From positions 64,001-128,000 of the IMG/VR virus record IMGVR_UViG_3300028840_006907: a stretch of DNA of 64,000 nt. One strand, 5' to 3'. The position numbers and the translations under genes were made by a program. This stretch comes from a virus. Within the stretch, counting starts at the first letter, position 1, and each line of letters starts with the position of its first letter. The notes below the pieces were generated by a model, which saw nothing but the letters and a program-made list of their open reading frames with translations, ran no database searches and was not told where the DNA came from. Below are positions 1-64,000 of this stretch, one piece after another.

Positions 1-441
1 AAGAAATTTCTCCGGCAAACAGATCTACTCGAAACGGAAGTTCTTGCCCAAGACGGGGATGGCTTTAAAAAGGCCATACTTCGTAAGAGTGCCCGTCAAG
101 TTGATTCAAAGATATCTTGGGTAGTCTTTAAACGGGATGGCTATATGTGCCGTTACTGTGGCCGTGATGACGTACCACTTACTGTTGACCATTTGGTGCT
201 CTGGGAAGATGGTGGTCCAACCATTGAAGAGAATTTGCTTTCAAGTTGTAAAAATTGCAATAAGAAGCGTGGAAGTATGCAGTATGCTGATTGGTTGAAA
301 TCACAGCGATACAGAAATGTATCGGAAAATCTGTCTGAGGAAATAAAGAGAGCAAATGAAGCTCTTATCTCAACATTAGATGCTATTCCTCGAAAGTTAC
401 ATATTCCATCACGTGGAGGGAAGAAAAAGAAAAAAAGATAA
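1..441 (+). CDS. HNH endonuclease (5' end truncated by window edge)
   Basis: Frame is open from position 1; HNH-type motif CRYCG...VDHLV...CKNCN in translation. Confidence 0.6.
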   Translation, partial: KKFLRQTDLLETEVLAQDGDGFKKAILRKSARQVDSKISWVVFKRDGYMCRYCGRDDVPLTVDHLVLWEDGGPTIEENLLSSCKNCNKKRGSMQYADWLKSQRYRNVSENLSEEIKRANEALISTLDAIPRKLHIPSRGGKKKKKR

Positions 442-469
442 TATATAACAAATAAAGAAGGAGCTTTAT

Positions 470-751
470 ATGAATTATGGTAATTCTGCTAGAAAAGCAT
501 TATTTGGTAAAATTTATGGATCTCCTGGTGCAGATTGGGGTAAAGTACATGCTATATTAAAAAACAAAGAAGCATCAGAACGAAGATCGTCGTCATCTAG
601 TAGTGGGGGTTGTACAGGAGGATATACCCCAACATTTACTCCTCGTGGACCTCGTACAGAGTTCGAAGAAGGGTTTAAAGGTAAATGCAAACATTGTAAT
701 TATACAATTAATTTTCATACCCCTAAAAAGAAATGGTGCCCTCTATATTAA
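470..751 (+). CDS. hypothetical small Cys-containing protein
   Basis: 93-aa ORF; AAGGAG about 8 nt upstream of ATG; C-terminal CxxC. Confidence 0.45.
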   Translation: MNYGNSARKALFGKIYGSPGADWGKVHAILKNKEASERRSSSSSSGGCTGGYTPTFTPRGPRTEFEEGFKGKCKHCNYTINFHTPKKKWCPLY

Positions 752-759
752 AATAAGGA

Positions 760-1410
760 ATGTTAAAAATGTTATTAGAAACTGAATATTTATCATGTAT
801 TTCTGAAATAAATCCTAATTTCGAAAAGATAATAGCTTTCCATAATTTAAAGGAATTAATAAATTTATATTCTGAGAGTTTCCGCATTTATCATAATTTG
901 GATCACATCGAACATGGTTATACATTACTTGAAGAAGTAAAAAATTTGTGTGATGATTATTTTCTGGTTTTATATGCTTGGTTTTACCATGATTGTATAT
1001 ATGTGCCCAATGCTAAAAATATTAATGAAATAATCAGTGCTGATAGAGCTGTATTTGATGGATCTCGGTTAGGTTTTGGTATTGATGCAGTGAGGAAAAT
1101 TCGGAATTTAGTTATGGCAACGGAACATGTTAAACCCATGGTTAATACTAATGATGAGAAAATTATACATGATGTTGATCTAGCAATACTTGGAGCAAAT
1201 CCAGATGATTATGATAGTTATTCAAGTGATATTAGAAAAGAATACTGCATCTTTCCGTGGAATCAATATCGAGATGGGCGACTTTTTGCAATGAATACTT
1301 TTTTGAAATTAGATCAGATTTATTTTACTGATTATTTTAAAGACCTTTTTGAGAAGAGAGCCCGAGCGAACATAAAACGTGAGATGAAAGCAATAAGGGA
1401 AATAGGGTAA
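760..1410 (+). CDS. hypothetical protein (His/Asp-rich motifs, possible metal-dependent hydrolase)
   Basis: 216-aa ORF; HNLDH and YHD motifs only; second ATG at 769 has better RBS spacing. Confidence 0.4.
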   Translation: MLKMLLETEYLSCISEINPNFEKIIAFHNLKELINLYSESFRIYHNLDHIEHGYTLLEEVKNLCDDYFLVLYAWFYHDCIYVPNAKNINEIISADRAVFDGSRLGFGIDAVRKIRNLVMATEHVKPMVNTNDEKIIHDVDLAILGANPDDYDSYSSDIRKEYCIFPWNQYRDGRLFAMNTFLKLDQIYFTDYFKDLFEKRARANIKREMKAIREIG

Positions 1411-1656
1411 ATTTTTATATAAAGTTTGGGGACTGCAGGTGCGTGGGATATATGTCTGCGAAACTTTATCTTACCTTGGTGAGCCTTGCAGTCCCTCTTT
1501 CTATTTAATATGTCAATTTTAATACTTGTAATTTTTACTCTTTGTGCATTTATAGTGTGGTGGTTTATTACCCATACCATTTATTCAGCTAAGTGGTATC
1601 TTTTAAGTTTAATAGGTAAACTCAGAAAAAAATTTAAGAAATGGAACCGGTTTTAA

Positions 1657-2097
1657 ATGGGATCATTATTAACATTAATTATAAGTGGTAAAGTTAAAGA
1701 AAGAATTAAAGAGATTGTAAAATATGCTGAAGCGCATCGGGTAGATTTTGAAACTCTGATGAGTATGAAAGATTATGGTAATCCAGGTTACACCGGTCCC
1801 ATTCCTGCCGGACTGAATCAAAACAATACGATGAAGATCTATGATATTAAGGGTTACCATTATTATAAAATTGCTTATACTATTGAGCAGATGGAACAAC
1901 TTTGGGTTAGACATTTCTCTGCTTCAGTAAGTACGAATGAAATGCCTAATTTGAAAATGCTTATGATGTGTCTTCCTGATTTCGGTTTTAAAGAATGTAA
2001 TATAAACAAACTTTATGTTGAGCCTCTTCCACCTGCATTACATATATTAGAGCCACTTGATATGACCTGGGAAGAGTTCACAAAGAAATATAAATGA
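1657..2097 (+). CDS. hypothetical protein
   Basis: 146-aa ORF, no recognisable motif. Confidence 0.4.
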   Translation: MGSLLTLIISGKVKERIKEIVKYAEAHRVDFETLMSMKDYGNPGYTGPIPAGLNQNNTMKIYDIKGYHYYKIAYTIEQMEQLWVRHFSASVSTNEMPNLKMLMMCLPDFGFKECNINKLYVEPLPPALHILEPLDMTWEEFTKKYK

Positions 2098-2340
2098 AAA
2101 AGAAGTACCAATTGATAGTGGCCCAATCAGTGGATCGTGAAAATGATATTCATACCTTATTTATGTACTATGTAAGCTGGTGGAGAGCCAAATTAAACCA
2201 GTTTACCCATTATATCTTCAATAAGAAGTGCTCCTCAACAACATTAAGAAGAATACCTTTCGTTTAATTTACCTTAATTTCCGAGTAATTTTCTATTAAT
2301 ATTTGTTGCAATATCTAAACCAATTTGGAAGGATATTGCA

Positions 2341-5300
2341 ATGTACTCTATTGATGATTTTATTCAAACTGTTTTTTCATATACTCTTCAGAAACAGAAA
2401 TTCTTCGCAGCAGCAGAACGTGCTTTAAAGAAAAATCTCCAATCCTATATACGCCCCGACTTTTTCGGAACTAGTTCGGGAGATGTCCGACTAGATAATT
2501 TACTTGTATCTCTCGCCAATAGATTGGGTGAAGCTGATGTTGAAGATAAAAGAATTTTTCTTGAAGATGCAGTAAGTGATTTTGTCTCAGAAGAGAAGGC
2601 TGACGAGTTAAGAGCAATCCTTGAAACCAAATTGGAAAGAAAACATAAAATCCCTGAAGAACTAGCTGATAAATTTATCAGTAAATCAGGTTTACTTGTT
2701 GATGAAGAGAAAAAAGAATTTGATCGTGTGAAGAAAGATATGGTCAAATTGATCTCAGGTTTTATTTACGGTTTCTTCGAAAATAAATTTAAAGAATTTG
2801 TACGAGCAAAAAAGAAAAAAGAAGATATCGGTAGAGAAGTAGCCCCGGATCTAGAAGTCCTGCCTGATAGTGAATTAATTGATCAAGCTGAAAAAGAACA
2901 AGAATGGCAAGAAGGTTTAACTAAAGATCTGTTTGGATATATCAATAAAAATGTTCCGGAAAAAAGGCGCTATGCTTATAAAATGATCTTGTTAAAAAGA
3001 TTTATGGTAGCACCAGCTAGTAGGATGGGTTTTGTTGAAATGGCAGAAAAGACAGGAATACCCAAATCATCTCTGGAAGAATGGGAAAAAGATTTGGGCC
3101 GTAGACTTGCTGAATATCTCTCTGCAGGTGGCCTTGGCCCTAAATTCGTTAGTGAGGGTGGCCTTTATAAAAAAGATGTTAAAGTTCCCGATTATAAAGA
3201 TGTTTTTAAAAACAAAGAGAATTCGAATGATTTCAAAGATTTCATGGAAGGCAAACAACCAAAAACCGGTAAACCCATGAGTGAGAAGGTAAAAAAAATA
3301 TTAGAGTTGTTTGCTGAAGGTAAAGATACCAAGGAAATCGAATCACAGACTGATGCGAGTATTGGTCAGATAAAAAAATTAAAAAGTACTCATTTCTCTC
3401 CCTGGTATAAAGAGTGGTATGCTGAAATGCTTAAGGATGTCAGAGAAGCTACAGAACGTATAAAGAAAGCTCTTATGATAATTAATGGTGAGACACCTCC
3501 TCCAGCTTCTCATGAGAAATATGTGAATATGGCAATAGCTAAAAAATACCCTCTTGAACTTACTGTAACTTTTAGTGCCAATTATGATAACCAGGATTTA
3601 ATAAAGGAAAGTGATCGAGTTGATCCGGAAAAAGACCCGGTTGATTTTAAATACAAACATTACCAGGTAAAATTAGAAAGGACCAGTAGACCCCGAATTG
3701 AATATACTTTTGATCAAAAATTAACCGATAAAGGTGATTTTGAAGGTAGCCCTCGATCATCATTGGTCATTGAAGGAAATCCTGGTCATGAAGGTTTGAG
3801 AAGAAGGCTCGATGAATATGTCGAGCAAGAAATGAAACCAGAGGGTATCCTTCCTTACGGTCCTTCGGTAAAGGGTAGAAAACCTGTCCAGATCCCTGTT
3901 GAATATGTAAATGAATCTCTTGATAGTACTAAGACCTATGATGGGTCTAAAAAAAGAAGATATCGTGGATTTATTGATTTCGCTGACAAGTACAAAGGTT
4001 TCATGGTAAAAGACCAACCTCATTTAACCCGGGTTCAGGAAGAAAGTAAAAGGGAAGAGAAGAAATTGTTACCTAAGGGTGGAAAAAATGAAATTCGAAA
4101 ATTGATCCAGCATTTAAAAGAAAATATTGGTGATGAAATGGAAGAGACTACACCCGATAAGAAAAAAGTTGAGGTGTGGAAAAAACAGATTAAAGAATTA
4201 CAGGATCATTTGAAGAAAGATTCTGAAAAAGAAATAGTGGATTTTGTCTCAAAACATAAAGAGAGGTTTAAATTCGCTGTCTCTGAAGAGCGCATGAAAA
4301 ATGTTCGTGAATTGATGAAACTCAGAGAACTAGTAGAAAACCAAGAACAACGATTGTTACAAAGAAAAATGAAAGGTGATCCTAAAGATAAGGATACAGT
4401 TAAACTTAAAGAAGATATAGCAACAAATAAAGATAAAATCACTAAGCTCGAAAAAATCCTTGAAGAAACAAAAGAGCCATTTCCTCCACCAGAATCGGCT
4501 AAAGTTCAAAAGTTATTAAAGGAACTTTCTGATCTCGGTATTAAAGACAGAAAATTAGAAGAATTCCTGACTTCAACTGATCTCCAATTTTTTGTTAACC
4601 AGGTACAAGGTGCTCTGGCCAAGGAAGCACAAGATAATATCGCAGGTGTTAAGAAAAACAAAAATATGAGTGATGAGGAAAAGAAACAGGAATATGAAGC
4701 TATTGAGAGAAAACGTGGTGTAAAGCTGAATAAATTTATCGAGTTGTTTGAAGCTGTACCTGAAGACATGAAAAAACGTCTGGAGAAATATAAAAAGGCT
4801 GATCCCAGTGGGTATAAAAAATTAGAAAAGAAGCATGGGGCTCTTTTAAACTGGGTAAATAATCCTGAAAAAGCCCTCTCTAAAGTAAAACAGAATCTTT
4901 CTACACCGAAAACTCTTGAGGCTCCAAAAGGTAAACAGGAATCAGTGGTACCTATGGAGGAAGAGGATGCTAAATACATGCTCAATTGGCTTGAGGCCCA
5001 GTTACAGGGTTTCGATGTTATAGGAGAAAGATTTGGTCAGGCAGCTTTAAAAGCAGAAGGTTTAAGTCCACAAGAGAGAGTTAAGGTAGAAAAACAATTA
5101 AAAGATACAGAAAAAGAGTTTCAGGATTTACGAAATAGAATAGGTGAAATGGAAGGTAAAGGGAAGGCTACCACTAGTGAAATCAAAGATCTGAAAAAAG
5201 ACATACCGACTTATATGAGAACAATAGAAGGTTTAAAAAGTTCTCTTTCTGATTCAAAAGAATCTCCTGCTATGATTATGGCACAAGTTTTAACTGATCG

Positions 5301-6885
5301 ACTTTCTGATTTCACTAAAATGTACAATCCGTTATCAAAGACTTTATGGTTTAGCCCAAAAACCTATGAGAAGAGAGCAGAAATTGTTACCAGTGAAGAT
5401 GATCCAGCTTTAGCTTCATTGCAAAAGAACATTGCTAAGGATACAGTTTCATTTTCAAAACTCAGCATCTTCGATAAAGAATCCATTAGATCTCTGGCAA
5501 GTACCATCCGGTCAGGTTTATCAAAATTCAAAAAGGAGTTACCAAGAATGGCCTCTTTTAATCCAATCTATTTAACAGTAGAAGAAAAAGCCCTTATGGA
5601 TAAACAAGCTAAGGAAGAAGATCACTTTGAAAAACGTGTTAAATTTGTTTTTCCTGAAGGTGAATTGAATGATGCCAAAAATATGGTAACTCAGCTCAAA
5701 GAGAAGAAATTAGATGATGCATCGAAAAAAGCTCAGAAAGAATTATCAGAATTAATTAAAAATGTCACAAGTGCCTATGATGATTTCGATATAGGTAAAA
5801 TTAAAGCATTGGCAGAAAAAGAGGAGATTTCTGAATCAAAAGCTGCTGTTCGTTTAAAAAGAATAAAAGACTCATTGGCTAAATATGCTCTAAGTCAATT
5901 CATTCTTAAGTGGCAAGATGTCATAGACATGGGATTTAAAGATACTCCAAGAAAGAAAGGACCTTTGGGAGGACCGGAATCCCAAAAATATGATAAAATT
6001 TTGGAAATAATTGAAGAGGATGTACCTGAGTTATTTAAAGAGGCTCCTCCTGAGAAAGAAATAAAAGAAGCTCCTAAAGGCTTACCTACTCCTAAGGAAA
6101 TCAGAGAACGTATCGAAATGGAATTTGAAGAAGGATTTCCAGCACAAAAAGAAAGAGAATACAGAACTCTGAAGGACAAAGGTCATAAATTATTCAAAGA
6201 TCCTTCTGGGGCTGGTGGTGGCGGTGGCGGAAAAGGTAAAAGTCGCCCAAAACCTATAAAGAAACATCCTCCTGCCCATACATATGAAACACTTAAGAGT
6301 AATTTCAAAGAAGCTCTGAAAACAAAATCAGTTCATGACATAGTACTTAGTGAAATAGGCAGGTATTTACATAATGTGAGAAATTATGTGAAAGGTGGCT
6401 CTTATTTCGATGTGGATGATGTTGTTGCTGGAGTTGTCGATGTATTGAAAAATTTTAAAAAAGTCATCAAATCATTAAGAGTAACCATGGATCCAGGAGC
6501 TACTGCAGATATAAAACTGAAAGATGAAAAAGAGGCAAAACAACTTTTTAATAAATTATCAGATATTTACAAATTAATAGATATGATTGCTGCTGATGAA
6601 AGTGGGAAACCTGTTATAAAAATAGGTCCTATACCAGGTGATCTGAGTAAGATAAAAACTCAACGTGGTGAACCCGATACCTGGTTCCCGAAAGGTCTTA
6701 TGGAAGCTGTTCAAGTAAAAAAACGAGAAGAGATTGAAGAAGGAGCAAAAGAGAAAGCTCCTGAAAAGTCAGTTTCAGCAAAAAAAGTATCAGCACAATT
6801 TTTGGCTTTTAAATTAGCACATAAGTTTTCCTTTTCAGATTTACAAAAGATTGAAGGTCTGAAAGAAGATATAGATAAAAAATAA
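2341..6885 (+). CDS. large Lys/Glu-rich coiled-coil protein (1514 aa), possibly virion-associated
   Basis: Single uninterrupted 4.5-kb ORF, GGAAGGA RBS, low-complexity charged sequence with a Gly-rich stretch. Confidence 0.55.
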   Translation: MYSIDDFIQTVFSYTLQKQKFFAAAERALKKNLQSYIRPDFFGTSSGDVRLDNLLVSLANRLGEADVEDKRIFLEDAVSDFVSEEKADELRAILETKLERKHKIPEELADKFISKSGLLVDEEKKEFDRVKKDMVKLISGFIYGFFENKFKEFVRAKKKKEDIGREVAPDLEVLPDSELIDQAEKEQEWQEGLTKDLFGYINKNVPEKRRYAYKMILLKRFMVAPASRMGFVEMAEKTGIPKSSLEEWEKDLGRRLAEYLSAGGLGPKFVSEGGLYKKDVKVPDYKDVFKNKENSNDFKDFMEGKQPKTGKPMSEKVKKILELFAEGKDTKEIESQTDASIGQIKKLKSTHFSPWYKEWYAEMLKDVREATERIKKALMIINGETPPPASHEKYVNMAIAKKYPLELTVTFSANYDNQDLIKESDRVDPEKDPVDFKYKHYQVKLERTSRPRIEYTFDQKLTDKGDFEGSPRSSLVIEGNPGHEGLRRRLDEYVEQEMKPEGILPYGPSVKGRKPVQIPVEYVNESLDSTKTYDGSKKRRYRGFIDFADKYKGFMVKDQPHLTRVQEESKREEKKLLPKGGKNEIRKLIQHLKENIGDEMEETTPDKKKVEVWKKQIKELQDHLKKDSEKEIVDFVSKHKERFKFAVSEERMKNVRELMKLRELVENQEQRLLQRKMKGDPKDKDTVKLKEDIATNKDKITKLEKILEETKEPFPPPESAKVQKLLKELSDLGIKDRKLEEFLTSTDLQFFVNQVQGALAKEAQDNIAGVKKNKNMSDEEKKQEYEAIERKRGVKLNKFIELFEAVPEDMKKRLEKYKKADPSGYKKLEKKHGALLNWVNNPEKALSKVKQNLSTPKTLEAPKGKQESVVPMEEEDAKYMLNWLEAQLQGFDVIGERFGQAALKAEGLSPQERVKVEKQLKDTEKEFQDLRNRIGEMEGKGKATTSEIKDLKKDIPTYMRTIEGLKSSLSDSKESPAMIMAQVLTDRLSDFTKMYNPLSKTLWFSPKTYEKRAEIVTSEDDPALASLQKNIAKDTVSFSKLSIFDKESIRSLASTIRSGLSKFKKELPRMASFNPIYLTVEEKALMDKQAKEEDHFEKRVKFVFPEGELNDAKNMVTQLKEKKLDDASKKAQKELSELIKNVTSAYDDFDIGKIKALAEKEEISESKAAVRLKRIKDSLAKYALSQFILKWQDVIDMGFKDTPRKKGPLGGPESQKYDKILEIIEEDVPELFKEAPPEKEIKEAPKGLPTPKEIRERIEMEFEEGFPAQKEREYRTLKDKGHKLFKDPSGAGGGGGGKGKSRPKPIKKHPPAHTYETLKSNFKEALKTKSVHDIVLSEIGRYLHNVRNYVKGGSYFDVDDVVAGVVDVLKNFKKVIKSLRVTMDPGATADIKLKDEKEAKQLFNKLSDIYKLIDMIAADESGKPVIKIGPIPGDLSKIKTQRGEPDTWFPKGLMEAVQVKKREEIEEGAKEKAPEKSVSAKKVSAQFLAFKLAHKFSFSDLQKIEGLKEDIDKK

Positions 6886-6923
6886 AAATAAAATAAGAGC
6901 CCTCTTAGAAGGCTTGTAAAGGC

Positions 6924-7682
6924 TTGGAGACATCTGTGAAGTATAGCGTACTTGTACCCTACTATAAACGCCTAGGGCACCTACATAATACCTTTATTTC
7001 CTTTCTACACCATTATTCAGATAGAAATGATTATGAGGTTGTCATAGCAGAAGATTATAAAAATGTCCAGAATAAAAAAGACCATGACGGTCTATCAGAA
7101 ACCATTGAGAAATTCCGTGAAAAAATACCGATAATTCATTTAACTCTTTCTATGGAAACCTGGAATCCAGCTCATGGTTTTAATGAAGCTGCAAAGTGGG
7201 CTTCTGGTGAATATTTCGTTGTAACCAATCCAGAATGTTTCCATCAAGTGAACATACTGGCTGGACTCGATAAAGAATTTGAAGAAGACCCCAATGTCTA
7301 TGTTGTATGTGGTTGTATGAATTATGTCCGTTGTAATTTTTTTATTAAAAACTTTAATGATCTAAATGGAAAATTTCAGAGATGGTACCAACACTCAATA
7401 CATAGAGCAGCCCACTATCATTTCTGTTCAGCTATTTCAAAACAGAATTGGGTAAAAATAGGAGGATTCGATGAAGACTTTGCTATGGGTATAGCCTATG
7501 ATGATGTCGATTTTAAATTAAGCATTCAAAAAGCCAAGATACCCTTTCATATCCGGGATGACCTTCTTACTATACATATTGACCATGGTTCCTTCCCATC
7601 TCCTCCAAATGCTCAGAAATTAGTTAATCGAAATAGAATCACCTATCAAAGAAAATGGGAAGGAAGTAATGAATCTTACTAG
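6924..7682 (+). CDS. putative glycosyltransferase-like protein
   Basis: 252-aa ORF with non-ATG start (TTG 6924 or GTG 6936); weak GT-A-like features only. Confidence 0.35.
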   Translation: METSVKYSVLVPYYKRLGHLHNTFISFLHHYSDRNDYEVVIAEDYKNVQNKKDHDGLSETIEKFREKIPIIHLTLSMETWNPAHGFNEAAKWASGEYFVVTNPECFHQVNILAGLDKEFEEDPNVYVVCGCMNYVRCNFFIKNFNDLNGKFQRWYQHSIHRAAHYHFCSAISKQNWVKIGGFDEDFAMGIAYDDVDFKLSIQKAKIPFHIRDDLLTIHIDHGSFPSPPNAQKLVNRNRITYQRKWEGSNESY

Positions 7683-9762
7683 TTATACCGCAGCCGACAG
7701 TATCCCGATAAAATTGATTAAGAACTTTAAATTGTTAAAGTCCATGACAACAAAAGGAGTCATCTTACCAATCCATGTCCAGTTCATACCCACAAATAGA
7801 TGTAACATGAAATGTGGATTTTGTAGCTGTGCTGAAGATGACAGAAAAACAGAAATGTCCCTTAAAAATGCTAAGAAGATCATCAGAAAATTAAAAAAAC
7901 TCGGTACTCAATCCGTAACCATCACCGGAGGAGGAGAACCACTCCTTTATCCTCATCTCCAAGAATTGTTTTCTCTGTTTAAAGATGCCGGGATAAAAAT
8001 CGGTTTTGTTACCAATGGCCTCTTATTAGGTAAATGTACCTATGAAGATGTAACCTGGTGTCGGATTTCTAATTCTGATGAAAGAAAAATGGACATGGAC
8101 TATTATCACACAATAGCTTATGCTGTTGAAGATAACCCAAACGTGGACTGGGCCTTTAGTCATGTCGTTTCTCCAAAACCAAATATCTCCGAAATAAAAC
8201 GGATCATAGAATTTGCCAATCTCCATGATTTTACCCATGTCCGATTAGTAGCTGATCTATTGAATTATAAAGAAGTAGATTTAATGCAGTTAAAAATCAC
8301 TCTTCGAGATGAAAATGTCGATGATGATAAAGTCATCTATCAAAGTAGAAATACCCCGCTCAGAGGCGGAGACTGTTATATATGCTATCTTAAACCCATG
8401 ATAGGGGCTGACTGTAATGTGTACGCTTGTTGTTTAGAGGCTAATGAACCTGTATTAATCCAGAGAAATAACGAAAGGATGTATTTATCTATAAAGGATG
8501 TTGTTCCAGGGGATTATGCTTGTGAATATGGAAAGATTTTAAATGTGTTTCATAAAGAGGGTGAAGAAGGCTTGGAAATAGTTTTGCAAAATAATAGGAC
8601 TATTTATGTTTCGAAAGATCATCTTATGCTTAAATTGACAAACCCTGAAATTAGACATAAGAGAAAGAAGTTATTATCTGACTATGAATTAGATACAATA
8701 GAATCTTCTGAATTAAGAATTGGAGATTTACTTCCGGTCAAATATAAATATGATATTAGTGAAATAAAAGAAGATACTATATCTGAAGAAGAAGCAGAAT
8801 TAATAGGATATTATGTAGCTGAAGGTTGGTCCAATGAACGAACTTGTATAGTTGATAAAAAATATCCTACTAGAACTACCACTATAGGATTTATGCTAGG
8901 GAAAGAGTCAAGAGAATATATAAGAAGATTTGAAGAAATTTGTGATATTTTGAATCTAAATTTTTCTATGACTGAACGTAGAACTGGTATGCAGTATCAG
9001 ATAGGTGCACATAAACCCTACGATGACTTAATTGTACACTGTGGTAATAAAGCAGAATTAAAAAAGATCCCTCCTTTTATTTTAAACGGCTCTGATAAAA
9101 TAAAGTGGAAATTTATTCAAGGCTATTTTGGAGGTGACGGGAATTTTCAAACTCCTTCTAAAAGCTATGATGGTTTTAAAATGAGAATGAGTACTGTCAG
9201 TAGACAACTAGCTAATGATATAATTTATCTCTTTTGTACTTTAAATATTCATGCTTCTATGAGAGTTGAGAGACGTGAAGGAAAAATGATAATAGAAGGA
9301 AGAGAGGTAAATGCTAAAGATCGGTATCATATAAATATAGGGGGAGCCTATAATTTAGAAAAAGCCCCATTCCTAAATGTAATTCAAACAAAAGAAAGAA
9401 GTCCTAAAAGAGCCCTCGGTTTTTTGAAAGATGAGGATAAGGGCATTATGTTTGTACCAGTTAAAGAGATCAGAGAGAAAAAGTTAGGAAAATTAGTAGA
9501 CATTCAAGTGGAAGGTTCAAATAAATTTATATCTTCATTTGGTATAATAGTTCATAATTGTGGCGTCCAGTATGCTCTTAAAAAGCCTTCAAAGAATCTT
9601 CCTAAGAAACTGAGCCTAGGAAGTGCTTTTGATCTTGAGAAGATAATTGAGAACAGTAATAAGCCCCTGGACGGGAGCATGTGTTATCGATGCTATTATA
9701 GTAATTATAACAAGATACTAGGATCCATCCTGGATGATACCGATCATATGGAGTTTGTATGA
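7669..9762 (+). CDS. radical SAM protein interrupted by an intein
   Basis: CNMKCGFC (CxxxCxxC) Fe-S motif near N-terminus; about 376-aa insertion with intein hallmarks. Confidence 0.7.
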   Translation: MNLTSYTAADSIPIKLIKNFKLLKSMTTKGVILPIHVQFIPTNRCNMKCGFCSCAEDDRKTEMSLKNAKKIIRKLKKLGTQSVTITGGGEPLLYPHLQELFSLFKDAGIKIGFVTNGLLLGKCTYEDVTWCRISNSDERKMDMDYYHTIAYAVEDNPNVDWAFSHVVSPKPNISEIKRIIEFANLHDFTHVRLVADLLNYKEVDLMQLKITLRDENVDDDKVIYQSRNTPLRGGDCYICYLKPMIGADCNVYACCLEANEPVLIQRNNERMYLSIKDVVPGDYACEYGKILNVFHKEGEEGLEIVLQNNRTIYVSKDHLMLKLTNPEIRHKRKKLLSDYELDTIESSELRIGDLLPVKYKYDISEIKEDTISEEEAELIGYYVAEGWSNERTCIVDKKYPTRTTTIGFMLGKESREYIRRFEEICDILNLNFSMTERRTGMQYQIGAHKPYDDLIVHCGNKAELKKIPPFILNGSDKIKWKFIQGYFGGDGNFQTPSKSYDGFKMRMSTVSRQLANDIIYLFCTLNIHASMRVERREGKMIIEGREVNAKDRYHINIGGAYNLEKAPFLNVIQTKERSPKRALGFLKDEDKGIMFVPVKEIREKKLGKLVDIQVEGSNKFISSFGIIVHNCGVQYALKKPSKNLPKKLSLGSAFDLEKIIENSNKPLDGSMCYRCYYSNYNKILGSILDDTDHMEFV
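8431..9558 (+). mobile_element. intein with LAGLIDADG-type homing endonuclease domain
   Basis: Starts with Cys (CLEANEP), block-B-like SKDH, LAGLIDADG-like LIGYYVAEGW and FIQGYFGGDGNF, ends IIVHN followed by Cys. Confidence 0.6.
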
Positions 9763-10310
9763 TCCGTTATAAAGAGATCTATGAACGAGTATTTGACATA
9801 CCTCATTATTCCAGAAACCAAGACCGAAAGATTACCTGTTCCCAAGTACATAACTATTTAATAGGAACTGAAAAATCTATCATTGATATAGGATCGGGGC
9901 GTGGGCCTGTTCTTATAGAACTGCTGAATCATTTTCAGAGATCTCAGATATTGTCTTGTGATTTAAAAAAGTTCCATGATATTGAAGTCCCGTTCCTGAA
10001 ACTGGATTTAACTGAGTTCAAGGATCGGGAAGCAATATTGAGGGTCTTTCCACAGTTTGATTTCTTAACCTGTTTTGATGTCCTGGAACATATCGAGCGA
10101 CAGGAATTGCACGCTATTCTCAGATTCTTTAAAGAGCTATCTAAAAAACATCTAATTATTGTAGCAAATCACTCTGATAACTGGGGCCAGGAATTACATT
10201 TAATACAGGAGCCCATGGACTGGTGGGAGGAAAGTTTTGGTGAATATTTTAAGATATTGGATAAAAAGAGTATTCATAATGATAGAGCGTATGTATTCCA
10301 TTTAGAATGA
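9759..10310 (+). CDS. class I SAM-dependent methyltransferase
   Basis: Gly-rich motif I IIDIGSGRGPV and FDVLEHI-type motif. Confidence 0.5.
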   Translation: MIRYKEIYERVFDIPHYSRNQDRKITCSQVHNYLIGTEKSIIDIGSGRGPVLIELLNHFQRSQILSCDLKKFHDIEVPFLKLDLTEFKDREAILRVFPQFDFLTCFDVLEHIERQELHAILRFFKELSKKHLIIVANHSDNWGQELHLIQEPMDWWEESFGEYFKILDKKSIHNDRAYVFHLE

Positions 10311-10320
10311 GAGGTATAGG

Positions 10321-10572
10321 ATGTTTAAAGGACTGATCAATTCGATTAAGGAAGATAACGGTAATGCTTCTTCTACCAGATTTATTATGTATGGTACTGG
10401 AGCTGTTGTCTTAGGGACATATCTTTTTCATAACATACTTTCTGCAGTAAGAGGAGGAGAATTTATTGATTTCCCAGTAAACAGTGTCGTTGTTCTTGGT
10501 ATCGTTCTGACGGGTAAAGTTACACAGAAATTCGCTGAGTTTAAAGGTAGCAATGGGAAGACAGATGCTTAA
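10321..10572 (+). CDS. small membrane protein (holin-like?)
   Basis: 83-aa ORF with two hydrophobic segments. Confidence 0.4.
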   Translation: MFKGLINSIKEDNGNASSTRFIMYGTGAVVLGTYLFHNILSAVRGGEFIDFPVNSVVVLGIVLTGKVTQKFAEFKGSNGKTDA

Positions 10573-10976
10573 GTTTCTTCGTGCTTTAAAGGAAAAAATA
10601 AAACCAGCAAATCCTACTCGTAGAAGTACTGTGATTAAATATTTAATGAGTCACCCTTTTGATAAACACACAAAATTAATCCCATTTGATAAATATTTAA
10701 AAAATATCCGGAAAAAGCATTCATGAAATGTCCCTTTATATAGAAGGAGATTGTCATGAATGTAATAAAACTAGAAGACTGCAGGAAATATTTCAAAGAT
10801 GAAGGAAATTTTAGGAAATTTGTGGAAACTTTTGGAAATTTTTTTAAAAAAGTTTCTCTTATCTTATCCTTGGTGATGATATTATAGGCACAACTTTAAC
10901 TCCTGAGTCCACCAAGGAATATATTATCGAAAGAATTTTAAAGAGGGAAGATATCCTGATAAAGGTTATAGAGGAG

Positions 10977-11540
10977 TTATAGGGATTTATTTGCGTGTGG
11001 AAAAGGTTTAACCACAATTTCTCGATCCAGGAACTTGCACAATGTTGCATATTTATTTTTATCTTCAATATCTATGAGTAGGAATCGGGGTTTGTCTTTG
11101 AAGAACTCTATGATTTCTTCATTCCTCTTATGGTATCGATCTATTATTTCAGCTTTGTTCTCTGGAATAAATTCAATCTTCCATATCCAGTTATACATGA
11201 CTTGTGCATTTTTTAATTGAATCCAATTTAAAACTGAGTTAAACCATTTCTCGGGATCCCGGGTCAAATGAATGAAGTAGGCATCGGGGAACATATCATA
11301 GAGCATTTCATGACTCCCTTCTAAATTGAAAGGGATATCACAAAATAAATTGGCTGTATATTTTCTTAATCGAAAAGCTTTAAAAAGTTGAATCATATTT
11401 TCTTTGGAATGTTTAAGTCCACCTCCAAGATAGAGTCCATATGCTTTAGTAGAGGGAATAGGGTTGAAACCAAGCTTTTTTATGGCTTGTTCCATAGAGG
11501 TTGTACCGGTTTTATTTGAGCCTATACAAAAGACTTTCAT
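10977..11540 (-). CDS. sulfotransferase-family protein
   Basis: N-terminal GSNKTGTTS P-loop-like motif typical of sulfotransferases. Confidence 0.45.
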   Translation of the reverse strand: MKVFCIGSNKTGTTSMEQAIKKLGFNPIPSTKAYGLYLGGGLKHSKENMIQLFKAFRLRKYTANLFCDIPFNLEGSHEMLYDMFPDAYFIHLTRDPEKWFNSVLNWIQLKNAQVMYNWIWKIEFIPENKAEIIDRYHKRNEEIIEFFKDKPRFLLIDIEDKNKYATLCKFLDREIVVKPFPHANKSL

Positions 11541-11617
11541 TTATGTATGATCTTTTTCCCATCTTGCTCTGAACGATTCACTTTCTTCTTCTATCCATTT
11601 ATGGATTGTGTCATCAT

Positions 11618-11983
11618 TCACGTGGTTACCGGCTTCTCTTTCTTTTTTAAGGTGCTTCTCAATTTCCTTGATCTGGTCTTGCATAAATTCTTTTTGTCGT
11701 CCCATTCTTCCAGACCTCCCTTATTGAGAGTATCATTTTTAAGCGTTAAGTTCAAGTCTCTTAATGACATACATGGAACATCCCGTACTCGTTTGGAGTT
11801 CCATATAGGGCATACAGTATGATTACACCTATTAGGACCTAACCTACACTCGACATTAAAATGTCCAGGTTCTCCGGCATAGAGGAAATTTCGTTCTATG
11901 CAGTGCGCCTGGAATACCTGAAAAGGCATTATCTTTTCGACACTTACCCCGTTTTTATGTGATTTATTATTCATATTTTTCAT
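11618..11983 (-). CDS. hypothetical Cys/His-containing protein
   Basis: ORF-track start at 12127 lies inside the repeat array; trimmed to internal Met at 11983. Confidence 0.3.
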   Translation of the reverse strand: MKNMNNKSHKNGVSVEKIMPFQVFQAHCIERNFLYAGEPGHFNVECRLGPNRCNHTVCPIWNSKRVRDVPCMSLRDLNLTLKNDTLNKGGLEEWDDKKNLCKTRSRKLRSTLKKKEKPVTT

Positions 11984-12019
11984 TCTAGGAATGTAAAGTA
12001 TTAGAGGATTATTAAGGGG

Positions 12020-15018
12020 AGGGAAACCCCGCTCAGATGCAGGGAAGAAGATTTCATTAAGAAGTTTTAGGAAGAGCCCCGCAGAGGAGGAACCTCGCAA
12101 GATGCGGGGAAAAGGAACTTCAGGCAATTGGCTGGGATTAGCCCCGCGAAGGTGCGGGGAAAACAGTTTCCATGAACTATATTAGGGAGAGCCCCGTTGA
12201 CACGGGGAAAAACCCGTCTTTACTTAGTGAGATCGAGGAAGGAACAGCCCCGTTGATACGGGGATAAAATAATATGACTTTTACGAATCCTCTAGGGACA
12301 GCCCTGCAGAGTGCAGGGAAAAGTAACGTCTGGGAATTGTTTAGGATTAGCCCCGCGAAGGTGCGGGGAAAGCCATAGATTTTATATTGACACAGGAAAA
12401 ACCCCGGTATAGTCCGGGGAAAAGTACGTAATCAAGATGTAAGAGGATTAGACCCGGCGAGTCCGGGAAAAGATTGGCCCAATCACTATTAAGTAGGGTG
12501 GGATAGCCCCGCAGAATGCAGGGAATAGATGCCTCACTTCATACCACTGCGTCAACCCCAGTAGAGTCCGGGGAACATGAGTGTAAATCTCTGTCGTAGG
12601 TTCAACCCCGGAGAGATCCAGGGGAAATGGGTACAACTTTGTGTACAAGGGGTAGCCCCGGAGAAATCCGAGGAAAATGAGTGTAAATCTGTGTTGAGGG
12701 TCCAGCCCCGCTCAGTGCAGGGAATATTAAGGGTCAAAACCGGTTGCCCCTGCGTCAACCCCGGTGAAGTCCGGGGAACATGAGTGTAAATCTCTGTGGT
12801 AGGATCAACCCCGCAGAGTGCAGGGAAAAATTGAACTTTTTAATCAACCCTGTAACAGCCCCGGAGTCAGTTTTGACAAGTCCGGGGGAATATCACTTCG
12901 TAAAGGAGTGGCTGTCAAGGGGGCAACCCCACAGAGATGTGGGGGAAAGTAAGCCAACGTTCCGGCATAGGCATAGCCCCTGAATTTACAGAGGGCAATT
13001 TTTCCAGTGTCCAGAAGAAGATGCAGGGAGAACCCCGGAAAGTCCAGGGGAAAATGTGTCACAGAACAACTCTTTGTGATCTCCAGGGTGAACCTCGCAG
13101 AGGTGCGGGGGAAAAGTGTCAATGAATACCAGTATGAGTCAGCCCCGGTATAGCCCGGGAATAATTACTTCTAGTCTGATAGAAGGTGCAACCCCGGGAA
13201 GTCCGGGGAAATCGGTCATAGCCATCTGGACCAGGAAGAACCCCGGTGAGATCCGGGGAAAAGGACGTTTAAATCCTGACATAGTAGCTAACTGAGGCGT
13301 AGCTCCGGTCGGGTCAGCCCTGCAGAGAGCAGGGAACAAACATAGGTAATAAATCGGCACGTGACAGCCCCGCAGAGAGGCGGGGATATATAGCGTGAGT
13401 TGCAGGGTAAGGTTCAACCCTTGTTTACCAAGGGAAAAATACCGGCAGATAAGAATTTAGGATGACCCCCGGTGAAAGTCCGGGGAAAATAATTAATACG
13501 CAAAACAGCAGGGCCAGTCCCGCGAGATGCAGGGAATGTTCAGCCAGTTTGTGTAATATTTCAGGAGACGGTGGTGCAACCCTGTCAAGGACAGGGATAT
13601 GCAACATCTGTGGCTCTACGAGGATCAGCCCCGGCAAGTCCGGGGAATTATCTTTTTATAAATGCCAAAAATAACAGTTGGGAGGGGCCAATTCCGCTGA
13701 TGCAGAAAGACATTTCATAATTAATATATTTATGGAAGAGCCCCGGTGAAATCCGGGGAAGTCAAGTAATTACAGCTCGCTGACCACTGGGGGTAGCCCC
13801 GGTAAGATCCGGGGAAAAGTTTGTTTTGAAACAAACGCTAGGAACAGCCCCGCTCAGGTGCGGGAGAATCACTGCATATTTGGTTAATGGCCCCCCTGAG
13901 TCAATCCCGCTCAGGTGCGGGGAAAATAAAGAGATAGACTAATTCAATATGCAGGAAGAACCCCGCTATATGCAGGAAAATTTAAAAAGTATGGATATCT
14001 CCTTGAGTCAACCCCGGAGATCCAGGGAAATGTAGGCACTCGTTGTCCTTTGTCGAAGTGTGAAGGGCAAACCTCGTTGATACGAGGAACAAATTTAGTT
14101 TTACTTTTGAATAAAAGTGGTCAAGCCCCGCTCAGGTGCAGGGAATAGATAAGTATACCGACGATAGCCAGGACAGCACCTGTGGTTTAGCCCTGCATGT
14201 GCAGGGAATAGTTGAGTTGAAGATTGAAGAAAAAGATAAAGTAGGGTCAGCTCTGCATGTGCAGAGAATAGCCTTTCTTCAAGCGTTGACTTGGGAGTAG
14301 GTGGGGATCAGCCCTGCACATGCAGGGAATAGAATGGTGAATCAAATTCCATTTTGTCAAAGAACGGCGACAGCCCTGCCAGTGCAGGGAATATGATTTT
14401 AACGATGGTAAAATTGGGAAGGGGTCAGCCCTGCACATGCAGGGAATAGTCGCTAGTTCAAATCCAATCGCCCCGACAGGATCAGCCCTGCATACGCAGG
14501 GAATAGAAAATACTGACGATAAACTAGCGATATGGGATCAGCCCTGCATACGCAGGGATATAGCTTGACGAATGGCCGTTTTAATGCCAGGAGTAACCCC
14601 GCTGCGAGGAATAGTCATTTCAAATATATAGGTAAAGCCCCGCGAAAGAGCGGGGGTATAATATGGCGGATTTTGTTCTATTGGTGGAATCCGGGCCATC
14701 CCCGTAGATTGACACGGGGAGATCTTTTAGAAATCTACCAAGGTGCCTTTCCGGAGTCATCCCCGTATATACGGGGGAGATTTCAATTCAGGGAATTTCG
14801 GTACAAAATTGGTCGGTTTATCCCCGTATACACGGGGAATATTGTTTCAATAGGGCATAGCAGATCTAGGATCGGGGAATCCCCGCAGGGGCGGGGAACA
14901 TCTCGGATTTATTAATCAAATTCAAACGTTTTTCGGGGAATCCCCGCAGGGGCGGGGAACATTGTTTTAAGAGGTGGTAGTTACCTCGTAGGGGAATCCC
15001 CGCAGGGGCGGGGAACAT
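12020..15018 (-). CRISPR. CRISPR array 1: about 55 hairpin repeat units, three identical leader-proximal repeats, progressively divergent distal repeats
   Basis: Leader-proximal repeat (minus strand) ATGTTCCCCGCCCCTGCGGGGATTCCCC at 14874-14901, 14935-14962, 14991-15018 with 33- and 28-nt spacers; periodic CCCCGC/GCGGGG-type hairpins back to about 12020. Confidence 0.8.
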
Positions 15019-15127
15019 ACTAAGTCATAATGCCATTCAAATCAAAGGTTTATAGGAACCCTAATTTTCTACCAAAGAAAAATGTACTTGTCATGTATAA
15101 ATGTCAAAGAGCGTCAGAGAGAAATCC
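15019..15127 (-). promoter_or_regulatory. CRISPR leader 1 with conserved ~50-bp block shared with leader 2
   Basis: 15058-15112 nearly identical to 22627-22677; contains TTGACA on the minus strand. Confidence 0.5.
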
Positions 15128-17359
15128 CTAGTGGATATACCGAATCCATTCATATCGAATTTTCATCGTTTTATAAGGAGCTTTTTTTCTCCCTGGAAAT
15201 ATGTTTCCTTCAAAAAGGAAAAATTTTTGAACAATTTTAAATTCAGCGTTTGATGGTGTCAAGCTCTGTGGTGCATAATCCGAACGCCAGTAATTATTAC
15301 AATATATAAATTTTTCTTCTCTGTCTTTTTGTATAAGGCCCGGAAACACCACTAAAACTATCTTTTCGTTTTCAATAACAATATCCCCTTGATAAATAGC
15401 TATTTCTAAATCCAGACCATCCTGCTCTATCACACGAGCATATTTCGAGAGTTTCCCATCAATCTTTACTTTAGCTTTAGGGGGAATATCAAAAGTTATC
15501 CATTCACCTTTTATGTCCTTAATGCTTTGAATAGGTTTTTTAACTGGAATTTCTTGAAAGACATGATCTTGGTATTCTGCTTTTTTAAGGATTTCTCCAT
15601 CTTTTTCCATATTAAGCAATAAAGCCTTTTCCATGATGTCTTTAAGTTCATAGAGATCTTTTTCAGTTAAGGGCTCTTTTGTTCCGAATACGATGGAACC
15701 TACATTCTCTAATCGAGCGATTTTATCAAAACCCTGTTTCCGGACAAAGTCTATGGTAATATGTTCTATTTTTCTATTTCTTGAAAGTCTTATGATTCTT
15801 ACAAATTCAGTTTTAATTGTGTCTTTGAAATTATCAAAACTTAAATGATCTTCTACGTAGGGATGATACAAATCCGCTATAAGACTTAATAAAATTTCTA
15901 TGTCTTCAGGTTTATCCTGTTTACGGTTGTAATCATAAGCTTTAATAATTTCTTGTCTCATTTCCATTAATATATCAGGAGCCATTATTTCACTTAAACT
16001 GGTAGATCCTTTTTTGTCCCGATAAAAGGGAGCTGTTGGAAGTAAGGGAATCCTGATAGCAGCACAAAGTTCTGACATTACAATTGAGGTTAAGAACAAA
16101 TTCAATCTGTCTGAATATAATGCCCTGATATTATTACGTTCTTCTTTTTTAATAGGTGGAACATAAATGTATAACCATATTTTATCTTTTTTAGGGTAAC
16201 ATCTGAAAATACGAAACATTATTTGAGAGAAGGTCACCTGACTCTTTCCATAACTTGTATTATGTAAAACAGCAGCAGGAGGCCAATCATACCCTTCATA
16301 GAATATTCTGCAAGATACGGCGACCCAGTATTTTTTATGATTACGTCTCAATAACTCTCTATTTTTTTTCTGAGTTTCCGGTGTGACTAAATCCAGTACT
16401 TTGGACGCAGGATATATTTCGTGAATAGCTTTTAAATATTTTTTAAGGGTTCCTTCCTCTCTGAACCGGTTCCCCATGTCAGGTAATATGACAATGTGTC
16501 TTTGATCTTTGTGCTCTTTCATATATCTAATGATCTGAGTAAGGGGATCTTTCCTATAGTGAGTGAAACGGAAATTGAATTCTTTGATTTTTATGATTGA
16601 GAGATAGTCATTTAATGGGATAACCCATTTTTCAAAATGATGTTTATAAGCATTGGGGACTATTTCTCCTCTGTCTGTGCGGTGGTAAGTAGCTGTATAA
16701 AAATTTACGTTACAAGTAGGTTCATGGATGGTACATACATCTCTGACAAAATCACCCAAATGAGTGGAATCTAGTGGGGTTGATTTTGAATGATGGCATT
16801 CATCTACATGTACAGTTAAATTTCTAAGGGCTTTCTTTTTTTCATAGTTGGTTAATTTTTCCCAGGTCATGACAAACCCTCTATGGGTAGCTGTAGCAAT
16901 AGGGCCTGTTATATGTTTTTCATTGTACGGGTATTTTCGAGGATCTGCTAAAAGGAATTCTTTAAGTCCTTTAATGGATTGAGGGTTTTCACTATTGAAT
17001 TTATGTTCTTTTGGTACTTCCCACAATCTTACCATACCTTTATATTTGATTTTTATTTGTCTATTTTGGGATCTGCAGAAATTTTCACCTATTTCTATTG
17101 TTGGTGCGATAAAGATATGTTTTCGAGTATTTTTAGATATTATGATTTCATCCAGGGATATGCATACTGCTAAAAAAGTTTTGCCGACTCCCCCTGGTGC
17201 ATCAAAGATCATGTATCTGAATTTTTTCCCATATTCTTTTGCATTGCATTGCCAGCCAGAGGGTATCATGATCCCTGATTCAAGTTTTTTATTATAGGTA
17301 CCAAGGTCAACCGGTTCTATTTTAATAGATTGCTGGAAAAGCGGTAATAGCTTTTTCAT
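15128..17359 (-). CDS. SF2 helicase, Cas3-like helicase module without HD nuclease domain
   Basis: Walker A DAPGGVGKT and DECHH box; in-frame stop 18 codons upstream excludes an N-terminal extension; no HD dipeptide. Confidence 0.6.
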   Translation of the reverse strand: MKKLLPLFQQSIKIEPVDLGTYNKKLESGIMIPSGWQCNAKEYGKKFRYMIFDAPGGVGKTFLAVCISLDEIIISKNTRKHIFIAPTIEIGENFCRSQNRQIKIKYKGMVRLWEVPKEHKFNSENPQSIKGLKEFLLADPRKYPYNEKHITGPIATATHRGFVMTWEKLTNYEKKKALRNLTVHVDECHHSKSTPLDSTHLGDFVRDVCTIHEPTCNVNFYTATYHRTDRGEIVPNAYKHHFEKWVIPLNDYLSIIKIKEFNFRFTHYRKDPLTQIIRYMKEHKDQRHIVILPDMGNRFREEGTLKKYLKAIHEIYPASKVLDLVTPETQKKNRELLRRNHKKYWVAVSCRIFYEGYDWPPAAVLHNTSYGKSQVTFSQIMFRIFRCYPKKDKIWLYIYVPPIKKEERNNIRALYSDRLNLFLTSIVMSELCAAIRIPLLPTAPFYRDKKGSTSLSEIMAPDILMEMRQEIIKAYDYNRKQDKPEDIEILLSLIADLYHPYVEDHLSFDNFKDTIKTEFVRIIRLSRNRKIEHITIDFVRKQGFDKIARLENVGSIVFGTKEPLTEKDLYELKDIMEKALLLNMEKDGEILKKAEYQDHVFQEIPVKKPIQSIKDIKGEWITFDIPPKAKVKIDGKLSKYARVIEQDGLDLEIAIYQGDIVIENEKIVLVVFPGLIQKDREEKFIYCNNYWRSDYAPQSLTPSNAEFKIVQKFFLFEGNIFPGRKKAPYKTMKIRYEWIRYIH

Positions 17360-17382
17360 TGTCTTTTTCCTCTCAAATAAGT

Positions 17383-17412
17383 CCTGGAAAGCCTTTTCAG
17401 GGGCTTTCCAGG
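17383..17412 (-). other. 11-bp stem-loop between micro-ORF and helicase gene
   Basis: CCTGGAAAGCC / GGCTTTCCAGG inverted repeat with 8-nt loop, about 25 nt upstream of helicase ATG. Confidence 0.4.
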
Positions 17413-17444
17413 ATTAATGTACTGTGTATTCTATATCAACACTT

Positions 17445-17600
17445 TCAATCGTTTTTATCAATCTCCGTGGCTAATACCGACATAAATGACATTCCGGTTC
17501 CTCCTGGTAATTCAATAATAGAAGGTCTTTTGATGTTCTCTTCTAAATTCCTAGAAGCGAGTTGCCAAGAATAGGCTTTTATAGTTTTTGTATTATTCAT
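17445..17600 (-). CDS. micro-ORF (51 aa) between cas6e and helicase
   Basis: GGAGAT 8 nt upstream of ATG at 17600; no known motif. Confidence 0.25.
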   Translation of the reverse strand: MNNTKTIKAYSWQLASRNLEENIKRPSIIELPGGTGMSFMSVLATEIDKND

Positions 17601-17628
17601 TTTAAAATCTCCATATAAAAGGTTTATT

Positions 17629-18273
17629 TTAATAAGATTTATACGGTGCAATAAGCATCATACCACATCCGAAACCTTTACTCTTACCAATTCCATTATA
17701 AATAGTATTCACAAAAAGATTTTTATTGACTACCTGAAGGACTCCTCGTAAATCAATACTGAAAAAAGATACAACTTTACCATCTTTTTTTTTGAATTTA
17801 CAGAATTGAAAAGATTGAACGGAATGCTTTTGAATCATATTTTTAAAACCGTAACTTTGGCCACGTTTCTGAAGCCAATTCTTTGAGGATTCGTGAGCAA
17901 TGAAATTCCAATTATAGGGTTCATCAAGAACTTTCATTTCATTTGCCAGATCCGTCATGATTGAAACCTTTTTCCTGGTTTTCAATTTACAAACTTCGGC
18001 ATTGAGTCTGAGATCGTATTGAAGAAATATTCCAGATTTTAAATTATTTAAATCGAATACTTTTGTTTGTGTAGTGTATTCGTCCTCTGGAGGATTTGGT
18101 TTCTTTTTTGATATGATATAAAGTTCACCATTATAGAGATAATAAAGGAAATCTCTTACCCTGTTAGATCTTTGATCACCAAAAAATTCCCAGACTTTTT
18201 GATGAAGCTCATATATACCTTCGGTGGGAGAATATCTTCTCAAGCTGTCACTGTAAATTTTACTCAGAAACAT
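17629..18273 (-). CDS. cas6e: Cas6e (CasE) endoribonuclease
   Basis: Start set at internal Met (GGAGG RBS); MFLSKIY N-terminus and C-terminal GIGKSKGFGCGMM resemble E. coli CasE. Confidence 0.75.
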   Translation of the reverse strand: MFLSKIYSDSLRRYSPTEGIYELHQKVWEFFGDQRSNRVRDFLYYLYNGELYIISKKKPNPPEDEYTTQTKVFDLNNLKSGIFLQYDLRLNAEVCKLKTRKKVSIMTDLANEMKVLDEPYNWNFIAHESSKNWLQKRGQSYGFKNMIQKHSVQSFQFCKFKKKDGKVVSFFSIDLRGVLQVVNKNLFVNTIYNGIGKSKGFGCGMMLIAPYKSY

Positions 18274-18910
18274 TCGATACCTCCTTCCATCCCATATACT
18301 CAATTCGGGATCGGTATTGTTTGGGACCGGTTACCTGATCAAAACGTTGATTGCTTTTTACTATTTTGATACTGGTATCGGTACCTTCCCAAAATATTCG
18401 GTTCTTTTCACGCCCTTTAAGACTACCATTAAGAAATTCAGGAAGAGAGTACTGTTCAAACGCCTCTGAGAGGCTCTCAGCCTTAACGATCTTAGGATCG
18501 GGTGGTATGTCATAGGAACAGCATTTCCTTCCAAGAAAGGGGGTATAGATGGGCCTATTAAGGGCTTCCATTATTTTCTTCAAAGTATAGGGACAGTTTT
18601 CATTCTCCCATATACATACGGTAAAGATGGCATTGACTAGGTAAAATCTATTCGAGACAATTCCTGGTCCGACTCTGACAATATGGAAATCTTTTAGAAT
18701 AGTACCAGGATTATCTTCCCTACAGGCAAATCCTAGTTGGGCAATCTGAGTTAATTCTTTCACCATTTCTCTTGAGACTCCAAGAGAAGCAGCGATTAAC
18801 CCGCTTACGCCAGATTTGGTAGGGTGATCATCTGTCTTTCGGGTATTACCCTGAAGGGGGAGACCCCAGGCGGATAGAGTACCCGAAAGAAGGAATAATA
18901 AATAATTCAT
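18260..18910 (-). CDS. cas5e: Cas5e (CasD)
   Basis: MNYLLFLLSGTLSAWG and YTPFLGRK resemble E. coli CasD MRSYLILRLAGPMQAWG and YTPYLGRR. Confidence 0.8.
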   Translation of the reverse strand: MNYLLFLLSGTLSAWGLPLQGNTRKTDDHPTKSGVSGLIAASLGVSREMVKELTQIAQLGFACREDNPGTILKDFHIVRVGPGIVSNRFYLVNAIFTVCIWENENCPYTLKKIMEALNRPIYTPFLGRKCCSYDIPPDPKIVKAESLSEAFEQYSLPEFLNGSLKGREKNRIFWEGTDTSIKIVKSNQRFDQVTGPKQYRSRIEYMGWKEVSNVSE

Positions 18911-18933
18911 AATATTATAACTCCTGGTAACAA

Positions 18934-20019
18934 TTAGAAATCGATGAATTTAATAAGTTCGTTAAGTGATCCTTCTTTTGTGAGTACATTCAAGATCCTA
19001 TAATCCATTTCATGGTAACATGAATCAAAACTACTTTTCATGTCAAGAAGGGCTTTGACAGCATTTTCCATAACCGCAGGACCTTTAATAGGAGTATGGA
19101 AGGCTTGACAGAGACTTCGTGGGGCAGTTGGAGCTTTTTCGATCATAACGAATGCTGGCCATGTTTGACTATCAGCACATCTGTTTTTATTAGCTGAGGG
19201 GGATGAAGTGGTTAATACTTCGACTATCTGTCGGATGGTTTTGATAGCTAGTTCTTTATTACCTTGAAGATTTTTCGTTAAGAGCTTGGAATTGATTACA
19301 AAGAAACTATAATAGACACCCTGGGTAAAATAGAAATTATCTAGGTGACCTGAACCTTTGGTTCCTTCTAATCCAAGGTTATCGGTAGCTGTAAAATAGT
19401 CGGTTTGGACAGATCCTATATCATTGACAGTAAAAGCGAAATTTGAGGACAGTGAAGCTTCAACATCATATTGGGGCAGTTTTGCAATCATGCGACCGGT
19501 AAGGGCTGTTCTGATTCCTGTATTTTCTTTTAAAAAGAAGAATTCTTGATCAGTGGGTTTATGCCCCTCAATAATTTTGTCAATCAGTTCTTCAATATGT
19601 TGTCTTTCGCTCGGTTGAATTTTAATGGTTTCGGTTTTAAGAAGATCAACCTTTTTTTTCTTTTTCTTTGTATTTTTATCATCTTCTTTTTCAGTGTGCT
19701 TTTTGATATCAACAAAAGTACCAATAAATTTAAATGCGTATTCTTCAGCTTTTTTAGGTGATATTCCACCATCAATTAATCTTTTCTCGACATATTTTCC
19801 AATAAGAGGAGTCTGAAGACCTATATCGATTTCGCACCTTTCAAATAGAGCCTTGTTTAAATCATATTTTCGATTTTGTGAAGACGAATAACCTCGGTTG
19901 GTATCATTAAGTTTCATTGTTTTAGGACGTCCGTCCTGGCCTCGGTTTATGCTAGATACAGCTACACCAGTGAGAAGGTGAATTAACCAGTAGGGGTCTT
20001 TAATAATAGTTTTAGACAT
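18934..20019 (-). CDS. cas7e: Cas7e (CasC) backbone subunit
   Basis: 361 aa; N-terminal SSINRGQDG...SSQ pattern like Cas7e SxLNRDD...SSQ. Confidence 0.75.
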   Translation of the reverse strand: MSKTIIKDPYWLIHLLTGVAVSSINRGQDGRPKTMKLNDTNRGYSSSQNRKYDLNKALFERCEIDIGLQTPLIGKYVEKRLIDGGISPKKAEEYAFKFIGTFVDIKKHTEKEDDKNTKKKKKKVDLLKTETIKIQPSERQHIEELIDKIIEGHKPTDQEFFFLKENTGIRTALTGRMIAKLPQYDVEASLSSNFAFTVNDIGSVQTDYFTATDNLGLEGTKGSGHLDNFYFTQGVYYSFFVINSKLLTKNLQGNKELAIKTIRQIVEVLTTSSPSANKNRCADSQTWPAFVMIEKAPTAPRSLCQAFHTPIKGPAVMENAVKALLDMKSSFDSCYHEMDYRILNVLTKEGSLNELIKFIDF

Positions 20020-20045
20020 AAATACTCCTTGATATTTATTATTTA

Positions 20046-21989
20046 TTATATGTTATTTGAATATTCTCTTTCCCAGTAGAACTTGACATCTTTGCTCCAG
20101 TGGGCATACCCTTCCATGAAACTGATGATGTTAAATCCTTCCATTCGAGAAACAACATCAGCAAATACTTTCCAGTTTTTTTGTATATCCGTTTTATTGA
20201 AACTCATCATTTCGTCAACATGTCGGCGGTTAATTTTTTGAGAACCCATTTGGGCACCGAAAGATTGAGAAAAATCCAGATCCTTAGCTTTAAAAACAAT
20301 TAGTAGAAGAGGTACGAAAAGAGTCTTCATATCTTCTGATCTTAAAGCAGGGAAATGCATAGACATTTCTAAAATAAAATTCAAATAAAGGTCTTCATGT
20401 TTTAAGATATCGATGTCAAAACATCGGGTAAATACCCTATGTTTTTCTGTATTTCTAATAGTCCCGTACCAGGACAGGAATGGTTTGGTAAAGACCTGGT
20501 TAAAATGAGGTAGGTTTAATTTCCTGTATTCGATATGGGCGAAATTCTCATATTCTAATGGTTGTAGTTTAAGAGGTTTAACAACTTTTTTATTTAAGGT
20601 TTCGATAAATTGTTCCTTAAAATATTTCTGTAAACCTCTCTTTTCAGTACCTACATTTTTTTCAAATGTATCGAAAGCTTTAACTACCATCTTTTCCAAC
20701 CATTTTTCGATATTATGATTCTTGAGAACTTCATAGAAGTATTCTTCAGTTTCTGTCAGAAATTCGTGAAATATTAAAGGTTCGGTTTTATCAGTTCCCC
20801 AGAACTTTCTTATATAATTACAGGTATACCATCCTATAAGATATGAGTGTTCTCTGATATTTAAAGTAAACGCACTATCTTTATAGAGTTCTTCTGGGAT
20901 ATCGAATTTATTTTCCTCCCATCCAAAGAGTTTGGCTTTAGCCATATTATAACCGAAAGTCCATAATCCGAAATCAGTTATTCCAAGATATTCTCGGTTC
21001 TCCATGAAATGACTCACCACTAAAGCTGGAGTTAATTTTTTAGCTGGTAGTAGATAGGTCACAAGATCGAGATGGCTGGTAAAGTCCAGGGGTTTCCGGA
21101 AACCTGTTTCTTTGCCTTTTATAATGGGTGAAAGGATATGACGTGGTTTGACATAACAGTTACCATAATTCCTCGTTTTTATCTTTCTAACCATTAATTT
21201 GGAATGATTGCCACAGATAGTACATGATTCATCAAATTTATCAAAGATAAGATGAATACGTAGAGGCATTTCCCAGAGCGGGTAATAAGGATTCATCTCA
21301 TCCAGGGAAACAGTAGCTTTGTTTTTACTATCAACGGTATCACTAAGCCATGGGAGTGTTACACCTTTTGGATTTCCTCCGAATTCAAACATGGTCTTTT
21401 TAATAATAACATTAGACCATATTGTTTCCCATAACGTGGAACCGGTAATAATAGTGGTAAGAGAACCATTGGCACCGGCTGTTATCGAAGTACGGTATCC
21501 TTGGCCTCCCATAATGGCACTGAGTTGATTAAGATAAAGGGCAATTGTAGCACAGGATTGGCAAAAAGTATGTATCTTTGCTTTTTGGAAGAAATCTTTA
21601 CCAGCTTTAATTGTCGCTGTCCCTGGAGTATCAAAGAGGAGATTACCAACATTTACGATTCTTTCAAGGTCCTGTGGCCGTTTATCCTGTAAAAAACGAG
21701 GACCTTTGCCATCTAGTTCAAAGAGTTTTGGTTTAAGTTTTTCTAGGATGGCTTTTTGGTTTGGTGCTTTTTTGAATAGTTTTTTCCATTCTTTCTTACT
21801 TGTAGGAGCAAGATAAGTGTTGAAAAAACCTATGAGAAGCCGTACACCTACAGCATTGAAATCGGGTCTACCGAAATCGAGAGCTATTATAGGGTTATTA
21901 GGTTTTGAAGTTATTTTGTAGGGTGGAATGTTTTCCCTGGTACCGTCTTTTCGGATGACGGGGATCCAAGGGTCCTTAATTACATTCAT
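20046..21989 (-). CDS. cas8e: Cas8e (Cse1) large subunit with about 145-aa C-terminal extension
   Basis: MNVIKDPWIPV and CQSCATIALY match Cse1 DNWIPV and CGGCTAIALF; GGAGGT RBS. Confidence 0.8.
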   Translation of the reverse strand: MNVIKDPWIPVIRKDGTRENIPPYKITSKPNNPIIALDFGRPDFNAVGVRLLIGFFNTYLAPTSKKEWKKLFKKAPNQKAILEKLKPKLFELDGKGPRFLQDKRPQDLERIVNVGNLLFDTPGTATIKAGKDFFQKAKIHTFCQSCATIALYLNQLSAIMGGQGYRTSITAGANGSLTTIITGSTLWETIWSNVIIKKTMFEFGGNPKGVTLPWLSDTVDSKNKATVSLDEMNPYYPLWEMPLRIHLIFDKFDESCTICGNHSKLMVRKIKTRNYGNCYVKPRHILSPIIKGKETGFRKPLDFTSHLDLVTYLLPAKKLTPALVVSHFMENREYLGITDFGLWTFGYNMAKAKLFGWEENKFDIPEELYKDSAFTLNIREHSYLIGWYTCNYIRKFWGTDKTEPLIFHEFLTETEEYFYEVLKNHNIEKWLEKMVVKAFDTFEKNVGTEKRGLQKYFKEQFIETLNKKVVKPLKLQPLEYENFAHIEYRKLNLPHFNQVFTKPFLSWYGTIRNTEKHRVFTRCFDIDILKHEDLYLNFILEMSMHFPALRSEDMKTLFVPLLLIVFKAKDLDFSQSFGAQMGSQKINRRHVDEMMSFNKTDIQKNWKVFADVVSRMEGFNIISFMEGYAHWSKDVKFYWEREYSNNI

Positions 21990-22210
21990 ATGATACCTCC
22001 GCGATTTATGAATGGTTGCGGAAATTTAATTATTTATGTTTTTACTCAACTTATTTATGTTTTTTTGCTTAGCTGAGACTTTGATTTAATTTTTTAATTA
22101 ACCCATTAGTTATAAAGTTAATTATAATCTAAAATAAATATAAATGCAACATTTTTTCAAGTACTTTATATATAACTATAATATTTCGAATTGTTTATAG
22201 CATGAGAAAT

Positions 22211-22236
22211 ATTTCCTCCGTTTACACGGAGGAAAT
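22211..22236. other. perfect 10-bp palindromic hairpin between array 2 and cas8e
   Basis: ATTTCCTCCG TTTACA CGGAGGAAAT. Confidence 0.35.
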
Positions 22237-22264
22237 TTAGGATTATATCAGAGATGGGCTCTGA

Positions 22265-22586
22265 GACAGCCCCGGTAAAGTCCAGGGAAATAAAAATTAG
22301 TGATAATTCGGGAATCAGCAGGAGGAGAGCATCAGCCCTGCGTATGCGGGGAATAGTGTTATCGTCTTACAGGATGTAAAGCAGAGACAGCCCCGCGTAT
22401 GCGGGGAATAGAAATTAATACATCTCATAAAATCTAGCATCAGCCCCGCGTATGCGGGGAATAGTTATTTATCTATACTTCCTACAACTCCCATAACGCA
22501 TCAGCCCCGCGTATGCGGGGAATAGCTCGTTGGTTTTCCCATTCCACAAAAGTTCAACGCATCAGCCCCGCGTATGCGGGGAATAG
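22265..22586 (-). CRISPR. CRISPR array 2: five 28-bp repeats plus a degenerate terminal repeat, four spacers
   Basis: Repeat (minus strand) CTATTCCCCGCATACGCGGGGCTGATGC at 22329, 22384, 22437, 22498, 22559; spacers 27, 25, 33, 33 nt. Confidence 0.85.
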
Positions 22587-22690
22587 ACTATAATATAATT
22601 AGTTGAAAATCAGAGAGTTACAAAGACCCTAATTTTCTACCAAAAAAAGTACTTGCCGTTTATAAATGTCAAAGAGCTTATCTTTAAAGG
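22587..22690 (-). promoter_or_regulatory. CRISPR leader 2
   Basis: 22627-22677 nearly identical to the array-1 leader block. Confidence 0.5.
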
Positions 22691-22857
22691 TATAAATCCT
22701 CTTCATCCTCAGGAGCCAGATCTATATCTGAAAGAGTTCTGCTCCCACCGAAATCTAATTCTAATACTTCATCTTCTCCACCTGTATTAAAAAAATCATC
22801 TTCTTCACTTGGCTCTTTAAGAATCTCATCAGCATCGTATTCTTCGATTGGTAACAT
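22684..22857 (-). CDS. small highly acidic protein (57 aa)
   Basis: Hand-translated MLPIEEYDADEILKEPSEEDD...; GAGGGG RBS; stop abuts leader 2. Confidence 0.45.
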   Translation of the reverse strand: MLPIEEYDADEILKEPSEEDDFFNTGGEDEVLELDFGGSRTLSDIDLAPEDEEDLYL

Positions 22858-22872
22858 AACATTTCCCCTCTT

Positions 22873-23316
22873 TTAATTGTTTCCTTCATTGATATAAAGA
22901 AATCCAGTTCTTTCCAATGTTAAATCTAAATCATTCTCTTTAAGTTTAAAGTTTTTTATTGTGTCTTGCACATCTTTTTTTCCATTCATACATACCCATA
23001 ATGCGTGTTGAAAGAATTCATCATTATCAGGTAACTTTGAGATGTACTTATGTGTAGGTGGAGGACAGTTTTCAGGTTTAATATCCTTTTTTAAAGCCAG
23101 TGCGGTTTTACCGCTATTAAATACATGTAATGGTAATCCTAAGAGATATACCCGACTTTTCATCTCTCTCAATGTCTGTTCTGCCTGGGATAATGTCATT
23201 TCATTGTTTTTCATTAATTCCATGATAGTTTGAGCCACAACCATTGCATTGTTATATTGTGGTTGATCTATAATTTTATTCATCTTTTTTAATACTTCTT
23301 TTATTATATCTGGCAT
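22873..23316 (-). CDS. hypothetical protein
   Basis: 147-aa ORF in a co-directional gene string. Confidence 0.5.
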   Translation of the reverse strand: MPDIIKEVLKKMNKIIDQPQYNNAMVVAQTIMELMKNNEMTLSQAEQTLREMKSRVYLLGLPLHVFNSGKTALALKKDIKPENCPPPTHKYISKLPDNDEFFQHALWVCMNGKKDVQDTIKNFKLKENDLDLTLERTGFLYINEGNN

Positions 23317-23317
23317 G

Positions 23318-23812
23318 TTAAATATTCTCTCCTTGTCCGGCTACAGTAATGCCTATTACTTCTTCTGGTTTTATGGTGAATTTAGTAAGGCTTTTAACAA
23401 CACCACTTGCTTTTGGATAATCTTTTAAGAAGATAAAGTTTATACATGTTTTAAGGGCTGTATAATTAATGGACTTTTCATTTAATAGAAGGACATATTT
23501 TAATCGGGGGTAATATTGACTGATTGTTTTTGTCCTTTCCTCAAAAGAAATAATATGAGAGATGGGAAATTGGTATCTTATCATTTTTATAATTAAGTTA
23601 TTACGTAGGTTAGATCCTGTAAGTAAAAATTCATTTCCTTCTAGAATAGGACGAAATTCATTATAATTATAATCAAGTCTTCCGAATACAGATAAGGTGC
23701 GATTAACTTGTTCATCATCTATGATATGGGTAAAAGAAAATTTTAAATACTTGAATAGTATTTTCTGCTTTTCTTCAAAAGACCCATGAGCCCATTTCCA
23801 GTTCTCAGTCAT
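23318..23812 (-). CDS. hypothetical protein
   Basis: 164-aa ORF, tightly packed. Confidence 0.5.
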   Translation of the reverse strand: MTENWKWAHGSFEEKQKILFKYLKFSFTHIIDDEQVNRTLSVFGRLDYNYNEFRPILEGNEFLLTGSNLRNNLIIKMIRYQFPISHIISFEERTKTISQYYPRLKYVLLLNEKSINYTALKTCINFIFLKDYPKASGVVKSLTKFTIKPEEVIGITVAGQGENI

Positions 23813-23815
23813 TTT

Positions 23816-24100
23816 TCACTCTTCCTCTTCTTCCGTAGCTTCTTCATACAAATTTATCATCCCGTCAACTTGGGTCTTGTGAGATCTTAATCTTTCCAAT
23901 AGGATTCTTTGGAGATCCTTTTTACTATTTATTTCTTCTTCATCATTGGTCCAGTACAGGCTATCACTGAAAAATATATAGATATCATTTCCATTGGTTT
24001 GTAGAGAAATAGTTTCGATAGTACTTAAATTATCAATACCGGTTTCAATCTCTTTATTTAGCTCTTTTATTATTTTCAGTAGTTCGGGAATATCCAACAT
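23816..24100 (-). CDS. hypothetical acidic protein
   Basis: 94-aa ORF. Confidence 0.45.
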   Translation of the reverse strand: MLDIPELLKIIKELNKEIETGIDNLSTIETISLQTNGNDIYIFFSDSLYWTNDEEEINSKKDLQRILLERLRSHKTQVDGMINLYEEATEEEEE

Positions 24101-24111
24101 TTATAATGCTC

Positions 24112-24444
24112 CTATAATTCAGTTACTTTAATTCCAAGATGTTTATAAAACCATTCTGCGACGATATGTCTATGGCAGAATTTTGTTTTATTTTCCCAGC
24201 ACAGGAGAATGGCATTCTCACCAAGTCGTTCATAAATTCTTTTAGGATCTAATTTATCCAGTACGTTTTCATAATAAAGTTTAATGTATTCTTTGGTATT
24301 GAGATCTTTTTTAAATTTATTTATGAGCCATCTTGGTGGAGCTAAAAGAGTAAAGTGTCTTCCTTTGAAACTGGGAGGATTTTTATATGCTATCGATACT
24401 GCATTTGGATTTTTACCTGATTTAGAGAAGTAGGATGTATTCAT
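24112..24444 (-). CDS. hypothetical protein (DUF488-like CHR motif)
   Basis: 110 aa; ILLCWENKTKFCHRH motif, recalled family only. Confidence 0.35.
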   Translation of the reverse strand: MNTSYFSKSGKNPNAVSIAYKNPPSFKGRHFTLLAPPRWLINKFKKDLNTKEYIKLYYENVLDKLDPKRIYERLGENAILLCWENKTKFCHRHIVAEWFYKHLGIKVTEL

Positions 24445-24896
24445 TATGTGTCACCGTCCATGGGTTTTGCTACTTGTACAAATATTTCATTTTCATATTT
24501 TATCCAATCCCATTTATCTTTAATCCATCTTCCTCTCATACTACAGGTATATTCGTTATTGTAATAGCAATTAAAAATAAGGTACAGCTCTTGTGTTTCG
24601 GTCCATCTCTTAAAGAATTCATCTATTCGAACACTGTTATTTAAATCTTTTGCATCAACTATTGAATCTACCTCAGTTCCAATAAGAATGGTCCTTTTTT
24701 CAGGATCAATGTGTACATCTTTGTTCAATCCATCTAAAGCTATTTCTAATTGTTGTGCTGTGTAGAGTCTGGGTAAGCCATCCGCTGTAACACAAAGTAC
24801 AGGGATTTCATCTTCAACAAATTCTCGTTCTGTTTTTTCGTCCATAGTAGAGGTGATCGTGTGTTTACTTGTAGTTGGTGAAACTATAATATTCAA
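24444..24896 (-). CDS. hypothetical protein
   Basis: 150-aa ORF. Confidence 0.5.
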   Translation of the reverse strand: MNIIVSPTTSKHTITSTMDEKTEREFVEDEIPVLCVTADGLPRLYTAQQLEIALDGLNKDVHIDPEKRTILIGTEVDSIVDAKDLNNSVRIDEFFKRWTETQELYLIFNCYYNNEYTCSMRGRWIKDKWDWIKYENEIFVQVAKPMDGDT

Positions 24897-24952
24897 AATT
24901 TATTATCCTTTCTTTATGGTAAAGTATATAAATATATCATTTCATAATATTA

Positions 24953-25150
24953 CTATTTTCTTTTATCGGGAAGATACCAGGAGGTCATAATAGCATACAT
25001 TCCCCCGATGATTAGAAGTACTTCTTTTATACCTATTTGTTCACCGTTAAGGAAAATTGATACTCCGTAACAAAAGAGTAAAAAAAGACCAATGATTAGA
25101 TAAGTTAATCGATTTATTTTAAGCATTTTTTCTGTCTCGCAATTTGACAT
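24953..25150 (-). CDS. small membrane protein
   Basis: 65 aa, two hydrophobic helices. Confidence 0.35.
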   Translation of the reverse strand: MSNCETEKMLKINRLTYLIIGLFLLFCYGVSIFLNGEQIGIKEVLLIIGGMYAIMTSWYLPDKRK

Positions 25151-25203
25151 AACAAAGTGAAAAGAACAGTTGAAACAATCTTTTTAATACTTTCAATCAT
25201 AAT

Positions 25204-25404
25204 TTACCAATCTTCAGAATCGGTTAAATTAATTTCCTCTCCACATAAACATTCGACATGAATCAAAGGACCCATGCCGGTAGGGGTAAATACGAATGAA
25301 AGTCTACCTCCAATGGCTCCAGCATCACTGTCGCATTTTTCACGATGTTTTTTATCCCACTCTTTGAATTTCCTGACTTGTTCTTCATCTAATTCAAATT
25401 TCAT
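25204..25404 (-). CDS. hypothetical small protein
   Basis: 66-aa ORF with Cys/His pairs. Confidence 0.35.
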   Translation of the reverse strand: MKFELDEEQVRKFKEWDKKHREKCDSDAGAIGGRLSFVFTPTGMGPLIHVECLCGEEINLTDSEDW

Positions 25405-25467
25405 AATTTACCCTTTTAATTATGTCCATGGATCAGGGAGATGTTCCCTGATCCATAATTAACATAA

Positions 25468-26352
25468 TTATTTTTTGAGTCCTTTTGCTAATTTTAAATC
25501 TTCAAGCCCAAAAACCCAAGTGGCCTGTTGTCCTGATTCAGAAATTTTATTAACCATCTCTTGTGTCTTGTTTATTTGATAATATGTTGCAAATGGGATG
25601 CCATTTCTTTTACAAGCTTTACCCATTGAATCAATTTTAGCTACTTCAAGTTTCACACTAACCAATTGAGCAGTTTCTTGGACTATTTTTTTATCTTGTT
25701 GAATATTTGATGCAGTTACATTTGTTAAAGTTAATGGCACTGAATTTCGTTGAAATATGGTATCTGCCATTGCATATAATTGGTTATTCAATACTTCTTT
25801 ATTCTTTTTAGTATTAAGTGTTTCAAAATTTTTAAATCCGGCAAAAACTATTCTGGCACTGGGTCTGCAATCCATTCCGGCATAAGTATCATAAACTGAC
25901 ATTAAGCTTATAATCTCTGTATTAGGGGTAGTACCTGGTTTAGATTTCATTTCACCTAATATTTTTGTGAGGTACTCAGTATTATTTCGAGAGAGGTTTA
26001 CTTTGTACCTGACATCTACAGTTAAGGGCGCTTGGTCTCCAAGAGTTATTCGATGGTCTTTGTCAGGGCTCTCTTTTACAAAGGGCTCTTTCTTGGTATA
26101 TACTCCAATTTCTACGAGAATTAGCTTGTTATGAAATTTAGTCTTTCTGTCTACTTTCCCTAGATTAACTAATTGTCCGGAGGTGTAAATTTTTAATTTG
26201 CCTCCACCGTCCATTTCAAATCCAGTGCTTATTTGTTTTACCCCAATATATTTTCGCGGTACTTCGACATATGTATCTCTAGCACAGCCTATCATCATGA
26301 GTAGGAATGAGGTAATTATTATGGTCGATAGAAGTTTTATGTACAGTTTCAT
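25468..26352 (-). CDS. putative lipoprotein
   Basis: Hydrophobic signal-like N-terminus ending in MIGC lipobox-like Cys. Confidence 0.5.
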   Translation of the reverse strand: MKLYIKLLSTIIITSFLLMMIGCARDTYVEVPRKYIGVKQISTGFEMDGGGKLKIYTSGQLVNLGKVDRKTKFHNKLILVEIGVYTKKEPFVKESPDKDHRITLGDQAPLTVDVRYKVNLSRNNTEYLTKILGEMKSKPGTTPNTEIISLMSVYDTYAGMDCRPSARIVFAGFKNFETLNTKKNKEVLNNQLYAMADTIFQRNSVPLTLTNVTASNIQQDKKIVQETAQLVSVKLEVAKIDSMGKACKRNGIPFATYYQINKTQEMVNKISESGQQATWVFGLEDLKLAKGLKK

Positions 26353-26384
26353 TTAAAGTGGTCTCCTTTTTTATAGTTAAATGG

Positions 26385-26693
26385 TTATTTGGTTGTATCT
26401 TGATAAACGGCTTCCCGTTTTTTCCCAACATCAGTTTCAAAAGTACTCTCTGGCATTTCCTGTGGTGGTATTAATCTTTCCTGATATCTTTTAGCGGTTG
26501 TAAATATCTGTAAAGCGATAATAACGATATTTAAAAGAATCCAAGTTTTTCCAAAATGCTTTTGAATTCCTTTGGGTAAAGATTTCTTTTTGAAACTGAT
26601 TATAGCTATCACAACATTTAAAATCAATAGAGTGGTTATTAAACCAGTCCACATTCTAAGATCTGATCTAAAAAGTTGTTCTATGAGATCCAT
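26385..26693 (-). CDS. membrane protein
   Basis: 102 aa, two hydrophobic segments. Confidence 0.4.
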   Translation of the reverse strand: MDLIEQLFRSDLRMWTGLITTLLILNVVIAIISFKKKSLPKGIQKHFGKTWILLNIVIIALQIFTTAKRYQERLIPPQEMPESTFETDVGKKREAVYQDTTK

Positions 26694-26714
26694 TATTTTT
26701 CATCACCTCCTTTT

Positions 26715-27032
26715 TTATTTCAGTGTTATAAACTTCCCATTAGGATTTGGCTTTTTTTCACATTTAGGACAGTACGGCATTTGTTCTTGTTTGACTTGTC
26801 CTGAACCTGACAAAGCAAAAAGTCCGTCATGAACAGGATGGGCTATTAAACCTACCAATATTTCATTACCACATTCAGTACAAATGAAATCATTATTTGT
26901 GCATTTGTAGGCATGTTTTTGGGAGAGCTTCTTATGGTAGACAGTATTGCATATAACGCATTTAGCTATATGTATCTCTTCTTCGATACCCCCTCCACGT
27001 GTAAATTTAAGTTCAACATCGCAACATTTCAT
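26715..27032 (-). CDS. zinc-ribbon protein
   Basis: Multiple CxxC pairs. Confidence 0.4.
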   Translation of the reverse strand: MKCCDVELKFTRGGGIEEEIHIAKCVICNTVYHKKLSQKHAYKCTNNDFICTECGNEILVGLIAHPVHDGLFALSGSGQVKQEQMPYCPKCEKKPNPNGKFITLK

Positions 27033-27322
27033 AATGCCTTCTTTCTTCTTTTTCGTCTATGTTCTAAAAGTATTTTTCCCATTTCATAATTTGTGATTTC
27101 TTTGGCACCCATTTCAATAGCTCTTTTTCTTCGGCTTTCTACCAAATCGAAATGAATAAAACCGGTTCTACTTTTTTGTATCCAGTTTTTTTTCATTCCA
27201 ATCTTTTCTGCAAATTCGAGTAATTCTTTAATACTAATATCAGAAAACATGTGACAGTTTTTCACATATCTTCCACGAAGTTTCCAAAGGTTATCTTTTA
27301 ATTCATCTACATATATTGTCAT
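27029..27322 (-). CDS. hypothetical protein (DUF4031-like?)
   Basis: 97 aa; YVDEL...CHM...HFDL pattern, recalled family only. Confidence 0.3.
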   Translation of the reverse strand: MTIYVDELKDNLWKLRGRYVKNCHMFSDISIKELLEFAEKIGMKKNWIQKSRTGFIHFDLVESRRKRAIEMGAKEITNYEMGKILLEHRRKRRKKAL

Positions 27323-27849
27323 GGTAATGTTAATCCGAATTTGTCAAAAATTCCTATGATTGCTTCAGCATTACCCATAGCATCATCTAGTGGATTATGG
27401 GTATGTTTTGTTTTTCGAAACTTCTTTTTCCAGTTCCTTTGAGCGTTGAATTTTTTTACAAGCCCACTATATAGATCCCCGATTCTCCTGGCACTATGTC
27501 CAAAAGGATTGTTATTACAAAAATGCCATAGATAATAATTTATGAATTGCCAGTCGAAAACGGGGTTATCCGAAATGAATACAATTCCTTGTTCTTTTTC
27601 ATTTATATTTTTTAACCATTGGTGAAATTTTTCTATTACTTTTTTGGGTGGAGGGAATTTTTTAACTTCTTTATATGAGAATCCTGAGACAACTAGAGCT
27701 GATTCGATAAATTTATTTGTTATAGGGCGTAATTGACTATAAAAAGTCCTGTTTAATTCTGGCTCTACAACTACCGCTCCGAAACAGACCATGGAATAAT
27801 CGCCGGGGCATGGACCGTCAGCTTCAATATCTACTGAGATAAGTTTCAT
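27319..27849 (-). CDS. putative 3'-5' exonuclease (DEDD-like)
   Basis: N-terminal VDIEADGP motif. Confidence 0.45.
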   Translation of the reverse strand: MKLISVDIEADGPCPGDYSMVCFGAVVVEPELNRTFYSQLRPITNKFIESALVVSGFSYKEVKKFPPPKKVIEKFHQWLKNINEKEQGIVFISDNPVFDWQFINYYLWHFCNNNPFGHSARRIGDLYSGLVKKFNAQRNWKKKFRKTKHTHNPLDDAMGNAEAIIGIFDKFGLTLP

Positions 27850-28031
27850 TGGTTTAACCTTTCATGTATTGTCTATTTATGTGTTTTTCATTTAGACCTA
27901 ATTTTTCAAGTGCTGAGGTAACCATATAATCCACTATTGTGATGTCAATTTCTTCTTCAAGATTTTCTTTAACAAGATTACCCGTTCTAATAATTTCTTG
28001 CACCATGTTTTCTTTTATAGTTTTTTTCATT

Positions 28032-28346
28032 TTAATTGGGATTTATAAATTTAAAAATTTCTTTTATAGCATCATCACAAGTATTATTTTTTGGAGAAGA
28101 TTTTAATATAGAATCAATTGCTGTAGCATAAAGCGCTCTGAGTTCAAATATAAATCGAATCTTTTCTTCTTTTGAAAGAGCTATATACATATCTCCTACA
28201 TTCTTGTCATGATTCATTATTTTTTCTTGGCAACTCGGACAAACAACTTGATTTAAAGGGCATCCTTTTTTACTATTACATGCTAAACATTTGGTTGGCA
28301 ATTTATCCTCTGTAATAAAACTGTGGCACAATTTACATCTATCCAT
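28032..28346 (-). CDS. Cys-rich zinc-binding protein
   Basis: Repeated CxxC motifs. Confidence 0.4.
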   Translation of the reverse strand: MDRCKLCHSFITEDKLPTKCLACNSKKGCPLNQVVCPSCQEKIMNHDKNVGDMYIALSKEEKIRFIFELRALYATAIDSILKSSPKNNTCDDAIKEIFKFINPN

Positions 28347-28362
28347 TTATTATCCTTAATTT

Positions 28363-28863
28363 TTAAAATTTCATAAAAGGTGGTAAATCTTCATCTGAAC
28401 CTCTTCTGAAAAAATCAGATAACATTTCAGATAACATATCAAGTATTCTTTCTACTCTTTTATTAGTAAATAGTTCCATAAATTTTTCTGAAAATTCCCT
28501 TCTCTGAATTGGATTAAGATCTATTAAAAGGTCTTTAATACTTTCTTTATTGGTATGTACTTTGTTAATACAGTCACTACAGAATATTTCCAGTAACATA
28601 CAGCTTTTTTGGCCATAGCAATCATGGCATCTCTCAATTTTGTTTTCTCCTTTTTTATATGTCTTTTTGCATAAGAGACATGATTCCTTTTTTTCTTTTT
28701 TATTGAAGTCAGTTTTGCAGGAATCTACTTTTTCTAGGCATGCTGTACATAAAGTATTCGGTCCAATACAATCTTTTTTATATTCGCATATTTCACATTT
28801 ACCACATTTTCTTATATCTTCTATAAGAGGTTTTTCACACTTTTTACATAATACTATTTTCAT
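28363..28863 (-). CDS. Cys-rich zinc-binding protein
   Basis: Repeated CxxC motifs. Confidence 0.4.
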   Translation of the reverse strand: MKIVLCKKCEKPLIEDIRKCGKCEICEYKKDCIGPNTLCTACLEKVDSCKTDFNKKEKKESCLLCKKTYKKGENKIERCHDCYGQKSCMLLEIFCSDCINKVHTNKESIKDLLIDLNPIQRREFSEKFMELFTNKRVERILDMLSEMLSDFFRRGSDEDLPPFMKF

Positions 28864-28895
28864 TATTTTCTACTCTTTTTTATATATAATTTTAA

Positions 28896-29093
28896 TTAAA
28901 GGGTTTCGAATTTTTCTTTTTCATCGTATTCATGTATAATTTTTCGCATTTGTTCAATCCGTTTTTTGAAATCGGGCATAGTTCTAATTATTTCAGAAAG
29001 AGGCATCCCCATTTTAATGACATATGTTGCTGTAGCATATCCTAATTGAAAAGCTTCAAATGCAAGATCTACCCGTGATTTATAATGATCCAT
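28896..29093 (-). CDS. hypothetical small protein
   Basis: 65-aa ORF. Confidence 0.3.
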   Translation of the reverse strand: MDHYKSRVDLAFEAFQLGYATATYVIKMGMPLSEIIRTMPDFKKRIEQMRKIIHEYDEKEKFETL

Positions 29094-29102
29094 ATACCTC
29101 CC

Positions 29103-29312
29103 CTATTTCAACATTTTAAAATGCTTAAAGGTATCCCAAAAGAAATTTATTGTACATATGATAAAATAGCCAGGTATCAATTTTAATAAGAGTTCTTTTT
29201 TTGTTTTATATTCTCCTAACCATAAATGCCCAAGAACAACAGTCCATTGCATTAATAAAAAATTCGCTATTACAAATAATACCCATACTAATCCTATAGA
29301 CATACTTACCAC
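29103..29312 (-). CDS. small membrane protein
   Basis: 69 aa, hydrophobic. Confidence 0.3.
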   Translation of the reverse strand: MVSMSIGLVWVLFVIANFLLMQWTVVLGHLWLGEYKTKKELLLKLIPGYFIICTINFFWDTFKHFKMLK

Positions 29313-30025
29313 ATTTCCCCAATGGCCTTTTTCTGTTTATTGGTTAATTTATAAACCAGCTTGCAATTAATACATTTCATTCTAGTTATATTCCCAAATA
29401 TATCATAAAGATCATCAGTTACCTTTCCAATCTTGTGACAAGAGTTTTGCTCACCTGCAGAAATGGTCCCATCGATATTAACTGATGGAGTGCACATTTT
29501 ACCCATCATTGCAAGACCCATCATAACTTGTGAAAGAGAGTTCGCCCCTGAATTTCGGCATAAGGATCTAAGGTTAAAACAATTAGGTGCTTTAGAGGTT
29601 ATTGGAAGTTCATTTTTAATGGCTCTTCCAAAGGGTGTTATCACTCTAAGCTGATGCTCATATGTAATATTAGGATGTTGTATAATAGGTACTTCTTTTG
29701 GATAGTACCGAGGATCATTGGTAATTTGAATATTTATTCCAATTTGAATGATTTCTTTTTTTAATGTTTCATCTTCAAGAAAAGTACCATTCGATAAAAG
29801 TGCTGGCATCAAACCTATATTTTTGGCTCTATTAATCATTTCAATAATGTCTGGATGTGAAGTTGGCTCTCCGCCTGTAAGCATTATTATAGGCATTTCA
29901 AGATTTTTTAAATATCGCAATGTCTGGTCATATGTTTTAAGATCCATATGTTCACCTTCCGGACATGCATTCACTGAACAATGAATGCAATTCATATGGC
30001 ATTTTTCAGTGACTCTTACGAGCAT
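29306..30025 (-). CDS. radical SAM protein
   Basis: CHMNCIHC (CxxxCxxC) near N-terminus, Gly-rich LTGGEP. Confidence 0.6.
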   Translation of the reverse strand: MLVRVTEKCHMNCIHCSVNACPEGEHMDLKTYDQTLRYLKNLEMPIIMLTGGEPTSHPDIIEMINRAKNIGLMPALLSNGTFLEDETLKKEIIQIGINIQITNDPRYYPKEVPIIQHPNITYEHQLRVITPFGRAIKNELPITSKAPNCFNLRSLCRNSGANSLSQVMMGLAMMGKMCTPSVNIDGTISAGEQNSCHKIGKVTDDLYDIFGNITRMKCINCKLVYKLTNKQKKAIGEMW

Positions 30026-30183
30026 TTCACTTATCCTTTCAAATATAATACTTACTTCTCCTCTATACTATATATACCAGATTTAAAGGCCAATTATCCC
30101 AAAATAATTTTAAATAATTTTGGGTATACTATATAACTCTATATTTATGAATGTATTATATAAGAAAAAAGTTGAGGGGAGAT

Positions 30184-30873
30184 TTAGTGTTTTCTATGTT
30201 TTCCAGTATTTAGAGATTTCTCATAATTCTTAGTGAGATGGTCATACATCTTTAAAAACCAACGATGCCATCGAGGTTTTTCTAACCAGCAGTCTTTTCC
30301 TACATGCCGAAATCCCATTTTAGAAGGAGGAGCACCTGTTACAAGATCATAGCCATTTTCTACGCGAGTTGTATCTATTGGAAGTTTATTATATTCATCT
30401 CTAAATGTCTTGTTTCCAATACGAGGACAACCATATACTATACAGGATAGGCCATTGATTCCTCTATTTTTGGCAAGGTGGCGTGCACATAAAACAGCCA
30501 GGGCTGCTCCACGAGAATGGCCTGTGGTATATATAGGCTTTTCATCATATGATTTTATGTATTTATCGATCATTTCTTTAAAGACAATCCAGCCATCATA
30601 GAAACCCTGGTGTATGGTCTTCGCCTCTTGGAGGGGGTAGATTTCAAAATCTGAGAGCCATCCTTTAATATTATCGGTACCACGAAAGGTCATGATAATA
30701 CGATTGGGATATTCAGCTATGAAAGCATAGTCAGTATTGTCTATTTTATGTATGAACTTGTCAGGTTCTTGGATATTATATCTATTTTTAGAAAGAGAGA
30801 CTAATTGTCCAGCATTGGTTGGTTCTTGGTATGCAATATTAGCAAAACCCCAGATATCTCTAAGTATCTTCAT
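30184..30873 (-). CDS. lipase class 3-like alpha/beta hydrolase
   Basis: GHSRGAA nucleophile-elbow motif (GHSxG). Confidence 0.5.
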   Translation of the reverse strand: MKILRDIWGFANIAYQEPTNAGQLVSLSKNRYNIQEPDKFIHKIDNTDYAFIAEYPNRIIMTFRGTDNIKGWLSDFEIYPLQEAKTIHQGFYDGWIVFKEMIDKYIKSYDEKPIYTTGHSRGAALAVLCARHLAKNRGINGLSCIVYGCPRIGNKTFRDEYNKLPIDTTRVENGYDLVTGAPPSKMGFRHVGKDCWLEKPRWHRWFLKMYDHLTKNYEKSLNTGKHRKH

Positions 30874-30906
30874 ATCAAAGCCTTATAACTATATTTTTGA
30901 TTATTT

Positions 30907-31197
30907 CTATTTAAGAGTGGATTGATACCCCGATACCTTAACATACTTTTTTGTGAGCGCTTTTCTCAATGATTTTATTTTTGGGATAATCTTTCTAAAT
31001 ATTAAAATTGCTTTCTCTGCATGAATACTAAAATCGGTTATAGCCTTATCCAGCCGAATCTTATTTAATTGGTATTCATCAAGTTTCACATGTTTGAAAC
31101 AATTGGCTATTGATTGGTTAATTTGGTGTAATCTTTTAAGTTCCTTTTCATTAATTTTAAGTATCATTTTTGGAATCGGTTTCATCTTCTTCCTCAC
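30907..31197 (-). CDS. hypothetical protein
   Basis: 96-aa basic ORF. Confidence 0.35.
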   Translation of the reverse strand: MRKKMKPIPKMILKINEKELKRLHQINQSIANCFKHVKLDEYQLNKIRLDKAITDFSIHAEKAILIFRKIIPKIKSLRKALTKKYVKVSGYQSTLK

Positions 31198-31316
31198 GAG
31201 GTTTTCTATTTAAATTACACCTTTCTGAATCTCGCTCTACGTTACATCCTTCAGGAGACATGTACCAAGCGCAATCAGAACAATTACCATAACCTAATTT
31301 TTTATCTGACATAATT

Positions 31317-32270
31317 TTATTCCTTAAAATAAAATTTAGATTTTAAATTATCGTAAGCACTCCAATTACCTTCAATAATACGATTAGTATATATAGTACT
31401 TAGATTGTATTCAGAGTCGATTATATCAGCTTTAGATAAAAGTATAGCTTCAGGAGTCATCGGGACTACTGCAGCCCCTAAATCCAGAGAACCGTGATGA
31501 CTTAATATTAAATGACCTAATATTTTTTTCATTCGGTTTCTTTCTTCCGGAGGAGCTTCTAATGCGTTTATGATTGGTATAATATTAGTATAACTTAAAT
31601 TGAGATGACTATGCAATCGTCCTATATCAGTCATTTCAATAGTCAAGTCATATGTATAGGAAAACATTTTTCCGTGATCATGAAGAAAAGCTCCCATGCA
31701 AATGATAGAAGGATCTATTGGATAAATATAACAGAAAGAGGAACAGATCTTCGTTACACATAAAGTATGCTCTAATAGACCGTGTAGATAAGCGTGATGG
31801 ACGTTACCCTTTCCTCCAGGGCACATTTTAAATTTATGCACAAATGTTTCATTATTTTTAAATTTATCCCAGAGATCTCTCATATATTTATTTTTAACTT
31901 TATCATCCATTATTTGAACTAGTTCAACCCACATTTCATCGGGATCATGTGGTGAAGTAGGAAGGAAATCTACAGGATTATAAGGATTTGTTTCTTCAAT
32001 TGAAGATACAATGATTTGATTCTGACCTTGATATACATTAACTTTCCCTTGAATACGACAAACTTTAGCATTTTTAACTATTTCGTAATAAGTATCTGCA
32101 TGATTGAAAGCGGTTGCTGCTATCTGTCCTTTTTTATCTCTCAACTCAAAAGTTAGAAAATTACCTTTTGAAGCGTTTTTGAATGGTCTTAGTGAAGCGT
32201 CTGCTATAACGAAGATTCCATCTATATCTGTTCCACTACTCAATGTTAATATATCTGCTGTGTTTACCAT
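31317..32270 (-). CDS. OB-fold plus HD-domain nuclease (YhaM-like)
   Basis: HHAYLHGLLEHT and FLHDHGK HD-domain motifs after an OB-fold-like N-terminus. Confidence 0.55.
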   Translation of the reverse strand: MVNTADILTLSSGTDIDGIFVIADASLRPFKNASKGNFLTFELRDKKGQIAATAFNHADTYYEIVKNAKVCRIQGKVNVYQGQNQIIVSSIEETNPYNPVDFLPTSPHDPDEMWVELVQIMDDKVKNKYMRDLWDKFKNNETFVHKFKMCPGGKGNVHHAYLHGLLEHTLCVTKICSSFCYIYPIDPSIICMGAFLHDHGKMFSYTYDLTIEMTDIGRLHSHLNLSYTNIIPIINALEAPPEERNRMKKILGHLILSHHGSLDLGAAVVPMTPEAILLSKADIIDSEYNLSTIYTNRIIEGNWSAYDNLKSKFYFKE

Positions 32271-32474
32271 TATTCTCCTCCTATATCTATGTCTATTTCA
32301 CCAATACCATCACCGACTTCTTCAATACCATCACAAATGATATCACAAAATGGTATATGCTTTCGGAAGATATAGCAGAAAATTATAATGAGAATTATTA
32401 TTGCAACAACAATTAAAACCCAACCCCACCAAGGCATAGGTCACTCCTTTATTATGTGTTATCTATTATTTTAT

Positions 32475-32885
32475 TTATACAAATTCAGTCATTGCTGTTA
32501 TATCAAATTTTAACTGAATCGGTATTGGTGCACCAAAATCCCATATAGAGAATTCTTTACAGTCAGTGCATCTATAAATTACTTCATTATCAGATTCTGT
32601 TATGAAACTTCCAGAAGTAATCAGCTCATTTCCGCAATTACATTTTAAAAAAGTGCATGGTTCATATGTAAATCTAACATCATACCAATCCAAACATTTC
32701 TGTGAAACTGAATTGAATGTTTCCATTCCTATTTGATTTTTTAAGCATCTTTGTAGGATATAAGCAGTTGAAAGGATTTTTAATTTTCCTTCAAGCTTTT
32801 TCCACCAAATGAATCTTCTCACAATTCTGGTTTTATTATAGACTTTCTTATGTATGCCTGGGTATGGATGAATATTGATCGCCAT
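32475..32885 (-). CDS. hypothetical Cys-containing protein
   Basis: 136-aa ORF. Confidence 0.4.
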   Translation of the reverse strand: MAINIHPYPGIHKKVYNKTRIVRRFIWWKKLEGKLKILSTAYILQRCLKNQIGMETFNSVSQKCLDWYDVRFTYEPCTFLKCNCGNELITSGSFITESDNEVIYRCTDCKEFSIWDFGAPIPIQLKFDITAMTEFV

Positions 32886-33242
32886 CTTGAATTACTCCAT
32901 AATATAAAAAGAACCTCATACTCTCAGTGCCTTTCAAGTCAAATTCCATTGCCAAATCCATGCATTAATCTGATATAGAATATATTTGTACTTGAGGTGA
33001 CATAATCGCCTGTCCCGCCTAGGCCAATCGTCTCTCGTTGGGCAAAGGATCGAACATATTAGTTGTCCCTATACCCTTGTGAGCCCGATTTTCAAGAGCA
33101 GAAATCTTTCTGGTATCGTCAAGAAAGATCCGCGACTGCACTTCGATAACATTTCTTTATCTTTTATTTTCGAGATACCACCGGAAATATCTTCATCAAT
33201 ACTTTGTAACCTCCTTTTGAGAGGGTATGAGGCCCTATTAAT

Positions 33243-33881
33243 TTAAAAAATACTTTTATATAATGTATTGTCACTATTTCCAATTTTATATGAAACTAGC
33301 GCTCCGAATTCTACAAATCGTTGCATTAATAAATATGCTTTGGCTCCAAATTTTTTAGAATAATCTTCAATCAATTCTGCCAGCTCTTCACGAGAAAATA
33401 AATGCGTGGTTATATCTTCACTTGCTTCGCTTAGATCTGAACTTATTTCTCCTTTAACAGAGCATAAAATCATAAATACCGATTCGTTCGTTAATCCTGT
33501 TGAACTATATATCGGAGGAGATACATGAAATATTTGATCGATATCTAATCCAGTTTCCTCCTTCATTTCTCTACGAGCCGCGATTTCGGGTGTCTCTCCT
33601 TTATCTATGAGCCCAGCAGGAAGGCCCCACTCGTAGTCTTCCAATGGTACTCTGTACTCTTTTGTTATCACCATTTTTCCATTATATAAAGCAGCGATAA
33701 CTACAGCTTTTTGATTATTAATTCTACGTACCCAATCCCATTTTTTATGTTCACCTCTTGTATCAATATATGGTGATGTAACCATTTGGATAAAAGGTGT
33801 TTTAAAATTAATTTCGATTAGATCCTTTAATATCCTCATTTTTCCATTAATCCTTAGAAATAAATGTTTCTGGTAACTCAT
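33243..33881 (-). CDS. Nudix hydrolase
   Basis: Nudix box GLIDKGETPEIAARREMKEETG. Confidence 0.7.
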   Translation of the reverse strand: MSYQKHLFLRINGKMRILKDLIEINFKTPFIQMVTSPYIDTRGEHKKWDWVRRINNQKAVVIAALYNGKMVITKEYRVPLEDYEWGLPAGLIDKGETPEIAARREMKEETGLDIDQIFHVSPPIYSSTGLTNESVFMILCSVKGEISSDLSEASEDITTHLFSREELAELIEDYSKKFGAKAYLLMQRFVEFGALVSYKIGNSDNTLYKSIF

Positions 33882-34335
33882 GTTCTGATATTATCATGGT
33901 TCTTGTATTTGTTACTCGTAATGTATGCCATTTATATTCAAGATCATCCCAGAGTCCCTTAAATGTAAAAAGGTATTTTTCTTTTTTATCATACACATTG
34001 TATTCAAGACCGAGCATTCTAGTTTCTACCCACCGTTCAAGAAAAGAATCTCCGTAAGTGTTGCTGTCTTTAATATCATATTCTATAAGAGCTGTGTTAG
34101 GATCATTGAATCTTCCACTTATAACCAATCTTCTTTTTTCTATATCAACACATACATATTTAGATAAATCACGGCAGACACTTTTCAGTTTATTTTTATC
34201 AATCTTTTTTGAAGATTGATCTAAAACAGCTATACAAGAACATACAGGGACATCGGTTTTTTTCATTGTCTCAGCACCTGGAGACACTAAATGTCTTGTG
34301 GAGCTTAAATAAACAGTGAATTGTTTTAAACCCAT
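33847..34335 (-). CDS. hypothetical protein
   Basis: 162-aa ORF. Confidence 0.45.
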   Translation of the reverse strand: MGLKQFTVYLSSTRHLVSPGAETMKKTDVPVCSCIAVLDQSSKKIDKNKLKSVCRDLSKYVCVDIEKRRLVISGRFNDPNTALIEYDIKDSNTYGDSFLERWVETRMLGLEYNVYDKKEKYLFTFKGLWDDLEYKWHTLRVTNTRTMIISEHELPETFISKD

Positions 34336-34425
34336 AATAACCTCGAATCGTTGAAGTTAAATGCTCCTATATATTATACAAGATTGGGATAAGTAATATT
34401 CACTTTTTTTAAAAAAAATTTAGGA

Positions 34426-34502
34426 TGGTACCCCAATCAGGACTCTAACCTGAAATCTTTGGCTCCGGAAACCAACGCTTTATACAATTAAGCTATTGGG
34501 GC
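34426..34502 (-). tRNA. tRNA-Arg (anticodon CCG), CCA encoded
   Basis: Hand-folded cloverleaf: GCCCCAA/TTGGGGT acceptor, loop TTCCGGA, atypical T-loop. Confidence 0.5.
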
Positions 34503-34511
34503 ATTATAAGA

Positions 34512-34586
34512 TGGCGGTGCGTAAGGGAATCGAACCCTTGCCAGGAGATCGACAGTCTCCGGTCCTAACCACTGAACGAACGCACC
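34512..34586 (-). tRNA. tRNA-Asp (anticodon GTC), CCA encoded
   Basis: GGTGCGT/ACGCACC acceptor, loop CTGTCGA, T-arm GGTTCGATTCC. Confidence 0.7.
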
Positions 34587-34595
34587 GTATTTTTA

Positions 34596-34760
34596 TTAAT
34601 CAATTTTTTTATTTCCGATAAAAAGACCGCAGTCGCATTGCCGAGCCATTTTCGTTTTATTCTTTATTACAATGCCTATTGCTTTAATAGGCTTTTTACA
34701 AGTGTTGCAAATATTTTGCTGTGTCTTTTTGTCATGCTGTTTCACTGCTGTTTTAGCCAT
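34596..34760 (-). CDS. micro zinc-ribbon protein (54 aa)
   Basis: Hand-translated MAKTAVKQHDKK...CNTCKK...CDCG; AAGGAG RBS. Confidence 0.35.
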   Translation of the reverse strand: MAKTAVKQHDKKTQQNICNTCKKPIKAIGIVIKNKTKMARQCDCGLFIGNKKID

Positions 34761-34782
34761 TACTTGTACTCCTTAAATGTTA

Positions 34783-34856
34783 TGGCAGGGACGGTCAGAT
34801 TCGAACTGACATCGCCGGTTTTGGAGACCGGGTGCTTGACCGTTAGCGACGCCCCT
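34783..34856 (-). tRNA. tRNA-Trp (anticodon CCA), CCA encoded
   Basis: Loop CTCCAAA, T-arm GTCAG TTCGAAT CTGAC. Confidence 0.65.
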
Positions 34857-34871
34857 GTATTGACAAATTTT

Positions 34872-35045
34872 TCATGATTTGAACCATTCACTACAACCTT
34901 CGGCTAGTTCTAATAAATGAACACAAGGTTTTGTTTCTTTTGCCAGAACACAGCCACACACTGTACAAATTACCACAGCAGGTTTCAAATCATGTTTCTC
35001 AATTTCAGCGAATGCTTTCACTATATCATTCACTATATCATTCAT
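34872..35045 (-). CDS. micro Cys-rich protein (57 aa)
   Basis: Hand-translated MNDIVNDIVKAF...CTVCGC... Confidence 0.3.
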   Translation of the reverse strand: MNDIVNDIVKAFAEIEKHDLKPAVVICTVCGCVLAKETKPCVHLLELAEGCSEWFKS

Positions 35046-35062
35046 TTTTTCTCCGAATTATC

Positions 35063-35135
35063 TGGGCGCAGACGGACTTGAACCGCCCACGAATGGCTTA
35101 TGAGACCACTACTCTACCGACTGAGTTATACGCCC
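35063..35135 (-). tRNA. tRNA-Met (anticodon CAT)
   Basis: GGGCGTA acceptor, loop CTCATAA, T-loop TTCAAGT; no CCA. Confidence 0.65.
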
Positions 35136-35143
35136 TTGACTTA

Positions 35144-35221
35144 TGGCACACCCGGCACGATTTGAACGTGCGACTTCTTCGTTCGTGGCGAAGATCTCTA
35201 TCCGGACTGAGTTACGGGTGC
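35144..35221 (-). tRNA. tRNA-Arg (anticodon ACG), CCA encoded
   Basis: Loop CCACGAA, T-arm CACG TTCAAAT CGTG. Confidence 0.6.
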
Positions 35222-35227
35222 GTATTT

Positions 35228-35728
35228 TTATAAAAAAGTTTTATACGTTTTTTTATTAATGATATATGATAATGTTGATTTTGCTGATTTATATTCCTTT
35301 GCTAATTTATTTAAACTTTCTCCATTTTTATTTCTGTTAATTATAGATTCTATCTCTTTTTTTGTGAATTTTCTTAATTTATACGCAGCTTTAACTGCTT
35401 GCTCTTTTCTTTCTTTTTCAGGTATATCAAATGAATTCTCTGATCTTGTACCAATTGATATATTAGAATCATTGAAATTTAATCTATTTCTATCTAAGTG
35501 TCTAGTCTCAATCCCTTCTTCAAAAACTTTATCCCCAAATAAAAAGTATGCTTTTAATTTATGTACTTTTAAATTTTTAATCTTTTTGTTTACATAGATA
35601 TTTATGGTAGGGTAACCTTTTGAATAATGGAATCTTAAAGGTTTTCCCATTGGCCCAATAACTTCATTTTTATCATTAAAATGATATCCTTTTTTTACAG
35701 CTATTTTTAAGACATCATTATTTTTCAT
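35228..35728 (-). CDS. HNH-family homing endonuclease
   Basis: Phage HNH-like GYHFNDKNEVIGPMGKPLRFH block and C-terminal helix-turn-helix; sits inside the tRNA cluster. Confidence 0.5.
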   Translation of the reverse strand: MKNNDVLKIAVKKGYHFNDKNEVIGPMGKPLRFHYSKGYPTINIYVNKKIKNLKVHKLKAYFLFGDKVFEEGIETRHLDRNRLNFNDSNISIGTRSENSFDIPEKERKEQAVKAAYKLRKFTKKEIESIINRNKNGESLNKLAKEYKSAKSTLSYIINKKTYKTFL

Positions 35729-35748
35729 ATATTAATTTTTCTTTCTAA

Positions 35749-35821
35749 TAGGGGTACGGGGAGTCGAACCCCGGTCGTGGGAGAGAAAATCCCATATCCT
35801 AAGCCATTAGAAGATACCCCC
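35749..35821 (-). tRNA. tRNA, anticodon probably TTC (Glu), atypical position 37
   Basis: GGGGGTA acceptor, T-arm CGGGG TTCGACT CCCCG, loop TTTTCTC. Confidence 0.5.
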
Positions 35822-35866
35822 ATAAAATAAAAAAGCTCCTGTCTGGTTCTCACCCGACAGGAGCTT
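35822..35866 (-). terminator. rho-independent terminator-like hairpin
   Basis: 10-bp stem AGCTCCTGTC/GACAGGAGCT followed on the minus strand by TTTTTTATTTT. Confidence 0.55.
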
Positions 35867-36023
35867 GTATTTGCTTTATTGTTAGACAATATTATACCCT
35901 ATCAGGTGATATGTACCTCCCGATCTCGTTCGCGCCATTCTATAGCGATTGATATAATATTGTTTGTTGTTTTCATAATAATTTAAATATACCCCAAAAG
36001 GAAAGATATGTCAACTTTAAATT

Positions 36024-36653
36024 TTATTTTTTCTTGAGTCGCTTATGAAAAGTATAAGCTTGAGCTGTTTGAAGTAAAAGAGTTAACCAGTTTTCTTCAA
36101 ATTCTGTTATTAGATAAGGGAATTTTTTGACATCTTTATCTAATTTTGCCCACTTCCAATTAATTGGATCATCGTTACTACTAACCCATATATCTCCATT
36201 GTGCTGATTAATATAAGCTACCCAAAGTTCATTTCTTTCATTAGTATAAGAGTGAAAACAGAATCCTGTTATAAACGGCCCATCGGGAAGTTTGAATGGA
36301 TCTTGGTATTCTTCGAAAAATTGTTTTGATGTTTTTAATCCTGTTTTAATACATCCTGGAATAATTATTTTTTCTATGACATTTTTTTCTGACATTTCTT
36401 CGTTCAATTTTAAAGTAAATTTTGTACTACCTGAGTGCCTTTTCTTCATTTCTTCTTCTGATAATTGTTTAACAATACCGTAATCTTTAAAAGAGGATAG
36501 GTTGAAGGAAGCCCCAATATTCTTTTTACTTTTATTATTAAAAGTAGCTTTTTTTGTCAATCCAGTAATATCTGATATTACATACCCTATGTAAGTTAAA
36601 TTTTCTTTACGCCTAATTTCTAAACCATTTTCTAATAGCTGTGTGTCTTTCAA
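36024..36653 (-). CDS. hypothetical protein
   Basis: 209-aa ORF. Confidence 0.5.
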   Translation of the reverse strand: MKDTQLLENGLEIRRKENLTYIGYVISDITGLTKKATFNNKSKKNIGASFNLSSFKDYGIVKQLSEEEMKKRHSGSTKFTLKLNEEMSEKNVIEKIIIPGCIKTGLKTSKQFFEEYQDPFKLPDGPFITGFCFHSYTNERNELWVAYINQHNGDIWVSSNDDPINWKWAKLDKDVKKFPYLITEFEENWLTLLLQTAQAYTFHKRLKKK

Positions 36654-36908
36654 AACATCTCCTTTGATTTATTATATGGATTTAAGATTTCTATATAATT
36701 AGAAATATATGAAAAATATAAGGAAAAATCAAGAAAAATTTAAGATATCGTGAAAAAGTCGTGAGAACTATTTAAGTATAAAAATCGGAAGTACATAGAT
36801 AGGGATGAATTATATTATTAATCGACACTTTTTTAAAATGATGAAGCCCTTTTGAGGGTAGTCGCACGGGATATCTGTGATTATGAAAATTATCATAGGT
36901 ATCCCATT

Positions 36909-37106
36909 TTATTGTATTATATGTAGCTGATTATCTATTTCCCAATTATCCTCATCTTTAATAATATCTTCTGGCCATCTGGCTGCAGGAGAAAATTCAT
37001 TATTTTGCCAAATTATAAATTTTTTCATAGCTTCTGATTTGTCTTTTGCTAATACAAGATATTGGTGGCATCCACATCCTTCAGCAAGGAATGTATAATA
37101 GTTCAC
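36909..37106 (-). CDS. hypothetical small protein
   Basis: 65-aa ORF. Confidence 0.35.
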   Translation of the reverse strand: MNYYTFLAEGCGCHQYLVLAKDKSEAMKKFIIWQNNEFSPAARWPEDIIKDEDNWEIDNQLHIIQ

Positions 37107-37193
37107 TTAAAAGAGCCTTTTTAATATGTAGGAATTTAAATTGGAGGATCCGCATTATGACGCAGATCCTCCAACAATGAAAGGAACTTAATA

Positions 37194-38192
37194 TTATTTA
37201 GATTTATTACTACCGGCGGCAATTTTCGAAACTTCTGAAATAGTCGCAGCGTCACCTTGTGCTTTCAGAGCTGCCTGTGCCATTGTAGCAACTTTTTCGT
37301 TGGCACTTAATACAGCTTCATTTGCTCTATTAATTTGTTTTTCCAGATCCACCACTTTAGCTTCAAGATTGGCAATAGTAGATTGAGCAATTTTAGCCTC
37401 AGCATCGGTATGGGATTTAACCATATTAGCCTGGAATTGCGCCGATTTCTTAGCTTTTTCCTCACCATTAGTAAAAGCTTCATCAATTTTATCTTGAATA
37501 CTCTTTTCAAGATTTTCAATCTTTCTAGAAAGTTCATCAATTTTACTATCTTTTTCATTGGCTATTTTTTCACGTTCACCGACTTCTTTTTCACGTTGAT
37601 CAAGGGATTTTGATTTCAACTCTAATTCATCAGCGACCTTATCAGCATCTTTACGACGGTTGCGTGTAGTATCATAGTTATATTGTTCTTCTTCACGAGC
37701 ACGTTCAATATCTTGTTTTTCTGTAATTTTTTCTGCTTCCTCATTGGTTTTCTTAATGGTGTCACGATAATATTCATCGGCTTCTTTCTTTTTCTCTTCA
37801 GCGTCAGCAATAATTTTCTTGGCCTCTTCATCTTTGTCAGCAATTAATTTTTCTTTAACCGCAGCCAGAGCAGCCAGGTCATTAGCACTAACTTCAATAC
37901 CATGAACTTCTTTTAATTCTGCTTTTTTAGCACCAATTGCAGTAACAAGATCATCGTATTCTTTTTTTAAGCCAACAACACCTTCGACAAGTTTTGTAAG
38001 AACAGTTTCAATAGTACTCGTGTCAATTCCAGAAGCATTTTTAACCGCACTTGATACAGCATCTTTGTTTGCTCTTTCAGTAGTACTGACAGGTTCATTT
38101 GCTTTTAATTTAGTTAATTCAGCTTTAGTTTCTTTATATGCATCCCATATTTCTTTTTTTGTGGAACCCATATATTTAATCTCTTCTGCCAT
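37194..38192 (-). CDS. Ala/Lys/Glu-rich coiled-coil protein (scaffold-like?)
   Basis: 332 aa of heptad-like charged sequence. Confidence 0.5.
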   Translation of the reverse strand: MAEEIKYMGSTKKEIWDAYKETKAELTKLKANEPVSTTERANKDAVSSAVKNASGIDTSTIETVLTKLVEGVVGLKKEYDDLVTAIGAKKAELKEVHGIEVSANDLAALAAVKEKLIADKDEEAKKIIADAEEKKKEADEYYRDTIKKTNEEAEKITEKQDIERAREEEQYNYDTTRNRRKDADKVADELELKSKSLDQREKEVGEREKIANEKDSKIDELSRKIENLEKSIQDKIDEAFTNGEEKAKKSAQFQANMVKSHTDAEAKIAQSTIANLEAKVVDLEKQINRANEAVLSANEKVATMAQAALKAQGDAATISEVSKIAAGSNKSK

Positions 38193-38334
38193 TTGAAATT
38201 CCTTTCTTTCAAAAGATTATTAATAAAAAGTTTGTACTACCCAACTATTTTTTGGTTGAGTAGTCCGTTAAATAATATTTAATTGTGAATATTTTTACTA
38301 GAGGAATTGGATGCTCCTTTACGGAGCACCTTTA

Positions 38335-39456
38335 TTATTTCATTCCGTGTTCCCAGTCCTCGACCTCATAAAGAAATTTTGTACCAGCAAGCAACTTCCG
38401 GTTATAGGAAGTACTCTGGATAAATATATTGTATTTGCCAAGATCTGCTTCTTTAGGAGCAAAAGAGACTCTTCCTTCTGGAATGCCTACGATCTCTCTT
38501 GCTTCACTACCACTGAAAAAATCTCCGGTGATTTTATCCTGGAGAATGACTTCTTTATATTCCTGAATCAGAACACGTTTAATAAATTCGTAGAATCCTC
38601 GGCCCTTCTTAAATGTCATCCCATTGTCTAGGACAAATTGTTTAATTGGACAATCTTCCTCAACATCCATAACCTGAAACCGTCCTGGTGGTACTGCAGA
38701 TAGCTTTGTGGTAGCATAACGCTCTTTATATTCTTTCGGAAGTGTAATTTCAGCTCCAGTAAGGGCTGTAAGGTTTTTGACCATGGAACGAGAGAAGTGA
38801 CGCTTCTTGAATCTCTTATTTACAAATTCAACAACTTTCTCTTTCCCGGCCTGGGAATAACATATAGCTTTAATCAGATCTGGAACATCTGAAAACTGAT
38901 TTAGTTCAAGATGAAGTCCTTCAGTTTTTCTGGCTACTTCTTTATAAAAACTGGTAGCATGACGACGGCCTAGTGCCTGAACTGCATATACGTGAACGCC
39001 CATTTCCAGGAGACAGTCTAGTTCGTTTCTCCAATCAAGATGTTTGTAATTTTGAGCCTCATTCTGTTTATGGGGAACATCATCACCGATAAGAACTAAA
39101 ACTTTGTTTTTGCCTGCTGTCCAGTTAAAGGCTCTGGCAGAATGAAGAACTAATTCATAACATTCCGGTGCATCACCACCGTAAGTATTACCACAATGAC
39201 GAATAAATTTTATTAATGAACTTTGATCGGTTGAGAGTTCATGTGTTTTAATAACATAAGTATTTCCATCATCACAATAATCCCCATGTGCAATTAACCC
39301 CATGCGAAAATTTGGTATGTCTTTAAAGAGATTTTTTGTAAACTTTTCGACCTCTTTTCGAACCTGGGTCAGGCATGGGTACATCGAGCCAGTAGTGTCA
39401 AAAGACACTAACACTTCGACGATTCCTTCTTTTTCATCCATAATTTTTTCCTCCAA
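38335..39456 (-). CDS. vWA-like domain protein
   Basis: MIDAS-like VSFDTTGSM near N-terminus. Confidence 0.4.
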   Translation of the reverse strand: MEEKIMDEKEGIVEVLVSFDTTGSMYPCLTQVRKEVEKFTKNLFKDIPNFRMGLIAHGDYCDDGNTYVIKTHELSTDQSSLIKFIRHCGNTYGGDAPECYELVLHSARAFNWTAGKNKVLVLIGDDVPHKQNEAQNYKHLDWRNELDCLLEMGVHVYAVQALGRRHATSFYKEVARKTEGLHLELNQFSDVPDLIKAICYSQAGKEKVVEFVNKRFKKRHFSRSMVKNLTALTGAEITLPKEYKERYATTKLSAVPPGRFQVMDVEEDCPIKQFVLDNGMTFKKGRGFYEFIKRVLIQEYKEVILQDKITGDFFSGSEAREIVGIPEGRVSFAPKEADLGKYNIFIQSTSYNRKLLAGTKFLYEVEDWEHGMK

Positions 39457-39495
39457 TTTATGATTTTGGATTTTTGAATTTGTTTATTTATGTAT

Positions 39496-39852
39496 TTATG
39501 TTTTTTTGGCTGGAAAACCTAAATATGTAAGTTTCCAATCTAATTTTTGAGTCCATCCTTTTTCGATGGCTATATTTCTTGCTTCTTTTCTTGTCCTTGC
39601 TTGAATAACTTTAAAAAAATCTTTACGTGCAGGTACAGTAAAAAGAAAGAGAGGGGGATTTCCGTTAGGCATCTCCACTTTTGGAAGATGTTGATCTTTA
39701 GAGAAAATCCTCTCTATAGTTGTTACCCGATACCCACACTTTGGATTGGTACATAATCTCCTTCGCCTAGTGACATAAGGAGTTTTACAACGTGAATCTA
39801 TTACTTGAGTAGCACTCTCACATTGAGGGCATTTAAATTTTGTATGTGTCAT
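39496..39852 (-). CDS. NrdR-like zinc-ribbon regulator without ATP-cone
   Basis: [16 protein letters not shown]...TRRRRLC...RVTTIERI matches NrdR N-terminal zinc ribbon. Confidence 0.5.
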
Positions 39853-40726
39853 CTATACTTTGTTCCGCTATATTTAACAAATATTTTCCGTAATTATTCT
39901 TTTCCATTGGTAGAGCTAGGTTCATTAATTGCCCCTCATTTATATAACCATTTCGGTATGCTATCTCTTCAGGAGAAGAAATGATCAGTCCTTGTCTGGT
40001 TTGTATAGCTTCTACAAACTGGGAAGCTTGCATCATGGATTCATGTGTACCCGTATCAAGCCATGCTACTCCTCGGCCAAGAAGTTCTACTTTCAATAAT
40101 TCTTTTTCAAGATAAATCTGGTTAAGGCTAGTTATTTCAAGTTCTCCTCTGGGGGAGGGTTTTACCTGATGAGCGTATTCCACAACATTTTCATCATAGC
40201 AATATAAACCGGTAACAGCATAGTTTGATTTTGGATATTTGGGTTTCTCTTCAATACTAATGGCTCTTCCGTGTCCATTAAATTCTACAACTCCATATCT
40301 TTGGGGATCTGTGACTTGGTAACCGAAAACAGTAGCACCATGATTAAGTGTTACTGATTTTCGGAGTTTATCAATGAATTTATGACCCCAGAATATATTG
40401 TCTCCTAAAATGAGTGTCGTAGGTGAATCCATGGCAAAATCAGCCCCGACAAGAAAGGCTTGAGCCAGCCCTTCAGGTTTAGGTTGTATTACATAAGAGA
40501 AGGACAGCCCCAATTTATGGCCATCTCCGAGTAATCGTTTATACGACTCTATATCCTGGGGTGTTGATATTATGAGAATTTCTCTAATTCCTGCAAGCAT
40601 TAGTATTGATAGAGGATAATATATCATCGGCTTATCGTATATAGGAATTAACTGTTTGCTTATTCCTATAGTAGCTGGATAGAGCCTAGTCCCTGATCCT
40701 CCGGCAAGGATAATACCTTTTACCAT
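39833..40726 (-). CDS. rmlA: glucose-1-phosphate thymidylyltransferase
   Basis: [19 protein letters not shown]...[16 protein letters not shown]-terminus. Confidence 0.85.
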
Positions 40727-40944
40727 TATTTTGTCTCTCCTTCAAAAGCTGCTTCTTTTTCATCACCTTTATTTTTATTAGCCATTTCGATGTATCTTTG
40801 TTCAATAAGATATGCTATCTCACCAGGTTCTAAATTTAATACAGCAAACCATCCTGGCATATCATTACGCATTAATCTTATTTGTACAACAGTAGGAGAG
40901 TGTTTTACATCACAGATGCTTATAACAGGCTTTTGTTTTGACAT
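40726..40944 (-). CDS. small protein with MPGWFA motif (paralog A)
   Basis: 72 aa; motif shared with adjacent ORF. Confidence 0.4.
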
Positions 40945-40952
40945 AATTCCCC

Positions 40953-41177
40953 CTATTTTGATTTTAATTTTCTTGGTAATTTAGAAAACCCGCTACGGTC
41001 TTCAATTCCATTTTGAATTAAATTTTCATCAATTTTATATTTCTCTTCAAGTAATTGAGTAATTTCTTCTGCATCTAAATCCAATTCTGCAAACCATCCT
41101 GGCATATTTTTTTCTTTTAGTGTGATTCTGATAGCCCCCTCAACAGGTATCACATCTAATATGCTAAATGATCCCAT
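40953..41177 (-). CDS. small protein with MPGWFA motif (paralog B)
   Basis: 74 aa; tandem paralog of 40726-40944. Confidence 0.4.
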   Translation of the reverse strand: MGSFSILDVIPVEGAIRITLKEKNMPGWFAELDLDAEEITQLLEEKYKIDENLIQNGIEDRSGFSKLPRKLKSK

Positions 41178-41189
41178 CCTTTCTCCTTA

Positions 41190-41441
41190 TTAACATTTGG
41201 GTGGTTGGTTATAACTGGACACATTTGCAAGAGAACCAAATGCACTTTTAACTCCTTTAAAAGTTGATGTGATTATATTGTCTATTGTTGAAATAGTAAC
41301 TTTACATATAGTTACTATCCCTGTAACAATCACCCACAATGAAAATCCTGCCGTAACTAGAGTGAAACAACAAACAATTGTTTCTTGCACGTTGAGCCCA
41401 TCATTAATTAATTCCACTATTGCTTGCATTAATTCATTCAT
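41190..41441 (-). CDS. small membrane protein
   Basis: 83 aa, hydrophobic. Confidence 0.35.
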   Translation of the reverse strand: MNELMQAIVELINDGLNVQETIVCCFTLVTAGFSLWVIVTGIVTICKVTISTIDNIITSTFKGVKSAFGSLANVSSYNQPPKC

Positions 41442-41466
41442 ATCTGATTCCTATTTTATTTATTAT

Positions 41467-41931
41467 TTAATCTTCCCAAACAGTGTATTTATTAACACCT
41501 TGCCAATTAGTCTTATCATAAATGATCACAGGTCTTAAGAGATCCGGATCCAGAGCCATGGGAATCAACCATCTTAAATTTGGAATGATATTATTTGGCA
41601 AGTTGTTAATATCTGCTATAATTACTTTCTCATCTGTGGGATTATGTTCGGGTAAAATCAGTGCTGCTTTATTCAAAGCATAGAAAAAATAAACTCTCCA
41701 TCCTGAACCATTTATGATAGCAAAGTTTTTAAAATCCGCGATAGTATAAGAAGTTTCTTCTTTAAATTCCCTGATCATTGCCTGTTCAGGAGACTCCATT
41801 GGTTCAATATGACCTCCTATTCCGTTTACTTTATTTATCTGCCATTCTGGTCGATTTTTTTCTATCAGCATTACTTTATTAGTATGCCCTAAACAATCAT
41901 TAAAAAGAAATCCGACTACCATTTCAGTCAT
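41467..41931 (-). CDS. Nudix hydrolase (second copy)
   Basis: Nudix box GGHIEPMESPEQAMIREFKEETS. Confidence 0.6.
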   Translation of the reverse strand: MTEMVVGFLFNDCLGHTNKVMLIEKNRPEWQINKVNGIGGHIEPMESPEQAMIREFKEETSYTIADFKNFAIINGSGWRVYFFYALNKAALILPEHNPTDEKVIIADINNLPNNIIPNLRWLIPMALDPDLLRPVIIYDKTNWQGVNKYTVWED

Positions 41932-42317
41932 TCTTTTACTACCTCGATTGCGGGTTCACCTGGTTTATATGAATTACAAAGAGAATCGATAAATTCTTCT
42001 ATTGTACCGTACCTTTCTCGGGCACCTAATCCTTTATATTTTTCATTGTTCCAAAATTGGTCTGCCCGTTTCTCCATATACTCTCGATGTTTCTCAGGAG
42101 TAAGATCTGTAAAGATCCTGGAACCAACGGGAGGATCGTAATTAGGAAGACAACAATCTCCTTCCCAGTTTATATGAAGCATGTCTTTACCACATTTTAT
42201 ACATGTGATACCAAACGGGGTAACACCATCACGGCTGTTCCATATTGTTTCGGAATATCCACAATCCTTACACTGATATTTCATTAAACAGAAAGCTTCT
42301 TTGTGTAGATATGCCAT
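41928..42317 (-). CDS. zinc-ribbon protein
   Basis: CKDCG...CIKCG pairs. Confidence 0.45.
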   Translation of the reverse strand: MAYLHKEAFCLMKYQCKDCGYSETIWNSRDGVTPFGITCIKCGKDMLHINWEGDCCLPNYDPPVGSRIFTDLTPEKHREYMEKRADQFWNNEKYKGLGARERYGTIEEFIDSLCNSYKPGEPAIEVVKE

Positions 42318-42329
42318 AGATCCTCCTTG

Positions 42330-42542
42330 TTAATGTCCAAATACTTCATCTGTATCATCTTCAACAAATGCTATAGGATCAGCTACTCCGAATTCTCCCA
42401 TATCTTTTACGCACTCATGGTAAACACAAGTGGGAGTTAACGGCTTGTTTGCTTTAACATTTTCTTTGAATTCAATCTCATTTATACCAATTTCAAAAGT
42501 GCGCTTACAATTTCTGCATAAAAGTTTAATATAATATTTCAT
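42330..42542 (-). CDS. small zinc-ribbon protein
   Basis: 70 aa. Confidence 0.35.
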   Translation of the reverse strand: MKYYIKLLCRNCKRTFEIGINEIEFKENVKANKPLTPTCVYHECVKDMGEFGVADPIAFVEDDTDEVFGH

Positions 42543-42790
42543 TTGGTTTTGTCCTTTTTAAGTCTGTTTTTAACCCGGTCCTTTTCTTGAAAATGCAAAT
42601 CTGCTGTTGACATGTGTGGGCATCCATCATATGGATCAGTGCAGAATTTAATTTCATGCCGAAAACCAATATGTGATTTTATTAATATTATTTTTTTGCA
42701 CCATATGTTTTTGTCTTCATCAGTTATAAGACAACAGACTGGTAGGGTTTCAATACCTTTATTAGAATTTTCTTCGTAATTTACCATCAA
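42539..42790 (-). CDS. hypothetical small protein
   Basis: 83 aa, overlapping stop/start. Confidence 0.35.
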   Translation of the reverse strand: MMVNYEENSNKGIETLPVCCLITDEDKNIWCKKIILIKSHIGFRHEIKFCTDPYDGCPHMSTADLHFQEKDRVKNRLKKDKTK

Positions 42791-42996
42791 TTTAAACCTA
42801 TATGATCAAATCGTTTCAAGGCACATTCTACACATTCATCATCACTTTTTATTTCTATTTTCGGATTTACATCACATCCGCAGTCTATGCATTTCTTTGG
42901 TTTAATTAATCTCGCTTTAATATTTAATTTTGTAAATAGTTGTATAAATTTTCCTATAAACTTTTCTTGTGTTTCTATTATAAAATAGTGGCTCAT
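42787..42996 (-). CDS. small zinc-ribbon protein
   Basis: 69 aa, CIDCG...CVEC. Confidence 0.35.
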   Translation of the reverse strand: MSHYFIIETQEKFIGKFIQLFTKLNIKARLIKPKKCIDCGCDVNPKIEIKSDDECVECALKRFDHIGLN

Positions 42997-43047
42997 TTAT
43001 TGTTCTTGCCCTTTTGCAAGGTTCCTTTCTTTTTAGGTTTAAATACA

Positions 43048-44658
43048 TTAGTACAGAGGCTTTCCTGGTGCTGATCTCATACTCATAGGTCTTGGTATTT
43101 CTTCTTTCGCTGTTTCATCTTCTATAATAGCTATCTCTTCATTGAATTTATATGCTTTTAAATTCTTTTTAGACTGTTCGAAAAAGGTGATAGCTTTATC
43201 GATTTCATCTATAAGTGTTGATGTTTCCGGATTATCCATATTAATAAAGACCTTTTCAATAATACCGCATGTTAATTCTGCTTGTGTAAAATTATTGTTT
43301 AAGCATCGTGTTAGTATTTTTTCCAGATCTTTTTGTAGAGGAAATTCAATATCTTCGAATTTGGTATAGAAGCGTTTTAGTTTATTGAATTTGGACAGCA
43401 TCACGACATATGCCTCATCCCCGGTTCTGGGAGGTTTTATTTCAACTATTTCATCGAATCTCCCTGGTCGGTCAATGATAGTTTTATGGACTAATTCTGT
43501 GTCGTTAATGGTTATTAAAAGAACTATGTTAAGGTTATTATTTGTATCATCTATTTCATTTATAAAAGCTCCAACACGTTCGTTTTTTTCCTTAAATCCA
43601 AGAGCATCGAGATCTTCAATAATAACAAGAGCTGGTTGAATCATCCGAACAAATTGAAAGCACTTTTTTATTCGGTAAACTGTGCTGAATTCTTCAGGAC
43701 CTAGTTTGATAATAGTTATATCCGTAAGGATCTCTTCGAGTTTTTTTATGATAATAGATTTACCGGTACCCTGAAGCCCTATGAATCCGAAACCCCTTTT
43801 ACGATTATACTTTAAAATTTTCCTTATTACTTGTGCAAAAGCAGGAACATCATATTGGTTGATATTCTCTTCAACCTTCTGACGTGGTTTTGTTATAAGG
43901 CCATTTCTGAATTCCAATATATTGTCATGGGTATTAAAGGTGACAATGAAATCTTTTATTATGAGTTCTTCTAGATCGCGGATAATTTCTTCTGCTGAGT
44001 AAGATGAATTTAACGCATATTGTAAATCAAAGTAATATGAGGAAGATATCAACTTTGTGATCTTTAAATCGAACAATATTTTCTCATCATTAAATTCAAC
44101 CAGAATAAGGATCTCATTAAATTCGTGATCGAGTGAAACCTTTTCTAATGGTTTAAAAGAATGATCATAGTAACCTATTATTTTATATCCATTTGTTTTC
44201 GGGCTTTTAAATAGCCAGAATATGATGTCTTCATTTAAATATTTAGTCTCGTAATAACTGACATTATGGATATCCTCTATCTCTAAAAATTCTTTTAATT
44301 TCTTCTGCCTCTTATCATATTCAGAAAGTTCTTTTTGGTTTATTTTATCTATATATTTCTTGATTTTAATACCCATCTCCAGGCCATAGAGTGAAGCCGG
44401 TAAGGTATAGCGAAATAAGTTGAAGGTGTTTTTAAAAGTGAGTTTTCGATTACCATTGGTTAAGAATTTAAATCCTTTATCTAAATCTAAGATAACAGAT
44501 AAAGCTTTTGTGATATCTGCTGGACTTCCGTAATTTTCACCAATAAAATTGAATAAATGATATAGTTTGTGGTTTCTGGGAACCAGATTCATCAGTGATA
44601 TATCTGTTTTGGGATTTTCATCTCCTGCTGTCGTTACTGGCATATTTACTCGTGGCAT
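43048..44658 (-). CDS. AAA+ ATPase
   Basis: Walker A GLQGTGKS and Walker B VIIEDLD. Confidence 0.6.
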   Translation of the reverse strand: MPRVNMPVTTAGDENPKTDISLMNLVPRNHKLYHLFNFIGENYGSPADITKALSVILDLDKGFKFLTNGNRKLTFKNTFNLFRYTLPASLYGLEMGIKIKKYIDKINQKELSEYDKRQKKLKEFLEIEDIHNVSYYETKYLNEDIIFWLFKSPKTNGYKIIGYYDHSFKPLEKVSLDHEFNEILILVEFNDEKILFDLKITKLISSSYYFDLQYALNSSYSAEEIIRDLEELIIKDFIVTFNTHDNILEFRNGLITKPRQKVEENINQYDVPAFAQVIRKILKYNRKRGFGFIGLQGTGKSIIIKKLEEILTDITIIKLGPEEFSTVYRIKKCFQFVRMIQPALVIIEDLDALGFKEKNERVGAFINEIDDTNNNLNIVLLITINDTELVHKTIIDRPGRFDEIVEIKPPRTGDEAYVVMLSKFNKLKRFYTKFEDIEFPLQKDLEKILTRCLNNNFTQAELTCGIIEKVFINMDNPETSTLIDEIDKAITFFEQSKKNLKAYKFNEEIAIIEDETAKEEIPRPMSMRSAPGKPLY

Positions 44659-44927
44659 TATTCTTTATCTTCTTCCTCTATTAATTTGTAACCCATACTA
44701 TGAGGCTCTTGTGGTTTAAAATATTTGTCATAAGTATCTGTGTCATCAATGTGAGCTATAATATAATCCCCTTTTATTTCTTTTACTTTCCCTATTATTT
44801 TATCTCCAAATTTAATTGGAGACCCTATAGGAGGTGCCCCTAAATTTGGGTTAATAGGAAATTTTATAAATTCCCCTTTTTCTTTTCGTTTTAAGAATTT
44901 TAAGAATATTTTTGGAAGAGCCATCAT
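44658..44927 (-). CDS. hypothetical small protein
   Basis: 89 aa. Confidence 0.35.
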   Translation of the reverse strand: MMALPKIFLKFLKRKEKGEFIKFPINPNLGAPPIGSPIKFGDKIIGKVKEIKGDYIIAHIDDTDTYDKYFKPQEPHSMGYKLIEEEDKE

Positions 44928-45202
44928 AATCCTAGTGCTTCTTTTTCTTTTTTGGTTAATTTTTTTAAAGCTCTTTTTCTGTAAATAACTTTGGGATCTG
45001 TTTTATCCAAATTATAGACTTTTCCTTCAACAATGACACGACCGCCACTGATCTCTTCTCCACTGGCTTTTAAAGGTCTGTAATCAACCCATTCTTCTTT
45101 CAAATCCCCACATTTTAATTCACAAGTTTCTTTATGGATAAATGCCTCTTTCATAAGATTCGACCCACCCATTGTACTTCTTTTCATTAAATAGACTTCC
45201 AT
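44924..45202 (-). CDS. hypothetical small protein
   Basis: 92 aa. Confidence 0.35.
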   Translation of the reverse strand: MEVYLMKRSTMGGSNLMKEAFIHKETCELKCGDLKEEWVDYRPLKASGEEISGGRVIVEGKVYNLDKTDPKVIYRKRALKKLTKKEKEALGL

Positions 45203-45612
45203 TATTTATTCCTTTTAATCAATGTCAAAAGAGTCAGCACTTCCACATTTGGGACACCTAGCTTTTCCATGGTTGTGGTCTCTTTTCCAATTCTCATAAA
45301 ACCACCATTTTTGAATCCAAAACTTTCGAAAGATCCTTTTAAATTGCTGTAACGCTAACCACCAGGAGTGCGGGTCAGATCTTTTCCAACCATTTTCTTC
45401 AGCATAATAGTCATCAAACCTAATTCGTGTTGGATACCAGTAACCTTTTTTAGTGAATACATATGAAAGGAAACAGGATATTGGATTATACCCCCATTTT
45501 ATTTTTATGATTGGGAAAGTATAATAACCATATTTTCCAAATTTAAAGTCCCAGAAATCATCCTGACTCCAATCACAGTTATGACAGTGTAAATAAGCGA
45601 TATTTAACTCCT

Positions 45613-46407
45613 TTATATATAGGTAGTGATTGTCTTTTCTACTGCCATAGGCAAAGTCTCAAAATTGGCATCTAATCTAATACAGGGAATTATACTAACA
45701 ATTTCTTCCATATTAAAATGCGATACTTCAAGTTCTCGTTTATAACCATCACTGTAATGATCGTAACATTTTTTATATTTATTAACAAAGTCTTGCCTGA
45801 CAACGAGATTTCTGTTTTCTTCTACAATAAGCCTCCCTTTGGTACCCTTGGTTCTCTGTACTACATTGTAGTATCTTTTCGCATATTTCGGAATTTTAAA
45901 ACGCCATAGATCATCAGGAGAAGCCCCACTGAATTTTACTGCTAATTTTCTTTTTTTCGATGGAGGTAAAAAACCGTCAATTAAAATCAATGCCTGTATG
46001 TTAGGTTTTTTATGATATGGTTTGAAAAAAGACAAGGCGGTAAGGGTATCCCCAACTCCGAAGCTCTTGGCAACAATGATATGATTAACATTATTTCCAT
46101 AATATTGCATAGTTTGTTGTAAAGCCTCAAAGAGACATTCTTCTGAGTCAGATCCAATAGTACCTCGACCAAAGATGAATACATAATTATCTTTGGTCTC
46201 AGGGGCCTTATTGCTCGTCCTGGCTTGTTCAACCCCGGTTAAGACTTCATAAAACAGGGAAGAATTGGTTTTCTCTATTTCTTGAACGTGAGGTAGCCAG
46301 ATAGTATTATAACCATCTAGTGCGTTCATATCAAAAGGATGTTCAGTGTCCTTTTGATGGAACCGGTTCATCCCAAGCATTACTGTTATAATAGTATATG
46401 AATCCAT
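45613..46407 (-). CDS. hypothetical protein
   Basis: 264-aa ORF. Confidence 0.5.
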   Translation of the reverse strand: MDSYTIITVMLGMNRFHQKDTEHPFDMNALDGYNTIWLPHVQEIEKTNSSLFYEVLTGVEQARTSNKAPETKDNYVFIFGRGTIGSDSEECLFEALQQTMQYYGNNVNHIIVAKSFGVGDTLTALSFFKPYHKKPNIQALILIDGFLPPSKKRKLAVKFSGASPDDLWRFKIPKYAKRYYNVVQRTKGTKGRLIVEENRNLVVRQDFVNKYKKCYDHYSDGYKRELEVSHFNMEEIVSIIPCIRLDANFETLPMAVEKTITTYI

Positions 46408-46654
46408 CCATTCTCCTAATTGTTGAAAAAGCTACATATATTTTACGACATAAGGAGACGCTTTCATTAAGTAGTTTTTTTGAAAATCTAAAATAGTTTT
46501 ATTCGGGAAAAATTTCTGTGGTTAAATATTTGATATTAAAGTATGATTTTAAAGGAATTATCTAAGTTAAATCATTTTTTCAACTCAACAACGTAATATT
46601 AATATACCTTCATAAATATAGAACACTCTTTATCACATTTTTTTAGGATGGATT

Positions 46655-47758
46655 ATGAAATTGTTTGTTACCGGTGGAGCAGGATTTATAGGAGCTAATT
46701 TCGTAAATTATTGGATTCAGAAACACCCCAATGACTATGTTACTGTTTTTGATAAATTAACGTATGCAGGGAATCTTAGTAGTTTATCAAAAGTAATGAA
46801 ACATCCTCATTTTAAATTCATTCGTGGGGATATTTTAGATTATAATTTATTATGCAAATCATTGAAAGAAGTAAGTACAGTTGTTCATTTCGCTGCGGAA
46901 TCCCATGTGGATCGGTCTCTTTCGGGATATGAAGCAGAGATGTTGTTTAATCGAACTAATTTGGATGGTACTATCACGCTTCTTCATGCTTGTTCTTTAA
47001 TGGATGTTGAGAGATTTCATCATGTCTCTACAGATGAGGTATATGGTGATTTAGGATATGATGATAAGCCATTTAATGAGAAATCACCCTATAATCCCCA
47101 TAACCCTTATGCTATAAGTAAAGCTGCGGCTGATTTTGCGGTTAGAGGATTTTCCCGTAGTCATGGGTTGGTATATACTATAAGTAATTGTACCAATAAT
47201 TATGGTAAATACCAAACCCCAGAAAAAATTATCCCTCGATCTATATGTCTTTTATTGCAGGATAAAAAGATTGAACTCTATACCGATGAACTAGGAAATC
47301 CAGGGACGAATATTCGAGATTGGATTTTTGTAGAAGATCATTGTAGGGCAATTGAGAAGATCCTTTTATATGGGAAAAATGGAGAAACTTATTGTATTGG
47401 TGGTAATTGTGAGCTAAAAAATATCGAATTGGTTAAAAAGATTTTAGCAATTATGTCAAAATTATTGGGTAAAACCTTTTTTGTTGAAAATAATGTCAAA
47501 CTAGTTAAAGACAGACCCGGGCATGATTTAAGATATGCTATGGATATTGAGAAGATTTCTTCTGAGTTGGACTGGATCCCTAAGCATTCATTTAATGAGG
47601 CATTTGAGTTAACCGTAAAGTGGTATTTATCAGAAGAAGGACAACAGTGGTTAAAATCAGTTGAAAAAACTTCTGGGGAAGTGAGAAAAGATCAGAGTAA
47701 AAAACATAAGAAGAGTTTTGATCTAAAGAATAAATTCAGCCATATTTTCAAACAGTAG
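46655..47758 (+). CDS. rmlB: dTDP-glucose 4,6-dehydratase
   Basis: MKLFVTGGAGFIGANFVNYW Rossmann N-terminus, YAISKAAAD catalytic YxxxK. Confidence 0.85.
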   Translation: MKLFVTGGAGFIGANFVNYWIQKHPNDYVTVFDKLTYAGNLSSLSKVMKHPHFKFIRGDILDYNLLCKSLKEVSTVVHFAAESHVDRSLSGYEAEMLFNRTNLDGTITLLHACSLMDVERFHHVSTDEVYGDLGYDDKPFNEKSPYNPHNPYAISKAAADFAVRGFSRSHGLVYTISNCTNNYGKYQTPEKIIPRSICLLLQDKKIELYTDELGNPGTNIRDWIFVEDHCRAIEKILLYGKNGETYCIGGNCELKNIELVKKILAIMSKLLGKTFFVENNVKLVKDRPGHDLRYAMDIEKISSELDWIPKHSFNEAFELTVKWYLSEEGQQWLKSVEKTSGEVRKDQSKKHKKSFDLKNKFSHIFKQ

Positions 47759-47760
47759 AA

Positions 47761-47800
47761 GTTGGCCTCTCCTATAAGAAGAGGCCAACCATTCTTTAAG
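47761..47800 (+). terminator. rho-independent terminator-like hairpin after rmlB
   Basis: Perfect 10-bp stem GTTGGCCTCT/AGAGGCCAAC then CATTCTTTAAG. Confidence 0.5.
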
Positions 47801-47872
47801 TGGTATACACAACTTAAAGAGCGGTCCTTCATGTTAACGTAGGTAATTTTCTCTGTAAGTTGTTGATTTATA

Positions 47873-48282
47873 TGGAGGTGAGGAGAGTTGAACTCCTGTC
47901 CGCGAAGGTATCTTGAGTAAACCTCTACATGTTTAGTCTATGGTTTAAATCTTATTCATAATCACGTTCACAGACAAACTTAATTAAGAACCAGTCTCTA
48001 GTCTCATTCATTGGTCAAGACTCCTCAATGAACCAGAACCCGTTTGGCTATCCGGAATTAACAGGGTTCAGTTAAAACCGGATTTGTCGTTTTTTGTTTA
48101 AACGACGGCTTCTTCTGCTTGATGAATAGCAGCAAGGTTAAGTGCTGAAAACATCGCACAGAAGTTAACTGTATTAGTTTTTTCAGTTATTATTGAAATC
48201 GGCTTTTTTACGAGGCCAACCGATTAACCTCGACATGCAGTTTACATTTCAACTCATCACGTCGAAAACCAAGTACACCCCC
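47873..48282 (-). ncRNA. ssrA: tmRNA (SsrA)
   Basis: Minus strand starts GGGGGUGUACUUGGUUUUCGACG, has GCAUGUCGAGG...GGUUGGCCUCGUAAAAAAGCCG, ends GGACAGGAGUUCAACUCUCCUCACCUCCA; 620-bp ORF-free gap. Confidence 0.65.
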
Positions 48283-48382
48283 AGAATTATCAAAGAACTA
48301 TTAATAGTATAAACTATTTCAATGAAAATATCAAATGTTTTTATCTTTATAAGGCTGTTTTTTAATTAGACTAAATACTAAT

Positions 48383-49201
48383 TTAACTTGATAAAGTTAA
48401 GCTTGGCACTTTTTTAATAGTAGTCTCAGTTTTACTCTCTTCAAAACTGACACCAACAGTAGTCTCATAAAAATCATATAATTTCTCTAATTGTTCTTCC
48501 AATCTTTGATTTGATTCAATAGCTATTTCTCTCGCTTGTTTAAACATGTTATAAGCCATTTTTAAATAATCTTCTTTGTTTTCATCGTAAGCTTCACGAA
48601 TTTCTTCCCTTGATACTTCCATTTTATCACTACAATAAAAATTATCAAAAAACTGGCTAGTTAATTCATATAGTATGATAGCTTTTTTCTCAGCATATTC
48701 TTTAAATTCATTATCAGTCATTTTATCAATATGATTTTGTTTAAATGCTGTAATCATGAGTTCTTTGACATCTCTACACATAATTAAATCTACAAGAGTG
48801 GCAAATGCTTTGTAATCTTCATGAGATGTGACATTTTTACTATCTTTAATATGTGGCATAAGAAGTTTACCATAAGTATTAAGCATGGCTGAACGGGAGA
48901 TAATTAATTGTTCTTCAACAGCAGACATTTGAGCTTTAAGAGTTTCCTGATATTTGATATTGCTATATACAGACATCACTTCAATTGTTTTTACCACGGT
49001 TTTTTTGAAATCAATGTTATGAGGGCATTTTTCATGAGGGGATGTTTTTCCTCCTTTTTGTGTCCCCAGTGCGAATACGAAAGATTTACCTATTTTTATA
49101 TATGGTTTTCCAAGAAAAATGATGATTAGTAATGTGATTAGGATAATGAGCAACACAGTCATAAGTTGCCAAAACTCAAATTTACTTAGAAATTCGACCA
49201 T
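48383..49201 (-). CDS. membrane-anchored hypothetical protein
   Basis: 272 aa with N-terminal transmembrane helix. Confidence 0.5.
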   Translation of the reverse strand: MVEFLSKFEFWQLMTVLLIILITLLIIIFLGKPYIKIGKSFVFALGTQKGGKTSPHEKCPHNIDFKKTVVKTIEVMSVYSNIKYQETLKAQMSAVEEQLIISRSAMLNTYGKLLMPHIKDSKNVTSHEDYKAFATLVDLIMCRDVKELMITAFKQNHIDKMTDNEFKEYAEKKAIILYELTSQFFDNFYCSDKMEVSREEIREAYDENKEDYLKMAYNMFKQAREIAIESNQRLEEQLEKLYDFYETTVGVSFEESKTETTIKKVPSLTLSS

Positions 49202-49300
49202 AAGATAAACTCCTCCGAAATATTTAAACGATTAAAATGCTGTTATCTTGTTGCAATTTCTGTTTAATAAATTTTCGGTATTAATACATTATTGGAGTTT

Positions 49301-49756
49301 TTAGCTCTTTTTGATGAATTTTTTAGTGAGTGCTGTAAAACGATTGTGTCTAATCTCTTCTTTTTTTGGCTCCATTCTAAGGATCTTATTACTCCATAAA
49401 AATTCGCCTTTTTTTAGTATAAACCATATATCTTCTTCTACTAAATAACCCAATTCAAGATGGTCATGTTTCTTAAATAGTCTCCCTAAAACATTTATAA
49501 TGTCATCTGGAATGATAAAGGTTATGACAGAATTTCTAAGATTTGCTACGAATTGCTTTATTTCGGTTTTTTTTATTGGGTCAATAATTTTTTCTATTAA
49601 AACAGTGACTGTATTTTTTCTTAGAATTTTGTTAGTATAAAAATTGTGCATTATTGTTCTCCTTAACAATAATACACAATTTAGGTAAGAAAGATTTAGA
49701 AAAAAATTAAATAATTTTATCCCAGTCGAATCCTGGGCCAATATCAAGTTTTCCAT
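49301..49756 (-). CDS. hypothetical protein (paralog of 50631-50987)
   Basis: Shares C-terminal EFLWSNKI...RFTALTK block with the ORF on the other side of the amidase. Confidence 0.4.
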   Translation of the reverse strand: MENLILAQDSTGIKLFNFFLNLSYLNCVLLLRRTIMHNFYTNKILRKNTVTVLIEKIIDPIKKTEIKQFVANLRNSVITFIIPDDIINVLGRLFKKHDHLELGYLVEEDIWFILKKGEFLWSNKILRMEPKKEEIRHNRFTALTKKFIKKS

Positions 49757-50627
49757 AGCCTCGATAGTTTACATGTGAACAAATTCCCTGGAAAGTCTGA
49801 GCTTCCTCTTTAGAAGGGAATAATCTGTAACGTTTATTCTCTGGAAGTAGTTCATGAGGAATATTGAATCTACTACATAGATAGGCTAATAAGTTACGAA
49901 GAGAGTCATATTGCTCTTCTGTGAAAGTAGCAAAATACGTATATTTGCGAAATGGCGTATCCAATTTAACATAAAATTCATCTTCATTAATGCCACAATA
50001 TTTCGTTCCGTAAACGGTATGTAAGTCTCCATTCTCTCTTACCAATGGGCCTATATTGGATAATTCAATAGCGATACTTCGTTTCGAATTTATACCATTT
50101 CCACCGACAGATCCTCGGCCCAGATGGTATGACCAATATCTTGGATCAAAAAGCTCGTATACAACACCATTTCGGCCTATCACATAAGCCGTAGACATAT
50201 GGACATCCTGCTCAGTCAGAGAGGCTAAATCACTCCGTAAAAACCCAACTGTAAAATGCAAGACTACCATATCTTTATCATATTCTGTCTCATAATAATA
50301 GCCAGTCACACCCTTTGGAGTTAAAATCGATAAAGGGAAAGTGAATGACCCATCTTCTTTCACATCATAAGAGACTCCGTCAGTATCTTTTTTTGTCCTT
50401 TCAAATTTTTCCTCGTGATTAGTAATACCTTCAGGGTACATCATTACCTCCTTTGTCTGATTGGTATTATCCTTTTCTGGTTCTTCTTTAATAGGCTCCG
50501 GCATTAAAGAAGTAGATGCAATAACTGATTCTTTTATTTTTGGTTGATCAGTTATTTTTTTGTTTGACTCGGTATTTGCAAACATTTGGCTTAAAAACCT
50601 GAAAAATGATTCTAATAAATTTTTCAT
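49707..50627 (-). CDS. N-acetylmuramoyl-L-alanine amidase (amidase_2/PGRP-like), probable endolysin
   Basis: HFTVG, YHLG, SIAIELSNIG and SHVNY...DIGPGFDW blocks parallel T7 lysozyme-type motifs. Confidence 0.6.
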   Translation of the reverse strand: MKNLLESFFRFLSQMFANTESNKKITDQPKIKESVIASTSLMPEPIKEEPEKDNTNQTKEVMMYPEGITNHEEKFERTKKDTDGVSYDVKEDGSFTFPLSILTPKGVTGYYYETEYDKDMVVLHFTVGFLRSDLASLTEQDVHMSTAYVIGRNGVVYELFDPRYWSYHLGRGSVGGNGINSKRSIAIELSNIGPLVRENGDLHTVYGTKYCGINEDEFYVKLDTPFRKYTYFATFTEEQYDSLRNLLAYLCSRFNIPHELLPENKRYRLFPSKEEAQTFQGICSHVNYRGYGKLDIGPGFDWDKII

Positions 50628-50630
50628 AGT

Positions 50631-50987
50631 TTAACCTCCTTCCTTTATAAGTGCAGTATACCGATTGAACCTTTTCTTTGGTTCTGATTTTACTTCTTTA
50701 GGTTTTTCTGTAGTGATTTTAAAGTTACTCCATAGAATTTCCTCACCTAGAATCACAAACCATAATCTGTGTTTTCGGATATAACCTACATCACATATAT
50801 TATTTTTAAGAAGTACTTGATTAATTTTATAAAGAGTACCATTTGGTATCTTTAAACTAATCGTCCTATCTACATTGCGTGCATAAGTATCACCACCCTC
50901 CGTAAAAAGTAATACTTTGTTATAAGTGTCTTGTAATTCATCTATGGGAACATAAATAGGAAATTTTTTACTCATAATTCTACCCAA
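50631..50987 (-). CDS. hypothetical protein (paralog of 49301-49756)
   Basis: C-terminal ILWSNFKI...RYTALIK block. Confidence 0.4.
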   Translation of the reverse strand: MGRIMSKKFPIYVPIDELQDTYNKVLLFTEGGDTYARNVDRTISLKIPNGTLYKINQVLLKNNICDVGYIRKHRLWFVILGEEILWSNFKITTEKPKEVKSEPKKRFNRYTALIKEGG

Positions 50988-51305
50988 TTCATTATATATT
51001 TAAAATTCACCCTCAATACATTATACAAGATGTATAAGAGAGAAATTTGGTACTATTTTACTTTTTGAATATATTTAAGAGTACATCTTCAACTTTTTGC
51101 TTTGTAAGTTTTGTCTTTTTAGTGGCATATAGATATTGAATATCCAATAAATATTTCTTGGCTTCATTCATCTCATTTGAGGTATCTGTCTTTGATGTTT
51201 TTAAGTCCATAAGGTTAAAAAATAAAATTAAAGGATTATTACAGAAATTAATTATATTAAAAACAGATTTATAAAGAAAAAAACCATATTTACAAGAGAA
51301 CTACC

Positions 51306-51476
51306 ATGCCGAAATGTAGCGTATGTGGCCAGGATAAAGGAACTGTTGATAGAAATATGTTTGATGGTATGTGTGCTGAATGTACGGATAAAGCTTTATA
51401 TGACCCTTCAGTTAGTAAAAAGGCTGAAGAGAATAATAAATTACTTAAACAATTAAATGAATTGAACATTTTTTAG
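51306..51476 (+). CDS. micro zinc-ribbon protein (56 aa)
   Basis: Hand-translated MPKCSVCGQDKG...CAEC; weak RBS. Confidence 0.3.
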   Translation: MPKCSVCGQDKGTVDRNMFDGMCAECTDKALYDPSVSKKAEENNKLLKQLNELNIF

Positions 51477-51484
51477 GATTAATT

Positions 51485-51946
51485 ATGCTAGATAAAGTAC
51501 CTACATTATATGTATTAATCGGTATCCCGGGTTCAGGGAAGAGCCGTTGGGCCATAAAGAATTCTCAGTATTACCGAATATGTCCTGATGATATGATGAA
51601 TCAGAAGAATAATATCAATGCTCATTTAATTGTAAGAGGAATGTTGATCACAGCTTTAAAATTTGGTATAGACACCGTTTTAGACGGGACTAATCTTAAT
51701 ACACGTTTTCGTAGAGAGATGTTTGCTAAACTCCCATTTCATAAAAGATGTGCAAAAATGTTTGAGATAGATCCTGAAATAGCTTTTGACCGCATGAGCA
51801 AAGATATAAAAGACGGTATTTATAGAGCCGATGTACCTAAATCCACATTTTATCGATATTATGGAGATTTTTTATATTGTAAAGAGGCTGTGAAAGAAGA
51901 AGAAGAATTCGATTCGATAGATTATGTTGATCAGGATTCATTTTAA
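51485..51946 (+). CDS. P-loop kinase-like protein
   Basis: Walker A GIPGSGKS near N-terminus. Confidence 0.5.
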   Translation: MLDKVPTLYVLIGIPGSGKSRWAIKNSQYYRICPDDMMNQKNNINAHLIVRGMLITALKFGIDTVLDGTNLNTRFRREMFAKLPFHKRCAKMFEIDPEIAFDRMSKDIKDGIYRADVPKSTFYRYYGDFLYCKEAVKEEEEFDSIDYVDQDSF

Positions 51947-52063
51947 GTCATCTACTTCAAAGACCCACAGAAAAACCATATATAGTAAGAAAAAATCTGT
52001 TTTCTCTGAAAAATGTATTATTTTAATATCTATATATAATATAGAGCATAGGAGGAAACTGAT

Positions 52064-52522
52064 ATGAATATAAGAGATAGAGTGTTAGATCTTTTAGAGA
52101 AAAGTTCGAAACCCTTATCTTCAGAAGAAATTGCAAAGCAATTGAAGCTAACTAATCGGCAGGTTCAAGAAGCAAACACAAAACTTAAAAGACAAAAGCG
52201 TATTAAATCACATGGTATTCGTCCATGTAAGTTTTCGTTTCTCACAAGAGAACTAGGGACAAAACTATCAACCAAAAAAGTCGAAAAGAAAAAAACTGAA
52301 AAGAAGAAAACGACTGTTAAAAATAGTTCTTCTTTTAAATTTAATGGCTACATATTGATGTTTTTAACGGAGGATTCTCCTGACCCTAAGATGCTCCATG
52401 ATTTTGATAATGCTAAAGAATTAACTGATAAATTCGAAGAACTTCAAGATATGGATGGATTGATTGATATAGCGGCTTATTCAAAAATTGGGATGGTTCG
52501 AAAACTACAATTAGAAATTTAA
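52064..52522 (+). CDS. hypothetical protein with N-terminal HTH-like segment
   Basis: 152-aa ORF, AGGAGG RBS. Confidence 0.45.
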   Translation: MNIRDRVLDLLEKSSKPLSSEEIAKQLKLTNRQVQEANTKLKRQKRIKSHGIRPCKFSFLTRELGTKLSTKKVEKKKTEKKKTTVKNSSSFKFNGYILMFLTEDSPDPKMLHDFDNAKELTDKFEELQDMDGLIDIAAYSKIGMVRKLQLEI

Positions 52523-52523
52523 T

Positions 52524-53405
52524 TTATTTGTCTATATAGTGATAGCCCATTTTCTCCCACTGCTCTCTGAATTGAATAGCTTCATATTCTATCCCTAATA
52601 AATTTATTAGTATCTTTTCACTCTTTTTTGTTTTTTGTTGAATAGCTTGTTTAGTGATTTTATAAGAGTTAGCTAATTCTTCAAAAGTCCATTTACCTTT
52701 ATTATCCAAATTATACCGATGGATAATAATATTTTGTTGTTGTTCATTTAAATAGTTTTTTATGACTCTTCGAATGATAACATCTATTTCCGAATTCTCA
52801 TATTCTTTTCCGGTTAAGTAATGTTCATCAAGATCAGGTATATTATTTATTAGAAGGATGTCTTCAATTTCATTTCCATTACCTATGGGTTCATAGAGAG
52901 ATTCAACTTTTAATAATTTAAATCTCAATTTTTCCTTTTCTGTATATCTAATGTGAGGCATGTATTTTGTAATTATATTCTTTCTCGCTATTGGTGGTAT
53001 CATACTCATTATAAAAGTGGTCTCTTTATAAGCTGGGTTATAGCATTTACTTGAATGGGTGAGAATAGTAAGATTGATTTCATTTATAATATCCTGATAT
53101 TCTACTCCACCTTGTAAAGAGGTATATATCTTCTTTGCTATATTCACGACTATTCCTTCGTGTTTGGCTGGATCTATACGGTATATCTGTCGTATTAAAA
53201 TTTCTTTTCCTTTTATGGATGGTGAAGGTCTTTCTTTAAAGAGGCGGTATTCAGCTATTTTATTTTTTATTTGTTTAATTCCCGCTTTTTTGGCTGTCTT
53301 TTCATCGGTACAATTTGTTACTACTGCTGTGAATACTCTTTTGGAACCACTGAGATTTAATTTATCAGCTTTACCTTGTAATTTTACCTTAACTTCAAAT
53401 AGCAT
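52524..53405 (-). CDS. sigma-70-family-like factor
   Basis: C-terminal TFEELANSYKITKQAIQQ resembles sigma region 4 HTH. Confidence 0.45.
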   Translation of the reverse strand: MLFEVKVKLQGKADKLNLSGSKRVFTAVVTNCTDEKTAKKAGIKQIKNKIAEYRLFKERPSPSIKGKEILIRQIYRIDPAKHEGIVVNIAKKIYTSLQGGVEYQDIINEINLTILTHSSKCYNPAYKETTFIMSMIPPIARKNIITKYMPHIRYTEKEKLRFKLLKVESLYEPIGNGNEIEDILLINNIPDLDEHYLTGKEYENSEIDVIIRRVIKNYLNEQQQNIIIHRYNLDNKGKWTFEELANSYKITKQAIQQKTKKSEKILINLLGIEYEAIQFREQWEKMGYHYIDK

Positions 53406-53564
53406 TATAACTCTCTTATTTTTTATATGAATATTTTCCAGGAATCACCCTAGCATGATCTGTGATATTTTGTTGTGGAATTTATTTAAATTACAGTTTA
53501 TGGGATTCTAATTATGACATGAATATTTAAAGAATATTACGATTTAATTTATTTGAAGAAGTTG

Positions 53565-53593
53565 TTGACTTTTTATTCGAAATTGAGTATACT
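53565..53593 (+). promoter_or_regulatory. sigma70-like promoter
   Basis: TTGACT, 17-nt spacer, TATACT. Confidence 0.5.
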
Positions 53594-53757
53594 ATACAAA
53601 TAGCAAATGAAATTTAAATTAAAGAAGGAAAAATGACTTCAATAAATCTAAGCGCAATTATAAAAACAGCGGGAGCCACCGGGACAACAGTCGTAGTGGG
53701 TACGGCAGGAGTATTGCCTTAGAGGAAGTCTATATTATATATAAAGTCAAAGAAAAA

Positions 53758-53792
53758 GGACTTCCTCGATAAAAAGAGGGAGTCCTTTTTTT
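53758..53792 (+). terminator. rho-independent terminator
   Basis: GGACTTCCTC/GAGGGAGTCC stem followed by TTTTTTT. Confidence 0.55.
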
Positions 53793-53794
53793 AT

Positions 53795-53868
53795 GCCGGA
53801 ATAGCTCAGTTGGCCAGAGCGGTTGATTTGTAATCAATTCGTCGGGGGTTCGAATCCCTCTTTCGGCT
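53795..53868 (+). tRNA. tRNA-Thr (anticodon TGT)
   Basis: GCCGGAA/TTTCGGC acceptor, loop TTTGTAA, T-arm GGGGG TTCGAAT CCCTC. Confidence 0.65.
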
Positions 53869-53934
53869 TGTAAATTTATTTGGAAAGGAGATGACATGAT
53901 GGCGAAAGTGTGATACTTAAACAAAGGAGCCGTT

Positions 53935-54234
53935 ATGTCTCATCCGAAAAACAAAAGAGAACGTTTTCTTATTGGGAAACGTAAAGGGGAAAAACGTTCT
54001 TATTTGTATTGGAGTGGTTATTCCAATTGGTTTGACCTTCCAGATTATTTCTATAAGAAAAGCCCTCGTAATAAGGGTGTTGAGTATGAGGAGAAAAAGA
54101 GATTACTCGAAAAGAGTAAAGCAATAAGAAGGGATACAACAAAGTTATGCTCTTGTCCTCAGTGTGGAAATCCGCGCAGACATTTTAAAGAGCGTACTTT
54201 ACAAGAAAAAAGATATTTTACTGCGGGGGGCTAG
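53935..54234 (+). CDS. basic zinc-finger protein
   Basis: 99 aa, CSCPQCG motif; 3' end overlaps next tRNA. Confidence 0.45.
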   Translation: MSHPKNKRERFLIGKRKGEKRSYLYWSGYSNWFDLPDYFYKKSPRNKGVEYEEKKRLLEKSKAIRRDTTKLCSCPQCGNPRRHFKERTLQEKRYFTAGG

Positions 54235-54294
54235 GCCTGGTGGTCTGGCAGGTCTCATAAGCCTGCAACTCAAGTTCAATTCTTGGCCCCGCAA
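54222..54294 (+). tRNA. tRNA with CAT anticodon (Met or Ile2)
   Basis: TGCGGGG/CCCCGCA acceptor, loop CTCATAA, T-loop TTCAATT. Confidence 0.5.
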
Positions 54295-54314
54295 ATGCAT
54301 ATAAAGGGGAAATA

Positions 54315-54683
54315 ATGGGAATGGATATACATGAGTGTTTTGAATATAAATTAAAATCATTTAATGAAATGGTTGCAAAGATCAATGAGAAACCGAAAGA
54401 AGATGAAGAGATCGATCTTGATAAACCTTATATCAGTCAATGGGATCATTTTGAGAGCTTCTTGAGGGAATTAATCTCTGATGATCACAGTCGGTTTAAA
54501 AGTGCTATTTTATGGCTTTTCTTTGCTGATGAAGAATTAGAGTTGCATGAAAAGATGAAAAACTTGTTTAACATATTAACAGATTTTGACGATAAACAAT
54601 TGATCTCTATGGTTTATGATTCGGGTTGTGATCGAGTGAAAGTTGATTTTGATAAATCGGAAAGTATAATTCATATGGAATAA
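54315..54683 (+). CDS. hypothetical acidic protein
   Basis: 122-aa ORF. Confidence 0.45.
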   Translation: MGMDIHECFEYKLKSFNEMVAKINEKPKEDEEIDLDKPYISQWDHFESFLRELISDDHSRFKSAILWLFFADEELELHEKMKNLFNILTDFDDKQLISMVYDSGCDRVKVDFDKSESIIHME

Positions 54684-54689
54684 AAATGG

Positions 54690-54765
54690 GGGCCGGAATG
54701 TTCCAAGGGGGCGAGAATGCCTTGCAAGCAATCTGCGGTGAGTTCGATTCTCACTCGGTCCACCA
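54690..54765 (+). tRNA. tRNA-Ala (anticodon TGC), CCA encoded
   Basis: G3-U70 wobble in acceptor stem, loop CTTGCAA, T-arm GTGAG TTCGATT CTCAC. Confidence 0.6.
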
Positions 54766-54919
54766 TAAGTAAAATAACAAAATCTTTCAAAAGGAAGTAG
54801 GCTTAAGAGTAGCCACTTTAATGAGTGATGAAAGGCGATGTGCACACGAATTTCGTGGAGTAGTTATCCGAATAGTCTTTGGTGTAACAACACACCTTTT
54901 GAAAGATTATTAATATAAT

Positions 54920-54994
54920 GCGAGTGTAGTTCAATGGCAGAACCCCACCCTTCCAAGGTGGTTGTTGTGAGTTCAAATCTCATCACTCGCTCCA
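54920..54994 (+). tRNA. tRNA-Gly (anticodon TCC), CCA encoded
   Basis: GCGAGTG/CACTCGC acceptor, loop CTTCCAA. Confidence 0.7.
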
Positions 54995-55001
54995 AATTTA
55001 T

Positions 55002-55076
55002 GCGGTAGTAGCTCAATGGTGGAGTTCCTCTTTGCCAAGGAGGAGGTTATCGGTTCAAGCCCGATCTACCGCTCCA
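55002..55076 (+). tRNA. tRNA-Gly (anticodon GCC), CCA encoded
   Basis: GCGGTAG/CTACCGC acceptor, loop TTGCCAA. Confidence 0.7.
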
Positions 55077-55166
55077 GGTCAAAGGCTCTGGCAGGTTGCC
55101 TTAAATAAAATGGGGTGTGGGTACCTAGGCACTTCTCACATCTCTGCCTGACCTGATTAAATTTAC

Positions 55167-55245
55167 GGGCGCGTAGCCTAGCTGGTTAGGGCACCTGTTT
55201 TACACGCAGGAGATTTCGTAGGTTCAAGTCCTACCGCGCCTACCA
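55167..55245 (+). tRNA. tRNA-Val (anticodon TAC), CCA encoded
   Basis: Loop TTTACAC, T-arm GTAGG TTCAAGT CCTAC; 7-nt variable region. Confidence 0.55.
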
Positions 55246-55253
55246 TAAATCAA

Positions 55254-55328
55254 GCCGGAGTAGCTCAGAGGCAGAGCAACGCTCTCGTAAAGCGTAGGTC
55301 AAGGGTTCAAGTCCCTTTTCCGGCTCCA
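55254..55328 (+). tRNA. tRNA-Thr (anticodon CGT), CCA encoded
   Basis: Stem ACGCT/AGCGT, loop CTCGTAA. Confidence 0.65.
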
Positions 55329-55424
55329 TTATGAAAGAAGAAATAATATGCCAAAAGCAGAAAGGGCAGATGCCCATTAACTATCTCTGGAAAAACAATT
55401 GATGGAAATTTCGTTGTTAAGGGT

Positions 55425-55655
55425 GTGTTTCCATTATTCTCTTCATTAACAGGCTTACCTCTTGAAGATATCCTAGAAGTTTTAAAACAGAATAATATGA
55501 TTGTGGATTGGCTGGATTTTTATGACCAGGCAATGGAAGAGAATTGGAAACCGAAACGGACTTTATTGAAAATTCGTGATTCGGTCGGAGAGGTATATGG
55601 ATCTAAGGTAGGAGAAGAGATCATGAAAAAATTTAAAATTTTTCGGGATATTTGA
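55425..55655 (+). CDS. hypothetical small protein
   Basis: 76-aa ORF. Confidence 0.4.
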   Translation: MFPLFSSLTGLPLEDILEVLKQNNMIVDWLDFYDQAMEENWKPKRTLLKIRDSVGEVYGSKVGEEIMKKFKIFRDI

Positions 55656-55705
55656 TATTCTAGTCTCGTATAATATTTATAGGGATATTTAAATATAAAT
55701 AATAA

Positions 55706-56290
55706 ATGGAGGGAAATATGGTAAATAAAGATCCAGAAGATGTGGCTTTATTCGACATGGATGGCACTCTCTGTGACTACGAGAAAGGACTTATAAAGAG
55801 CTTGGAACAACTCAGGTCACCAATGGAGCCTCCTGTAACGAAACCACCTTCAAAAAGTTCCCCGAACTATTTAAGGGTACGTGCGGATCTGGTACGTACG
55901 AATGAAGATTGGTATGTTAACCTTGATCGATTTGAACTTGGTTTTGATATCTGGAATATTGCTGAAGAACTCGATTATACCAGAATGATTTTAACCCAAG
56001 GCCCGAAACGAAATCCATTCGCATGGTCTGGGAAAAAGATGTGGATCGATAAGCATCTGGGGACGGATGTTGGCATCACCATCACGCGAGATAAAGGGTT
56101 AGTGTATGGACGTGTTCTTGTAGATGACTACCCAGGATATATCAATCGTTGGTTGGAATGGCGTAGGAACGGGTTGGTAGTAATGCCAGCTAGTAGAATT
56201 AATGGTGATTTCAAGCATCCTCAGGTTATCCGATATGACGGGAGTAATTTAAATGAAGTCAGAGAAAGAATGATTGCAGTGAAGAGGTAA
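55706..56290 (+). CDS. HAD-superfamily hydrolase (5'-nucleotidase-like)
   Basis: Motif I FDMDGTL. Confidence 0.5.
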   Translation: MEGNMVNKDPEDVALFDMDGTLCDYEKGLIKSLEQLRSPMEPPVTKPPSKSSPNYLRVRADLVRTNEDWYVNLDRFELGFDIWNIAEELDYTRMILTQGPKRNPFAWSGKKMWIDKHLGTDVGITITRDKGLVYGRVLVDDYPGYINRWLEWRRNGLVVMPASRINGDFKHPQVIRYDGSNLNEVRERMIAVKR

Positions 56291-56291
56291 T

Positions 56292-56693
56292 ATGAGAATG
56301 GTTTATTGTTTTCAAGATTTTGGGTCACACGGATTAATATATCCTCTTGAAGGTGATAATACTCCTAATATGGTTTTTTATATTGAGGAAAATGAAAACG
56401 GTATTTTAGATAATGCATATTTAATGAATACTATTTTTTGTAAAACAAAAGAGATATTCAATACAATTCTTAATAGAATTAAGAATGATCTATTTGAAGT
56501 GAAATATAAAGATTATTCGATTATGTTTAAAGCAATGAAATCGGATAAATCTTATGTGGGTAAATTAAAAAAGCCTTCGAATTCTCTATGGACATTAACA
56601 GAAATTGAAAAAAAAGATACAATCACTCAAATAGATTTATTTATAAAATGTGGCATTGTTCTAATAGGTTATTCTGAGGGAAAAGTAAAATGA
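56292..56693 (+). CDS. hypothetical protein
   Basis: 133-aa ORF. Confidence 0.4.
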   Translation: MRMVYCFQDFGSHGLIYPLEGDNTPNMVFYIEENENGILDNAYLMNTIFCKTKEIFNTILNRIKNDLFEVKYKDYSIMFKAMKSDKSYVGKLKKPSNSLWTLTEIEKKDTITQIDLFIKCGIVLIGYSEGKVK

Positions 56694-56902
56694 ATAATTT
56701 AAATAATTCCGAAGATTTAATTCAAAATTTATCTAATAGATCGCTTTTTTTATTAGATCAAGTCTCTGTTTTGAAAAACGATGAAGATTTTCTACTTTTA
56801 TGTTTACATATTGATTCATTGAAATCTTTCGAAAAAAAGATATTTATTAAATTACTTGAGAAAGAAAATATGGATTTTTATGAAAGATTTAAAAATTTAT
56901 GA
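56690..56902 (+). CDS. hypothetical small protein
   Basis: 70-aa ORF, overlapping stop/start. Confidence 0.35.
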   Translation: MNNLNNSEDLIQNLSNRSLFLLDQVSVLKNDEDFLLLCLHIDSLKSFEKKIFIKLLEKENMDFYERFKNL

Positions 56903-57333
56903 AATGTCCTGTTTGTAGTACTAAAATAAAAACAATGCCGAATGACGAAGATACGGTTTATTGCCCTAATTGCCATTCAGAGATTCCTCAAAGATTTGCT
57001 GAGAATTTTGAATTATATAAAGAAATGGGAAAAAGGATCAATCCATTCAATGAAATTGAAATCGCTCCTCAGGTCTTAGCGGATCAGTATGAAGATATTG
57101 CAAATCATTTTATACCACAAATCATTGGAGTAAAAGGATTCCTGATAACTGATGAATCGAGTTTGCTTGATTTTAATTTCGAAATTGTAGATGGGAAAAT
57201 AAAAAGAGAGACCAAAAAGACACTGAAGAAAATAAAAAAAATTTATGATGTAGATGTATCTGATATCAAAGATTTGAATTTAATGAAAATCTTTGAACGG
57301 TTAAGGATATTATCACCTGTATTTAATCAGTAA
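56899..57333 (+). CDS. zinc-ribbon protein
   Basis: CPVC...CPNC N-terminus. Confidence 0.45.
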   Translation: MKCPVCSTKIKTMPNDEDTVYCPNCHSEIPQRFAENFELYKEMGKRINPFNEIEIAPQVLADQYEDIANHFIPQIIGVKGFLITDESSLLDFNFEIVDGKIKRETKKTLKKIKKIYDVDVSDIKDLNLMKIFERLRILSPVFNQ

Positions 57334-57475
57334 AGTGAGGTATTATGCTTTATTTAATTATTAACTCAATAATGATTCTTATAGCTATAGGGGTTTTAGT
57401 AATGTTCTATAGATTCAGTGAACAAGATATTGGCATGGAGTATGCCAGGGACGGATTACCATATAAGGGGAAAAT

Positions 57476-58360
57476 GTGGATTTAATAATTGAAACAGATA
57501 TAGGTCATGATCCTGATGATTTCTTTGCACTCTGTTATTTCTTTTCTGTAGGAGTAAATGTACGGGCTATTTTAATCTCACCAGGAGATGAATCACAAGT
57601 TGCTATTGTTCGTTTTCTCCTCTCTGAACTGGGTAGAGAGGATGTAGTTGTAGGTGTCCCGGAACTGGGCAGAAGAAAGGAATATTTAACAAGTATTCAT
57701 AAATATTTTATTATAAGATATAATTATCCACGTTTTTCAGATGATTGTTGTGTTGGTGAAGAAATTCTTCATACTGTTTTTGATATATACCCTCAGAGTG
57801 AATTGTTTATTTGTGGTGCAATAAGAAATATTGGTAATTATCTTATCAGAAATGAAAATATAAAAATACCGAAAGCAGTCATGCAAGGTGGGTTTATAGG
57901 ATACGATACTCATGGTATTGATGTACCTAAATTAGATAAGTTCATTGGTAAAGAGAGTGTACCAACTTTTAATCTCAATGGATATGTCAGAGGTTCTCAG
58001 GCTTTTTTAAATCATTATAATATTGGGGAAAGATGGTTTGTTTCTAAAAATGTGTGTCACACAGCTATCTATGATTCAAAGATCCATGAAAAAGTTACGG
58101 CTATTCCGGCCAAGAACAGAGCAATGGAATTATTCCAGGAAGGAATGACAGAGTATTTAAGGAAACATCCTAAAGGTAAGAAATTCCATGATCCAACGGC
58201 AGCGGTATGCCATCTTCATCCTGAAATCGGGACTTGGGTAAAAGCCCGGTTATATCGATATCAAGGGGGATGGGGTTCTCGTATAGACGGTAATGGTGAT
58301 AATATTATAGTTGATATTGATCATAAAAAATTATGGGATTACATTGCAAAAGGAAAATAA
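57476..58360 (+). CDS. nucleoside hydrolase (IUNH-like)
   Basis: N-terminal IETDIGHDPDD matches the DxDxxxDD fingerprint. Confidence 0.55.
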   Translation: MDLIIETDIGHDPDDFFALCYFFSVGVNVRAILISPGDESQVAIVRFLLSELGREDVVVGVPELGRRKEYLTSIHKYFIIRYNYPRFSDDCCVGEEILHTVFDIYPQSELFICGAIRNIGNYLIRNENIKIPKAVMQGGFIGYDTHGIDVPKLDKFIGKESVPTFNLNGYVRGSQAFLNHYNIGERWFVSKNVCHTAIYDSKIHEKVTAIPAKNRAMELFQEGMTEYLRKHPKGKKFHDPTAAVCHLHPEIGTWVKARLYRYQGGWGSRIDGNGDNIIVDIDHKKLWDYIAKGK

Positions 58361-58369
58361 TAGTTTGAT

Positions 58370-58645
58370 ATGTTACAGATTGCTTTTGATGTAGATGGTT
58401 GTTTAATTCAACAAATTGGGGTAAAAGAAGATACTCCCCGATATGATGTTATTGCTCTTTATCGTTTATTTGAAAAATTTGAAAATGATCTGTACATTTG
58501 GTCCGGCGGTGGTATAGATTATGCTACTAGATGGAGAGATAAATTAGGTTTAACAGGTGAGGTCGTTCAAAAAGGCTCTTTTAAACCTGATATTGCTGTT
58601 GATGACGAAGAAGTTGATCTTGGTATAGTAAATTTAAGGGTTTGA
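58370..58645 (+). CDS. hypothetical protein
   Basis: 91-aa ORF. Confidence 0.4.
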   Translation: MLQIAFDVDGCLIQQIGVKEDTPRYDVIALYRLFEKFENDLYIWSGGGIDYATRWRDKLGLTGEVVQKGSFKPDIAVDDEEVDLGIVNLRV

Positions 58646-58646
58646 T

Positions 58647-58829
58647 ATGAATGCAAATAATGAAGAAAATCTGGATCAGGAAGATACTGGTTTTATATTA
58701 TGGTGTTTAGGATTTGTCCTTGGTGTATCAGAAGGTTTAGATGATAAACATAAAAAATTTATAAAAGATAATCATGATAGGGTTGCTTTAAAAATAGGCC
58801 GAATACATGAGAGGCAACAGGTAAATTAA
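58647..58829 (+). CDS. hypothetical small protein
   Basis: 60-aa ORF. Confidence 0.3.
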   Translation: MNANNEENLDQEDTGFILWCLGFVLGVSEGLDDKHKKFIKDNHDRVALKIGRIHERQQVN

Positions 58830-58993
58830 TGGGACTTATAGGAAAACCTAATAAAGAATATAAAATCCGATTAAAATATTGGACCAAAGGCATGGAAATA
58901 CAATGCCCTAGTTGTAAAACAATGGTTAAAGAACCCTATAAATGTCCTAAATGTTTTTCTATTCTTAAACCATATGTTAAGGGGAAAAGATGA
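58829..58993 (+). CDS. micro zinc-ribbon protein (54 aa)
   Basis: Hand-translated MGLIGKPNKEY...CPSCK...CPKC; start and stop overlap neighbours. Confidence 0.35.
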   Translation: MGLIGKPNKEYKIRLKYWTKGMEIQCPSCKTMVKEPYKCPKCFSILKPYVKGKR

Positions 58994-59796
58994 TAAAGTT
59001 AATTTATGCTACTGACCTTCATGGGGATCCTCGTAAGTATCGAGCTGTTCTGGAATTCGCTCTGAAACATGATATAAAGTTAATTCATCTCGGTGCTGAT
59101 ATATTACCGAAAGGTACCAATCTGTTAAAGATACAGAAAAGGTTCGTTAAGAATTACTTAAAAGATTTTCATACTGAGTGCGACTCTTATGGTATCAAAA
59201 TTTTAAGTTTCTTTGGCAATGACGATATCTATACTCGTAAGAAGTATTTTCGGGAATATGGTGAATTGCTCGATGAGAATCCATGTACAATAGAAGGCTA
59301 TGAATTTAAAGCTTACCCCTATGTCTTGGATTATCCCTTTGGTATAAAATCCGCTTGTAAACTGGATTATCCTGGGTGGAAATGTCCCGATCTTTATTTA
59401 ACCAATCCATGTGAGTTTAATGAAAAAGGTTATTATCTCATTGAAGATATAAATGATTACTTTCTGCAGAAGGGTACTGTGGAAGATGATCTTAAAGAGA
59501 TCCATGCCGATGATAAAACTATCATGGCGATGCATATGCCTCCGCAGGGACTCGGTATGGATGTCTGTTACGGGAACAGGCGTGTAGGTTCCAAGTCAGT
59601 CCTGGACTGGATCTATCGGGAACAACCCTTGTTATTTCTGTCAGGTCATATTCATGAAAGTCCTGAGATAACGGGTATTTGGAAGACTATGGTAGGTGAC
59701 ACAGTGGTTATTCAGCCCGGACAAAAAACCGATAAAACCACAATGGTTTATATCGAAATAGATGGTAATAAAGTTGATGCTCAATTAATAGGATAA
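58990..59796 (+). CDS. calcineurin-like metallophosphoesterase
   Basis: DLHGD, GNDD and GHIHE motifs. Confidence 0.65.
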   Translation: MIKLIYATDLHGDPRKYRAVLEFALKHDIKLIHLGADILPKGTNLLKIQKRFVKNYLKDFHTECDSYGIKILSFFGNDDIYTRKKYFREYGELLDENPCTIEGYEFKAYPYVLDYPFGIKSACKLDYPGWKCPDLYLTNPCEFNEKGYYLIEDINDYFLQKGTVEDDLKEIHADDKTIMAMHMPPQGLGMDVCYGNRRVGSKSVLDWIYREQPLLFLSGHIHESPEITGIWKTMVGDTVVIQPGQKTDKTTMVYIEIDGNKVDAQLIG

Positions 59797-59799
59797 ATT

Positions 59800-60072
59800 A
59801 TGTTTGAAAATTTACAGATAATAGTTTCTTCGGAAGAAGAGAAACAGGAATTATTAAGAGGGTGTAAGCATATTCATGATTTTACTGTGTTGTCTCAGGA
59901 TGATAAAAGCATCACAGCTCACGATGAATTTGGTGAAACTAGACCTCTTGAAAAAGATGTTGTTGGGGTATGTTTGAATTTCGATGAGTACCCTTTTGTT
60001 AATTTCCTAGCCGGACTATACGACTGTGATGATAAATCGATTCAAGAAGATATTATTAAAGTAAAACCCTAA
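59800..60072 (+). CDS. hypothetical protein
   Basis: 90-aa ORF. Confidence 0.4.
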   Translation: MFENLQIIVSSEEEKQELLRGCKHIHDFTVLSQDDKSITAHDEFGETRPLEKDVVGVCLNFDEYPFVNFLAGLYDCDDKSIQEDIIKVKP

Positions 60073-60169
60073 TTGCTCATACTAAATTATGATGTGATTA
60101 TAAAGTGAAAATATAAAAAGAAACAGTCTAATACCTGAAGAATACAGAAAAAATAAAAATAAAAAACTG

Positions 60170-60198
60170 GTTGACACGGTTATGTTTTTTTAGTATTA
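60170..60198 (+). promoter_or_regulatory. sigma70-like promoter
   Basis: TTGACA, 17-nt spacer, TATTAT. Confidence 0.55.
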
Positions 60199-60401
60199 TT
60201 AAGGGTAGTTATTGAAGATTAAATTTTTAAAAAGTAGGAAAATGATGAATTTATTTAAGGCCCAGAACACAGTCAAAAGCATAAGACTACTATCAAGTAG
60301 TTTTAAATGCTCATTGTGTTTATCCCATATGCTCTATTCAATTAGAGGAAAACAGGTATGGGTGGGGTCTATGTGAATGTGATTTAATACATAATACGGA
60401 T

Positions 60402-60444
60402 AAAAAAAGCCCCCGCCCGATAAAAAGGACGGGGGCTTTTTTCG
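60402..60444 (+). terminator. rho-independent terminator (A-tract, GC hairpin, T-tract)
   Basis: AAAAAAAGCCCCCGCCC gataaaaa GGACGGGGGC TTTTTT. Confidence 0.65.
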
Positions 60445-60462
60445 TTTATAGGGTTAAAAGTA

Positions 60463-60711
60463 ATGAAAACAGTAAAAGACAGAGCATATTCATTTAATCA
60501 TACGAAAGATCGGCTTCTTGAAAGATGCCAGGTATCTTTATCGTTCGATGAATACAATGAGCTTTGTCAGAGATATATTGATAATAAAGTAACAATTGAT
60601 AATGTGGAAGGAGAGCAGATAGTATTCCTGACTGGATTTAAAGGAAACATGATTAAGTTTGTCTGGTCAAATAAACGTAAGTTGATTACAACTGCTCTTA
60701 AAACAATTTAA
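60463..60711 (+). CDS. hypothetical protein
   Basis: 82-aa ORF. Confidence 0.4.
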   Translation: MKTVKDRAYSFNHTKDRLLERCQVSLSFDEYNELCQRYIDNKVTIDNVEGEQIVFLTGFKGNMIKFVWSNKRKLITTALKTI

Positions 60712-60767
60712 CAAAGGAGACAGCCATTATGGTTGATGACTTTAGTGACTTTAGAAGTTTTAATTAT

Positions 60768-60843
60768 GGCTGTCTGACCGATGTGGTAAAGGTGCTGGAC
60801 TGAAAATCCAGAAATTCCGGTTCAATTCCGGAGGCAGCCACCA
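60768..60843 (+). tRNA. tRNA-Phe (anticodon GAA), CCA encoded
   Basis: Stem CTGGA/TCCAG, loop CTGAAAA, T-arm TCCGG TTCAATT CCGGA. Confidence 0.65.
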
Positions 60844-60870
60844 TTAGTAAATTAGTGTTTTTTAATAAAA

Positions 60871-60946
60871 GGGCGTATCGGCAAGCGGTTAAGCCACTAC
60901 TCTGATAAGGTAGCATGCGAAAGTTCAAATCTTTCTACGCCCACCA
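60871..60946 (+). tRNA. tRNA-Ile (anticodon GAT), CCA encoded
   Basis: GGGCGTA/TACGCCC acceptor, loop CTGATAA. Confidence 0.65.
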
Positions 60947-60965
60947 TAAATCTTAGGAGGACAAG

Positions 60966-61732
60966 GTGTTCTGGGTTTTACAAAACAATCTTTTTAATGA
61001 AGTAGGGTTTCAGTCTTTGGTAGGAACTCTGGAAAGGATGAATATAAAACATATCATTGTGAAAGTGGTTCCTTTTGTAGGAGATATAATTCCTGACATA
61101 AACCCGAAGAACCCTGTCATAGCAGTGGGAGCCTATTCCATGTGGAAGGTTGCCAAAAGAAAAGATGGCACCCAGGTGTCTTTGTGAATGAGAATTTTAC
61201 GTATCCGAAATTGATAAAACATTATGGAGACAATCTCTTAAATAAAGAATGCAATATAACTACACTTGAGAATGTTCTCCCGAAATATAACGAATTTTTT
61301 ATAAAACCTTGTAAGGATAGTAAAGTTTTCTCAGGACAAAGGATGACCTGGGTAGAATTTAAAGAGTGGAGAGAAAGAATCTTAGAACTCGGATGGGAGG
61401 GTTCAGTAAAGGGAAGTACCTGTGTAGTACAGGCACCTGTAAAAGAAATCTACCGGGAGTACCGGTTCTTTATAGTGAATGGTAAAGTTGTCACAGGTTC
61501 GCAATACAGAGTAGGAATGCGGGTATTTTCAACGGAATGTCATGAAAAGGATGTAATTGAATATGCTCAACGAATGGTTGATCTCTGGAGTCCGGATGTA
61601 GGTTTTGTCATTGACATAGCACTAACTCCTGAAGGATTCAAAGTTATCGAGATAAACTGTTTAAATGCTTCAGGCTTTTATGCCTGTGATATGAGTAAAG
61701 TAGTTTTTGCATTGGAGAAAATTTATAATTAA
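60966..61732 (+). pseudogene. ATP-grasp-like gene split by a frameshift (or programmed frameshift)
   Basis: ORFs 60966-61187 and 61142-61732 overlap in different frames across the A-run AAAAGAAAAG. Confidence 0.4.
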
Positions 61733-61733
61733 C

Positions 61734-61819
61734 GCAGACGTGCTGGAATGGTAGACAGGCTTGGCTAAGGACCAAGTGTTCGTATGGGCGTGAGAGTTCG
61801 AGTCTCTCCGTCTGCACCA
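61734..61819 (+). tRNA. class II tRNA, anticodon reads AAG (Leu), CCA encoded
   Basis: GCAGACG/CGTCTGC acceptor, stem CTTGG/CCAAG with loop CTAAGGA, long variable arm. Confidence 0.5.
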
Positions 61820-61833
61820 TATAGGAAGTAAAG

Positions 61834-61998
61834 ATGGGCGAATGTAATTGCTGTTATATGACAATGGGAGAACATGCTTTGACTTGCCCTGCGTATAAAA
61901 GGGATAAAAGTCAGCCCTGTGATTGTTGCTATATGACAACAGGAGAACATGCTCTTACTTGCCCACAGTATGAAATTGAAGATAATGAGGAGGATTAA
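61834..61998 (+). CDS. Cys-rich peptide with internal tandem duplication (54 aa)
   Basis: AGGAAG RBS; CNCCYMTMGEHALTCPAY and CDCCYMTTGEHALTCPQY. Confidence 0.45.
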   Translation: MGECNCCYMTMGEHALTCPAYKRDKSQPCDCCYMTTGEHALTCPQYEIEDNEED

Positions 61999-62077
61999 GA
62001 TGGGACTGAACTCATCGTTGTTTAAACGTAAGTGGTTTGTAGATTAAGACCTGAGCCTGAGTGCTACAGGTCTGTAC

Positions 62078-62150
62078 GGGCTTGTGGCCAAGTTGGTAAG
62101 GCTCTTGACTTTTAATCAAGAAATCGTCAGTTCGATCCTGACCAGGCCCA
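62078..62150 (+). tRNA. tRNA-Lys (anticodon TTT)
   Basis: Stem CTTGA/TCAAG, loop CTTTTAA, T-arm GTCAG TTCGATC CTGAC. Confidence 0.65.
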
Positions 62151-62159
62151 TATGTAAAC

Positions 62160-62236
62160 GCTCCCGTAACTCAGTTGGTCAGAGTAGCTGATTCTTAATC
62201 AGCGAGTCGAGTGTTCAAATCACTCCGGGAGTACCA
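62160..62236 (+). tRNA. tRNA-Lys (anticodon CTT), CCA encoded
   Basis: Stem GCTGA/TCAGC, loop TTCTTAA. Confidence 0.6.
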
Positions 62237-62255
62237 TAAGTAAAGTAAATAATTC

Positions 62256-62344
62256 GGAAGGGAGCCAGATATTGGTTAGCTGGGGCTGTCTGCTAAACAG
62301 TTGTTCTATAAGGACTTAGGGTTCAATTCCCTATCCTTCCGCCA
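62256..62344 (+). tRNA. tRNA-Ser (anticodon GCT), CCA encoded
   Basis: Loop CTGCTAA, long variable arm, T-arm TAGGG TTCAATT CCCTA. Confidence 0.6.
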
Positions 62345-62360
62345 TAAAAAGAAGATTAGC

Positions 62361-62603
62361 ATGAAAGATGAAGATGAACTTAAATGGTGTGATGACGATT
62401 GCAAAAATTGTGATGACGATTCAATAATTAAAGAAATACATGCTATTCGGAAGGAACATGCTAAAAGGTTTAATTATGATATAAAAGCTATGGGAGACGA
62501 TCACAAATTAAAACATCCAATCATTGTAGAGATGATGACTGCAAGTAGAAAAGGAGATCATGAAACTGTTAGAAAATTAAGACAAAAGTTGAATTCTATG
62601 TGA
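62361..62603 (+). CDS. hypothetical Cys/Asp-rich protein
   Basis: ORF-track start 62301 overlaps tRNA-Ser; trimmed to ATG at 62361. Confidence 0.4.
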   Translation: MKDEDELKWCDDDCKNCDDDSIIKEIHAIRKEHAKRFNYDIKAMGDDHKLKHPIIVEMMTASRKGDHETVRKLRQKLNSM

Positions 62604-62767
62604 ATGAAAAGATTTTAAAAATGAATATGAAAAAGAAAGAACAGAAAAAGGCAATAAAATGGGGCAGAAGAAAGATATACATAGGAAGAAAAAGATTAAT
62701 GCCCGTAAACGAAAACCGTGTAATCGGGATTGCGAAAACTATAAAAAATTCAAGTGTTAATATATAG

Positions 62768-62845
62768 GGCCGAGTGGTGAAGTTGTTTTAACACGGTAGT
62801 CTGCAAAACTATTATGCGTCGGTTAGAATCCGACCTCGGCCTCCA
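62768..62845 (+). tRNA. tRNA-Cys (anticodon GCA), CCA encoded
   Basis: GGCCGAG/CTCGGCC acceptor, loop CTGCAAA, T-loop TTAGAAT. Confidence 0.55.
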
Positions 62846-62861
62846 GTTCTTTGAAATAAAT

Positions 62862-63061
62862 AAGTATATCGAGTCCACGCGCAGATGTTAAGTCTGTGAG
62901 GAAGCTCAGGACATCACCGCTGACGGAAGGAGACGTAAGTCGTAGGTACTTCCTAGGATGCAACACAAACAGACCTATGCCGGTGAGCGGGGCTATGATG
63001 GTCGGGTTAGTGGCAAAGATAAATGTGGACATAAAACAGAATCCTGGCTACGGATATACTT
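62862..63061 (+). ncRNA. candidate structured RNA with RNase P-like P1/P4 motifs (about 200 nt)
   Basis: No ORF, locally GC-richer; GAGGAAGCUCAGG and ACAGAAUCCUGGCU can pair with a bulged U; terminal helix AAGTATATC/GATATACTT. Confidence 0.3.
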
Positions 63062-63068
63062 ATTATAC

Positions 63069-63175
63069 GGAGAGGTAGGTTTAATTGGTAAAATCAGTGC
63101 TTTGCACAGCACCTAAGCTAGCAAGGTGCCATTCCAGGGATGGATTTCGGGGTTCAAGTCCCCGTCTCTCTGCCA
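63069..63175 (+). other. oversized tRNA-like element (107 nt) with canonical T-arm and CCA end
   Basis: GGAGAGG/TCTCTCT acceptor, D-loop with GG, GCA-anticodon-like loop, 34-nt extra region, T-arm CGGGG TTCAAGT CCCCG. Confidence 0.35.
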
Positions 63176-63186
63176 ATAAATTATAC

Positions 63187-63275
63187 GGAGGTAGACCGGC
63201 TGGACGAGGAGCCTGTCTTGAAAACAGGTAGGGCTGTAAAAGGTCTTCGGGGTTCAAGTCCTCGTGCCTCCGCCA
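63187..63275 (+). tRNA. tRNA-Ser (anticodon TGA), CCA encoded
   Basis: Stem CCTGT/ACAGG, loop CTTGAAA, long variable arm. Confidence 0.6.
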
Positions 63276-63352
63276 TAAAAACAATAGTTATCAAAAGGTA
63301 ACTATAAGTTCTTTGACATTTCGGTTATTATGAAGTAAGCACATATTTATAT

Positions 63353-63431
63353 GGTGAGCGTAGCTTAACTTGGTTAGAGCACTGGATTGTGGTTCCAGGA
63401 GTTGGGGATTCGAGTTCCCTCGCTCACCCCA
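63353..63431 (+). tRNA. tRNA-His (anticodon GTG) with encoded G-1, CCA encoded
   Basis: Extra 5' G opposite discriminator C, stem CTGGA/TCCAG, loop TTGTGGT. Confidence 0.7.
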
Positions 63432-63459
63432 TAAATTTTCATTTTATATAGAATGAAAC

Positions 63460-63549
63460 GAGTAGGAGGTCAGATAGTGGTTGGCTGCACCGGACTGTAA
63501 ATCCGGATCTCGTAAAGGGACGCTGGGGGTTCGACGCCCTCCCTACTCA
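63460..63549 (+). tRNA. tRNA-Tyr (anticodon GTA)
   Basis: GAGTAGG/CCTACTC acceptor, stem CCGGA/TCCGG, loop CTGTAAA, long variable arm. Confidence 0.65.
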
Positions 63550-63563
63550 TTTGTCAATTTTAT

Positions 63564-63649
63564 GGAGAGCAACCGAATGGTTAGGAGGCGGTTTCGAAAA
63601 CCGTTAAGGCTGAAAGGCTAACTAAGTTCGATTCTTAGGCTCTCCGCCA
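63564..63649 (+). tRNA. tRNA-Ser (anticodon CGA), CCA encoded
   Basis: GGAGAGC/GCTCTCC acceptor, loop TTCGAAA, long variable arm. Confidence 0.6.
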
Positions 63650-63985
63650 TTAACAAACAGATTTTAAAAAAGATGATGCTACTCTTTTAATTGCTTCTTT
63701 ATCGGCGTTTTCCATTTGATTAACAATTTTTTTGGCCCAGGTATATCCAGAATCACCTCCCCAAACAAGCCATGCTACATAACCTTTATCTTTCCATGGT
63801 TCATTTTTATATTCTGGGTTTATCTTTTTATTCTTTTGATGACGGTCGAAGAAAGCTTTCATTCTTTTGACTGTTTTGGGAGATAAAATATCTCTGTTTT
63901 TAAGATTAACAGCTCTTTGAACACCAGACCCAACACCTTCTGCTTTTGCCTGTTCAACTGTTAGTCCTCCTTTACCACCGGCCAT
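63650..63985 (-). CDS. hypothetical protein
   Basis: 111-aa ORF; start 15 nt from window end so RBS not visible. Confidence 0.4.
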   Translation of the reverse strand: MAGGKGGLTVEQAKAEGVGSGVQRAVNLKNRDILSPKTVKRMKAFFDRHQKNKKINPEYKNEPWKDKGYVAWLVWGGDSGYTWAKKIVNQMENADKEAIKRVASSFLKSVC

Positions 63986-64000
63986 TCTTCTATATCTTAA

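Follow-up and report, generated by a model that had tools for sequence, protein, structure and literature searches.

A very probable class-1 intein with a LAGLIDADG endonuclease domain at an invariant Cys-Cys site of a radical SAM gene from a probable huge phage

In the window (the whole 64-kb stretch of DNA analysed here), a single reading frame for a radical SAM protein contains an in-frame insert of 376 residues, which is described below as an intein with flanking N- and C-exteins. Conservation is reported for a set of 14 alleles, comprising the window copy and 13 others, all inserted between the two cysteines of a C-C-G-x-Q-Y site. The features of the locus are as follows.

7669-9762, plus strand: radical SAM open reading frame, 697 aa, single uninterrupted frame.
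7669-8430, plus strand: N-extein, radical SAM core, residues 1-254, ending ...D-C-N-V-Y-A-C, with Cys254 as extein residue -1.
8431-9558, plus strand: very probable intein of 376 aa (protein residues 255-630), with a LAGLIDADG endonuclease domain lying within a HINT splicing domain.
8431-8433, plus strand: Cys1, predicted N-terminal splicing nucleophile, codon 255 (TGT), in block A (CLEANEPVLI); present in 14/14 alleles.
8611-8622, plus strand: block B, S61-K62-D63-H64; S61, D63 and H64 in 14/14 alleles.
8779-9360, plus strand: LAGLIDADG homing endonuclease domain, approximately intein residues 117-310, located by phmmer, Pfam and Foldseek.
8800-8829, plus strand: first LAGLIDADG motif, LIGYYVAEGW, residues 124-133, with Glu131 at the catalytic position.
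9112-9147, plus strand: second LAGLIDADG motif, FIQGYFGGDGNF, residues 228-239, with Asp236 at the catalytic position; core FIQGYFGGDG.
9493-9537, plus strand: block F, LVDIQVEGSNKFISS, with Asp357; D357 and F366 invariant.
9541-9558, plus strand: block G, GIIVHN, with penultimate His375 and terminal Asn376; both in 14/14 alleles.
9559-9762, plus strand: C-extein, residues 631-697 and stop, beginning with Cys+1 (codon 631, TGT, 9559-9561).

The last intein codon is AAT (codon 630, 9556-9558), and the presence of TGT at both junctions makes the DNA boundary of the insert ambiguous by 3 bp. The boundary at residues 255-630 was adopted because it is the sole choice that gives Cys1 at one end and His-Asn followed by Cys+1 at the other, and that restores the invariant 'ACCG' of the host protein. 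Cys+1 becomes the second cysteine of the invariant host 'CC-G-x-Q-Y' motif and is conserved in 14/14 alleles, and the C-extein also carries an invariant C672-x2-C675 in the alignments.

An earlier sequence-only reading of this DNA had held the radical SAM frame to be about 376 residues longer than expected, and the length of its relatives bears this out. The spliced 321-aa sequence has 886 protein matches, the best 120 of which are intein-free, with lengths of 260-357 aa and identities of 49-73%; nearly all of these 120 are 313-357 aa long at 97-100% coverage, with one 260-aa match at 81%. Alignment with intein-free homologues, proposed in the same reading as a check, indeed gave a clean insertion: across 12 such homologues there is one 376-residue gap, lying exactly between invariant C254 and C255/631 in an invariant Cys-Cys followed by Gly, while the junction residues are invariant among the intein-carrying alleles. 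The empty site is also found at the DNA level in a syntenic contig (L001), which encodes an intein-free 322-aa allele in the same gene order as the window (1540-aa protein, GT2, radical SAM, sulfotransferase, helicase and Cas6e). The blastn alignment of the window with L001 consists of the blocks 2286-8433 and 9559-9784 and breaks precisely at 8433/9559; L001 lacks exactly the intein DNA, 8434-9558 (±3 bp), a base-exact indel of 1128 bp.

The individual motifs to which the sequence-only reading had drawn attention were all recovered, with the initial Cys of CLEANEPVLI, the SKDH at intein residues 61-64 and the two LAGLIDADG-like motifs (LIGYYVAEGW and FIQGYFGGDGNF) all present, and IIVHN followed by Cys occupying the end of the insert at codons 630 and 631. 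Block B is a TxxH motif with Ser in the position that is Thr in most inteins. Pfam LAGLIDADG_3 (PF14528) matches residues 227-288 (E 2.4e-9, 37.7 bits versus a cut-off of 22.5), phmmer aligns intein residues 117-275 with PI-PkoII (2cw7; E 8e-9), and in sequence searches the gp41-1 intein aligns at the block B region and block F, and PI-PkoII at block F. Together with the Foldseek match to a solved intein and the indel relative to L001, the LAGLIDADG_3 and PI-PkoII scores lie well outside what chance would produce. The curated models of the splicing domain score below their cut-offs, at 35.0 versus 35.8 bits for Pfam Intein_splicing (PF14890; E 1.5e-8) and 12.4 versus 24.5 bits for NCBIfam TIGR01445, where a cut-off is an annotation convention and no defining property of inteins; the relatives P0121-P0124 carry precomputed PF14890 matches. 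As a consequence of these scores, the intein assignment rests on the junction residues, the fold and the empty-site comparison.

The AlphaFold (AF2) model of the intein is of moderate confidence (pLDDT 72.5, pTM 0.74), with four disordered loops. Foldseek recovers the HINT fold, with TliVMA (7qsu) as the best match (E 3.6e-20), and the best matches are exclusively endonuclease-bearing inteins (7qsu, 7qss, 2cw7, 1dq3 and PI-SceI, 1vde; E 3.6e-20 to 1e-13), followed by I-DmoI; the endonuclease domain, with an alpha-beta-beta-alpha-beta-beta-alpha fold, matches I-DmoI and I-Tsp061I at E ~3e-6 and TMt ~0.7. The TliVMA/PhoVMA (7qsu, 7qss, 7qst), PI-PkoII (2cw7), PI-PfuI (1dq3) and PI-SceI (1vde) inteins have the same HINT domain split by a double-motif LAGLIDADG domain, and likewise have Cys1, terminal His-Asn and a +1 nucleophile. 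The similarity of the window intein to these archaeal and yeast proteins is one of fold (Foldseek E 3.6e-20 to 1e-11, TM ~0.5-0.66) at a sequence identity of only 12-20%, and their host genes encode V-ATPase, DNA polymerase and RNR, not radical SAM enzymes. Compared with PI-PkoII (537 aa) and PI-PfuI (454 aa), the 376-aa window intein is smaller, and no obvious extra DNA-recognition or stirrup domain was detected in it. A scan of the 64-kb window with one HMM of the intein family and with the junction motif gave no second intein.

The insert is, with high confidence, a 376-aa class-1 intein, composed of a HINT and a double-motif LAGLIDADG domain and placed in frame where two invariant cysteines adjoin in a SPASM/twitch-like radical SAM enzyme of a probable huge phage. 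The central proposal of the sequence-only reading, an intein with a LAGLIDADG-like homing endonuclease in a radical SAM gene, is thus upheld by homologues, fold and the empty site of L001. The case which that reading named as refuting, homologues with the region as a normal domain, did not arise, the region being wholly absent from the best 120 homologues. The intein is genuine and probably active, and we infer that it still splices and cuts DNA.

An exhaustive HMMER search gave 13 cluster representatives at E<=1e-30. Among these, 11 have a length of 620-700 aa and an intein at the window site, and a further two intein-bearing proteins, P0121 and P0122, bring the total with the window copy to 14. 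All 14 alleles share C-1, C1, S61, D63, H64, K211 (within KKIPP), D236, G237, D357, H375, N376 and C+1, together with G126 and G132, and 13 of them carry an acidic residue (E or D) at position 131. This pattern argues for selection on both splicing and endonuclease activity; the nearest relative with retrievable DNA has 56% protein identity, at which synonymous sites would be saturated.

The similarities of inteins and exteins are not congruent. P0125, the closest protein by its intein (59.8%), shares only 40.4% identity in the extein, whereas P0129, the intein-bearing protein with the best extein match (51.6%), has an intein of only 37.5% identity. In addition, GC3 is 20% in the intein versus 35% and 42% in the exteins, a more telling sign of foreign origin than the whole-intein GC of 30.9%, which is weak in this respect (12th percentile of same-size windows). 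The incongruence and the low intein GC3 suggest horizontal homing, although unequal evolutionary rates, rather than transfer, could account for part of the incongruence. Among GenBank phages, blastn with the gene gave no match, and tblastn gave distant radical SAM cores and distant inteins (~25% identity) in P1-like dmt, Aeromonas phage thymidylate synthase and EBPR siphovirus methylase genes; the allele is in no catalogued phage.

The host protein belongs to the radical SAM superfamily, with the partial TIM-barrel core typical of it and a CX3CX2C motif at C45/C49/C52, and C45, C49, C52 and C254 are invariant in two alignments. The radical SAM domain (Pfam PF04055) scores 59.9 bits versus a cut-off of 29.5; sequence searches for the identity of the host return the generic radical SAM core only, with HMMs covering the first ~100 residues only, and neither a curated model nor a substrate is known for the family. 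A model of an intein-free homologue (pLDDT 92) matches the folds of DesII (8hzv), BlsE (7vob), SkfB, SuiB, PqqE and anSME at E 5e-12 to 1e-9, the closest being the sugar-nucleotide enzymes DesII and BlsE, and some of its best matches are enzymes of solved structure that have been classed as SPASM or twitch. With DesII, BlsE, SkfB, SuiB, PqqE and anSME the host has in common the fold, the CX3CX2C motif and a Cys-rich C-terminal part, at an identity of just 14-21%. The textbook SPASM motif is CX2CX5CX3C; Pfam SPASM gives no match in the host protein, and the spacing of its cysteines does not fit this motif. Five positions that are invariant Cys in the alignments (C236, C254, C255/631, C672 and C675) could serve as ligands of an auxiliary [4Fe-4S] cluster.

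The gene lies in a cluster of glycosyltransferase, methyltransferase and sulfotransferase genes. The methyltransferase gene downstream (9759-10310) is missing from L001, and a second contig, L002, has a methyltransferase gene beside an intein-bearing allele. Joint arrival of this gene with the intein was considered and rejected, as the window and L002 methyltransferases are 27% identical over 91 residues and other methyltransferases occur near intein-free relatives.

The source is a probable huge phage. Inteins are found in all domains of life, and the suggestion of the sequence-only reading that the intein fits a phage origin stands in part: the intein alone is no argument for it, but the genomic context supports a phage. 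It is on this context, namely the 388,651-bp metagenomic contig, the 21 tRNAs and tmRNA of the window, its PHROG matches and its phage-like relatives, that the phage reading rests; no capsid or terminase gene was found among the scanned open reading frames.

In the proposed splicing pathway, translation would give a 697-aa precursor in which Cys1 would carry out an N-S acyl shift at the Cys254-Cys255 bond, and the resulting thioester would be attacked by Cys+1 (Cys631) to form a branched intermediate. Cyclisation of Asn376, assisted by His375, would release the intein, and an S-N shift would join the exteins, giving the 321-aa enzyme and restoring ...VYAC-CGVQYAL..., which is invariant in the family. 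Once released, or while still within the precursor, the intein would act as a site-specific endonuclease against intein-less alleles, the predicted target being approximately GACTGTAAAGTGTATGCTTGC followed, across the insertion point, by TGTGGAATTCAGTACGCTTTA, as in L001. The flanks in the window give a candidate 42-bp site, GACTGTAATGTGTACGCTTGT joined to TGTGGCGTCCAGTATGCTCTT, of which 33/42 bp are common with L001 by hand count; this empty-site comparison covers the window and L001 sites. The element would then spread when, in co-infection or recombination, the cut allele is repaired from the copy that carries the intein.

The endonuclease could, on the other hand, be dead, with the element fixed and immobile and the splicing domain still working because the host enzyme requires it. 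In the homing cycle model an element is immobile after fixation, and this state would fit the finding that the intein-bearing protein is identical on all six contigs with the window allele. Decay has left traces in the lineage, where the first catalytic position is Lys in P0133 ('SKGW') and P0122 lacks a 10-residue segment beside motif 2. The window copy, however, retains a full-length domain with both LAGLIDADG motifs, Glu131, Asp236 and Lys211 intact, and its close relatives include intein-free target alleles, so that a decaying element is rather unlikely.

Quite unlikely is a splicing reaction gated by redox state or an Fe-S cluster, in which a disulfide or metal at Cys-1, Cys1 and Cys+1 would block the reaction until conditions become reducing or anoxic. 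C254, C255 and C631 are consecutive at the junction, C249 occupies position -6, and Cys-1 is invariant in 14/14 alleles. MoaA is likewise a radical SAM enzyme, and the Pyrococcus abyssi MoaA intein provides the precedent. Its splicing is under cysteine-based redox control (PMC3922620). Against such gating, Cys-1 and Cys+1 are also invariant in intein-free homologues, so that the host enzyme alone explains their presence, and inteins favour conserved sites generally. A further extension of this idea, by analogy and with a still smaller probability, is that the intein is not just parasitic: in splitting the vicinal Cys-Cys of a probable auxiliary Fe-S site, it would make maturation of this oxygen-sensitive enzyme need a reducing or anoxic cytoplasm, a conditional trap that may resemble those of the Pab MoaA and PolII inteins (disulfide or metal). 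If true, a huge phage would possess a post-translational switch on a glycan-modifying pathway.

A normal accessory domain within the radical SAM family, or a non-splicing bacterial intein-like (BIL) domain, is an extremely improbable reading of the region, even with the curated intein models scoring under their cut-offs, and the alignment of homologues already refutes it. BIL domains are HINT domains of variable, non-conserved proteins and usually lack both a +1 nucleophile and an endonuclease, whereas here Cys+1 and LAGLIDADG motifs are present, and the terminal His-Asn with Cys+1 at a highly conserved, invariant host motif is the pattern of an intein; moreover, the region is missing from the best 120 of the 886 homologues, exactly 1128 bp are missing from syntenic L001, and the fold resembles endonuclease-bearing inteins. 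Nothing was found in favour of a chimeric assembly, or of a sequencing error that fused a free-standing homing endonuclease gene in frame, and the probability of either is negligible: the identical 697-aa protein occurs on six contigs (one of 388,651 bp), which rules out the chimera, an intein occupies this site in 13 other proteins from different cluster representatives, and the endonuclease has HINT blocks on either side of it (A, B, F and G).

The intein of the radical SAM gene is a mobile element of textbook type and leaves the understanding of inteins unchanged. Inteins in radical SAM superfamily enzymes are also represented by those of P. abyssi MoaA (PMC3922620) and Tes (NF045703), which are archaeal and differ from the window intein in host subfamily and insertion site. 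Intein residues 116-376 are matched (E 3e-8) by NF045703, the model of Tes, an intein-containing tetraether lipid synthase, and identification of the window protein as Tes was rejected at 31.8 bits versus a cut-off of 1700 bits. Huge-phage genomes are rich in inteins and homing endonucleases, with inteins in terL, nrdD and DNA polymerase of Jug and crAss-like huge phages (PMC12880540). The window intein resembles phage inteins (gp41-1, Jug/crAss-like and mycobacteriophage) in being phage-borne and at a conserved enzyme site, but those occur mostly in replication, packaging and nucleotide-metabolism genes, whereas this one is in an auxiliary gene of glycan or sugar-nucleotide type; the cyanophage-like mini-intein gp41-1 (6qaz), with weak block B and G similarity, lacks an endonuclease. 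In the literature searched, a radical SAM gene of the window type is not described as an intein host, a search for inteins with radical SAM plus LAGLIDADG or the insertion site found nothing relevant, and in a paper on a Campylobacter phage inteins and radical SAM genes appear as separate topics.

The true enzyme would be one of 321 aa, not 697 aa, and function prediction and structure modelling need the intein removed, an insert which automated annotation barely flags because the curated intein models score at or under their cut-offs. The range of intein host genes is extended to an uncharacterised SPASM/twitch-like radical SAM family in the glycosyltransferase/methyltransferase clusters of phage-like contigs, and the place of insertion singles out the Cys-Cys dipeptide as critical to function in this family. 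With its Cys-1/Cys1/Cys+1 junction, the intein is an attractive candidate for development into a redox-controlled tool, and the 14 alleles at one site, with their discordant intein and extein similarities, constitute a natural data set on homing among phage auxiliary genes.

The radical SAM gene (window 7669-9762, plus strand) is read as 697 codons in one unbroken frame, and the protein that flanks the insert is assigned to the radical SAM family by its Pfam match (PF04055, 59.9 bits versus a cut-off of 29.5) and carries CX3CX2C at C45/C49/C52. Every element that the sequence-only reading had named was recovered at its place by translation and coordinate arithmetic.

Elements of the intein and its junctions
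8431-8433, plus: codon 255 (TGT), intein start, CLEANEPVLI (translation and coordinate arithmetic)
8611-8622, plus: S-K-D-H, block B (translation)
8800-8829, plus: LIGYYVAEGW, LAGLIDADG motif 1 (translation)
9112-9147, plus: FIQGYFGGDGNF, LAGLIDADG motif 2 (translation)
ending at 9558, plus: intein end, ...GIIVHN (translation)
9559-9561, plus: codon 631, Cys+1 (translation)

With residues 255-630 taken out, the remaining 321-aa sequence matched 886 proteins, and the insert is absent from all of the best 120 of these, which range in length from 260 to 357 aa (almost all 313-357 aa), are 49-73% identical to the query and cover 97-100% of it in nearly every case, the exception being one 260-aa match at 81%. 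When the full 697-aa protein is aligned with 12 intein-free homologues, the 376-residue block is the sole large gap, flanked by an invariant Cys-Cys on one side and an invariant Gly on the other (...VYAC-C | G-x-Q-Y-A...); the clean insertion expected from comparison with intein-free radical SAM proteins is found as a single gap with its junction at invariant residues. The closest homologue (P0001, 73% identical) is encoded on an 18-kb contig, L001, which is syntenic with the window across a ~1500-aa lysine/glutamate-rich protein, a family 2 glycosyltransferase, the radical SAM gene, a small ORF, a sulfotransferase, a 743-aa helicase and Cas6e. A blastn comparison of window 1-22000 with L001 gives blocks at 2286-8433 and then from 9559 to 9784, so that precisely the 1128 bp of the insert are missing from L001. 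The boundary is uncertain at the DNA level by one TGT codon, and only the choice of residues 255-630 yields Cys1 and His-Asn/Cys+1 and restores the invariant 'ACCG'. The identical 697-aa protein occurs on six public contigs, one of which (388,651 bp, JGI metagenome 3300017963) reproduces the local gene order; the insertion is not an artefact.

The insert matches Pfam LAGLIDADG_3 (37.7 bits versus a cut-off of 22.5, E 2.4e-9), Intein_splicing (35.0 bits, E 1.5e-8, 0.8 bits under the cut-off) and, weakly, Hom_end, while in NCBIfam the insert by itself is best matched by intein-containing proteins (Tes with intein, RNA polymerase A'' and GyrA with intein). In searches of PDB sequences, the endonuclease part matches PI-PkoII (E 8e-9) and the gp41-1 mini-intein aligns with blocks B and G. 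An AlphaFold2 model of the intein, built from five sequences (pLDDT 72.5, pTM 0.74), has endonuclease-bearing inteins as all 16 of its best Foldseek matches in the PDB, led by TliVMA (7qsu, E 3.6e-20) and followed by 7qss, PI-PkoII, PI-PfuI, PhoVMA and PI-SceI; the inteins are followed in rank by free-standing LAGLIDADG enzymes, I-DmoI among them. The homologue gap, the empty site in L001, the junction residues and the fold together support the original proposal of an intein with a LAGLIDADG endonuclease in a radical SAM gene, and we have little doubt that window 8431-9558 is a genuine endonuclease-bearing intein. It is a textbook bifunctional intein, and we infer that it both splices and cleaves DNA. 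A search of the window found no second intein.

Two intein-bearing radical SAM proteins, P0121 and P0122 (56% and 51% identity), came out of a word-indexed search with the intein; when 1.84 billion cluster representatives were searched exhaustively with HMMER, 938 relatives were returned at E<=1e-3, 13 of them at E<=1e-30. Eleven of the top HMMER matches (P0125-P0135) are radical SAM proteins of 620-700 aa with the intein at the same position as in the window ('...xC|C...HN|C-G/R-x-Q-Y'). In an alignment of 14 alleles (intein residues counted from Cys1), the invariant positions are Cys-1, Cys1, Ser61, Asp63 and His64 (block B), Gly126 and Gly132 (LAGLIDADG 1), Lys211, Asp236-Gly237 (LAGLIDADG 2), Asp357 (block F), His375, Asn376 and Cys+1; at position 131, 13 of the 14 alleles have Glu or Asp. 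The window copy retains every conserved catalytic position, those for splicing and those of the nuclease. Because these positions are kept among alleles only 32-60% identical, the alignment argues that splicing and nuclease activities have both been under selection in the lineage.

By the established class-1 pathway, an N-S acyl shift at Cys254-Cys255 would be followed by trans-thioesterification onto Cys631, cyclisation of Asn376 with the assistance of His375, and an S-N shift to give the ligated ...NVYAC-CGVQYAL.... Glu131 and Asp236 would form the active centre of the endonuclease, which would cut intein-less alleles, and repair of the cut allele would copy the intein in.

Intein and extein similarities are incongruent: the intein most similar to that of the window (P0125, 59.8%) sits in an extein of only 40.4% identity to the window's, and among intein-bearing exteins the closest one (P0129, 51.6%) holds an intein of only 37.5% identity. 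At third codon positions, GC amounts to 20% for the intein, 35% for the N-extein and 42% for the C-extein; overall GC (30.9% versus a window mean of 34.8%, 12th percentile) is unremarkable. Close relatives include intein-free target alleles, and the reconstructed window site shares 33 of 42 bp with the empty site of L001 (hand count). Unequal rates could be part of the cause of the incongruence; homing between diverged alleles fits the incongruence, the third-position GC and the empty alleles taken together.

Inteins are already known in radical SAM enzymes, in Pab MoaA (PMC3922620) and likewise in the intein-containing Tes (NCBIfam NF045703); in the searchable literature, which excludes most subscription journals and InBase, no paper was found on inteins of this radical SAM family or of this insertion site. 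Relatives of the intein turn up in other settings too. P0137 has a related intein in a protein that is not a radical SAM enzyme, ending ...GILTKN|CG with Lys for the penultimate His. In P0138, a radical SAM protein, a related intein apparently lies just before the GGGEP motif, with non-canonical termini (...EWS | IDGDEPILI...CFD | TGGGEPLL). The nearest relatives in GenBank phages (~25% identity over the whole intein) are carried by RCS47, P1 (OP279344), vB_EcoM-Ro157c2YLVW, Aeromonas phages PS1 and PS2, and EBPR siphovirus 2; there they lie inside genes whose annotation reads only dmt DNA methyltransferase, thymidylate synthase or methylase, and these records may contain unannotated inteins.

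Sequence models match the host enzyme over no more than its first ~100 residues. A fold search with a high-confidence model of an intein-free homologue (pLDDT 92.1) placed it closest to DesII and BlsE, radical SAM enzymes whose substrates are sugar nucleotides or nucleosides, and then to the SPASM/twitch types SkfB, SuiB, PqqE and anSME. Similar gene clusters surround homologues of the enzyme, which may serve to modify sugars or glycans.

Genes around the radical SAM gene
6924-7682: GT2 glycosyltransferase, flanking
9759-10310, plus: class I SAM methyltransferase, flanking and overlapping the radical SAM stop
10977-11540: Sulfotransfer_4 sulfotransferase, nearby
46655-47758: nucleotide-sugar epimerase, farther off (PHROG 540, E 4e-79)

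The glycosyltransferase, sulfotransferase and epimerase suggest a phage-encoded capability for glycan or sugar modification. The methyltransferase has no counterpart in L001 (blastn finds no match for window 9785-10368) and forms a second indel adjoining the intein; its co-transfer with the intein was rejected, as its relation to the methyltransferase of L002, a relative with an intein-bearing allele, is not close enough. Upstream, a 1514-aa Lys/Glu-rich protein (2341-6885, plus) has no match in Pfam or PHROG; its 1540-aa counterpart at the same position in L001 (~71% DNA identity) shows a weak HTH_3 match.

Beyond CX3CX2C, the host family has invariant cysteines at C131, C236, C254, C255/631, C672 and C675, enough in number for a putative auxiliary cluster. 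With such a cluster at the Cys-Cys pair, the intein would split a metal-binding dipeptide, and the unspliced precursor should therefore be inactive. Cys-1, Cys1 and Cys+1 stand in a row in an oxygen-sensitive enzyme, the one feature that could raise the interest of this intein, since splicing could be redox-conditional, in analogy to the inteins of MoaA and PolII (PMC3922620); the host enzyme alone accounts for the conservation of those cysteines.

The window holds 21 tRNA genes in 64 kb, in three clusters (34426-35822, 53795-55328 and 60768-63431), and a full-length tmRNA (47870-48282, minus strand; Rfam RF00023, 159.9 bits). Many tRNAs with a tmRNA are typical of huge phages remodelling translation. 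With these RNA genes, the PHROG matches of several ORFs and the Cascade operon described below, the window looks like part of a huge phage; this assignment is probable, short of proof, as no hallmark structural gene was found among the ORFs scanned. Huge phages commonly carry inteins, though chiefly in terL, nrdD and polymerase genes (PMC12880540).

This phage-like genome also encodes a type I-E-like Cascade operon (15128-21989, minus).

Genes of the Cascade operon
20046-21989, minus: Cse1/Cas8e
18934-20019, minus: Cas7e (PF09344)
18260-18910, minus: Cas5e
17629-18303, minus: Cas6e (PF08798)
15128-17359, minus: ResIII/DEAD helicase, 743 aa, without an obvious HD domain

The helicase may be Cas3, and it and Cas6e occur at the same place in L001; the scanned ORFs include no recognised Cas1 or Cas2. 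At 22326-22586 lies a CRISPR-like array that is short and regular (5 repeats of ...CAGCCCCGCGTATGCGGGGAATAG, spaced 53-61 nt), with more arrays at about 14184-14564 and 14872-15018. In an unusual field of ~2 kb (about 12000-14150), the same hairpin (CCCCGN...CGGGGAA) recurs in dozens of degenerate copies, irregularly spaced and often 45-62 nt apart; the field looks like decayed or mini-spacer arrays beside the Cascade genes.

Follow-up and report, generated by a model that had tools for sequence, protein, structure and literature searches.

A huge-phage CRISPR array with divergent repeats and conserved hairpins beside a type I-E-like Cascade operon

Described systems and the present locus

In the usual picture, a CRISPR array is a memory that is renewed rapidly and whose repeats are all alike. 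Among the CRISPR-Cas systems of huge phages, Al-Shayeb et al. (2020, PMC7162821) described a type I-C variant without Cas1, Cas2 and Cas4 and with a helicase instead of Cas3, and proposed targeting of host genes or competing phages, possibly by repression without cleavage; the phage arrays are compact, with a median of 6 repeats. The locus analysed here likewise lies in a huge phage with tRNAs and a tmRNA, lacks Cas1, Cas2 and Cas4 and has a helicase in place of Cas3, but its larger array (array 1) comprises 55 units against that median of 6. Hairpin-preserving heterogeneous repeats, 20-nt spacers and a clade-wide guide, all encountered below, are not described in that work.

Several other systems without a nuclease, or with deviant repeats, offer partial parallels. 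The homing crRNAs of Tn7-like CASTs (type I-F3b and others; PMC11406308) also serve a nuclease-less Cascade on a mobile element, are inherited rather than acquired, are flanked by highly diverged repeats and are aimed at conserved chromosomal genes, and their tolerance of variation at wobble positions of the target is thought to matter. CASTs, however, have one or few guides and are coupled to transposition via TniQ/TnsABC, whereas array 1 has about 50 units, is carried by a phage, has a helicase as partner and is not accompanied by a transposase; no Tn7-like genes (TnsA/B/C, TniQ) flank the cas operon in our sequence or in its relatives. CreA of CreTA (Shmakov et al. 2023, bioRxiv 10.1101/2023.03.03.530964) resembles our units, as interpreted below, in its degenerate Cascade-loading repeats, shortened spacer and binding without cleavage, but occurs as a single unit that partly matches, over about 11-14 nt, a promoter in its own locus, whereas array 1 is long and none of its spacers matches the locus or its surroundings. 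Racrs (PMC10651486) are, like array 1, phage-encoded RNAs with the likeness of CRISPR repeats; they are solitary inhibitors without cognate cas genes, whereas array 1 is accompanied by cas genes, leaders and conserved spacers, and its type of unit is found only in two arrays beside a full Cascade operon. Type IV-A systems (DinG helicase; bioRxiv 10.1101/2023.06.23.546257) similarly join a Cascade-like complex to a helicase without a nuclease or Cas1/Cas2, reside on mobile elements, are used in inter-element conflicts and can borrow type I-E Cas1/Cas2 in trans. They differ in having Csf effectors rather than Cas8e/7e/5e/6e, and ordinary homogeneous repeats with spacers of ordinary length. By analogy, such borrowed Cas1/Cas2 might be the source of the homogeneous leader-proximal blocks described below.

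Canonical type I-E arrays (E. coli K-12 CRISPR-I and S. thermophilus CRISPR4) share with array 1 a repeat made up of about 5 nt, a 6-7-bp GC stem, a short loop and an 8-nt handle with U2, C6 and C7, together with an upstream leader, adjacent genes for Cas8e, Cas7e, Cas5e and Cas6e and a period of 61 nt near the leader; array 1 unit 4 (ATATTCCCCGTGTATACGGGGATAAACCG) closely resembles the E. coli repeat. Array 1 departs from them in that its repeats are about 65-70% identical rather than nearly identical, in that its spacers are mostly about 20 or 26 nt rather than 32-33 nt, in the lack of Cas1/Cas2, an HD-Cas3 and a separate Cas11 in the sequence analysed, and in showing no turnover between samples. 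We consider array 1, which is probably transcribed on the minus strand, a genuine CRISPR array belonging to a type I-E variant of a huge phage. In our view it is a static library of about 55 crRNAs, passed on vertically and kept processable by selection, and not a fast-turnover memory; to this reading as a whole we assign a probability of roughly two in three.

Anatomy of the locus and conservation of the repeat hairpins

The features of the window (the whole 64-kb stretch of DNA analysed, from a genome of 389-470 kb) are as follows.

12019-15018, minus strand: CRISPR array 1, 55 hairpin units and one half unit
12574-12808, minus strand: spacer A block of duplicated units (A1 12781-12800, A2 12678-12697, degenerate A4 12628-12647, A3 12578-12597)
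12830-12850, minus strand: spacer B, handle CTGTTACA, orthologous to a unit in the related lineage L019
14874-15016, minus strand: three identical leader-proximal repeats and their spacers, with inter-hairpin gaps of 40/45/43
15019-15127, minus strand: leader of array 1, with motifs CTCTTTGACATTTATA at 15096-15111 and TTTGGTAGAAAATTAGGGT at 15058-15076
15128-17359, minus strand: SF2 helicase of 743 aa in the Cas3 position, present in all relatives
17629-18273, minus strand: Cas6e, 214 aa from the Met aligned with the start of E. coli CasE
18260-18910, minus strand: Cas5e
18934-20019, minus strand: Cas7e
20046-21989, minus strand: Cas8e/Cse1, 647 aa, with about 175 extra helical C-terminal residues
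22214-22586, minus strand: CRISPR array 2, with 6-7 units, of which the first three have identical repeats (CTATTCCCCGCATACGCGGGGCTGATGC) and the more distal have diverged
22587-22690, minus strand: leader of array 2, homologous to that of array 1, with its motifs at 22661-22676 and 22626-22644

On the minus strand, a unit of array 1 has the form UU-CCCYGN-loop-NCRGGG-YUnnnCC, with a loop of 3-8 (once 17), and these direct repeats are regularly spaced with a period of 49-62 nt. The periodic 3-kb series of some 55 hairpins reported in a first-pass annotation of this DNA is borne out; the orientation and leader side given there were correct, and every plus-strand repeat variant quoted there is present in the array. 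Perfect hairpins of at least 6 bp number 37 in this region, against 3.8 +/- 2.0 in dinucleotide shuffles, and a motif scan of the whole window returned 50 high-scoring units, all of them on the minus strand and within arrays 1 and 2, with none outside the two arrays. The leader-proximal repeat, GTTCCCCGCCCCTGCGGGGATTCCCC (minus strand), occurs at 14991-15016, 14935-14960 and 14874-14899, exactly the three identical copies that had been claimed. The spacers are unique, except for one duplicated family (spacer A). A protein-coding role for the region was considered and rejected, its ORFs being short and overlapping, and its repeat-derived frames differing between copies.

The motifs CTCTTTGACATTTATA and TTTGGTAGAAAATTAGGGT are common to the leaders of both arrays and to those of the relatives. 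The leader, which is conserved between array 1, array 2 and the relatives and has the cas operon directly upstream, contains TTGACA and is predicted to hold a promoter, although a sigma-70 consensus scan did not pick it out. Matches to Pfam, NCBIfam and PADLOC models (E 1e-26 to 1e-55) identify Cas8e, Cas7e, Cas5e and Cas6e. The last keeps the catalytic His motif YELHQKVW and the glycine-rich loop and, judged from its sequence, is catalytically plausible. The 743-aa helicase has a ResIII/DEAD core that starts at residue 45, with marginal similarity to Cas3' (13.8 bits); no HD nuclease domain was detected in it, and its homologues carry helicase domains only. No separate cse2/cas11 was found, there being no gene between cas8e and cas7e and no match to a Cse2 model; sequence searches with the C-terminal extension of Cas8e as a possible fused Cas11 were empty, and its AlphaFold models (pLDDT 40 and 46) are too weak for an assignment. 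Genes for Cas1/Cas2 were absent from positions 8934-30019 and from the other larger ORFs scanned in the window, as well as from +/-10 kb in the relative L013; adaptation or HD nuclease genes may lie in the rest of the genome.

Near-identity of repeats, the usual mark of a CRISPR array, is confined in array 1 to the three copies at the leader. The first-pass annotation described repeats that diverge away from the leader, and a progressive gradient of this kind we reject: identity to unit 1 drops a single time, past unit 3, where it goes from 0.96 to about 0.7, and is flat from there on. Mean identity between repeats hardly changes with lag (0.69 at lag 1, 0.68 at lag 30), and over 24 non-loop core positions the mean pairwise value lies at about 0.65-0.69 at all lags. 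The array has a short homogeneous head and a few local blocks (units 4-6 and 9-15), and some 40 further units are saturated with respect to one another. Three stem classes, each accompanied by a loop flavour of its own (CCCCGG-AYTTYA-CCGGGG, CCCYGC-...-GCRGGG and CCCCGT-...-ACGGGG), are interleaved, with some 25 switches from one to another and without unpaired intermediates. This pattern is poorly explained by plain point-mutation drift, and exchange of units between arrays may contribute to it.

The claim that both halves of the stem change together, by contrast, is amply confirmed. In an alignment anchored on the flanks with loops masked as N, which replaced a MAFFT alignment anchoring the 3' arm only, 98.2% of 330 stem cells pair (six are unpaired), all six stem pairs have changed on both sides, and 43 cells are compensatory. 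None of 500 shuffles reached these pairing and covariation values, and slid controls pair at only 36-61%. Pair 6 occurs as C-G in 30 units, G-C in 18 and U-A in 7, with zero mismatches; mutual information is concentrated on the true stem partners (1.38 bits at pair 6), and the mean hairpin MFE is -10.6 kcal/mol compared with -3.0 when shuffled. These 6-bp, GC-rich stems, which are of Cas6e type, are followed by the handle YUnnnCC, in which U2 (T2) is kept in all 55 units, C7 in 54 and C6 in 46, while positions 3-5 are randomised; handles of the flavours ATAAACC and CTGATCC are both present. The proposal that a Cas6e-cleavable hairpin is under selection while its sequence drifts draws support from this covariation within the array, from compensatory differences between phages, from the intact Cas6e with its catalytic His, and from invariant handle positions lying beside randomised ones.

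Spacer lengths and spacers shared among lineages

Gaps between hairpins cluster at 32-33, 38-40 and 44-46 nt both in the window and in the relative L004, and 17 gaps of array 1 measure exactly 32 nt. Rayleigh R at period 6 is 0.52-0.65, a value to which single sharp peaks contribute in part. Gaps in the half of the array near the leader (40, 41, 43, 46, 47) follow the 6-nt steps less clearly, and the lower floor of 31-32 nt holds in every lineage. Hairpin distances of 32-33, 38-39 and 44-45 nt imply spacers of about 20, 26 and 32 nt, which lie one Cas7 step apart. The standard I-E spacer of 32-33 nt is thus in the minority, about a quarter of the gaps corresponding to 31-33-nt spacers and the main class to about 20 nt. 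These classes agree with work in E. coli, where removing 6 or 12 nt from a crRNA gives complexes of 5 or 4 Cas7 and interference persists for spacers longer than 20 nt; bacterial I-E arrays rarely have spacers of about 20 nt (PMC5159557).

Five related lineages (L003, L004, L006, L013-L018 and L019) have loci built in the same way, and the arrays are static across samples, six contigs being of equal length and 1-2 SNPs apart. No close relative was found by megablast in the phage collection or with Cas7 peptides in IMG/VR; a word-index homology search with Cas6e matched itself only; a scan for the leader pattern gave no match in IMG/VR and, in metagenomes, only the same phage and two chance hits without arrays. 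A tRNA-like stretch in L006 was unconfirmed by ARAGORN. The leader-proximal repeat had one stray match, in Actinomyces, among representative genomes of 185,579 species, one for each.

Between lineages whose Cas7 proteins are 57-65% identical, the distal spacers A and B are orthologous and 70-85% identical. The hairpins beside them fold in each lineage with different stem sequences, the orthologous units keeping their position class while their order differs between the window and L019. Thirteen of the 16 substitution events inferred in the two spacers fall at third codon positions (P about 1e-4); in spacer A these changes are synonymous, and spacer B also has an in-frame 3-nt indel. The spacer A family is common to four lineages, its variants differing almost only at third codon positions, and encodes TT(E/Q)IYTH, the catalytic-tyrosine motif of XerC/XerD-type recombinases; the units in the window read in frame as TTEIYTHV or STQIYTHF, which is the tyrosine-recombinase catalytic motif. 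Spacer A of L003 agrees at 23 of 24 nt with the TTEIYTH codons (E 0.03) of a XerD-like gene on an unrelated gut contig. The product of that gene is a Phage_integrase (6.7e-49), and in an alignment with E. coli XerD it corresponds to TTQIYTHV there. Much more weight attaches to the protein motif than to this marginal nucleotide match. The putative assignment of a target draws on one spacer family and on that match in an unrelated gut contig. Occurring in four lineages and matching codons of tyrosine-recombinase box II, spacer A would fit the description of a CAST-type homing guide.

Peptide matching of all other spacers to Xer proteins gave nothing beyond spacer A; 53 spacers compared with the window gave no match (the best, of 12-13 nt, is at chance level), and comparison with the relatives' loci gave nothing beyond chance. 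Self-regulation is disfavoured, since none of the 53 spacers matches the window. Whole arrays of the window, L004 and L013 had no significant match in a cultured-phage collection, two spacer patterns had none in IMG/VR, and the window's variants of spacer A had none in plasmids. The spacer-length classes, the second array with its homologous leader and the guide conserved across lineages were not noted in the first-pass annotation.

A probable inherited guide library and competing explanations

The course of events that we infer for such a library would begin with a long pre-crRNA driven from the conserved leader, which Cas6e would cut at the 3' base of each hairpin, so that each crRNA would retain its own hairpin together with a 7-8-nt handle left from the repeat before it. 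This crRNA would nucleate a Cascade with 4, 5 or 6 Cas7 for a spacer of about 20, 26 or 32 nt. New units would rarely or never enter the array, so that its repeats would not be re-homogenised; positions unread by Cas6e and Cas5 would have drifted to saturation, while purifying selection would hold the pairing of the stem, its CCC/GGG base, the UU before it and U2, C6 and C7 of the handle. Old spacers would have been trimmed, apparently at the PAM-distal end, to a floor of about 20 nt. Spacer A, which matches the sense strand of the TT(E/Q)IYTH box in XerC/XerD-type recombinase or integrase genes, would by that match direct the complex to the DNA of mobile elements with an integrase or of a xer gene in the host; as no nuclease was detected, the outcome would probably be blockage or silencing rather than cleavage.

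Readings of the array as donor mosaic, decaying remnant, decoy or misassembly fit these observations less well. That units or blocks were recombined in from several donor arrays, of hosts or co-infecting phages, instead of diverging in place had been raised in the first-pass annotation, and the discrete, interleaved stem classes with their own loop flavours and no unpaired intermediates, the local blocks (units 1-3, 4-6 and 9-15), the co-occurrence of both handle flavours and the changed order of orthologous units in L019 would all be natural outcomes of it. We nevertheless judge such a mosaic unlikely. The classes mostly alternate unit by unit, without donor-sized blocks; most spacers are of the 20-nt class that is rare in bacterial I-E arrays (PMC5159557), so that only relatives with the same peculiarity could have been donors; the leader-proximal repeat has a single stray copy among the species representatives; and orthologous units keep their position class with hairpins that differ by lineage, as expected of divergence in place. 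An artefactual collapse or chimera of several arrays can be given almost no weight. Repeat arrays are hard to assemble, but this one, its repeats being non-identical, is easy; array 1 and its flanks show no mismatch between the window and either a Logan contig (SRR6963591) or the JGI locus L001. The same agreement holds for another JGI contig (Ga0180438), whose sequence was compared down to 14099. Array 1 is therefore not a misassembly, an outcome that had been named as fatal to its interpretation, and the relatives show the same architecture.

Were only a few leader-proximal units functional, the other roughly 50 might be a neutral, eroding tail left after loss of the adaptation module. The lack of cas1/cas2 in the regions scanned of the window and in the flanks of L013, the known degeneration of terminal repeats in ordinary arrays, and a few defects (a loop of 1 nt in unit 8 when read in the standard frame, the six unpaired stem cells, and a half unit near 12077) are in keeping with decay of this kind. 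Neutral erosion that randomised the loops and handle positions 3-5 would, however, have destroyed a pairing that is instead 98% intact and compensatory; nor would it leave T2 and C7 almost invariant, 17 gaps at exactly 32 nt, and distal spacers A and B conserved across lineages. Decay is already largely refuted by the covariation, and we regard it as very improbable. Scarcely any more credence, and marginally less than decay, is due to the notion of RNA decoys, in which repeat mimics soak up the Cas6e or Cascade of a host or of several hosts. Repeat mimics by which phages inhibit CRISPR-Cas are known (PMC10651486), and a variety of I-E-like repeat flavours could cover several hosts' systems, but Racrs are solitary and without cas genes, whereas these arrays have beside them the full operon of a cognate Cascade as well as a shared leader, and no genome with matching repeats emerged from the 185,579 species representatives beyond the one stray copy. 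Decoys would also have no need of spacers conserved across lineages, codon-patterned spacer evolution or lengths in Cas7 steps. The earlier suggestion of decoys, or of guides for another Cascade, is likewise at odds with the adjoining cognate cas genes and with spacers that are conserved and length-quantised.

The inherited library might be extended, tentatively and at somewhat less than even odds, to the whole clade of huge phages: an I-E-derived Cascade and a nuclease-less helicase may there constitute an innate, hard-wired RNA-guided system with dozens of lineage-old guides, not an adaptive one. Its guides would evolve by duplication of units and by point mutation in step with conserved coding targets (e.g. 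the XerC/XerD/integrase catalytic box), load Cascades of 4-6 Cas7 and stay processable through compensatory evolution of each private repeat. If this is so, heterogeneity of the repeats would stabilise the library by removing the homology needed for recombinational collapse. A CRISPR system without adaptation can apparently become a heritable set of guides against conserved genes, in parallel with the homing guides of transposons, on a much larger scale and in a virus. The recombinase-motif guide suggests an attack on integrase-bearing rivals (prophages, satellites, ICEs) or on host chromosome-dimer resolution. To our knowledge, short-spacer Cascades of reduced stoichiometry have so far been laboratory-made only, and array 1 suggests their natural use. 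Finally, the approximately 55 repeat variants, with those of the five relatives, are apparently tolerated by one Cas6e/Cas5e pair; they define what these proteins require of a repeat and can help in the design of non-repetitive, recombination-proof multiplex arrays.

Array 1 and its covarying hairpins

Array 1 lies directly downstream of a helicase gene and is therefore read on the minus strand, on which unit 4 (ATATTCCCCGTGTATACGGGGATAAACCG) is close to the classical I-E repeat. Its units, located by a permissive hairpin scan and then defined by anchoring on their flanks, number 55, with one half unit in addition, between 15016 and 12019. The unit plan is UU, CCCYGN, a loop of 3-8 nt (once 17 nt), NCRGGG and the 5' handle YUnnnCC. 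The periodic hairpin series described in the first-pass annotation is thus borne out, with 37 perfect hairpins of at least 6 bp in the region versus 3.8 +/- 2.0 in dinucleotide shuffles, and a mean hairpin energy of -10.6 kcal/mol versus -3.0 after shuffling. A motif scan covering both strands of the 64 kb gave 50 high-scoring units; every one is on the minus strand and lies within array 1 or array 2.

With the conserved flanks as alignment anchors and the loops masked, pairing held in 98.2% of 330 stem cells, both sides had changed in 6/6 pairs, and 43 cells were compensatory; 0/500 shuffles reached these values, and slid controls paired only 36-61%. Stem pair 6 occurs as C-G (n=30), G-C (n=18) or U-A (n=7), never as a mismatch, and mutual information falls on the true partners. 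The two halves of the stem do change together, as had been noticed, and exactly three repeats are identical, all adjoining the leader. The observation is real and statistically solid except for the gradual divergence also claimed: identity to unit 1 shows a single drop after unit 3 and is flat thereafter, and mean repeat-repeat identity is equal at lag 1 and lag 30. The head of the array is short and homogeneous; the rest consists of a few local blocks and ~40 mutually saturated units. Three stem classes interleave along the array, with ~25 switches and no unpaired intermediates, which may reflect some exchange of units between arrays.

Of the handle positions, U2 is kept by 55/55 units, C7 by 54/55 and C6 by 46/55; positions 3-5 and 8 vary essentially at random. 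The two positions 5' of the stem hold U in ~85% of units, and C-G accounts for 89-96% at the three basal stem pairs. Such a pattern of few fixed bases amid free ones is expected if proteins read few bases together with shape. Covariation and the retained handle skeleton support the leading interpretation of the first-pass annotation, selection for a Cas6e-cleavable hairpin while primary sequence drifts. The unit with the 17-nt loop (12859-12887, minus strand; CCCCGG-ACTTGTCAAAACTGACT-CCGGGG) can fold a small extra stem within it, and the orthologous hairpins upstream of a shared spacer (spacer A) in two related loci, L003 and L006, likewise have large loops, of 14-15 nt. Cas6e would need to tolerate loops of this size.

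The phage operon, its second array and its relatives

The window belongs to the genome of a huge phage and has identical counterparts in JGI contig Ga0180437_10000019 (388,651 bp), in pieces of Ga0180438_10000010 (469,541 bp) and in a Logan contig of SRR6963591. Its type I-E cas operon and the adjoining helicase are as follows:

20046-21989, minus strand: Cas8e/Cse1, 647 aa, type I-E cas operon
18934-20019, minus strand: Cas7e, type I-E cas operon
18260-18910, minus strand: Cas5e, type I-E cas operon
17629-18273, minus strand: Cas6e, type I-E cas operon
15128-17359, minus strand: SF2 helicase in the Cas3 position, 743 aa, helicase core from residue 45

No HD nuclease domain was detected in the helicase, whose similarity to Cas3' is only marginal; it is conserved in all relatives at 33-59% identity, always after cas6e. 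In two relatives (L012 and L020) an additional gene of ~200 aa lies between cas6e and the helicase. The only HD-domain protein noticed in the window combines this domain with an OB-fold (YhaM-like architecture; 31317-32270, minus strand), lies 9 kb from the cas operon and is probably unrelated to Cas3. Neither cas1 nor cas2 turned up in 8934-30019 or in the further larger window ORFs that were scanned. Cas6e aligns with E. coli CasE and looks active, sharing the catalytic histidine (YELHQKVW versus YQLHQGLW) and a glycine-rich loop. In Cas8e, which is 647-660 aa long in all four family representatives, a four-helix bundle (residues 366-470) is followed by ~175 further helical residues (C-terminal part; 20046-20570, minus strand), and a separate cse2/cas11 gene is absent beside cas8e. 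These extra residues, modeled by AlphaFold at low confidence, may represent a fused or internally translated Cas11, fitting small Cascades.

Array 2, upstream of cas8e, has 6-7 units (22214-22586, minus strand; with its leader, 22214-22690). Its first three repeats are identical (CTATTCCCCGCATACGCGGGGCTGATGC) and differ from the leader-proximal repeat of array 1; its distal units are diverged and closer together. The leaders of the two arrays are homologous, sharing CTCTTTGACATTTATA...AAGTAC...TTTGGTAGAAAATTAGGGT, and the part CTCTTTGA(C/A)AT recurs in relatives. A protein of 293 aa (52524-53405, minus strand) that weakly matches sigma-70 region 4 is a possible phage sigma factor, and this could account for the absence of a canonical -10 box from the conserved leader. 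Array 2 occupies the place of a gene that, in the more distant relatives L013-L018, lies directly upstream of cas8e (L013, 8891-9967; equivalent positions in L014-L018) and encodes a 358-aa protein with a faint TrmB-type HTH match, which may be an operon regulator.

Searches with Cas7, Cas8e and the helicase recovered a small clade of relatives, all of which combine the helicase with this operon and a ~650-660-aa Cas8e; cas1 and cas2 were not seen in the available flanks of any. The L006 array begins with five identical canonical repeats at gaps (hairpin-to-hairpin distances) of 44-45 nt and continues with diverged hairpins at gaps of 31-38 nt; those of L013-L018 have ~12 near-identical repeats and then a diverged tail; in that of L004, >40 units keep one stem but vary in their handles, and the gaps are 45, 39 and 32 nt. 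In L003 and L019 nearly all hairpins are diverged, with short gaps and highly varied stems (CTCCCG/TGGGAG, TCCTTA/TAAGGA, CCCTAT/ATAGGG), and L003 has 18 perfect hairpins versus 2.9 expected. Six L013-type contigs from different samples carry arrays equal in length and 1-2 SNPs apart; the arrays are static. L019 shows synteny to the window over cas6e, helicase, array and sulfotransferase, its helicase being 59% identical. The sulfotransferase gene lies just downstream of the array (window 10977-11540, minus strand; L019 4839-5408), and the intervening DNA is 69% identical between the two, which provides a baseline for neutral-to-coding divergence.

Spacer lengths and conserved guides

Hairpins of a canonical I-E array lie 45 nt apart, counted from the 3' end of one to the start of the next (8-nt handle, 32-nt spacer and 5 nt pre-stem). 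Array-1 gaps cluster at 32-33 nt (32 nt, n=17), 38-41 nt and 43-46 nt, with troughs at 35-37 and 42, and the modes in L004 are 33, 39 and 45. Pooled over four arrays, the number of gaps per bin is ~5x higher in peak bins than in trough bins; for a period of 6-6.5 Rayleigh R is 0.52-0.65, to which single sharp peaks contribute in part. A hard floor of 31-32 nt is common to all lineages. The implied spacers are ~20, 26 and 32 nt, in steps of one Cas7 footprint. In E. coli, complexes on crRNAs shorter by 6 or 12 nt contain 5 or 4 Cas7 subunits, respectively (and one Cse2), spacers >20 nt still support interference there, and natural I-E spacers are 31-33 nt, shorter ones being rare (PMC5159557). 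We infer that the phage uses Cascades of variable size, the 20-nt class being either the floor reached by trimming or a native length.

Two spacer units are common to L019 and the window. The window has spacer B as GGGTTGATTAAAAAGTTCAAT and L019 has it as GGGTTGATTAATAATTTTTACAAC; their handle is identical, CTGTTACA (BLAST E 3e-7). Spacer A is present in the window as three copies and a degenerate fourth, corresponding to the 50-nt tandem block reported by TRF at 12551-12813, and is also found in L019, L003 and L006. Over its 20 nt, 14-17/20 positions are identical between lineages whose Cas7 proteins are only 57-65% identical. Next to these orthologous spacers each lineage has hairpins that fold, but their stems differ in sequence. 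On the downstream side of spacer A the window has CCCCGG/CCGGGG and CCTCGG/CCGGGG, L019 and L003 have CCCCCA/TGGGGG, and L006 has CCCCCT/AGGGGG. This is evidence for compensatory evolution anchored by spacer orthology rather than by a hairpin search. The L003 version of spacer A is ~32-34 nt long and the others stop after 20 nt and TGTT, TTAT or AATT, which fits PAM-distal trimming. A third possible shared spacer (window 13335-13367, TGCCGATTTATTACC...; L004 ~7384, TGCCGATTTATAACG...; L013 ~17635, ...TTTATTACCTAT...) scores at the edge of the shuffled null and is not counted as evidence.

Nine of 12 inferred events in spacer A fall at positions 3, 6, 9, 12, 15 and 18, all synonymous in frame 1 of the crRNA-sense strand (T-T-E-I-Y-T-H-V); the other changes yield S or Q variants. 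In spacer B the four substitutions each hit a third codon position, and an indel of 3 nt keeps the frame; for both spacers jointly, P is ~1e-4 after allowing three frames. The 34-nt L003 version of spacer A has a 23/24-nt match in a gut-derived contig (E 0.03), which coincides precisely with the codons that specify ...LGHESIATTEIYTHIDRH... in a 283-aa ORF. By its matches to Pfam Phage_integrase (6.7e-49, with a SAM-like N-domain) and E. coli XerD (E 1e-51, motif there LGHSDLSTTQIYTHV), this ORF is assigned as a XerC/XerD-type tyrosine recombinase. Recombinases of this family use the tyrosine in this box as their catalytic nucleophile. Window copies of spacer A encode TTEIYTHV (twice) and STQIYTHF, and the L019 copy TTQIYTHY; the motif is not encoded elsewhere in the window or in the relatives' loci examined. 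A crRNA carrying the sense sequence can pair with the template DNA strand, not with mRNA. I-E Cascade flips out spacer positions 6, 12, 18 and 24, which coincide with codon third positions in the register of spacer A. At least one guide family is interpreted as being under long-term purifying selection and as tracking a conserved coding target. The actual target could be host xerC/xerD, or integrases of prophages, satellites or conjugative elements, and the outcome could be block, silencing, or degradation by an unseen nuclease.

A proposed static crRNA library among known systems

The interpretation best supported overall is that array 1 represents a static, inherited crRNA library of a phage Cascade-helicase system, whose expression, processing, complex size and target are predicted. 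Selection would keep each unit processable and loadable, conserving hairpin, stem base and handle skeleton; with no frequent acquisition to re-homogenise the repeats, unconstrained positions would become saturated. Homogeneous leader-proximal blocks without cas1/cas2 might, as one possibility, arise from a host I-E adaptation module borrowed in trans, as reported for type IV-A3. We speculate that lost homology between neighbouring repeats shields a non-renewable array from recombinational collapse.

Four findings contradict neutral decay of the array: the stems covary, certain handle positions do not vary, one gap length is fixed and distal spacers are conserved. The suggestion that the hairpins act as decoys, in the manner of Racr elements, is likewise contradicted, since a cognate cas operon is present, the spacers are conserved and codon-patterned, and, in representative genomes of 185,579 species (one genome per species), the leader-proximal repeat was matched by one stray repeat-like copy only. 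A mosaic of donor arrays may have contributed, yet leaves unexplained the unit-by-unit interleaving, the short spacers and the orthologous units with different hairpins. Misassembly, which the first-pass annotation had considered, is excluded by the identity of the array in the Logan contig and the JGI sequence compared.

The locus is a type I-E derivative that departs from several defining features of that subtype, being without homogeneous repeats, 32-33-nt spacers, Cas1/Cas2 (as scanned in the window), HD-Cas3 and a separate Cas11. It fits the general picture of those huge-phage systems in which adaptation genes are missing and a helicase replaces Cas3; the arrays reported there are small, with a median of six repeats, and the features of the window array are not reported (PMC7162821). 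The closest functional analogy is the homing crRNAs of Tn7-like CRISPR-associated transposons, which are conserved, have atypical repeats, target conserved genes and tolerate wobble variation (PMC11406308), whereas the phage locus is without transposition genes and has dozens of units. In the literature on heterogeneous or compensatory repeats in phage arrays, of which coverage was incomplete and novelty evidence correspondingly weak, no equivalent was found. What mainly sets array 1 apart is that three features coincide: repeats that are private to their units and evolve by compensation, spacer classes one Cas7 step apart with 20 nt as a natural mode, and a guide, conserved across the clade, that is apparently directed against a tyrosine-recombinase active-site box.

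Elsewhere in the window are a full-length tmRNA (160 bits; 47870-48282, minus strand) and ~19 tRNA genes in three clusters (34429-35821, minus strand; 53795-55325 and 60768-63428, plus strand), a set typical of huge phages that could aid host inference. A 697-aa radical SAM protein (7669-9762, plus strand), followed by a methyltransferase gene (9759-10310), has weak intein-splicing and LAGLIDADG matches in precomputed annotation and is possibly encoded by an intein-containing gene.

Follow-up and report, generated by a model that had tools for sequence, protein, structure and literature searches.

Leader-distal short spacers in a phage-borne, type I-E-derived CRISPR array as a probable inherited set of guides

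The stretch of viral DNA analysed here (the window, 64 kb; positions 64,001 to 128,000 of IMG/VR record IMGVR_UViG_3300028840_006907) carries two CRISPR arrays and a set of cas genes, all on the minus strand. CRISPR array 1 occupies positions 12019..15018 and comprises 55 repeat units and 54 spacers, with manual and automatic unit calls in agreement. It is preceded by a leader (15019..15127) with the conserved motif GCTCTTTGACAT...TTGGTAGAAAATTAGGG, with the cas operon immediately upstream on that strand too. Next to the leader, a gene for an SF2 helicase of 743 aa (15128..17359) is found, followed by cas6e (17629..18303; TIGR01907, 3.9e-34, and PF08798), cas5e (18260..18910; TIGR01868, 1.7e-35), cas7e (18934..20019; PF09344, 1.1e-52) and cas8e (cse1; 20046..21989). 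The 647-aa product of the latter is spanned by PF09481 over residues 2-375 only, the rest being a long C-terminal part. Cas8e, Cas7e, Cas5e and Cas6e were all recognised by Pfam, NCBIfam and PADLOC. CRISPR array 2 (22207..22586) has 7 units, five of them with identical repeats, and spacers of 32, 32, 24, 26, 35 and 24 nt.

No separate Cse2/Cas11 gene was found: cas8e and cas7 have no ORF between them, and tblastn with phage Cse2 was blank in the 64-kb window. We also considered a fusion of Cse2 to the C-terminal part of Cas8e; BLASTP and hhalign revealed no similarity, and a structurally cryptic fusion is possible. For HD-Cas3, neither tblastn in the 64-kb window nor the domain matches of the helicase gave a hit, and neither Cas1 nor Cas2-DnaQ was found in these 64 kb by tblastn with phage proteins or among the scanned ORFs; the window belongs to a contig of 389-470 kb, elsewhere on which cas1/cas2 or an HD nuclease could lie. 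The helicase itself shows Pfam ResIII/DEAD matches only, with no HD or other nuclease domain, and its SF2 core starts near residue 45. It is matched by PADLOC Cas3 with E = 0.006, a comparison with PDB sequences gave no match, and Foldseek with the structural model (pLDDT 60) points to SF2 helicases of a generic kind (XPB and RecQ, for example).

Arrays of the type I-E repeat class have an AT-rich leader with a promoter on the side of repeat 1 and adjoining cas genes, and array 1 conforms to this. Its leader is homologous to that of array 2, and the same motif is located 5' of arrays in the loci L012 and L013. At a score of at least 16, the unit caller returned 56 units in the 64-kb window, every one of them on the minus strand and within array 1 or 2, and the GC content is ~50% in array 1 vs ~33% in the flanks. 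By our own tally for array 1, 17 G-U wobble pairs are valid solely in minus-strand RNA and 4 solely in the opposite sense. The wobble-pair tally, the common strand of all 56 high-scoring units and the homologous leaders thus indicate minus-strand polarity of array 1; global RNA folds of 12130-12830, computed for either strand, could not tell the two apart, whereas the wobble-pair count did. An Rfam search matched no family. A coding reading of the array was rejected, since the three copies of one spacer (guide X, see below) lie in three different frames and the 49-51 nt periods, for the most part, cannot be divided by 3.

Unique spacers alternate with direct repeats of ~29 nt, each made up of a Cas6e-type stem-loop and a 5' handle of 8 nt. 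Throughout the 55 units, a 6-bp GC-rich stem encloses a loop of 3-8 nt (with one exception of 1 nt and one of 17 nt) and is followed by a handle YTNNNCCN. The repeats are far from near-identical, as 23 different stem combinations occur in array 1 and identical repeats form short blocks only, namely one of three repeats next to the leader and a related one of seven. Despite these 23 different stems, just 6 of 330 stem cells are unpaired across all units. Because MAFFT alignment of all units misplaced the variable loops, pairs were counted by script and on equal-length units: among the 19 units whose loop has 6 nt, 98.2% of the stem cells are paired, which was reached by 0 of 500 shuffles, and the closing pair is C-G in 10 and G-C in 9. 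Handle positions are likewise kept (T2 in 53/55 units, C6 in 45/55 and C7 in 54/55). Judged from these patterns, the degenerate repeats are under structural selection, with the hairpin kept via compensatory and wobble changes, a point that the first-pass annotation of this DNA had missed. The repeat of unit 17 (12859..12887) has the 17-nt loop, which contains an inner palindrome (GTCAAAACTGAC), and locus L011 carries a similar long-loop unit (CCCCTGGTCAACTAAAATTGACTAGGGG).

The first-pass annotation had described a shorter unit period in the distal half of array 1 (about 48-51 bp, vs 55-63 bp near the leader) and had deduced distal spacers of about 20 nt. Both statements are borne out by our measurements. 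Hairpin start-to-start spacings are 50, 56, 54, 49, 51, 51, 54, 49, 50, 50, 50, 53 and 50 in units 3-16 (12130-12830), vs 62, 61, 61, 59, 61 and 56 in the six units nearest to the leader. The short period extends more widely than 12130-12830, from ~12090 to ~13760, mixed with periods of 54-57 and 60-63. To call boundaries, the repeat was defined as 5 nt, the 6-bp stem, the loop and the 8-nt handle, a definition which, applied to canonical phage I-E arrays as a control (L008-L010), returned spacers of 31-34 nt with a mode of 32. With boundaries refined in this way, distal spacers stay shorter than proximal ones.

The 54 spacers of array 1 do not show the uniform 32-33 nt of the type I-E repeat class; they measure 19 nt (15 spacers), 20 nt (7), 21 nt (1), 23 nt (1), 25 nt (5), 26 nt (5), 27 nt (3), 28 nt (2) and 30-35 nt (13), with one of 15 nt and one of 46 nt, and fall into three length classes, with 23 spacers of 19-21 nt, 16 of 23-28 nt and 13 of 30-35 nt. 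The shortest class occupies the leader-distal two thirds of the array, such that only 1 of the 17 spacers nearest to the leader has 21 nt or less vs 23 of the remaining 37. The distal zone rich in 19-21 nt spacers (12093..13760) includes 12130-12830, and its repeats mostly have 5-6 nt loops. The classes are ~6.5 nt apart, near one Cas7 per 6 nt. Indeed, the best spacer-length period is 6.6 nt in array 1 and 6.4 nt in the relative L004, each matched by 0 of 2000 uniform nulls.

The distal part was also reported to contain duplicated modules and to have grown partly by internal duplication. A repeated unit noted at 12138 and 12346 is present in both places as an exact 27-mer, GATTAGCCCCGCGAAGGTGCGGGGAAA (12136-12162 and 12345-12371; 0 expected by chance). 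It is part of a module of which copy a (12093..12163) consists of the unit 2 hairpin, spacer AGCCAATTGCCTGAAGTTC and the unit 3 repeat, and copy b (12302..12372) of the unit 6 hairpin, spacer AAACAATTCCCAGACGTTA and the unit 7 repeat. The two copies are 87% identical over 60 nt in a repeat search and align at a fixed offset of 209 nt; by our own reading, their spacers differ mostly at third positions (S-Q-L-P-E-V vs K-Q-F-P-D-V). A second module family lies at 12545-12612, 12655-12712 and 12748-12815, with copies 1 and 3 being 85% identical over 85 nt. For the segment said to recur at 12579, 12678 and 12781 with one or two changes, the three copies are real, TGAGTGTAAATCTCTGTCGTAGG matching 12578-12600 perfectly and 12781-12803 with 1 mismatch, but the copy near 12678 is more diverged than claimed, with more than 3 mismatches over 23 nt and 3 mismatches over the 19-nt spacer proper. 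As the remaining ~50 spacers are mutually unrelated, duplication accounts for ~5 of the 55 units; growth by duplication thus holds for two module families and leaves most of the array to other processes. The copies differ at synonymous positions, which had gone unnoticed and which makes the duplication look like a functional one and not an incidental event.

Relatives with Cas proteins of only 53-65% identity carry several of the short spacers at corresponding slots, another feature absent from the first-pass annotation. In-register matches of at least 14/16 to relatives number 2, vs 0.02 expected. Spacer u17 (12831..12850; GGGTTGATTAAAAAGTTCAA) is found in L011 with the identical non-canonical handle CTGTTACA, and spacer u26 (13340..13359; TGCCGATTTATTACCTATGT) is conserved in L004; both match at 14/16 in register, with mismatches at 12, 15 and 18. 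Spacer u8 (12374..12393; GTGTCAATATAAAATCTATG) resembles an L004 unit in its first 12 nt and its handle TTTTTCCT and matches at 11/16 in register, more weakly than the other conserved spacers. Orthologous guides differ almost only at positions 3, 6, 9, 12, 15 and 18 (pooled 12/22 vs 3/45, p = 2.8e-5). The same phase of this 3-nt variation in three guide families would be expected in only 1 of 9 cases from codon phase alone, so part of the signal may be a property of Cascade rather than of coding targets. Local-alignment scores between these spacers and those of relatives did not exceed shuffles because of the AT-rich composition, and in-register tests, the only significant ones, were used instead; a loose definition of spacer slots gave too much noise and was dropped. 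Across all loci compared, peptide motifs corresponding to the conserved guides are confined to the arrays themselves. A Cas7-based search for further relatives yielded one 1.8-kb locus in metagenomes and none in genomes.

Guide X is present in three copies, at 12579..12597 (ACGACAGAGATTTACACTC, reading T-T-E-I-Y-T), 12679..12697 (TCAACACAGATTTACACTC, S-T-Q-I-Y-T) and 12782..12800 (ACCACAGAGATTTACACTC, T-T-E-I-Y-T). Relatives have it at the equivalent slot, immediately following a ...CCT handle, with identities of 16/19 in L003, 14/19 in L006/L016 and 14/19 in L011. The pattern ACNACAGARATTTACACNC matched 25 viral contigs and, by our own count of contexts, is in frame at ...GHxxxK-TTEIYTH-V... 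in 19 of them. Two ORFs from these integrase contexts were tested and both match PF00589 (2e-39 and 5e-33). The 5' triplet at the 19 integrase matches is AAA in 13 and AAG in 2. With the pattern of copy 2, integrase box II was hit in 4 of 19 viral contigs, while control patterns from u26 and u17 led to heterogeneous contexts and to no coherent gene family or target. Guide X matches the coding sequence of box II, the best-conserved part of integrase genes, with a plausible PAM, and looks like a sense-strand version of the codons that specify (K)-T-T-E-I-Y-T-H, the catalytic-tyrosine motif of tyrosine recombinases; integrases are its predicted target, a connection not made in the first-pass annotation.

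A target was detected for this guide family only. Exact protospacers for array 1 spacers were found neither in the window nor in viral contigs (two proximal spacers) nor in GenBank phages (whole array), and the comparison of spacers with the contig that had been proposed earlier, carried out for all 54 spacers against the 64-kb window, gave nothing above shuffles. A candidate self-target of guide X copy 3 at 15254-15272 (15/19, over a predicted -35 box) was discarded, being within chance and absent in relatives.

Altogether, 12130-12830 is the leader-distal part of a genuine minus-strand array of a type I-E-derived huge-phage system, and we consider it reasonably probable that the distal units are intact crRNA genes that form an inherited, selected set of guides. 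Each distal unit combines a Cas6e hairpin and a selected 8-nt handle with a spacer of 19-20 nt, that is, 12-13 nt below the canonical 32, and Cas6e would cut the array transcript into crRNAs of 49-51 nt. One Cas7 is bound per 6 nt of spacer, and shortened crRNAs lead to Cascade with fewer Cas7 (PMC5159557). The short crRNAs may nucleate a Cascade with four Cas7 instead of six, and the 25-27 nt class one with five. Truncated crRNAs and smaller Cascade-like complexes, as suggested in the first-pass annotation, are thus what the spacer length predicts, and the ~6.5-nt classes fit this prediction.

The short complexes would bind DNA without licensing a Cas3-type nuclease and may act by binding, possibly aided by the helicase. 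For S. thermophilus Cascade, spacers shortened by 6, 12 or 18 nt abolished R-loop locking and Cas3 cleavage (PMC6859484). In E. coli, interference persisted with spacers >20 nt, so an action by binding only does not follow from length alone (PMC5159557). CRISPR systems of huge phages almost all lack Cas1/2/4, and nuclease-less ones may repress transcription (PMC7162821). We infer expression, complex size and mode of action from the DNA sequence. The short guides would be an inherited, selected set common to related phages, not a fading immune memory. The three copies of guide X, varying at synonymous or near-synonymous positions, could match a wider range of integrase alleles, candidate targets being integrases of prophages, satellites and other integrative elements and possibly host Xer genes. 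Internal duplication would have made guide paralogues, with most of the array built otherwise.

More speculatively, we put forward the idea that a clade of huge phages possesses a minimal I-E-derived effector made of Cascade and a nuclease-less helicase, for which the array would serve as a heritable guide-RNA gene family and not as a record of immunity. Its 19-20 nt mini-guides would build four-Cas7 Cascades, and selection would act on their duplicates and point mutants in step with the Cas7/Cascade register. Their targets would be those coding motifs that vary least in competing mobile elements, among them the catalytic-tyrosine box of integrases, resulting in a broad and escape-resistant silencing of host prophages, satellites and integrative elements. 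We hold this wider proposal only tentatively.

It is rather unlikely that array 1 is instead an ordinary adaptive array fed in trans by Cas1-Cas2 of the host or from elsewhere in the phage, with shared spacers arising from repeated acquisition from abundant targets. A precedent is given by type IV-A3 systems, which are reported to take up spacers in trans (bioRxiv 10.1101/2023.06.23.546257). Leader-proximal blocks of identical repeats with 27-32 nt spacers resemble recent canonical integration, the window is part of the genome only, and L017 contains a 32-nt spacer that overlaps the u26 sequence in another register. However, known I-E integrases insert 32-33 nt, and we know of none that makes 19-20 nt spacers. 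Furthermore, shared short spacers occur in the same register with similar unusual handles, as for CTGTTACA in the window and L011, which argues that the entire unit is of common descent. Across three samples, L017, L018 and L019 have arrays that are the same but for 1 nt in 1.9 kb, and in L006/L016 the canonical block resides within a degenerate array and not at its leader end, which also speaks against feeding in trans.

A decaying relic, with the distal half as the unselected old end of an ordinary immune array that mutates and suffers deletions and with duplicated modules produced by neutral slippage, appears improbable. Repeats do grow more varied the farther they lie from the leader, next to which three identical ones are found, adaptation genes are absent nearby, and most spacers lack a detectable match anywhere searched (window, GenBank phages). 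Yet neutral decay would break the hairpin, whereas 98% of the stem cells pair through compensatory or wobble changes and T2, C6 and C7 are kept. Random deletions would yield neither a tight 19-20 nt class (22/54) nor a ~6.5-nt periodicity in two independent arrays, and decay does not account for short spacers held in register by phages as distant as those with Cas proteins 53-65% identical or for substitutions almost confined to every third position.

About as implausible to us is an RNA decoy, a Racr-like anti-CRISPR in which a long transcribed series of I-E-type repeat hairpins and short fillers would soak up host Cas6e, Cas7 and Cas5 into dead-end complexes irrespective of spacer content. 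Camara-Wilpert and colleagues reportedly described such repeat-mimicking RNA anti-CRISPRs in phages in 2023. The element is indeed phage-borne, with many hairpins whose handles resemble those of I-E and with spacers below the length needed for R-loop locking (PMC6859484). Yet array 1 has its own leader and adjoins the phage's own complete Cascade gene set, and it differs from Racr elements, which are repeat-like hairpins without cas genes that mimic a host repeat. A decoy would need neither conserved spacers nor a handle-registered 3-nt substitution pattern nor an integrase-matching guide. A search of 185,579 species genomes did not recover the leader-proximal repeat of array 1, which leaves no known host repeat as its counterpart. 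Finally, an assembly artefact, in which repeat collapse or mis-joining created the short period and the duplicated modules, is hardly credible: repeat arrays do pose difficulties for assembly, and some related contigs (several cases) break off within an array, but the array sequence is identical over 3701 bp between the JGI and Logan contigs and proteins flanking array 1 are recorded from three contigs, which makes the collapse considered in the first-pass annotation unlikely, the units are too diverged to collapse (23 different stems, unique spacers), and the same architecture occurs in independent relatives.

If the reading as an inherited guide set is true, a natural array with Cas7-step spacers would mean that variable-stoichiometry Cascade, to our knowledge so far known only from engineered crRNAs, is used in nature. 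The array would be a clear case of CRISPR as a hard-wired inter-element weapon instead of an adaptive memory, and of array evolution without Cas1-Cas2, in which the drift of repeats is limited by their structure and guides behave as paralogous genes do, duplicating and then diverging. Compact DNA-binding tools could also be built from it, as it would offer minimal guides ready for use and an I-E scaffold that lacks Cse2 and Cas3.

Type IV-A systems combine a Cascade-like complex with a DinG helicase, interfere without a nuclease and acquire spacers in trans. The present system likewise is a mobile-element-borne Cascade plus helicase with no nuclease or adaptation module in the 64-kb window and a proposed role in inter-element conflict; unlike type IV-A, its proteins are of I-E families and not Csf, and its helicase is not recognisably DinG. 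We know of no type IV system with short quantised spacers or degenerate repeats. Phage ICP1 encodes a type I-F system that targets the PLE satellite with Cas1, Cas2-3, canonical 32-nt spacers and active adaptation. As proposed here, a phage-encoded type I system would similarly act against a host-resident mobile element, but with a predicted fixed guide for a motif common to many integrases.

The closest setting is that of the huge-phage systems (Al-Shayeb 2020, PMC7162821), with which ours shares the huge-phage carrier, the absence of Cas1/Cas2 (64-kb window) and a helicase in place of Cas3, and for which repression without cleavage has likewise been proposed. Their I-C variant is Cas6-less with a helicase for Cas3, whereas the present system is an I-E derivative with Cas6e, and array 1 has 55 units vs a median of six; by text search, that study describes neither length-quantised spacers nor conserved guides (PMC7162821).

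With the type I-E systems of E. coli and S. thermophilus (Kuznedelov 2016, PMC5159557; Songailiene 2019, PMC6859484), the locus shares the Cas8e, Cas7, Cas5 and Cas6e families and the anatomy of the repeat, in which the hairpin CCCCGC-N4-GCGGGG precedes a handle of 8 nt that has U2 and C6C7; one unit is even ATAAACCG, as in E. coli. Unlike these, it is phage-borne, its 64-kb window is devoid of Cas1, Cas2, HD-Cas3 and a separate Cse2, and its repeats vary within one array. As in the engineered -6/-12 nt I-E constructs, the spacer classes are about one Cas7 step apart, but the short spacers are here natural, dominant (23/54) and conserved across phages.

Array 1 (12019-15018, minus strand) consists of 55 units, each built around a GC-rich hairpin, and has a G+C content of about 50% versus about 33% for the genome. 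Its repeats follow the type I-E layout of 5 nt, a 6-bp stem, a loop and an 8-nt handle that precedes the spacer: the leader-proximal one reads ATGTT-CCCCGC-CCCT-GCGGGG-ATTCCCCG in the minus-strand sense, and the E. coli handle ATAAACCG is present in one unit. Immediately to the right of the array, all on the minus strand, lie genes for a 743-aa SF2 helicase (15128-17359), cas6e (17629-18303), cas5e (18260-18910), cas7e (18934-20019) and cas8e/cse1 (20046-21989), and upstream of cas8e a second array of seven units (array 2, 22207-22586, minus strand; leader ~22590-22690). Five of the seven array 2 repeats are identical (CTATTCCCCGCATACGCGGGGCTGATG), and its spacers measure 32, 32, 24, 26, 35 and 24 nt. 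The leaders of the two arrays are homologous, and the leader motif GCTCTTTGACAT…TTGGTAG(A/G)AAA is common to the window and the related phage loci L012 and L013. The helicase is without a nuclease domain and its fold matches generic SF2 proteins only; its residues ~620-743 form a confidently modelled, beta-rich C-terminal domain. Cas8e exceeds the usual length by ~140 aa, and its C-terminal 270 aa gave no match to anything.

The array sits on a very large phage-like contig (388,651 bp in the JGI record; 469,617 bp for the longest contig with the same proteins) with many small ORFs that have PHROG matches only, and 3701 bp of array sequence are identical between the JGI and Logan assemblies. 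A conserved 121-aa Cys-rich ORF (…FQVFQAHCIERNFLYAGEPGHFNVECRLGPNRCNHTVCPIWNSKRV…; 11618-11983, minus strand) comes next downstream of array 1 and shares its strand. It belongs to no Pfam family, homologous sequence also follows the arrays of relatives L003 and L011, and it may represent an uncharacterised part associated with the CRISPR system. Further genes lie at 7669-9762 (plus strand), 29306-30025 and 31317-32270 (both minus strand): a radical SAM gene with intein and LAGLIDADG matches in the precomputed annotation, a radical SAM fragment resembling viperin, and a protein with an OB-fold plus an HD domain; none of these adjoins the arrays.

We delimited spacers with a boundary definition that yields 31-34 nt (mode 32) on the canonical phage I-E arrays L008-L010, control loci that carry Cas1, Cas2-DnaQ, HD-Cas3 and Cse2. 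In array 1, the same definition gives spacers of 19 nt (n=15), 20 nt (n=7), 21 nt (n=1), 23 nt (n=1), 25-28 nt (n=15) and 30-35 nt (n=13), with single outliers of 15 and 46 nt; the class means are ~19.4, 25.9 and 32.1 nt. The distal spacers of roughly 20 nt proposed in the first-pass annotation are thus real and form a 19-21 nt class. In a Rayleigh scan, these lengths fit a period of 6.6 nt best (R = 0.61). The 42 spacers of relative L004 peak in length at 19, 26-27 and 32 nt, and their best-fitting period is 6.4 nt (R = 0.62); for each array, 0 of 2000 uniform nulls reached the observed R. In the Cascades of E. coli and S. thermophilus, each Cas7 accounts for 6 nt of spacer, and a crRNA shortened by 6 nt carries one Cas7 fewer (PMC5159557, PMC6859484). 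The three classes are therefore predicted to correspond to backbones of four, five and six Cas7. Short spacers come after repeats with 5-6 nt loops and long ones after 4-nt-loop repeats, and only 1 of the 17 spacers nearest the leader is short, versus 23 of the remaining 37. A lone 18-nt spacer also lies near the distal end of control array L010 (~13880-13906), among fourteen of 31-32 nt and in a locus with Cas1 and HD-Cas3; occasional spacers shortened by 12 to 14 nt may therefore occur in ordinary arrays too.

The annotation had further described a shortened unit period at 12130-12830 and growth by internal duplication. Hairpin-to-hairpin distances there are indeed 49-56 nt, mostly 49-51, versus 56-62 nt near the leader, but the zone is larger than thought, extending from ~12090 to ~13760. 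As reported, a 27-mer recurs exactly at 12136 and 12345 and a 23-mer at 12578 and, with one mismatch, at 12781; a third copy near 12678 is present but more divergent than stated. Self-comparison resolves these recurrences into two module families, one pairing 12093-12163 with 12302-12372 (87% over 60 nt) and one comprising 12545-12612, 12655-12712 and 12748-12815, in which the outer copies share 85% identity across 85 nt and the middle one has diverged further. Each module takes in a single repeat, a single spacer and a portion of the repeat that follows. The units between modules are unrelated, as are the spacers outside them to one another. Hence duplication is real, yet accounts for only about five of the 55 units.

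Although the stems take 23 different arm combinations over their six positions, only 6 of 330 stem cells are unpaired. At the pair that closes the loop, 29 units have C-G, 17 G-C and 7 U-A, and at stem pair 4, 31 have C-G, 11 U-A and 10 U-G; by our tally, 17 wobble pairs are valid solely in the minus-strand RNA and 4 solely in the plus sense. Among the 19 units with 6-nt loops, mostly distal, 98.2% of cells are paired and the covariation score is 0.353, versus 0.172 after shuffling (0 of 500 shuffles as high). Within the handle, T2 is kept in 53, C6 in 45 and C7 in 54 of the 55 units. A simple scoring scheme on these hairpin and handle features, run over the whole window, returns 56 units, all on the minus strand and all within arrays 1 and 2. 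Sequence drift in the distal repeats has therefore left intact the features that, judging from E. coli I-E, Cas6e cleavage and Cascade loading should need. One repeat (within 12831-12887, minus strand) carries a palindrome of its own (GTCAAAACTGAC) in a 17-nt loop, and a similar long-loop unit occurs in L011 at ~3400-3440. Nearby spacers GGGGCAACCGGTTTTGACCC, TGTACACAAAGTTGTACCC and AGCGTTTGTTTCAAAACAAA (the last at 13815-13834) look partly palindromic by eye; of these three, a reverse-complement comparison flagged only AGCGTTTGTTTCAAAACAAA.

Searches with Cas7, the helicase and Cas8e gathered relatives amounting to only about six independent ones. The homologues in L003, L004, L006/L016 and L011 are 53-65% identical to the window proteins, those in L012-L014 and L017-L019 ~33-37% (helicase or Cas8e). 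All share the gene set of the window, from which Cas1, Cas2, HD-Cas3 and Cse2 are absent throughout the clade, and all have arrays of degenerate hairpin repeats with many 18-27 nt spacers. In L006 (2190-3340) and L016 (11226-12300), a canonical I-E block, made up of six identical repeats and five spacers of 31-32 nt, lies inside a degenerate short-spacer array, and two degenerate units separate this block from the leader, which suggests that it was inserted or captured. In L017, a degenerate tail follows twelve canonical units; over 1.9 kb, a 1-nt difference is all that distinguishes the arrays of L017, L018 and L019, which come from three samples. L012-L014 encode an extra ~200-aa protein between cas6e and the helicase and a ~110-aa protein between helicase and leader, neither of which, in L012, has a Pfam family; the gene tables of L017-L019 hold no ~200-aa gene at the former position.

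A number of the window's short spacers reappear in these relatives, occupying the same slot immediately behind the handle. Guide X, ACGACAGAGATTTACACTC, present at 12579, 12679 and 12782, has counterparts in L003 (ACAACAGAAATTTACACAC), L006/L016 (ACAACAGAAATATATACCC) and L011 (ACAACGCAAATATACACTC). Two further short spacers, u17 (against L011) and u26 (against L004), agree in register at 14 of the 16 positions; two pairs at this level were observed versus 0.02 expected, and a cruder local-alignment comparison with the relatives' spacers was not significant. Since the flanking repeats of the u17 and u26 pairs are far less alike than the spacer starts, the conservation argues for selection on the guide and against recent transfer. 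Differences between orthologous guides are almost confined to positions 3, 6, 9, 12, 15 and 18 from the handle (pooled test, p = 2.8e-5): in the X family, 6 of 6 third-position columns vary versus 2 of 13 others, and u17 and u26 differ solely at 12, 15 and 18. For the X family, codon wobble in a coding target is a good explanation, all changes being synonymous or E/Q or T/S. Under codon phase alone, the phase relative to the handle shared by the three independent families has a chance of 1 in 9. E. coli Cascade reportedly recognises DNA with 3-nt periodicity, and both effects may contribute; whichever holds, the pattern implies that the short-spacer RNAs are used as Cascade guides.

In frame 1, the versions of X read T-T-E-I-Y-T, save one window copy (S-T-Q-I-Y-T) and L011 (T-T-Q-I-Y-T). 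The pattern ACNACAGARATTTACACNC occurs at 25 loci in IMG/VR, of which 19, by our count, lie in frame within ...D-L-R-I-I-Q-x-x-x-G-H-x-x-x-K-T-T-E-I-Y-T-H-V.... This is box II, the motif with the catalytic tyrosine of tyrosine recombinases, and two of the 19 ORFs, when checked, matched Pfam Phage_integrase (2e-39 and 5e-33). Immediately 5' of the match stands AAA in 13 cases and AAG in 2, both lysine codons; AAG also serves as the canonical PAM of E. coli type I-E. The similarity extends into CA(T/C)-GT, where the array bases come from the ATGTT flanking sequence of the repeat that follows. The pattern of the S-T-Q-I-Y-T copy finds integrase-type contexts in 4 of 19 matches, and equivalent scans with u26 and u17, serving as negative controls, gave unrelated contexts and no coherent target. 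A candidate target was thus found for the X family only; these viral matches show what X corresponds to rather than the actual protospacer in the phage's host, and no integrase with the T-T-E-I-Y-T motif is encoded in the 64-kb window. The third copy of X also matches 15254-15272 (minus strand) at 15 of 19 positions, the first 9 perfectly, and there overlaps a TTGACA -35 box. That box belongs to a promoter predicted, with an 11/12 match to consensus, within the 3' end of the helicase gene. We rejected 15254-15272 as a target, the match being within chance expectation and absent in relatives.

Alongside the observed array anatomy, repeat selection, length classes, guide conservation and X-integrase match, we envisage that transcription would start from the leader, that Cas6e would cleave at each hairpin and that short crRNAs would assemble Cascades with fewer Cas7. 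In S. thermophilus, the 12-nt register of the Cse2 filament makes complexes shortened by 6 nt unstable (PMC6859484); without such a filament, all three Cascade sizes may be permitted. Shortened S. thermophilus complexes show no R-loop locking and do not support Cas3 cleavage (PMC6859484). Taken with the lack of an HD nuclease in the 64-kb window and the generic SF2 helicase, this makes binding-based interference with the target gene, possibly aided by the helicase, the likeliest mode of action. Triplication of X with synonymous variants would widen the range of integrase alleles recognised.

An adaptation-less, phage-borne type I variant in which a helicase replaces Cas3 has been noted before, for a I-C variant, and the usual phage array is short, the median being six repeats (PMC7162821), compared with 55 units in array 1. 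Variable-length Cascades are known from engineered crRNAs (PMC5159557, PMC6859484); in the literature, we found no description of natural arrays whose spacer lengths are quantised by Cas7-sized increments, of short guides conserved across phages or of a guide directed at an integrase catalytic motif. Within the 64-kb window, the system departs from I-E membership in Cse2, HD-Cas3, Cas1-Cas2, uniform repeats and uniform spacers; despite this, its sequence indicates that it clearly works with I-E parts.
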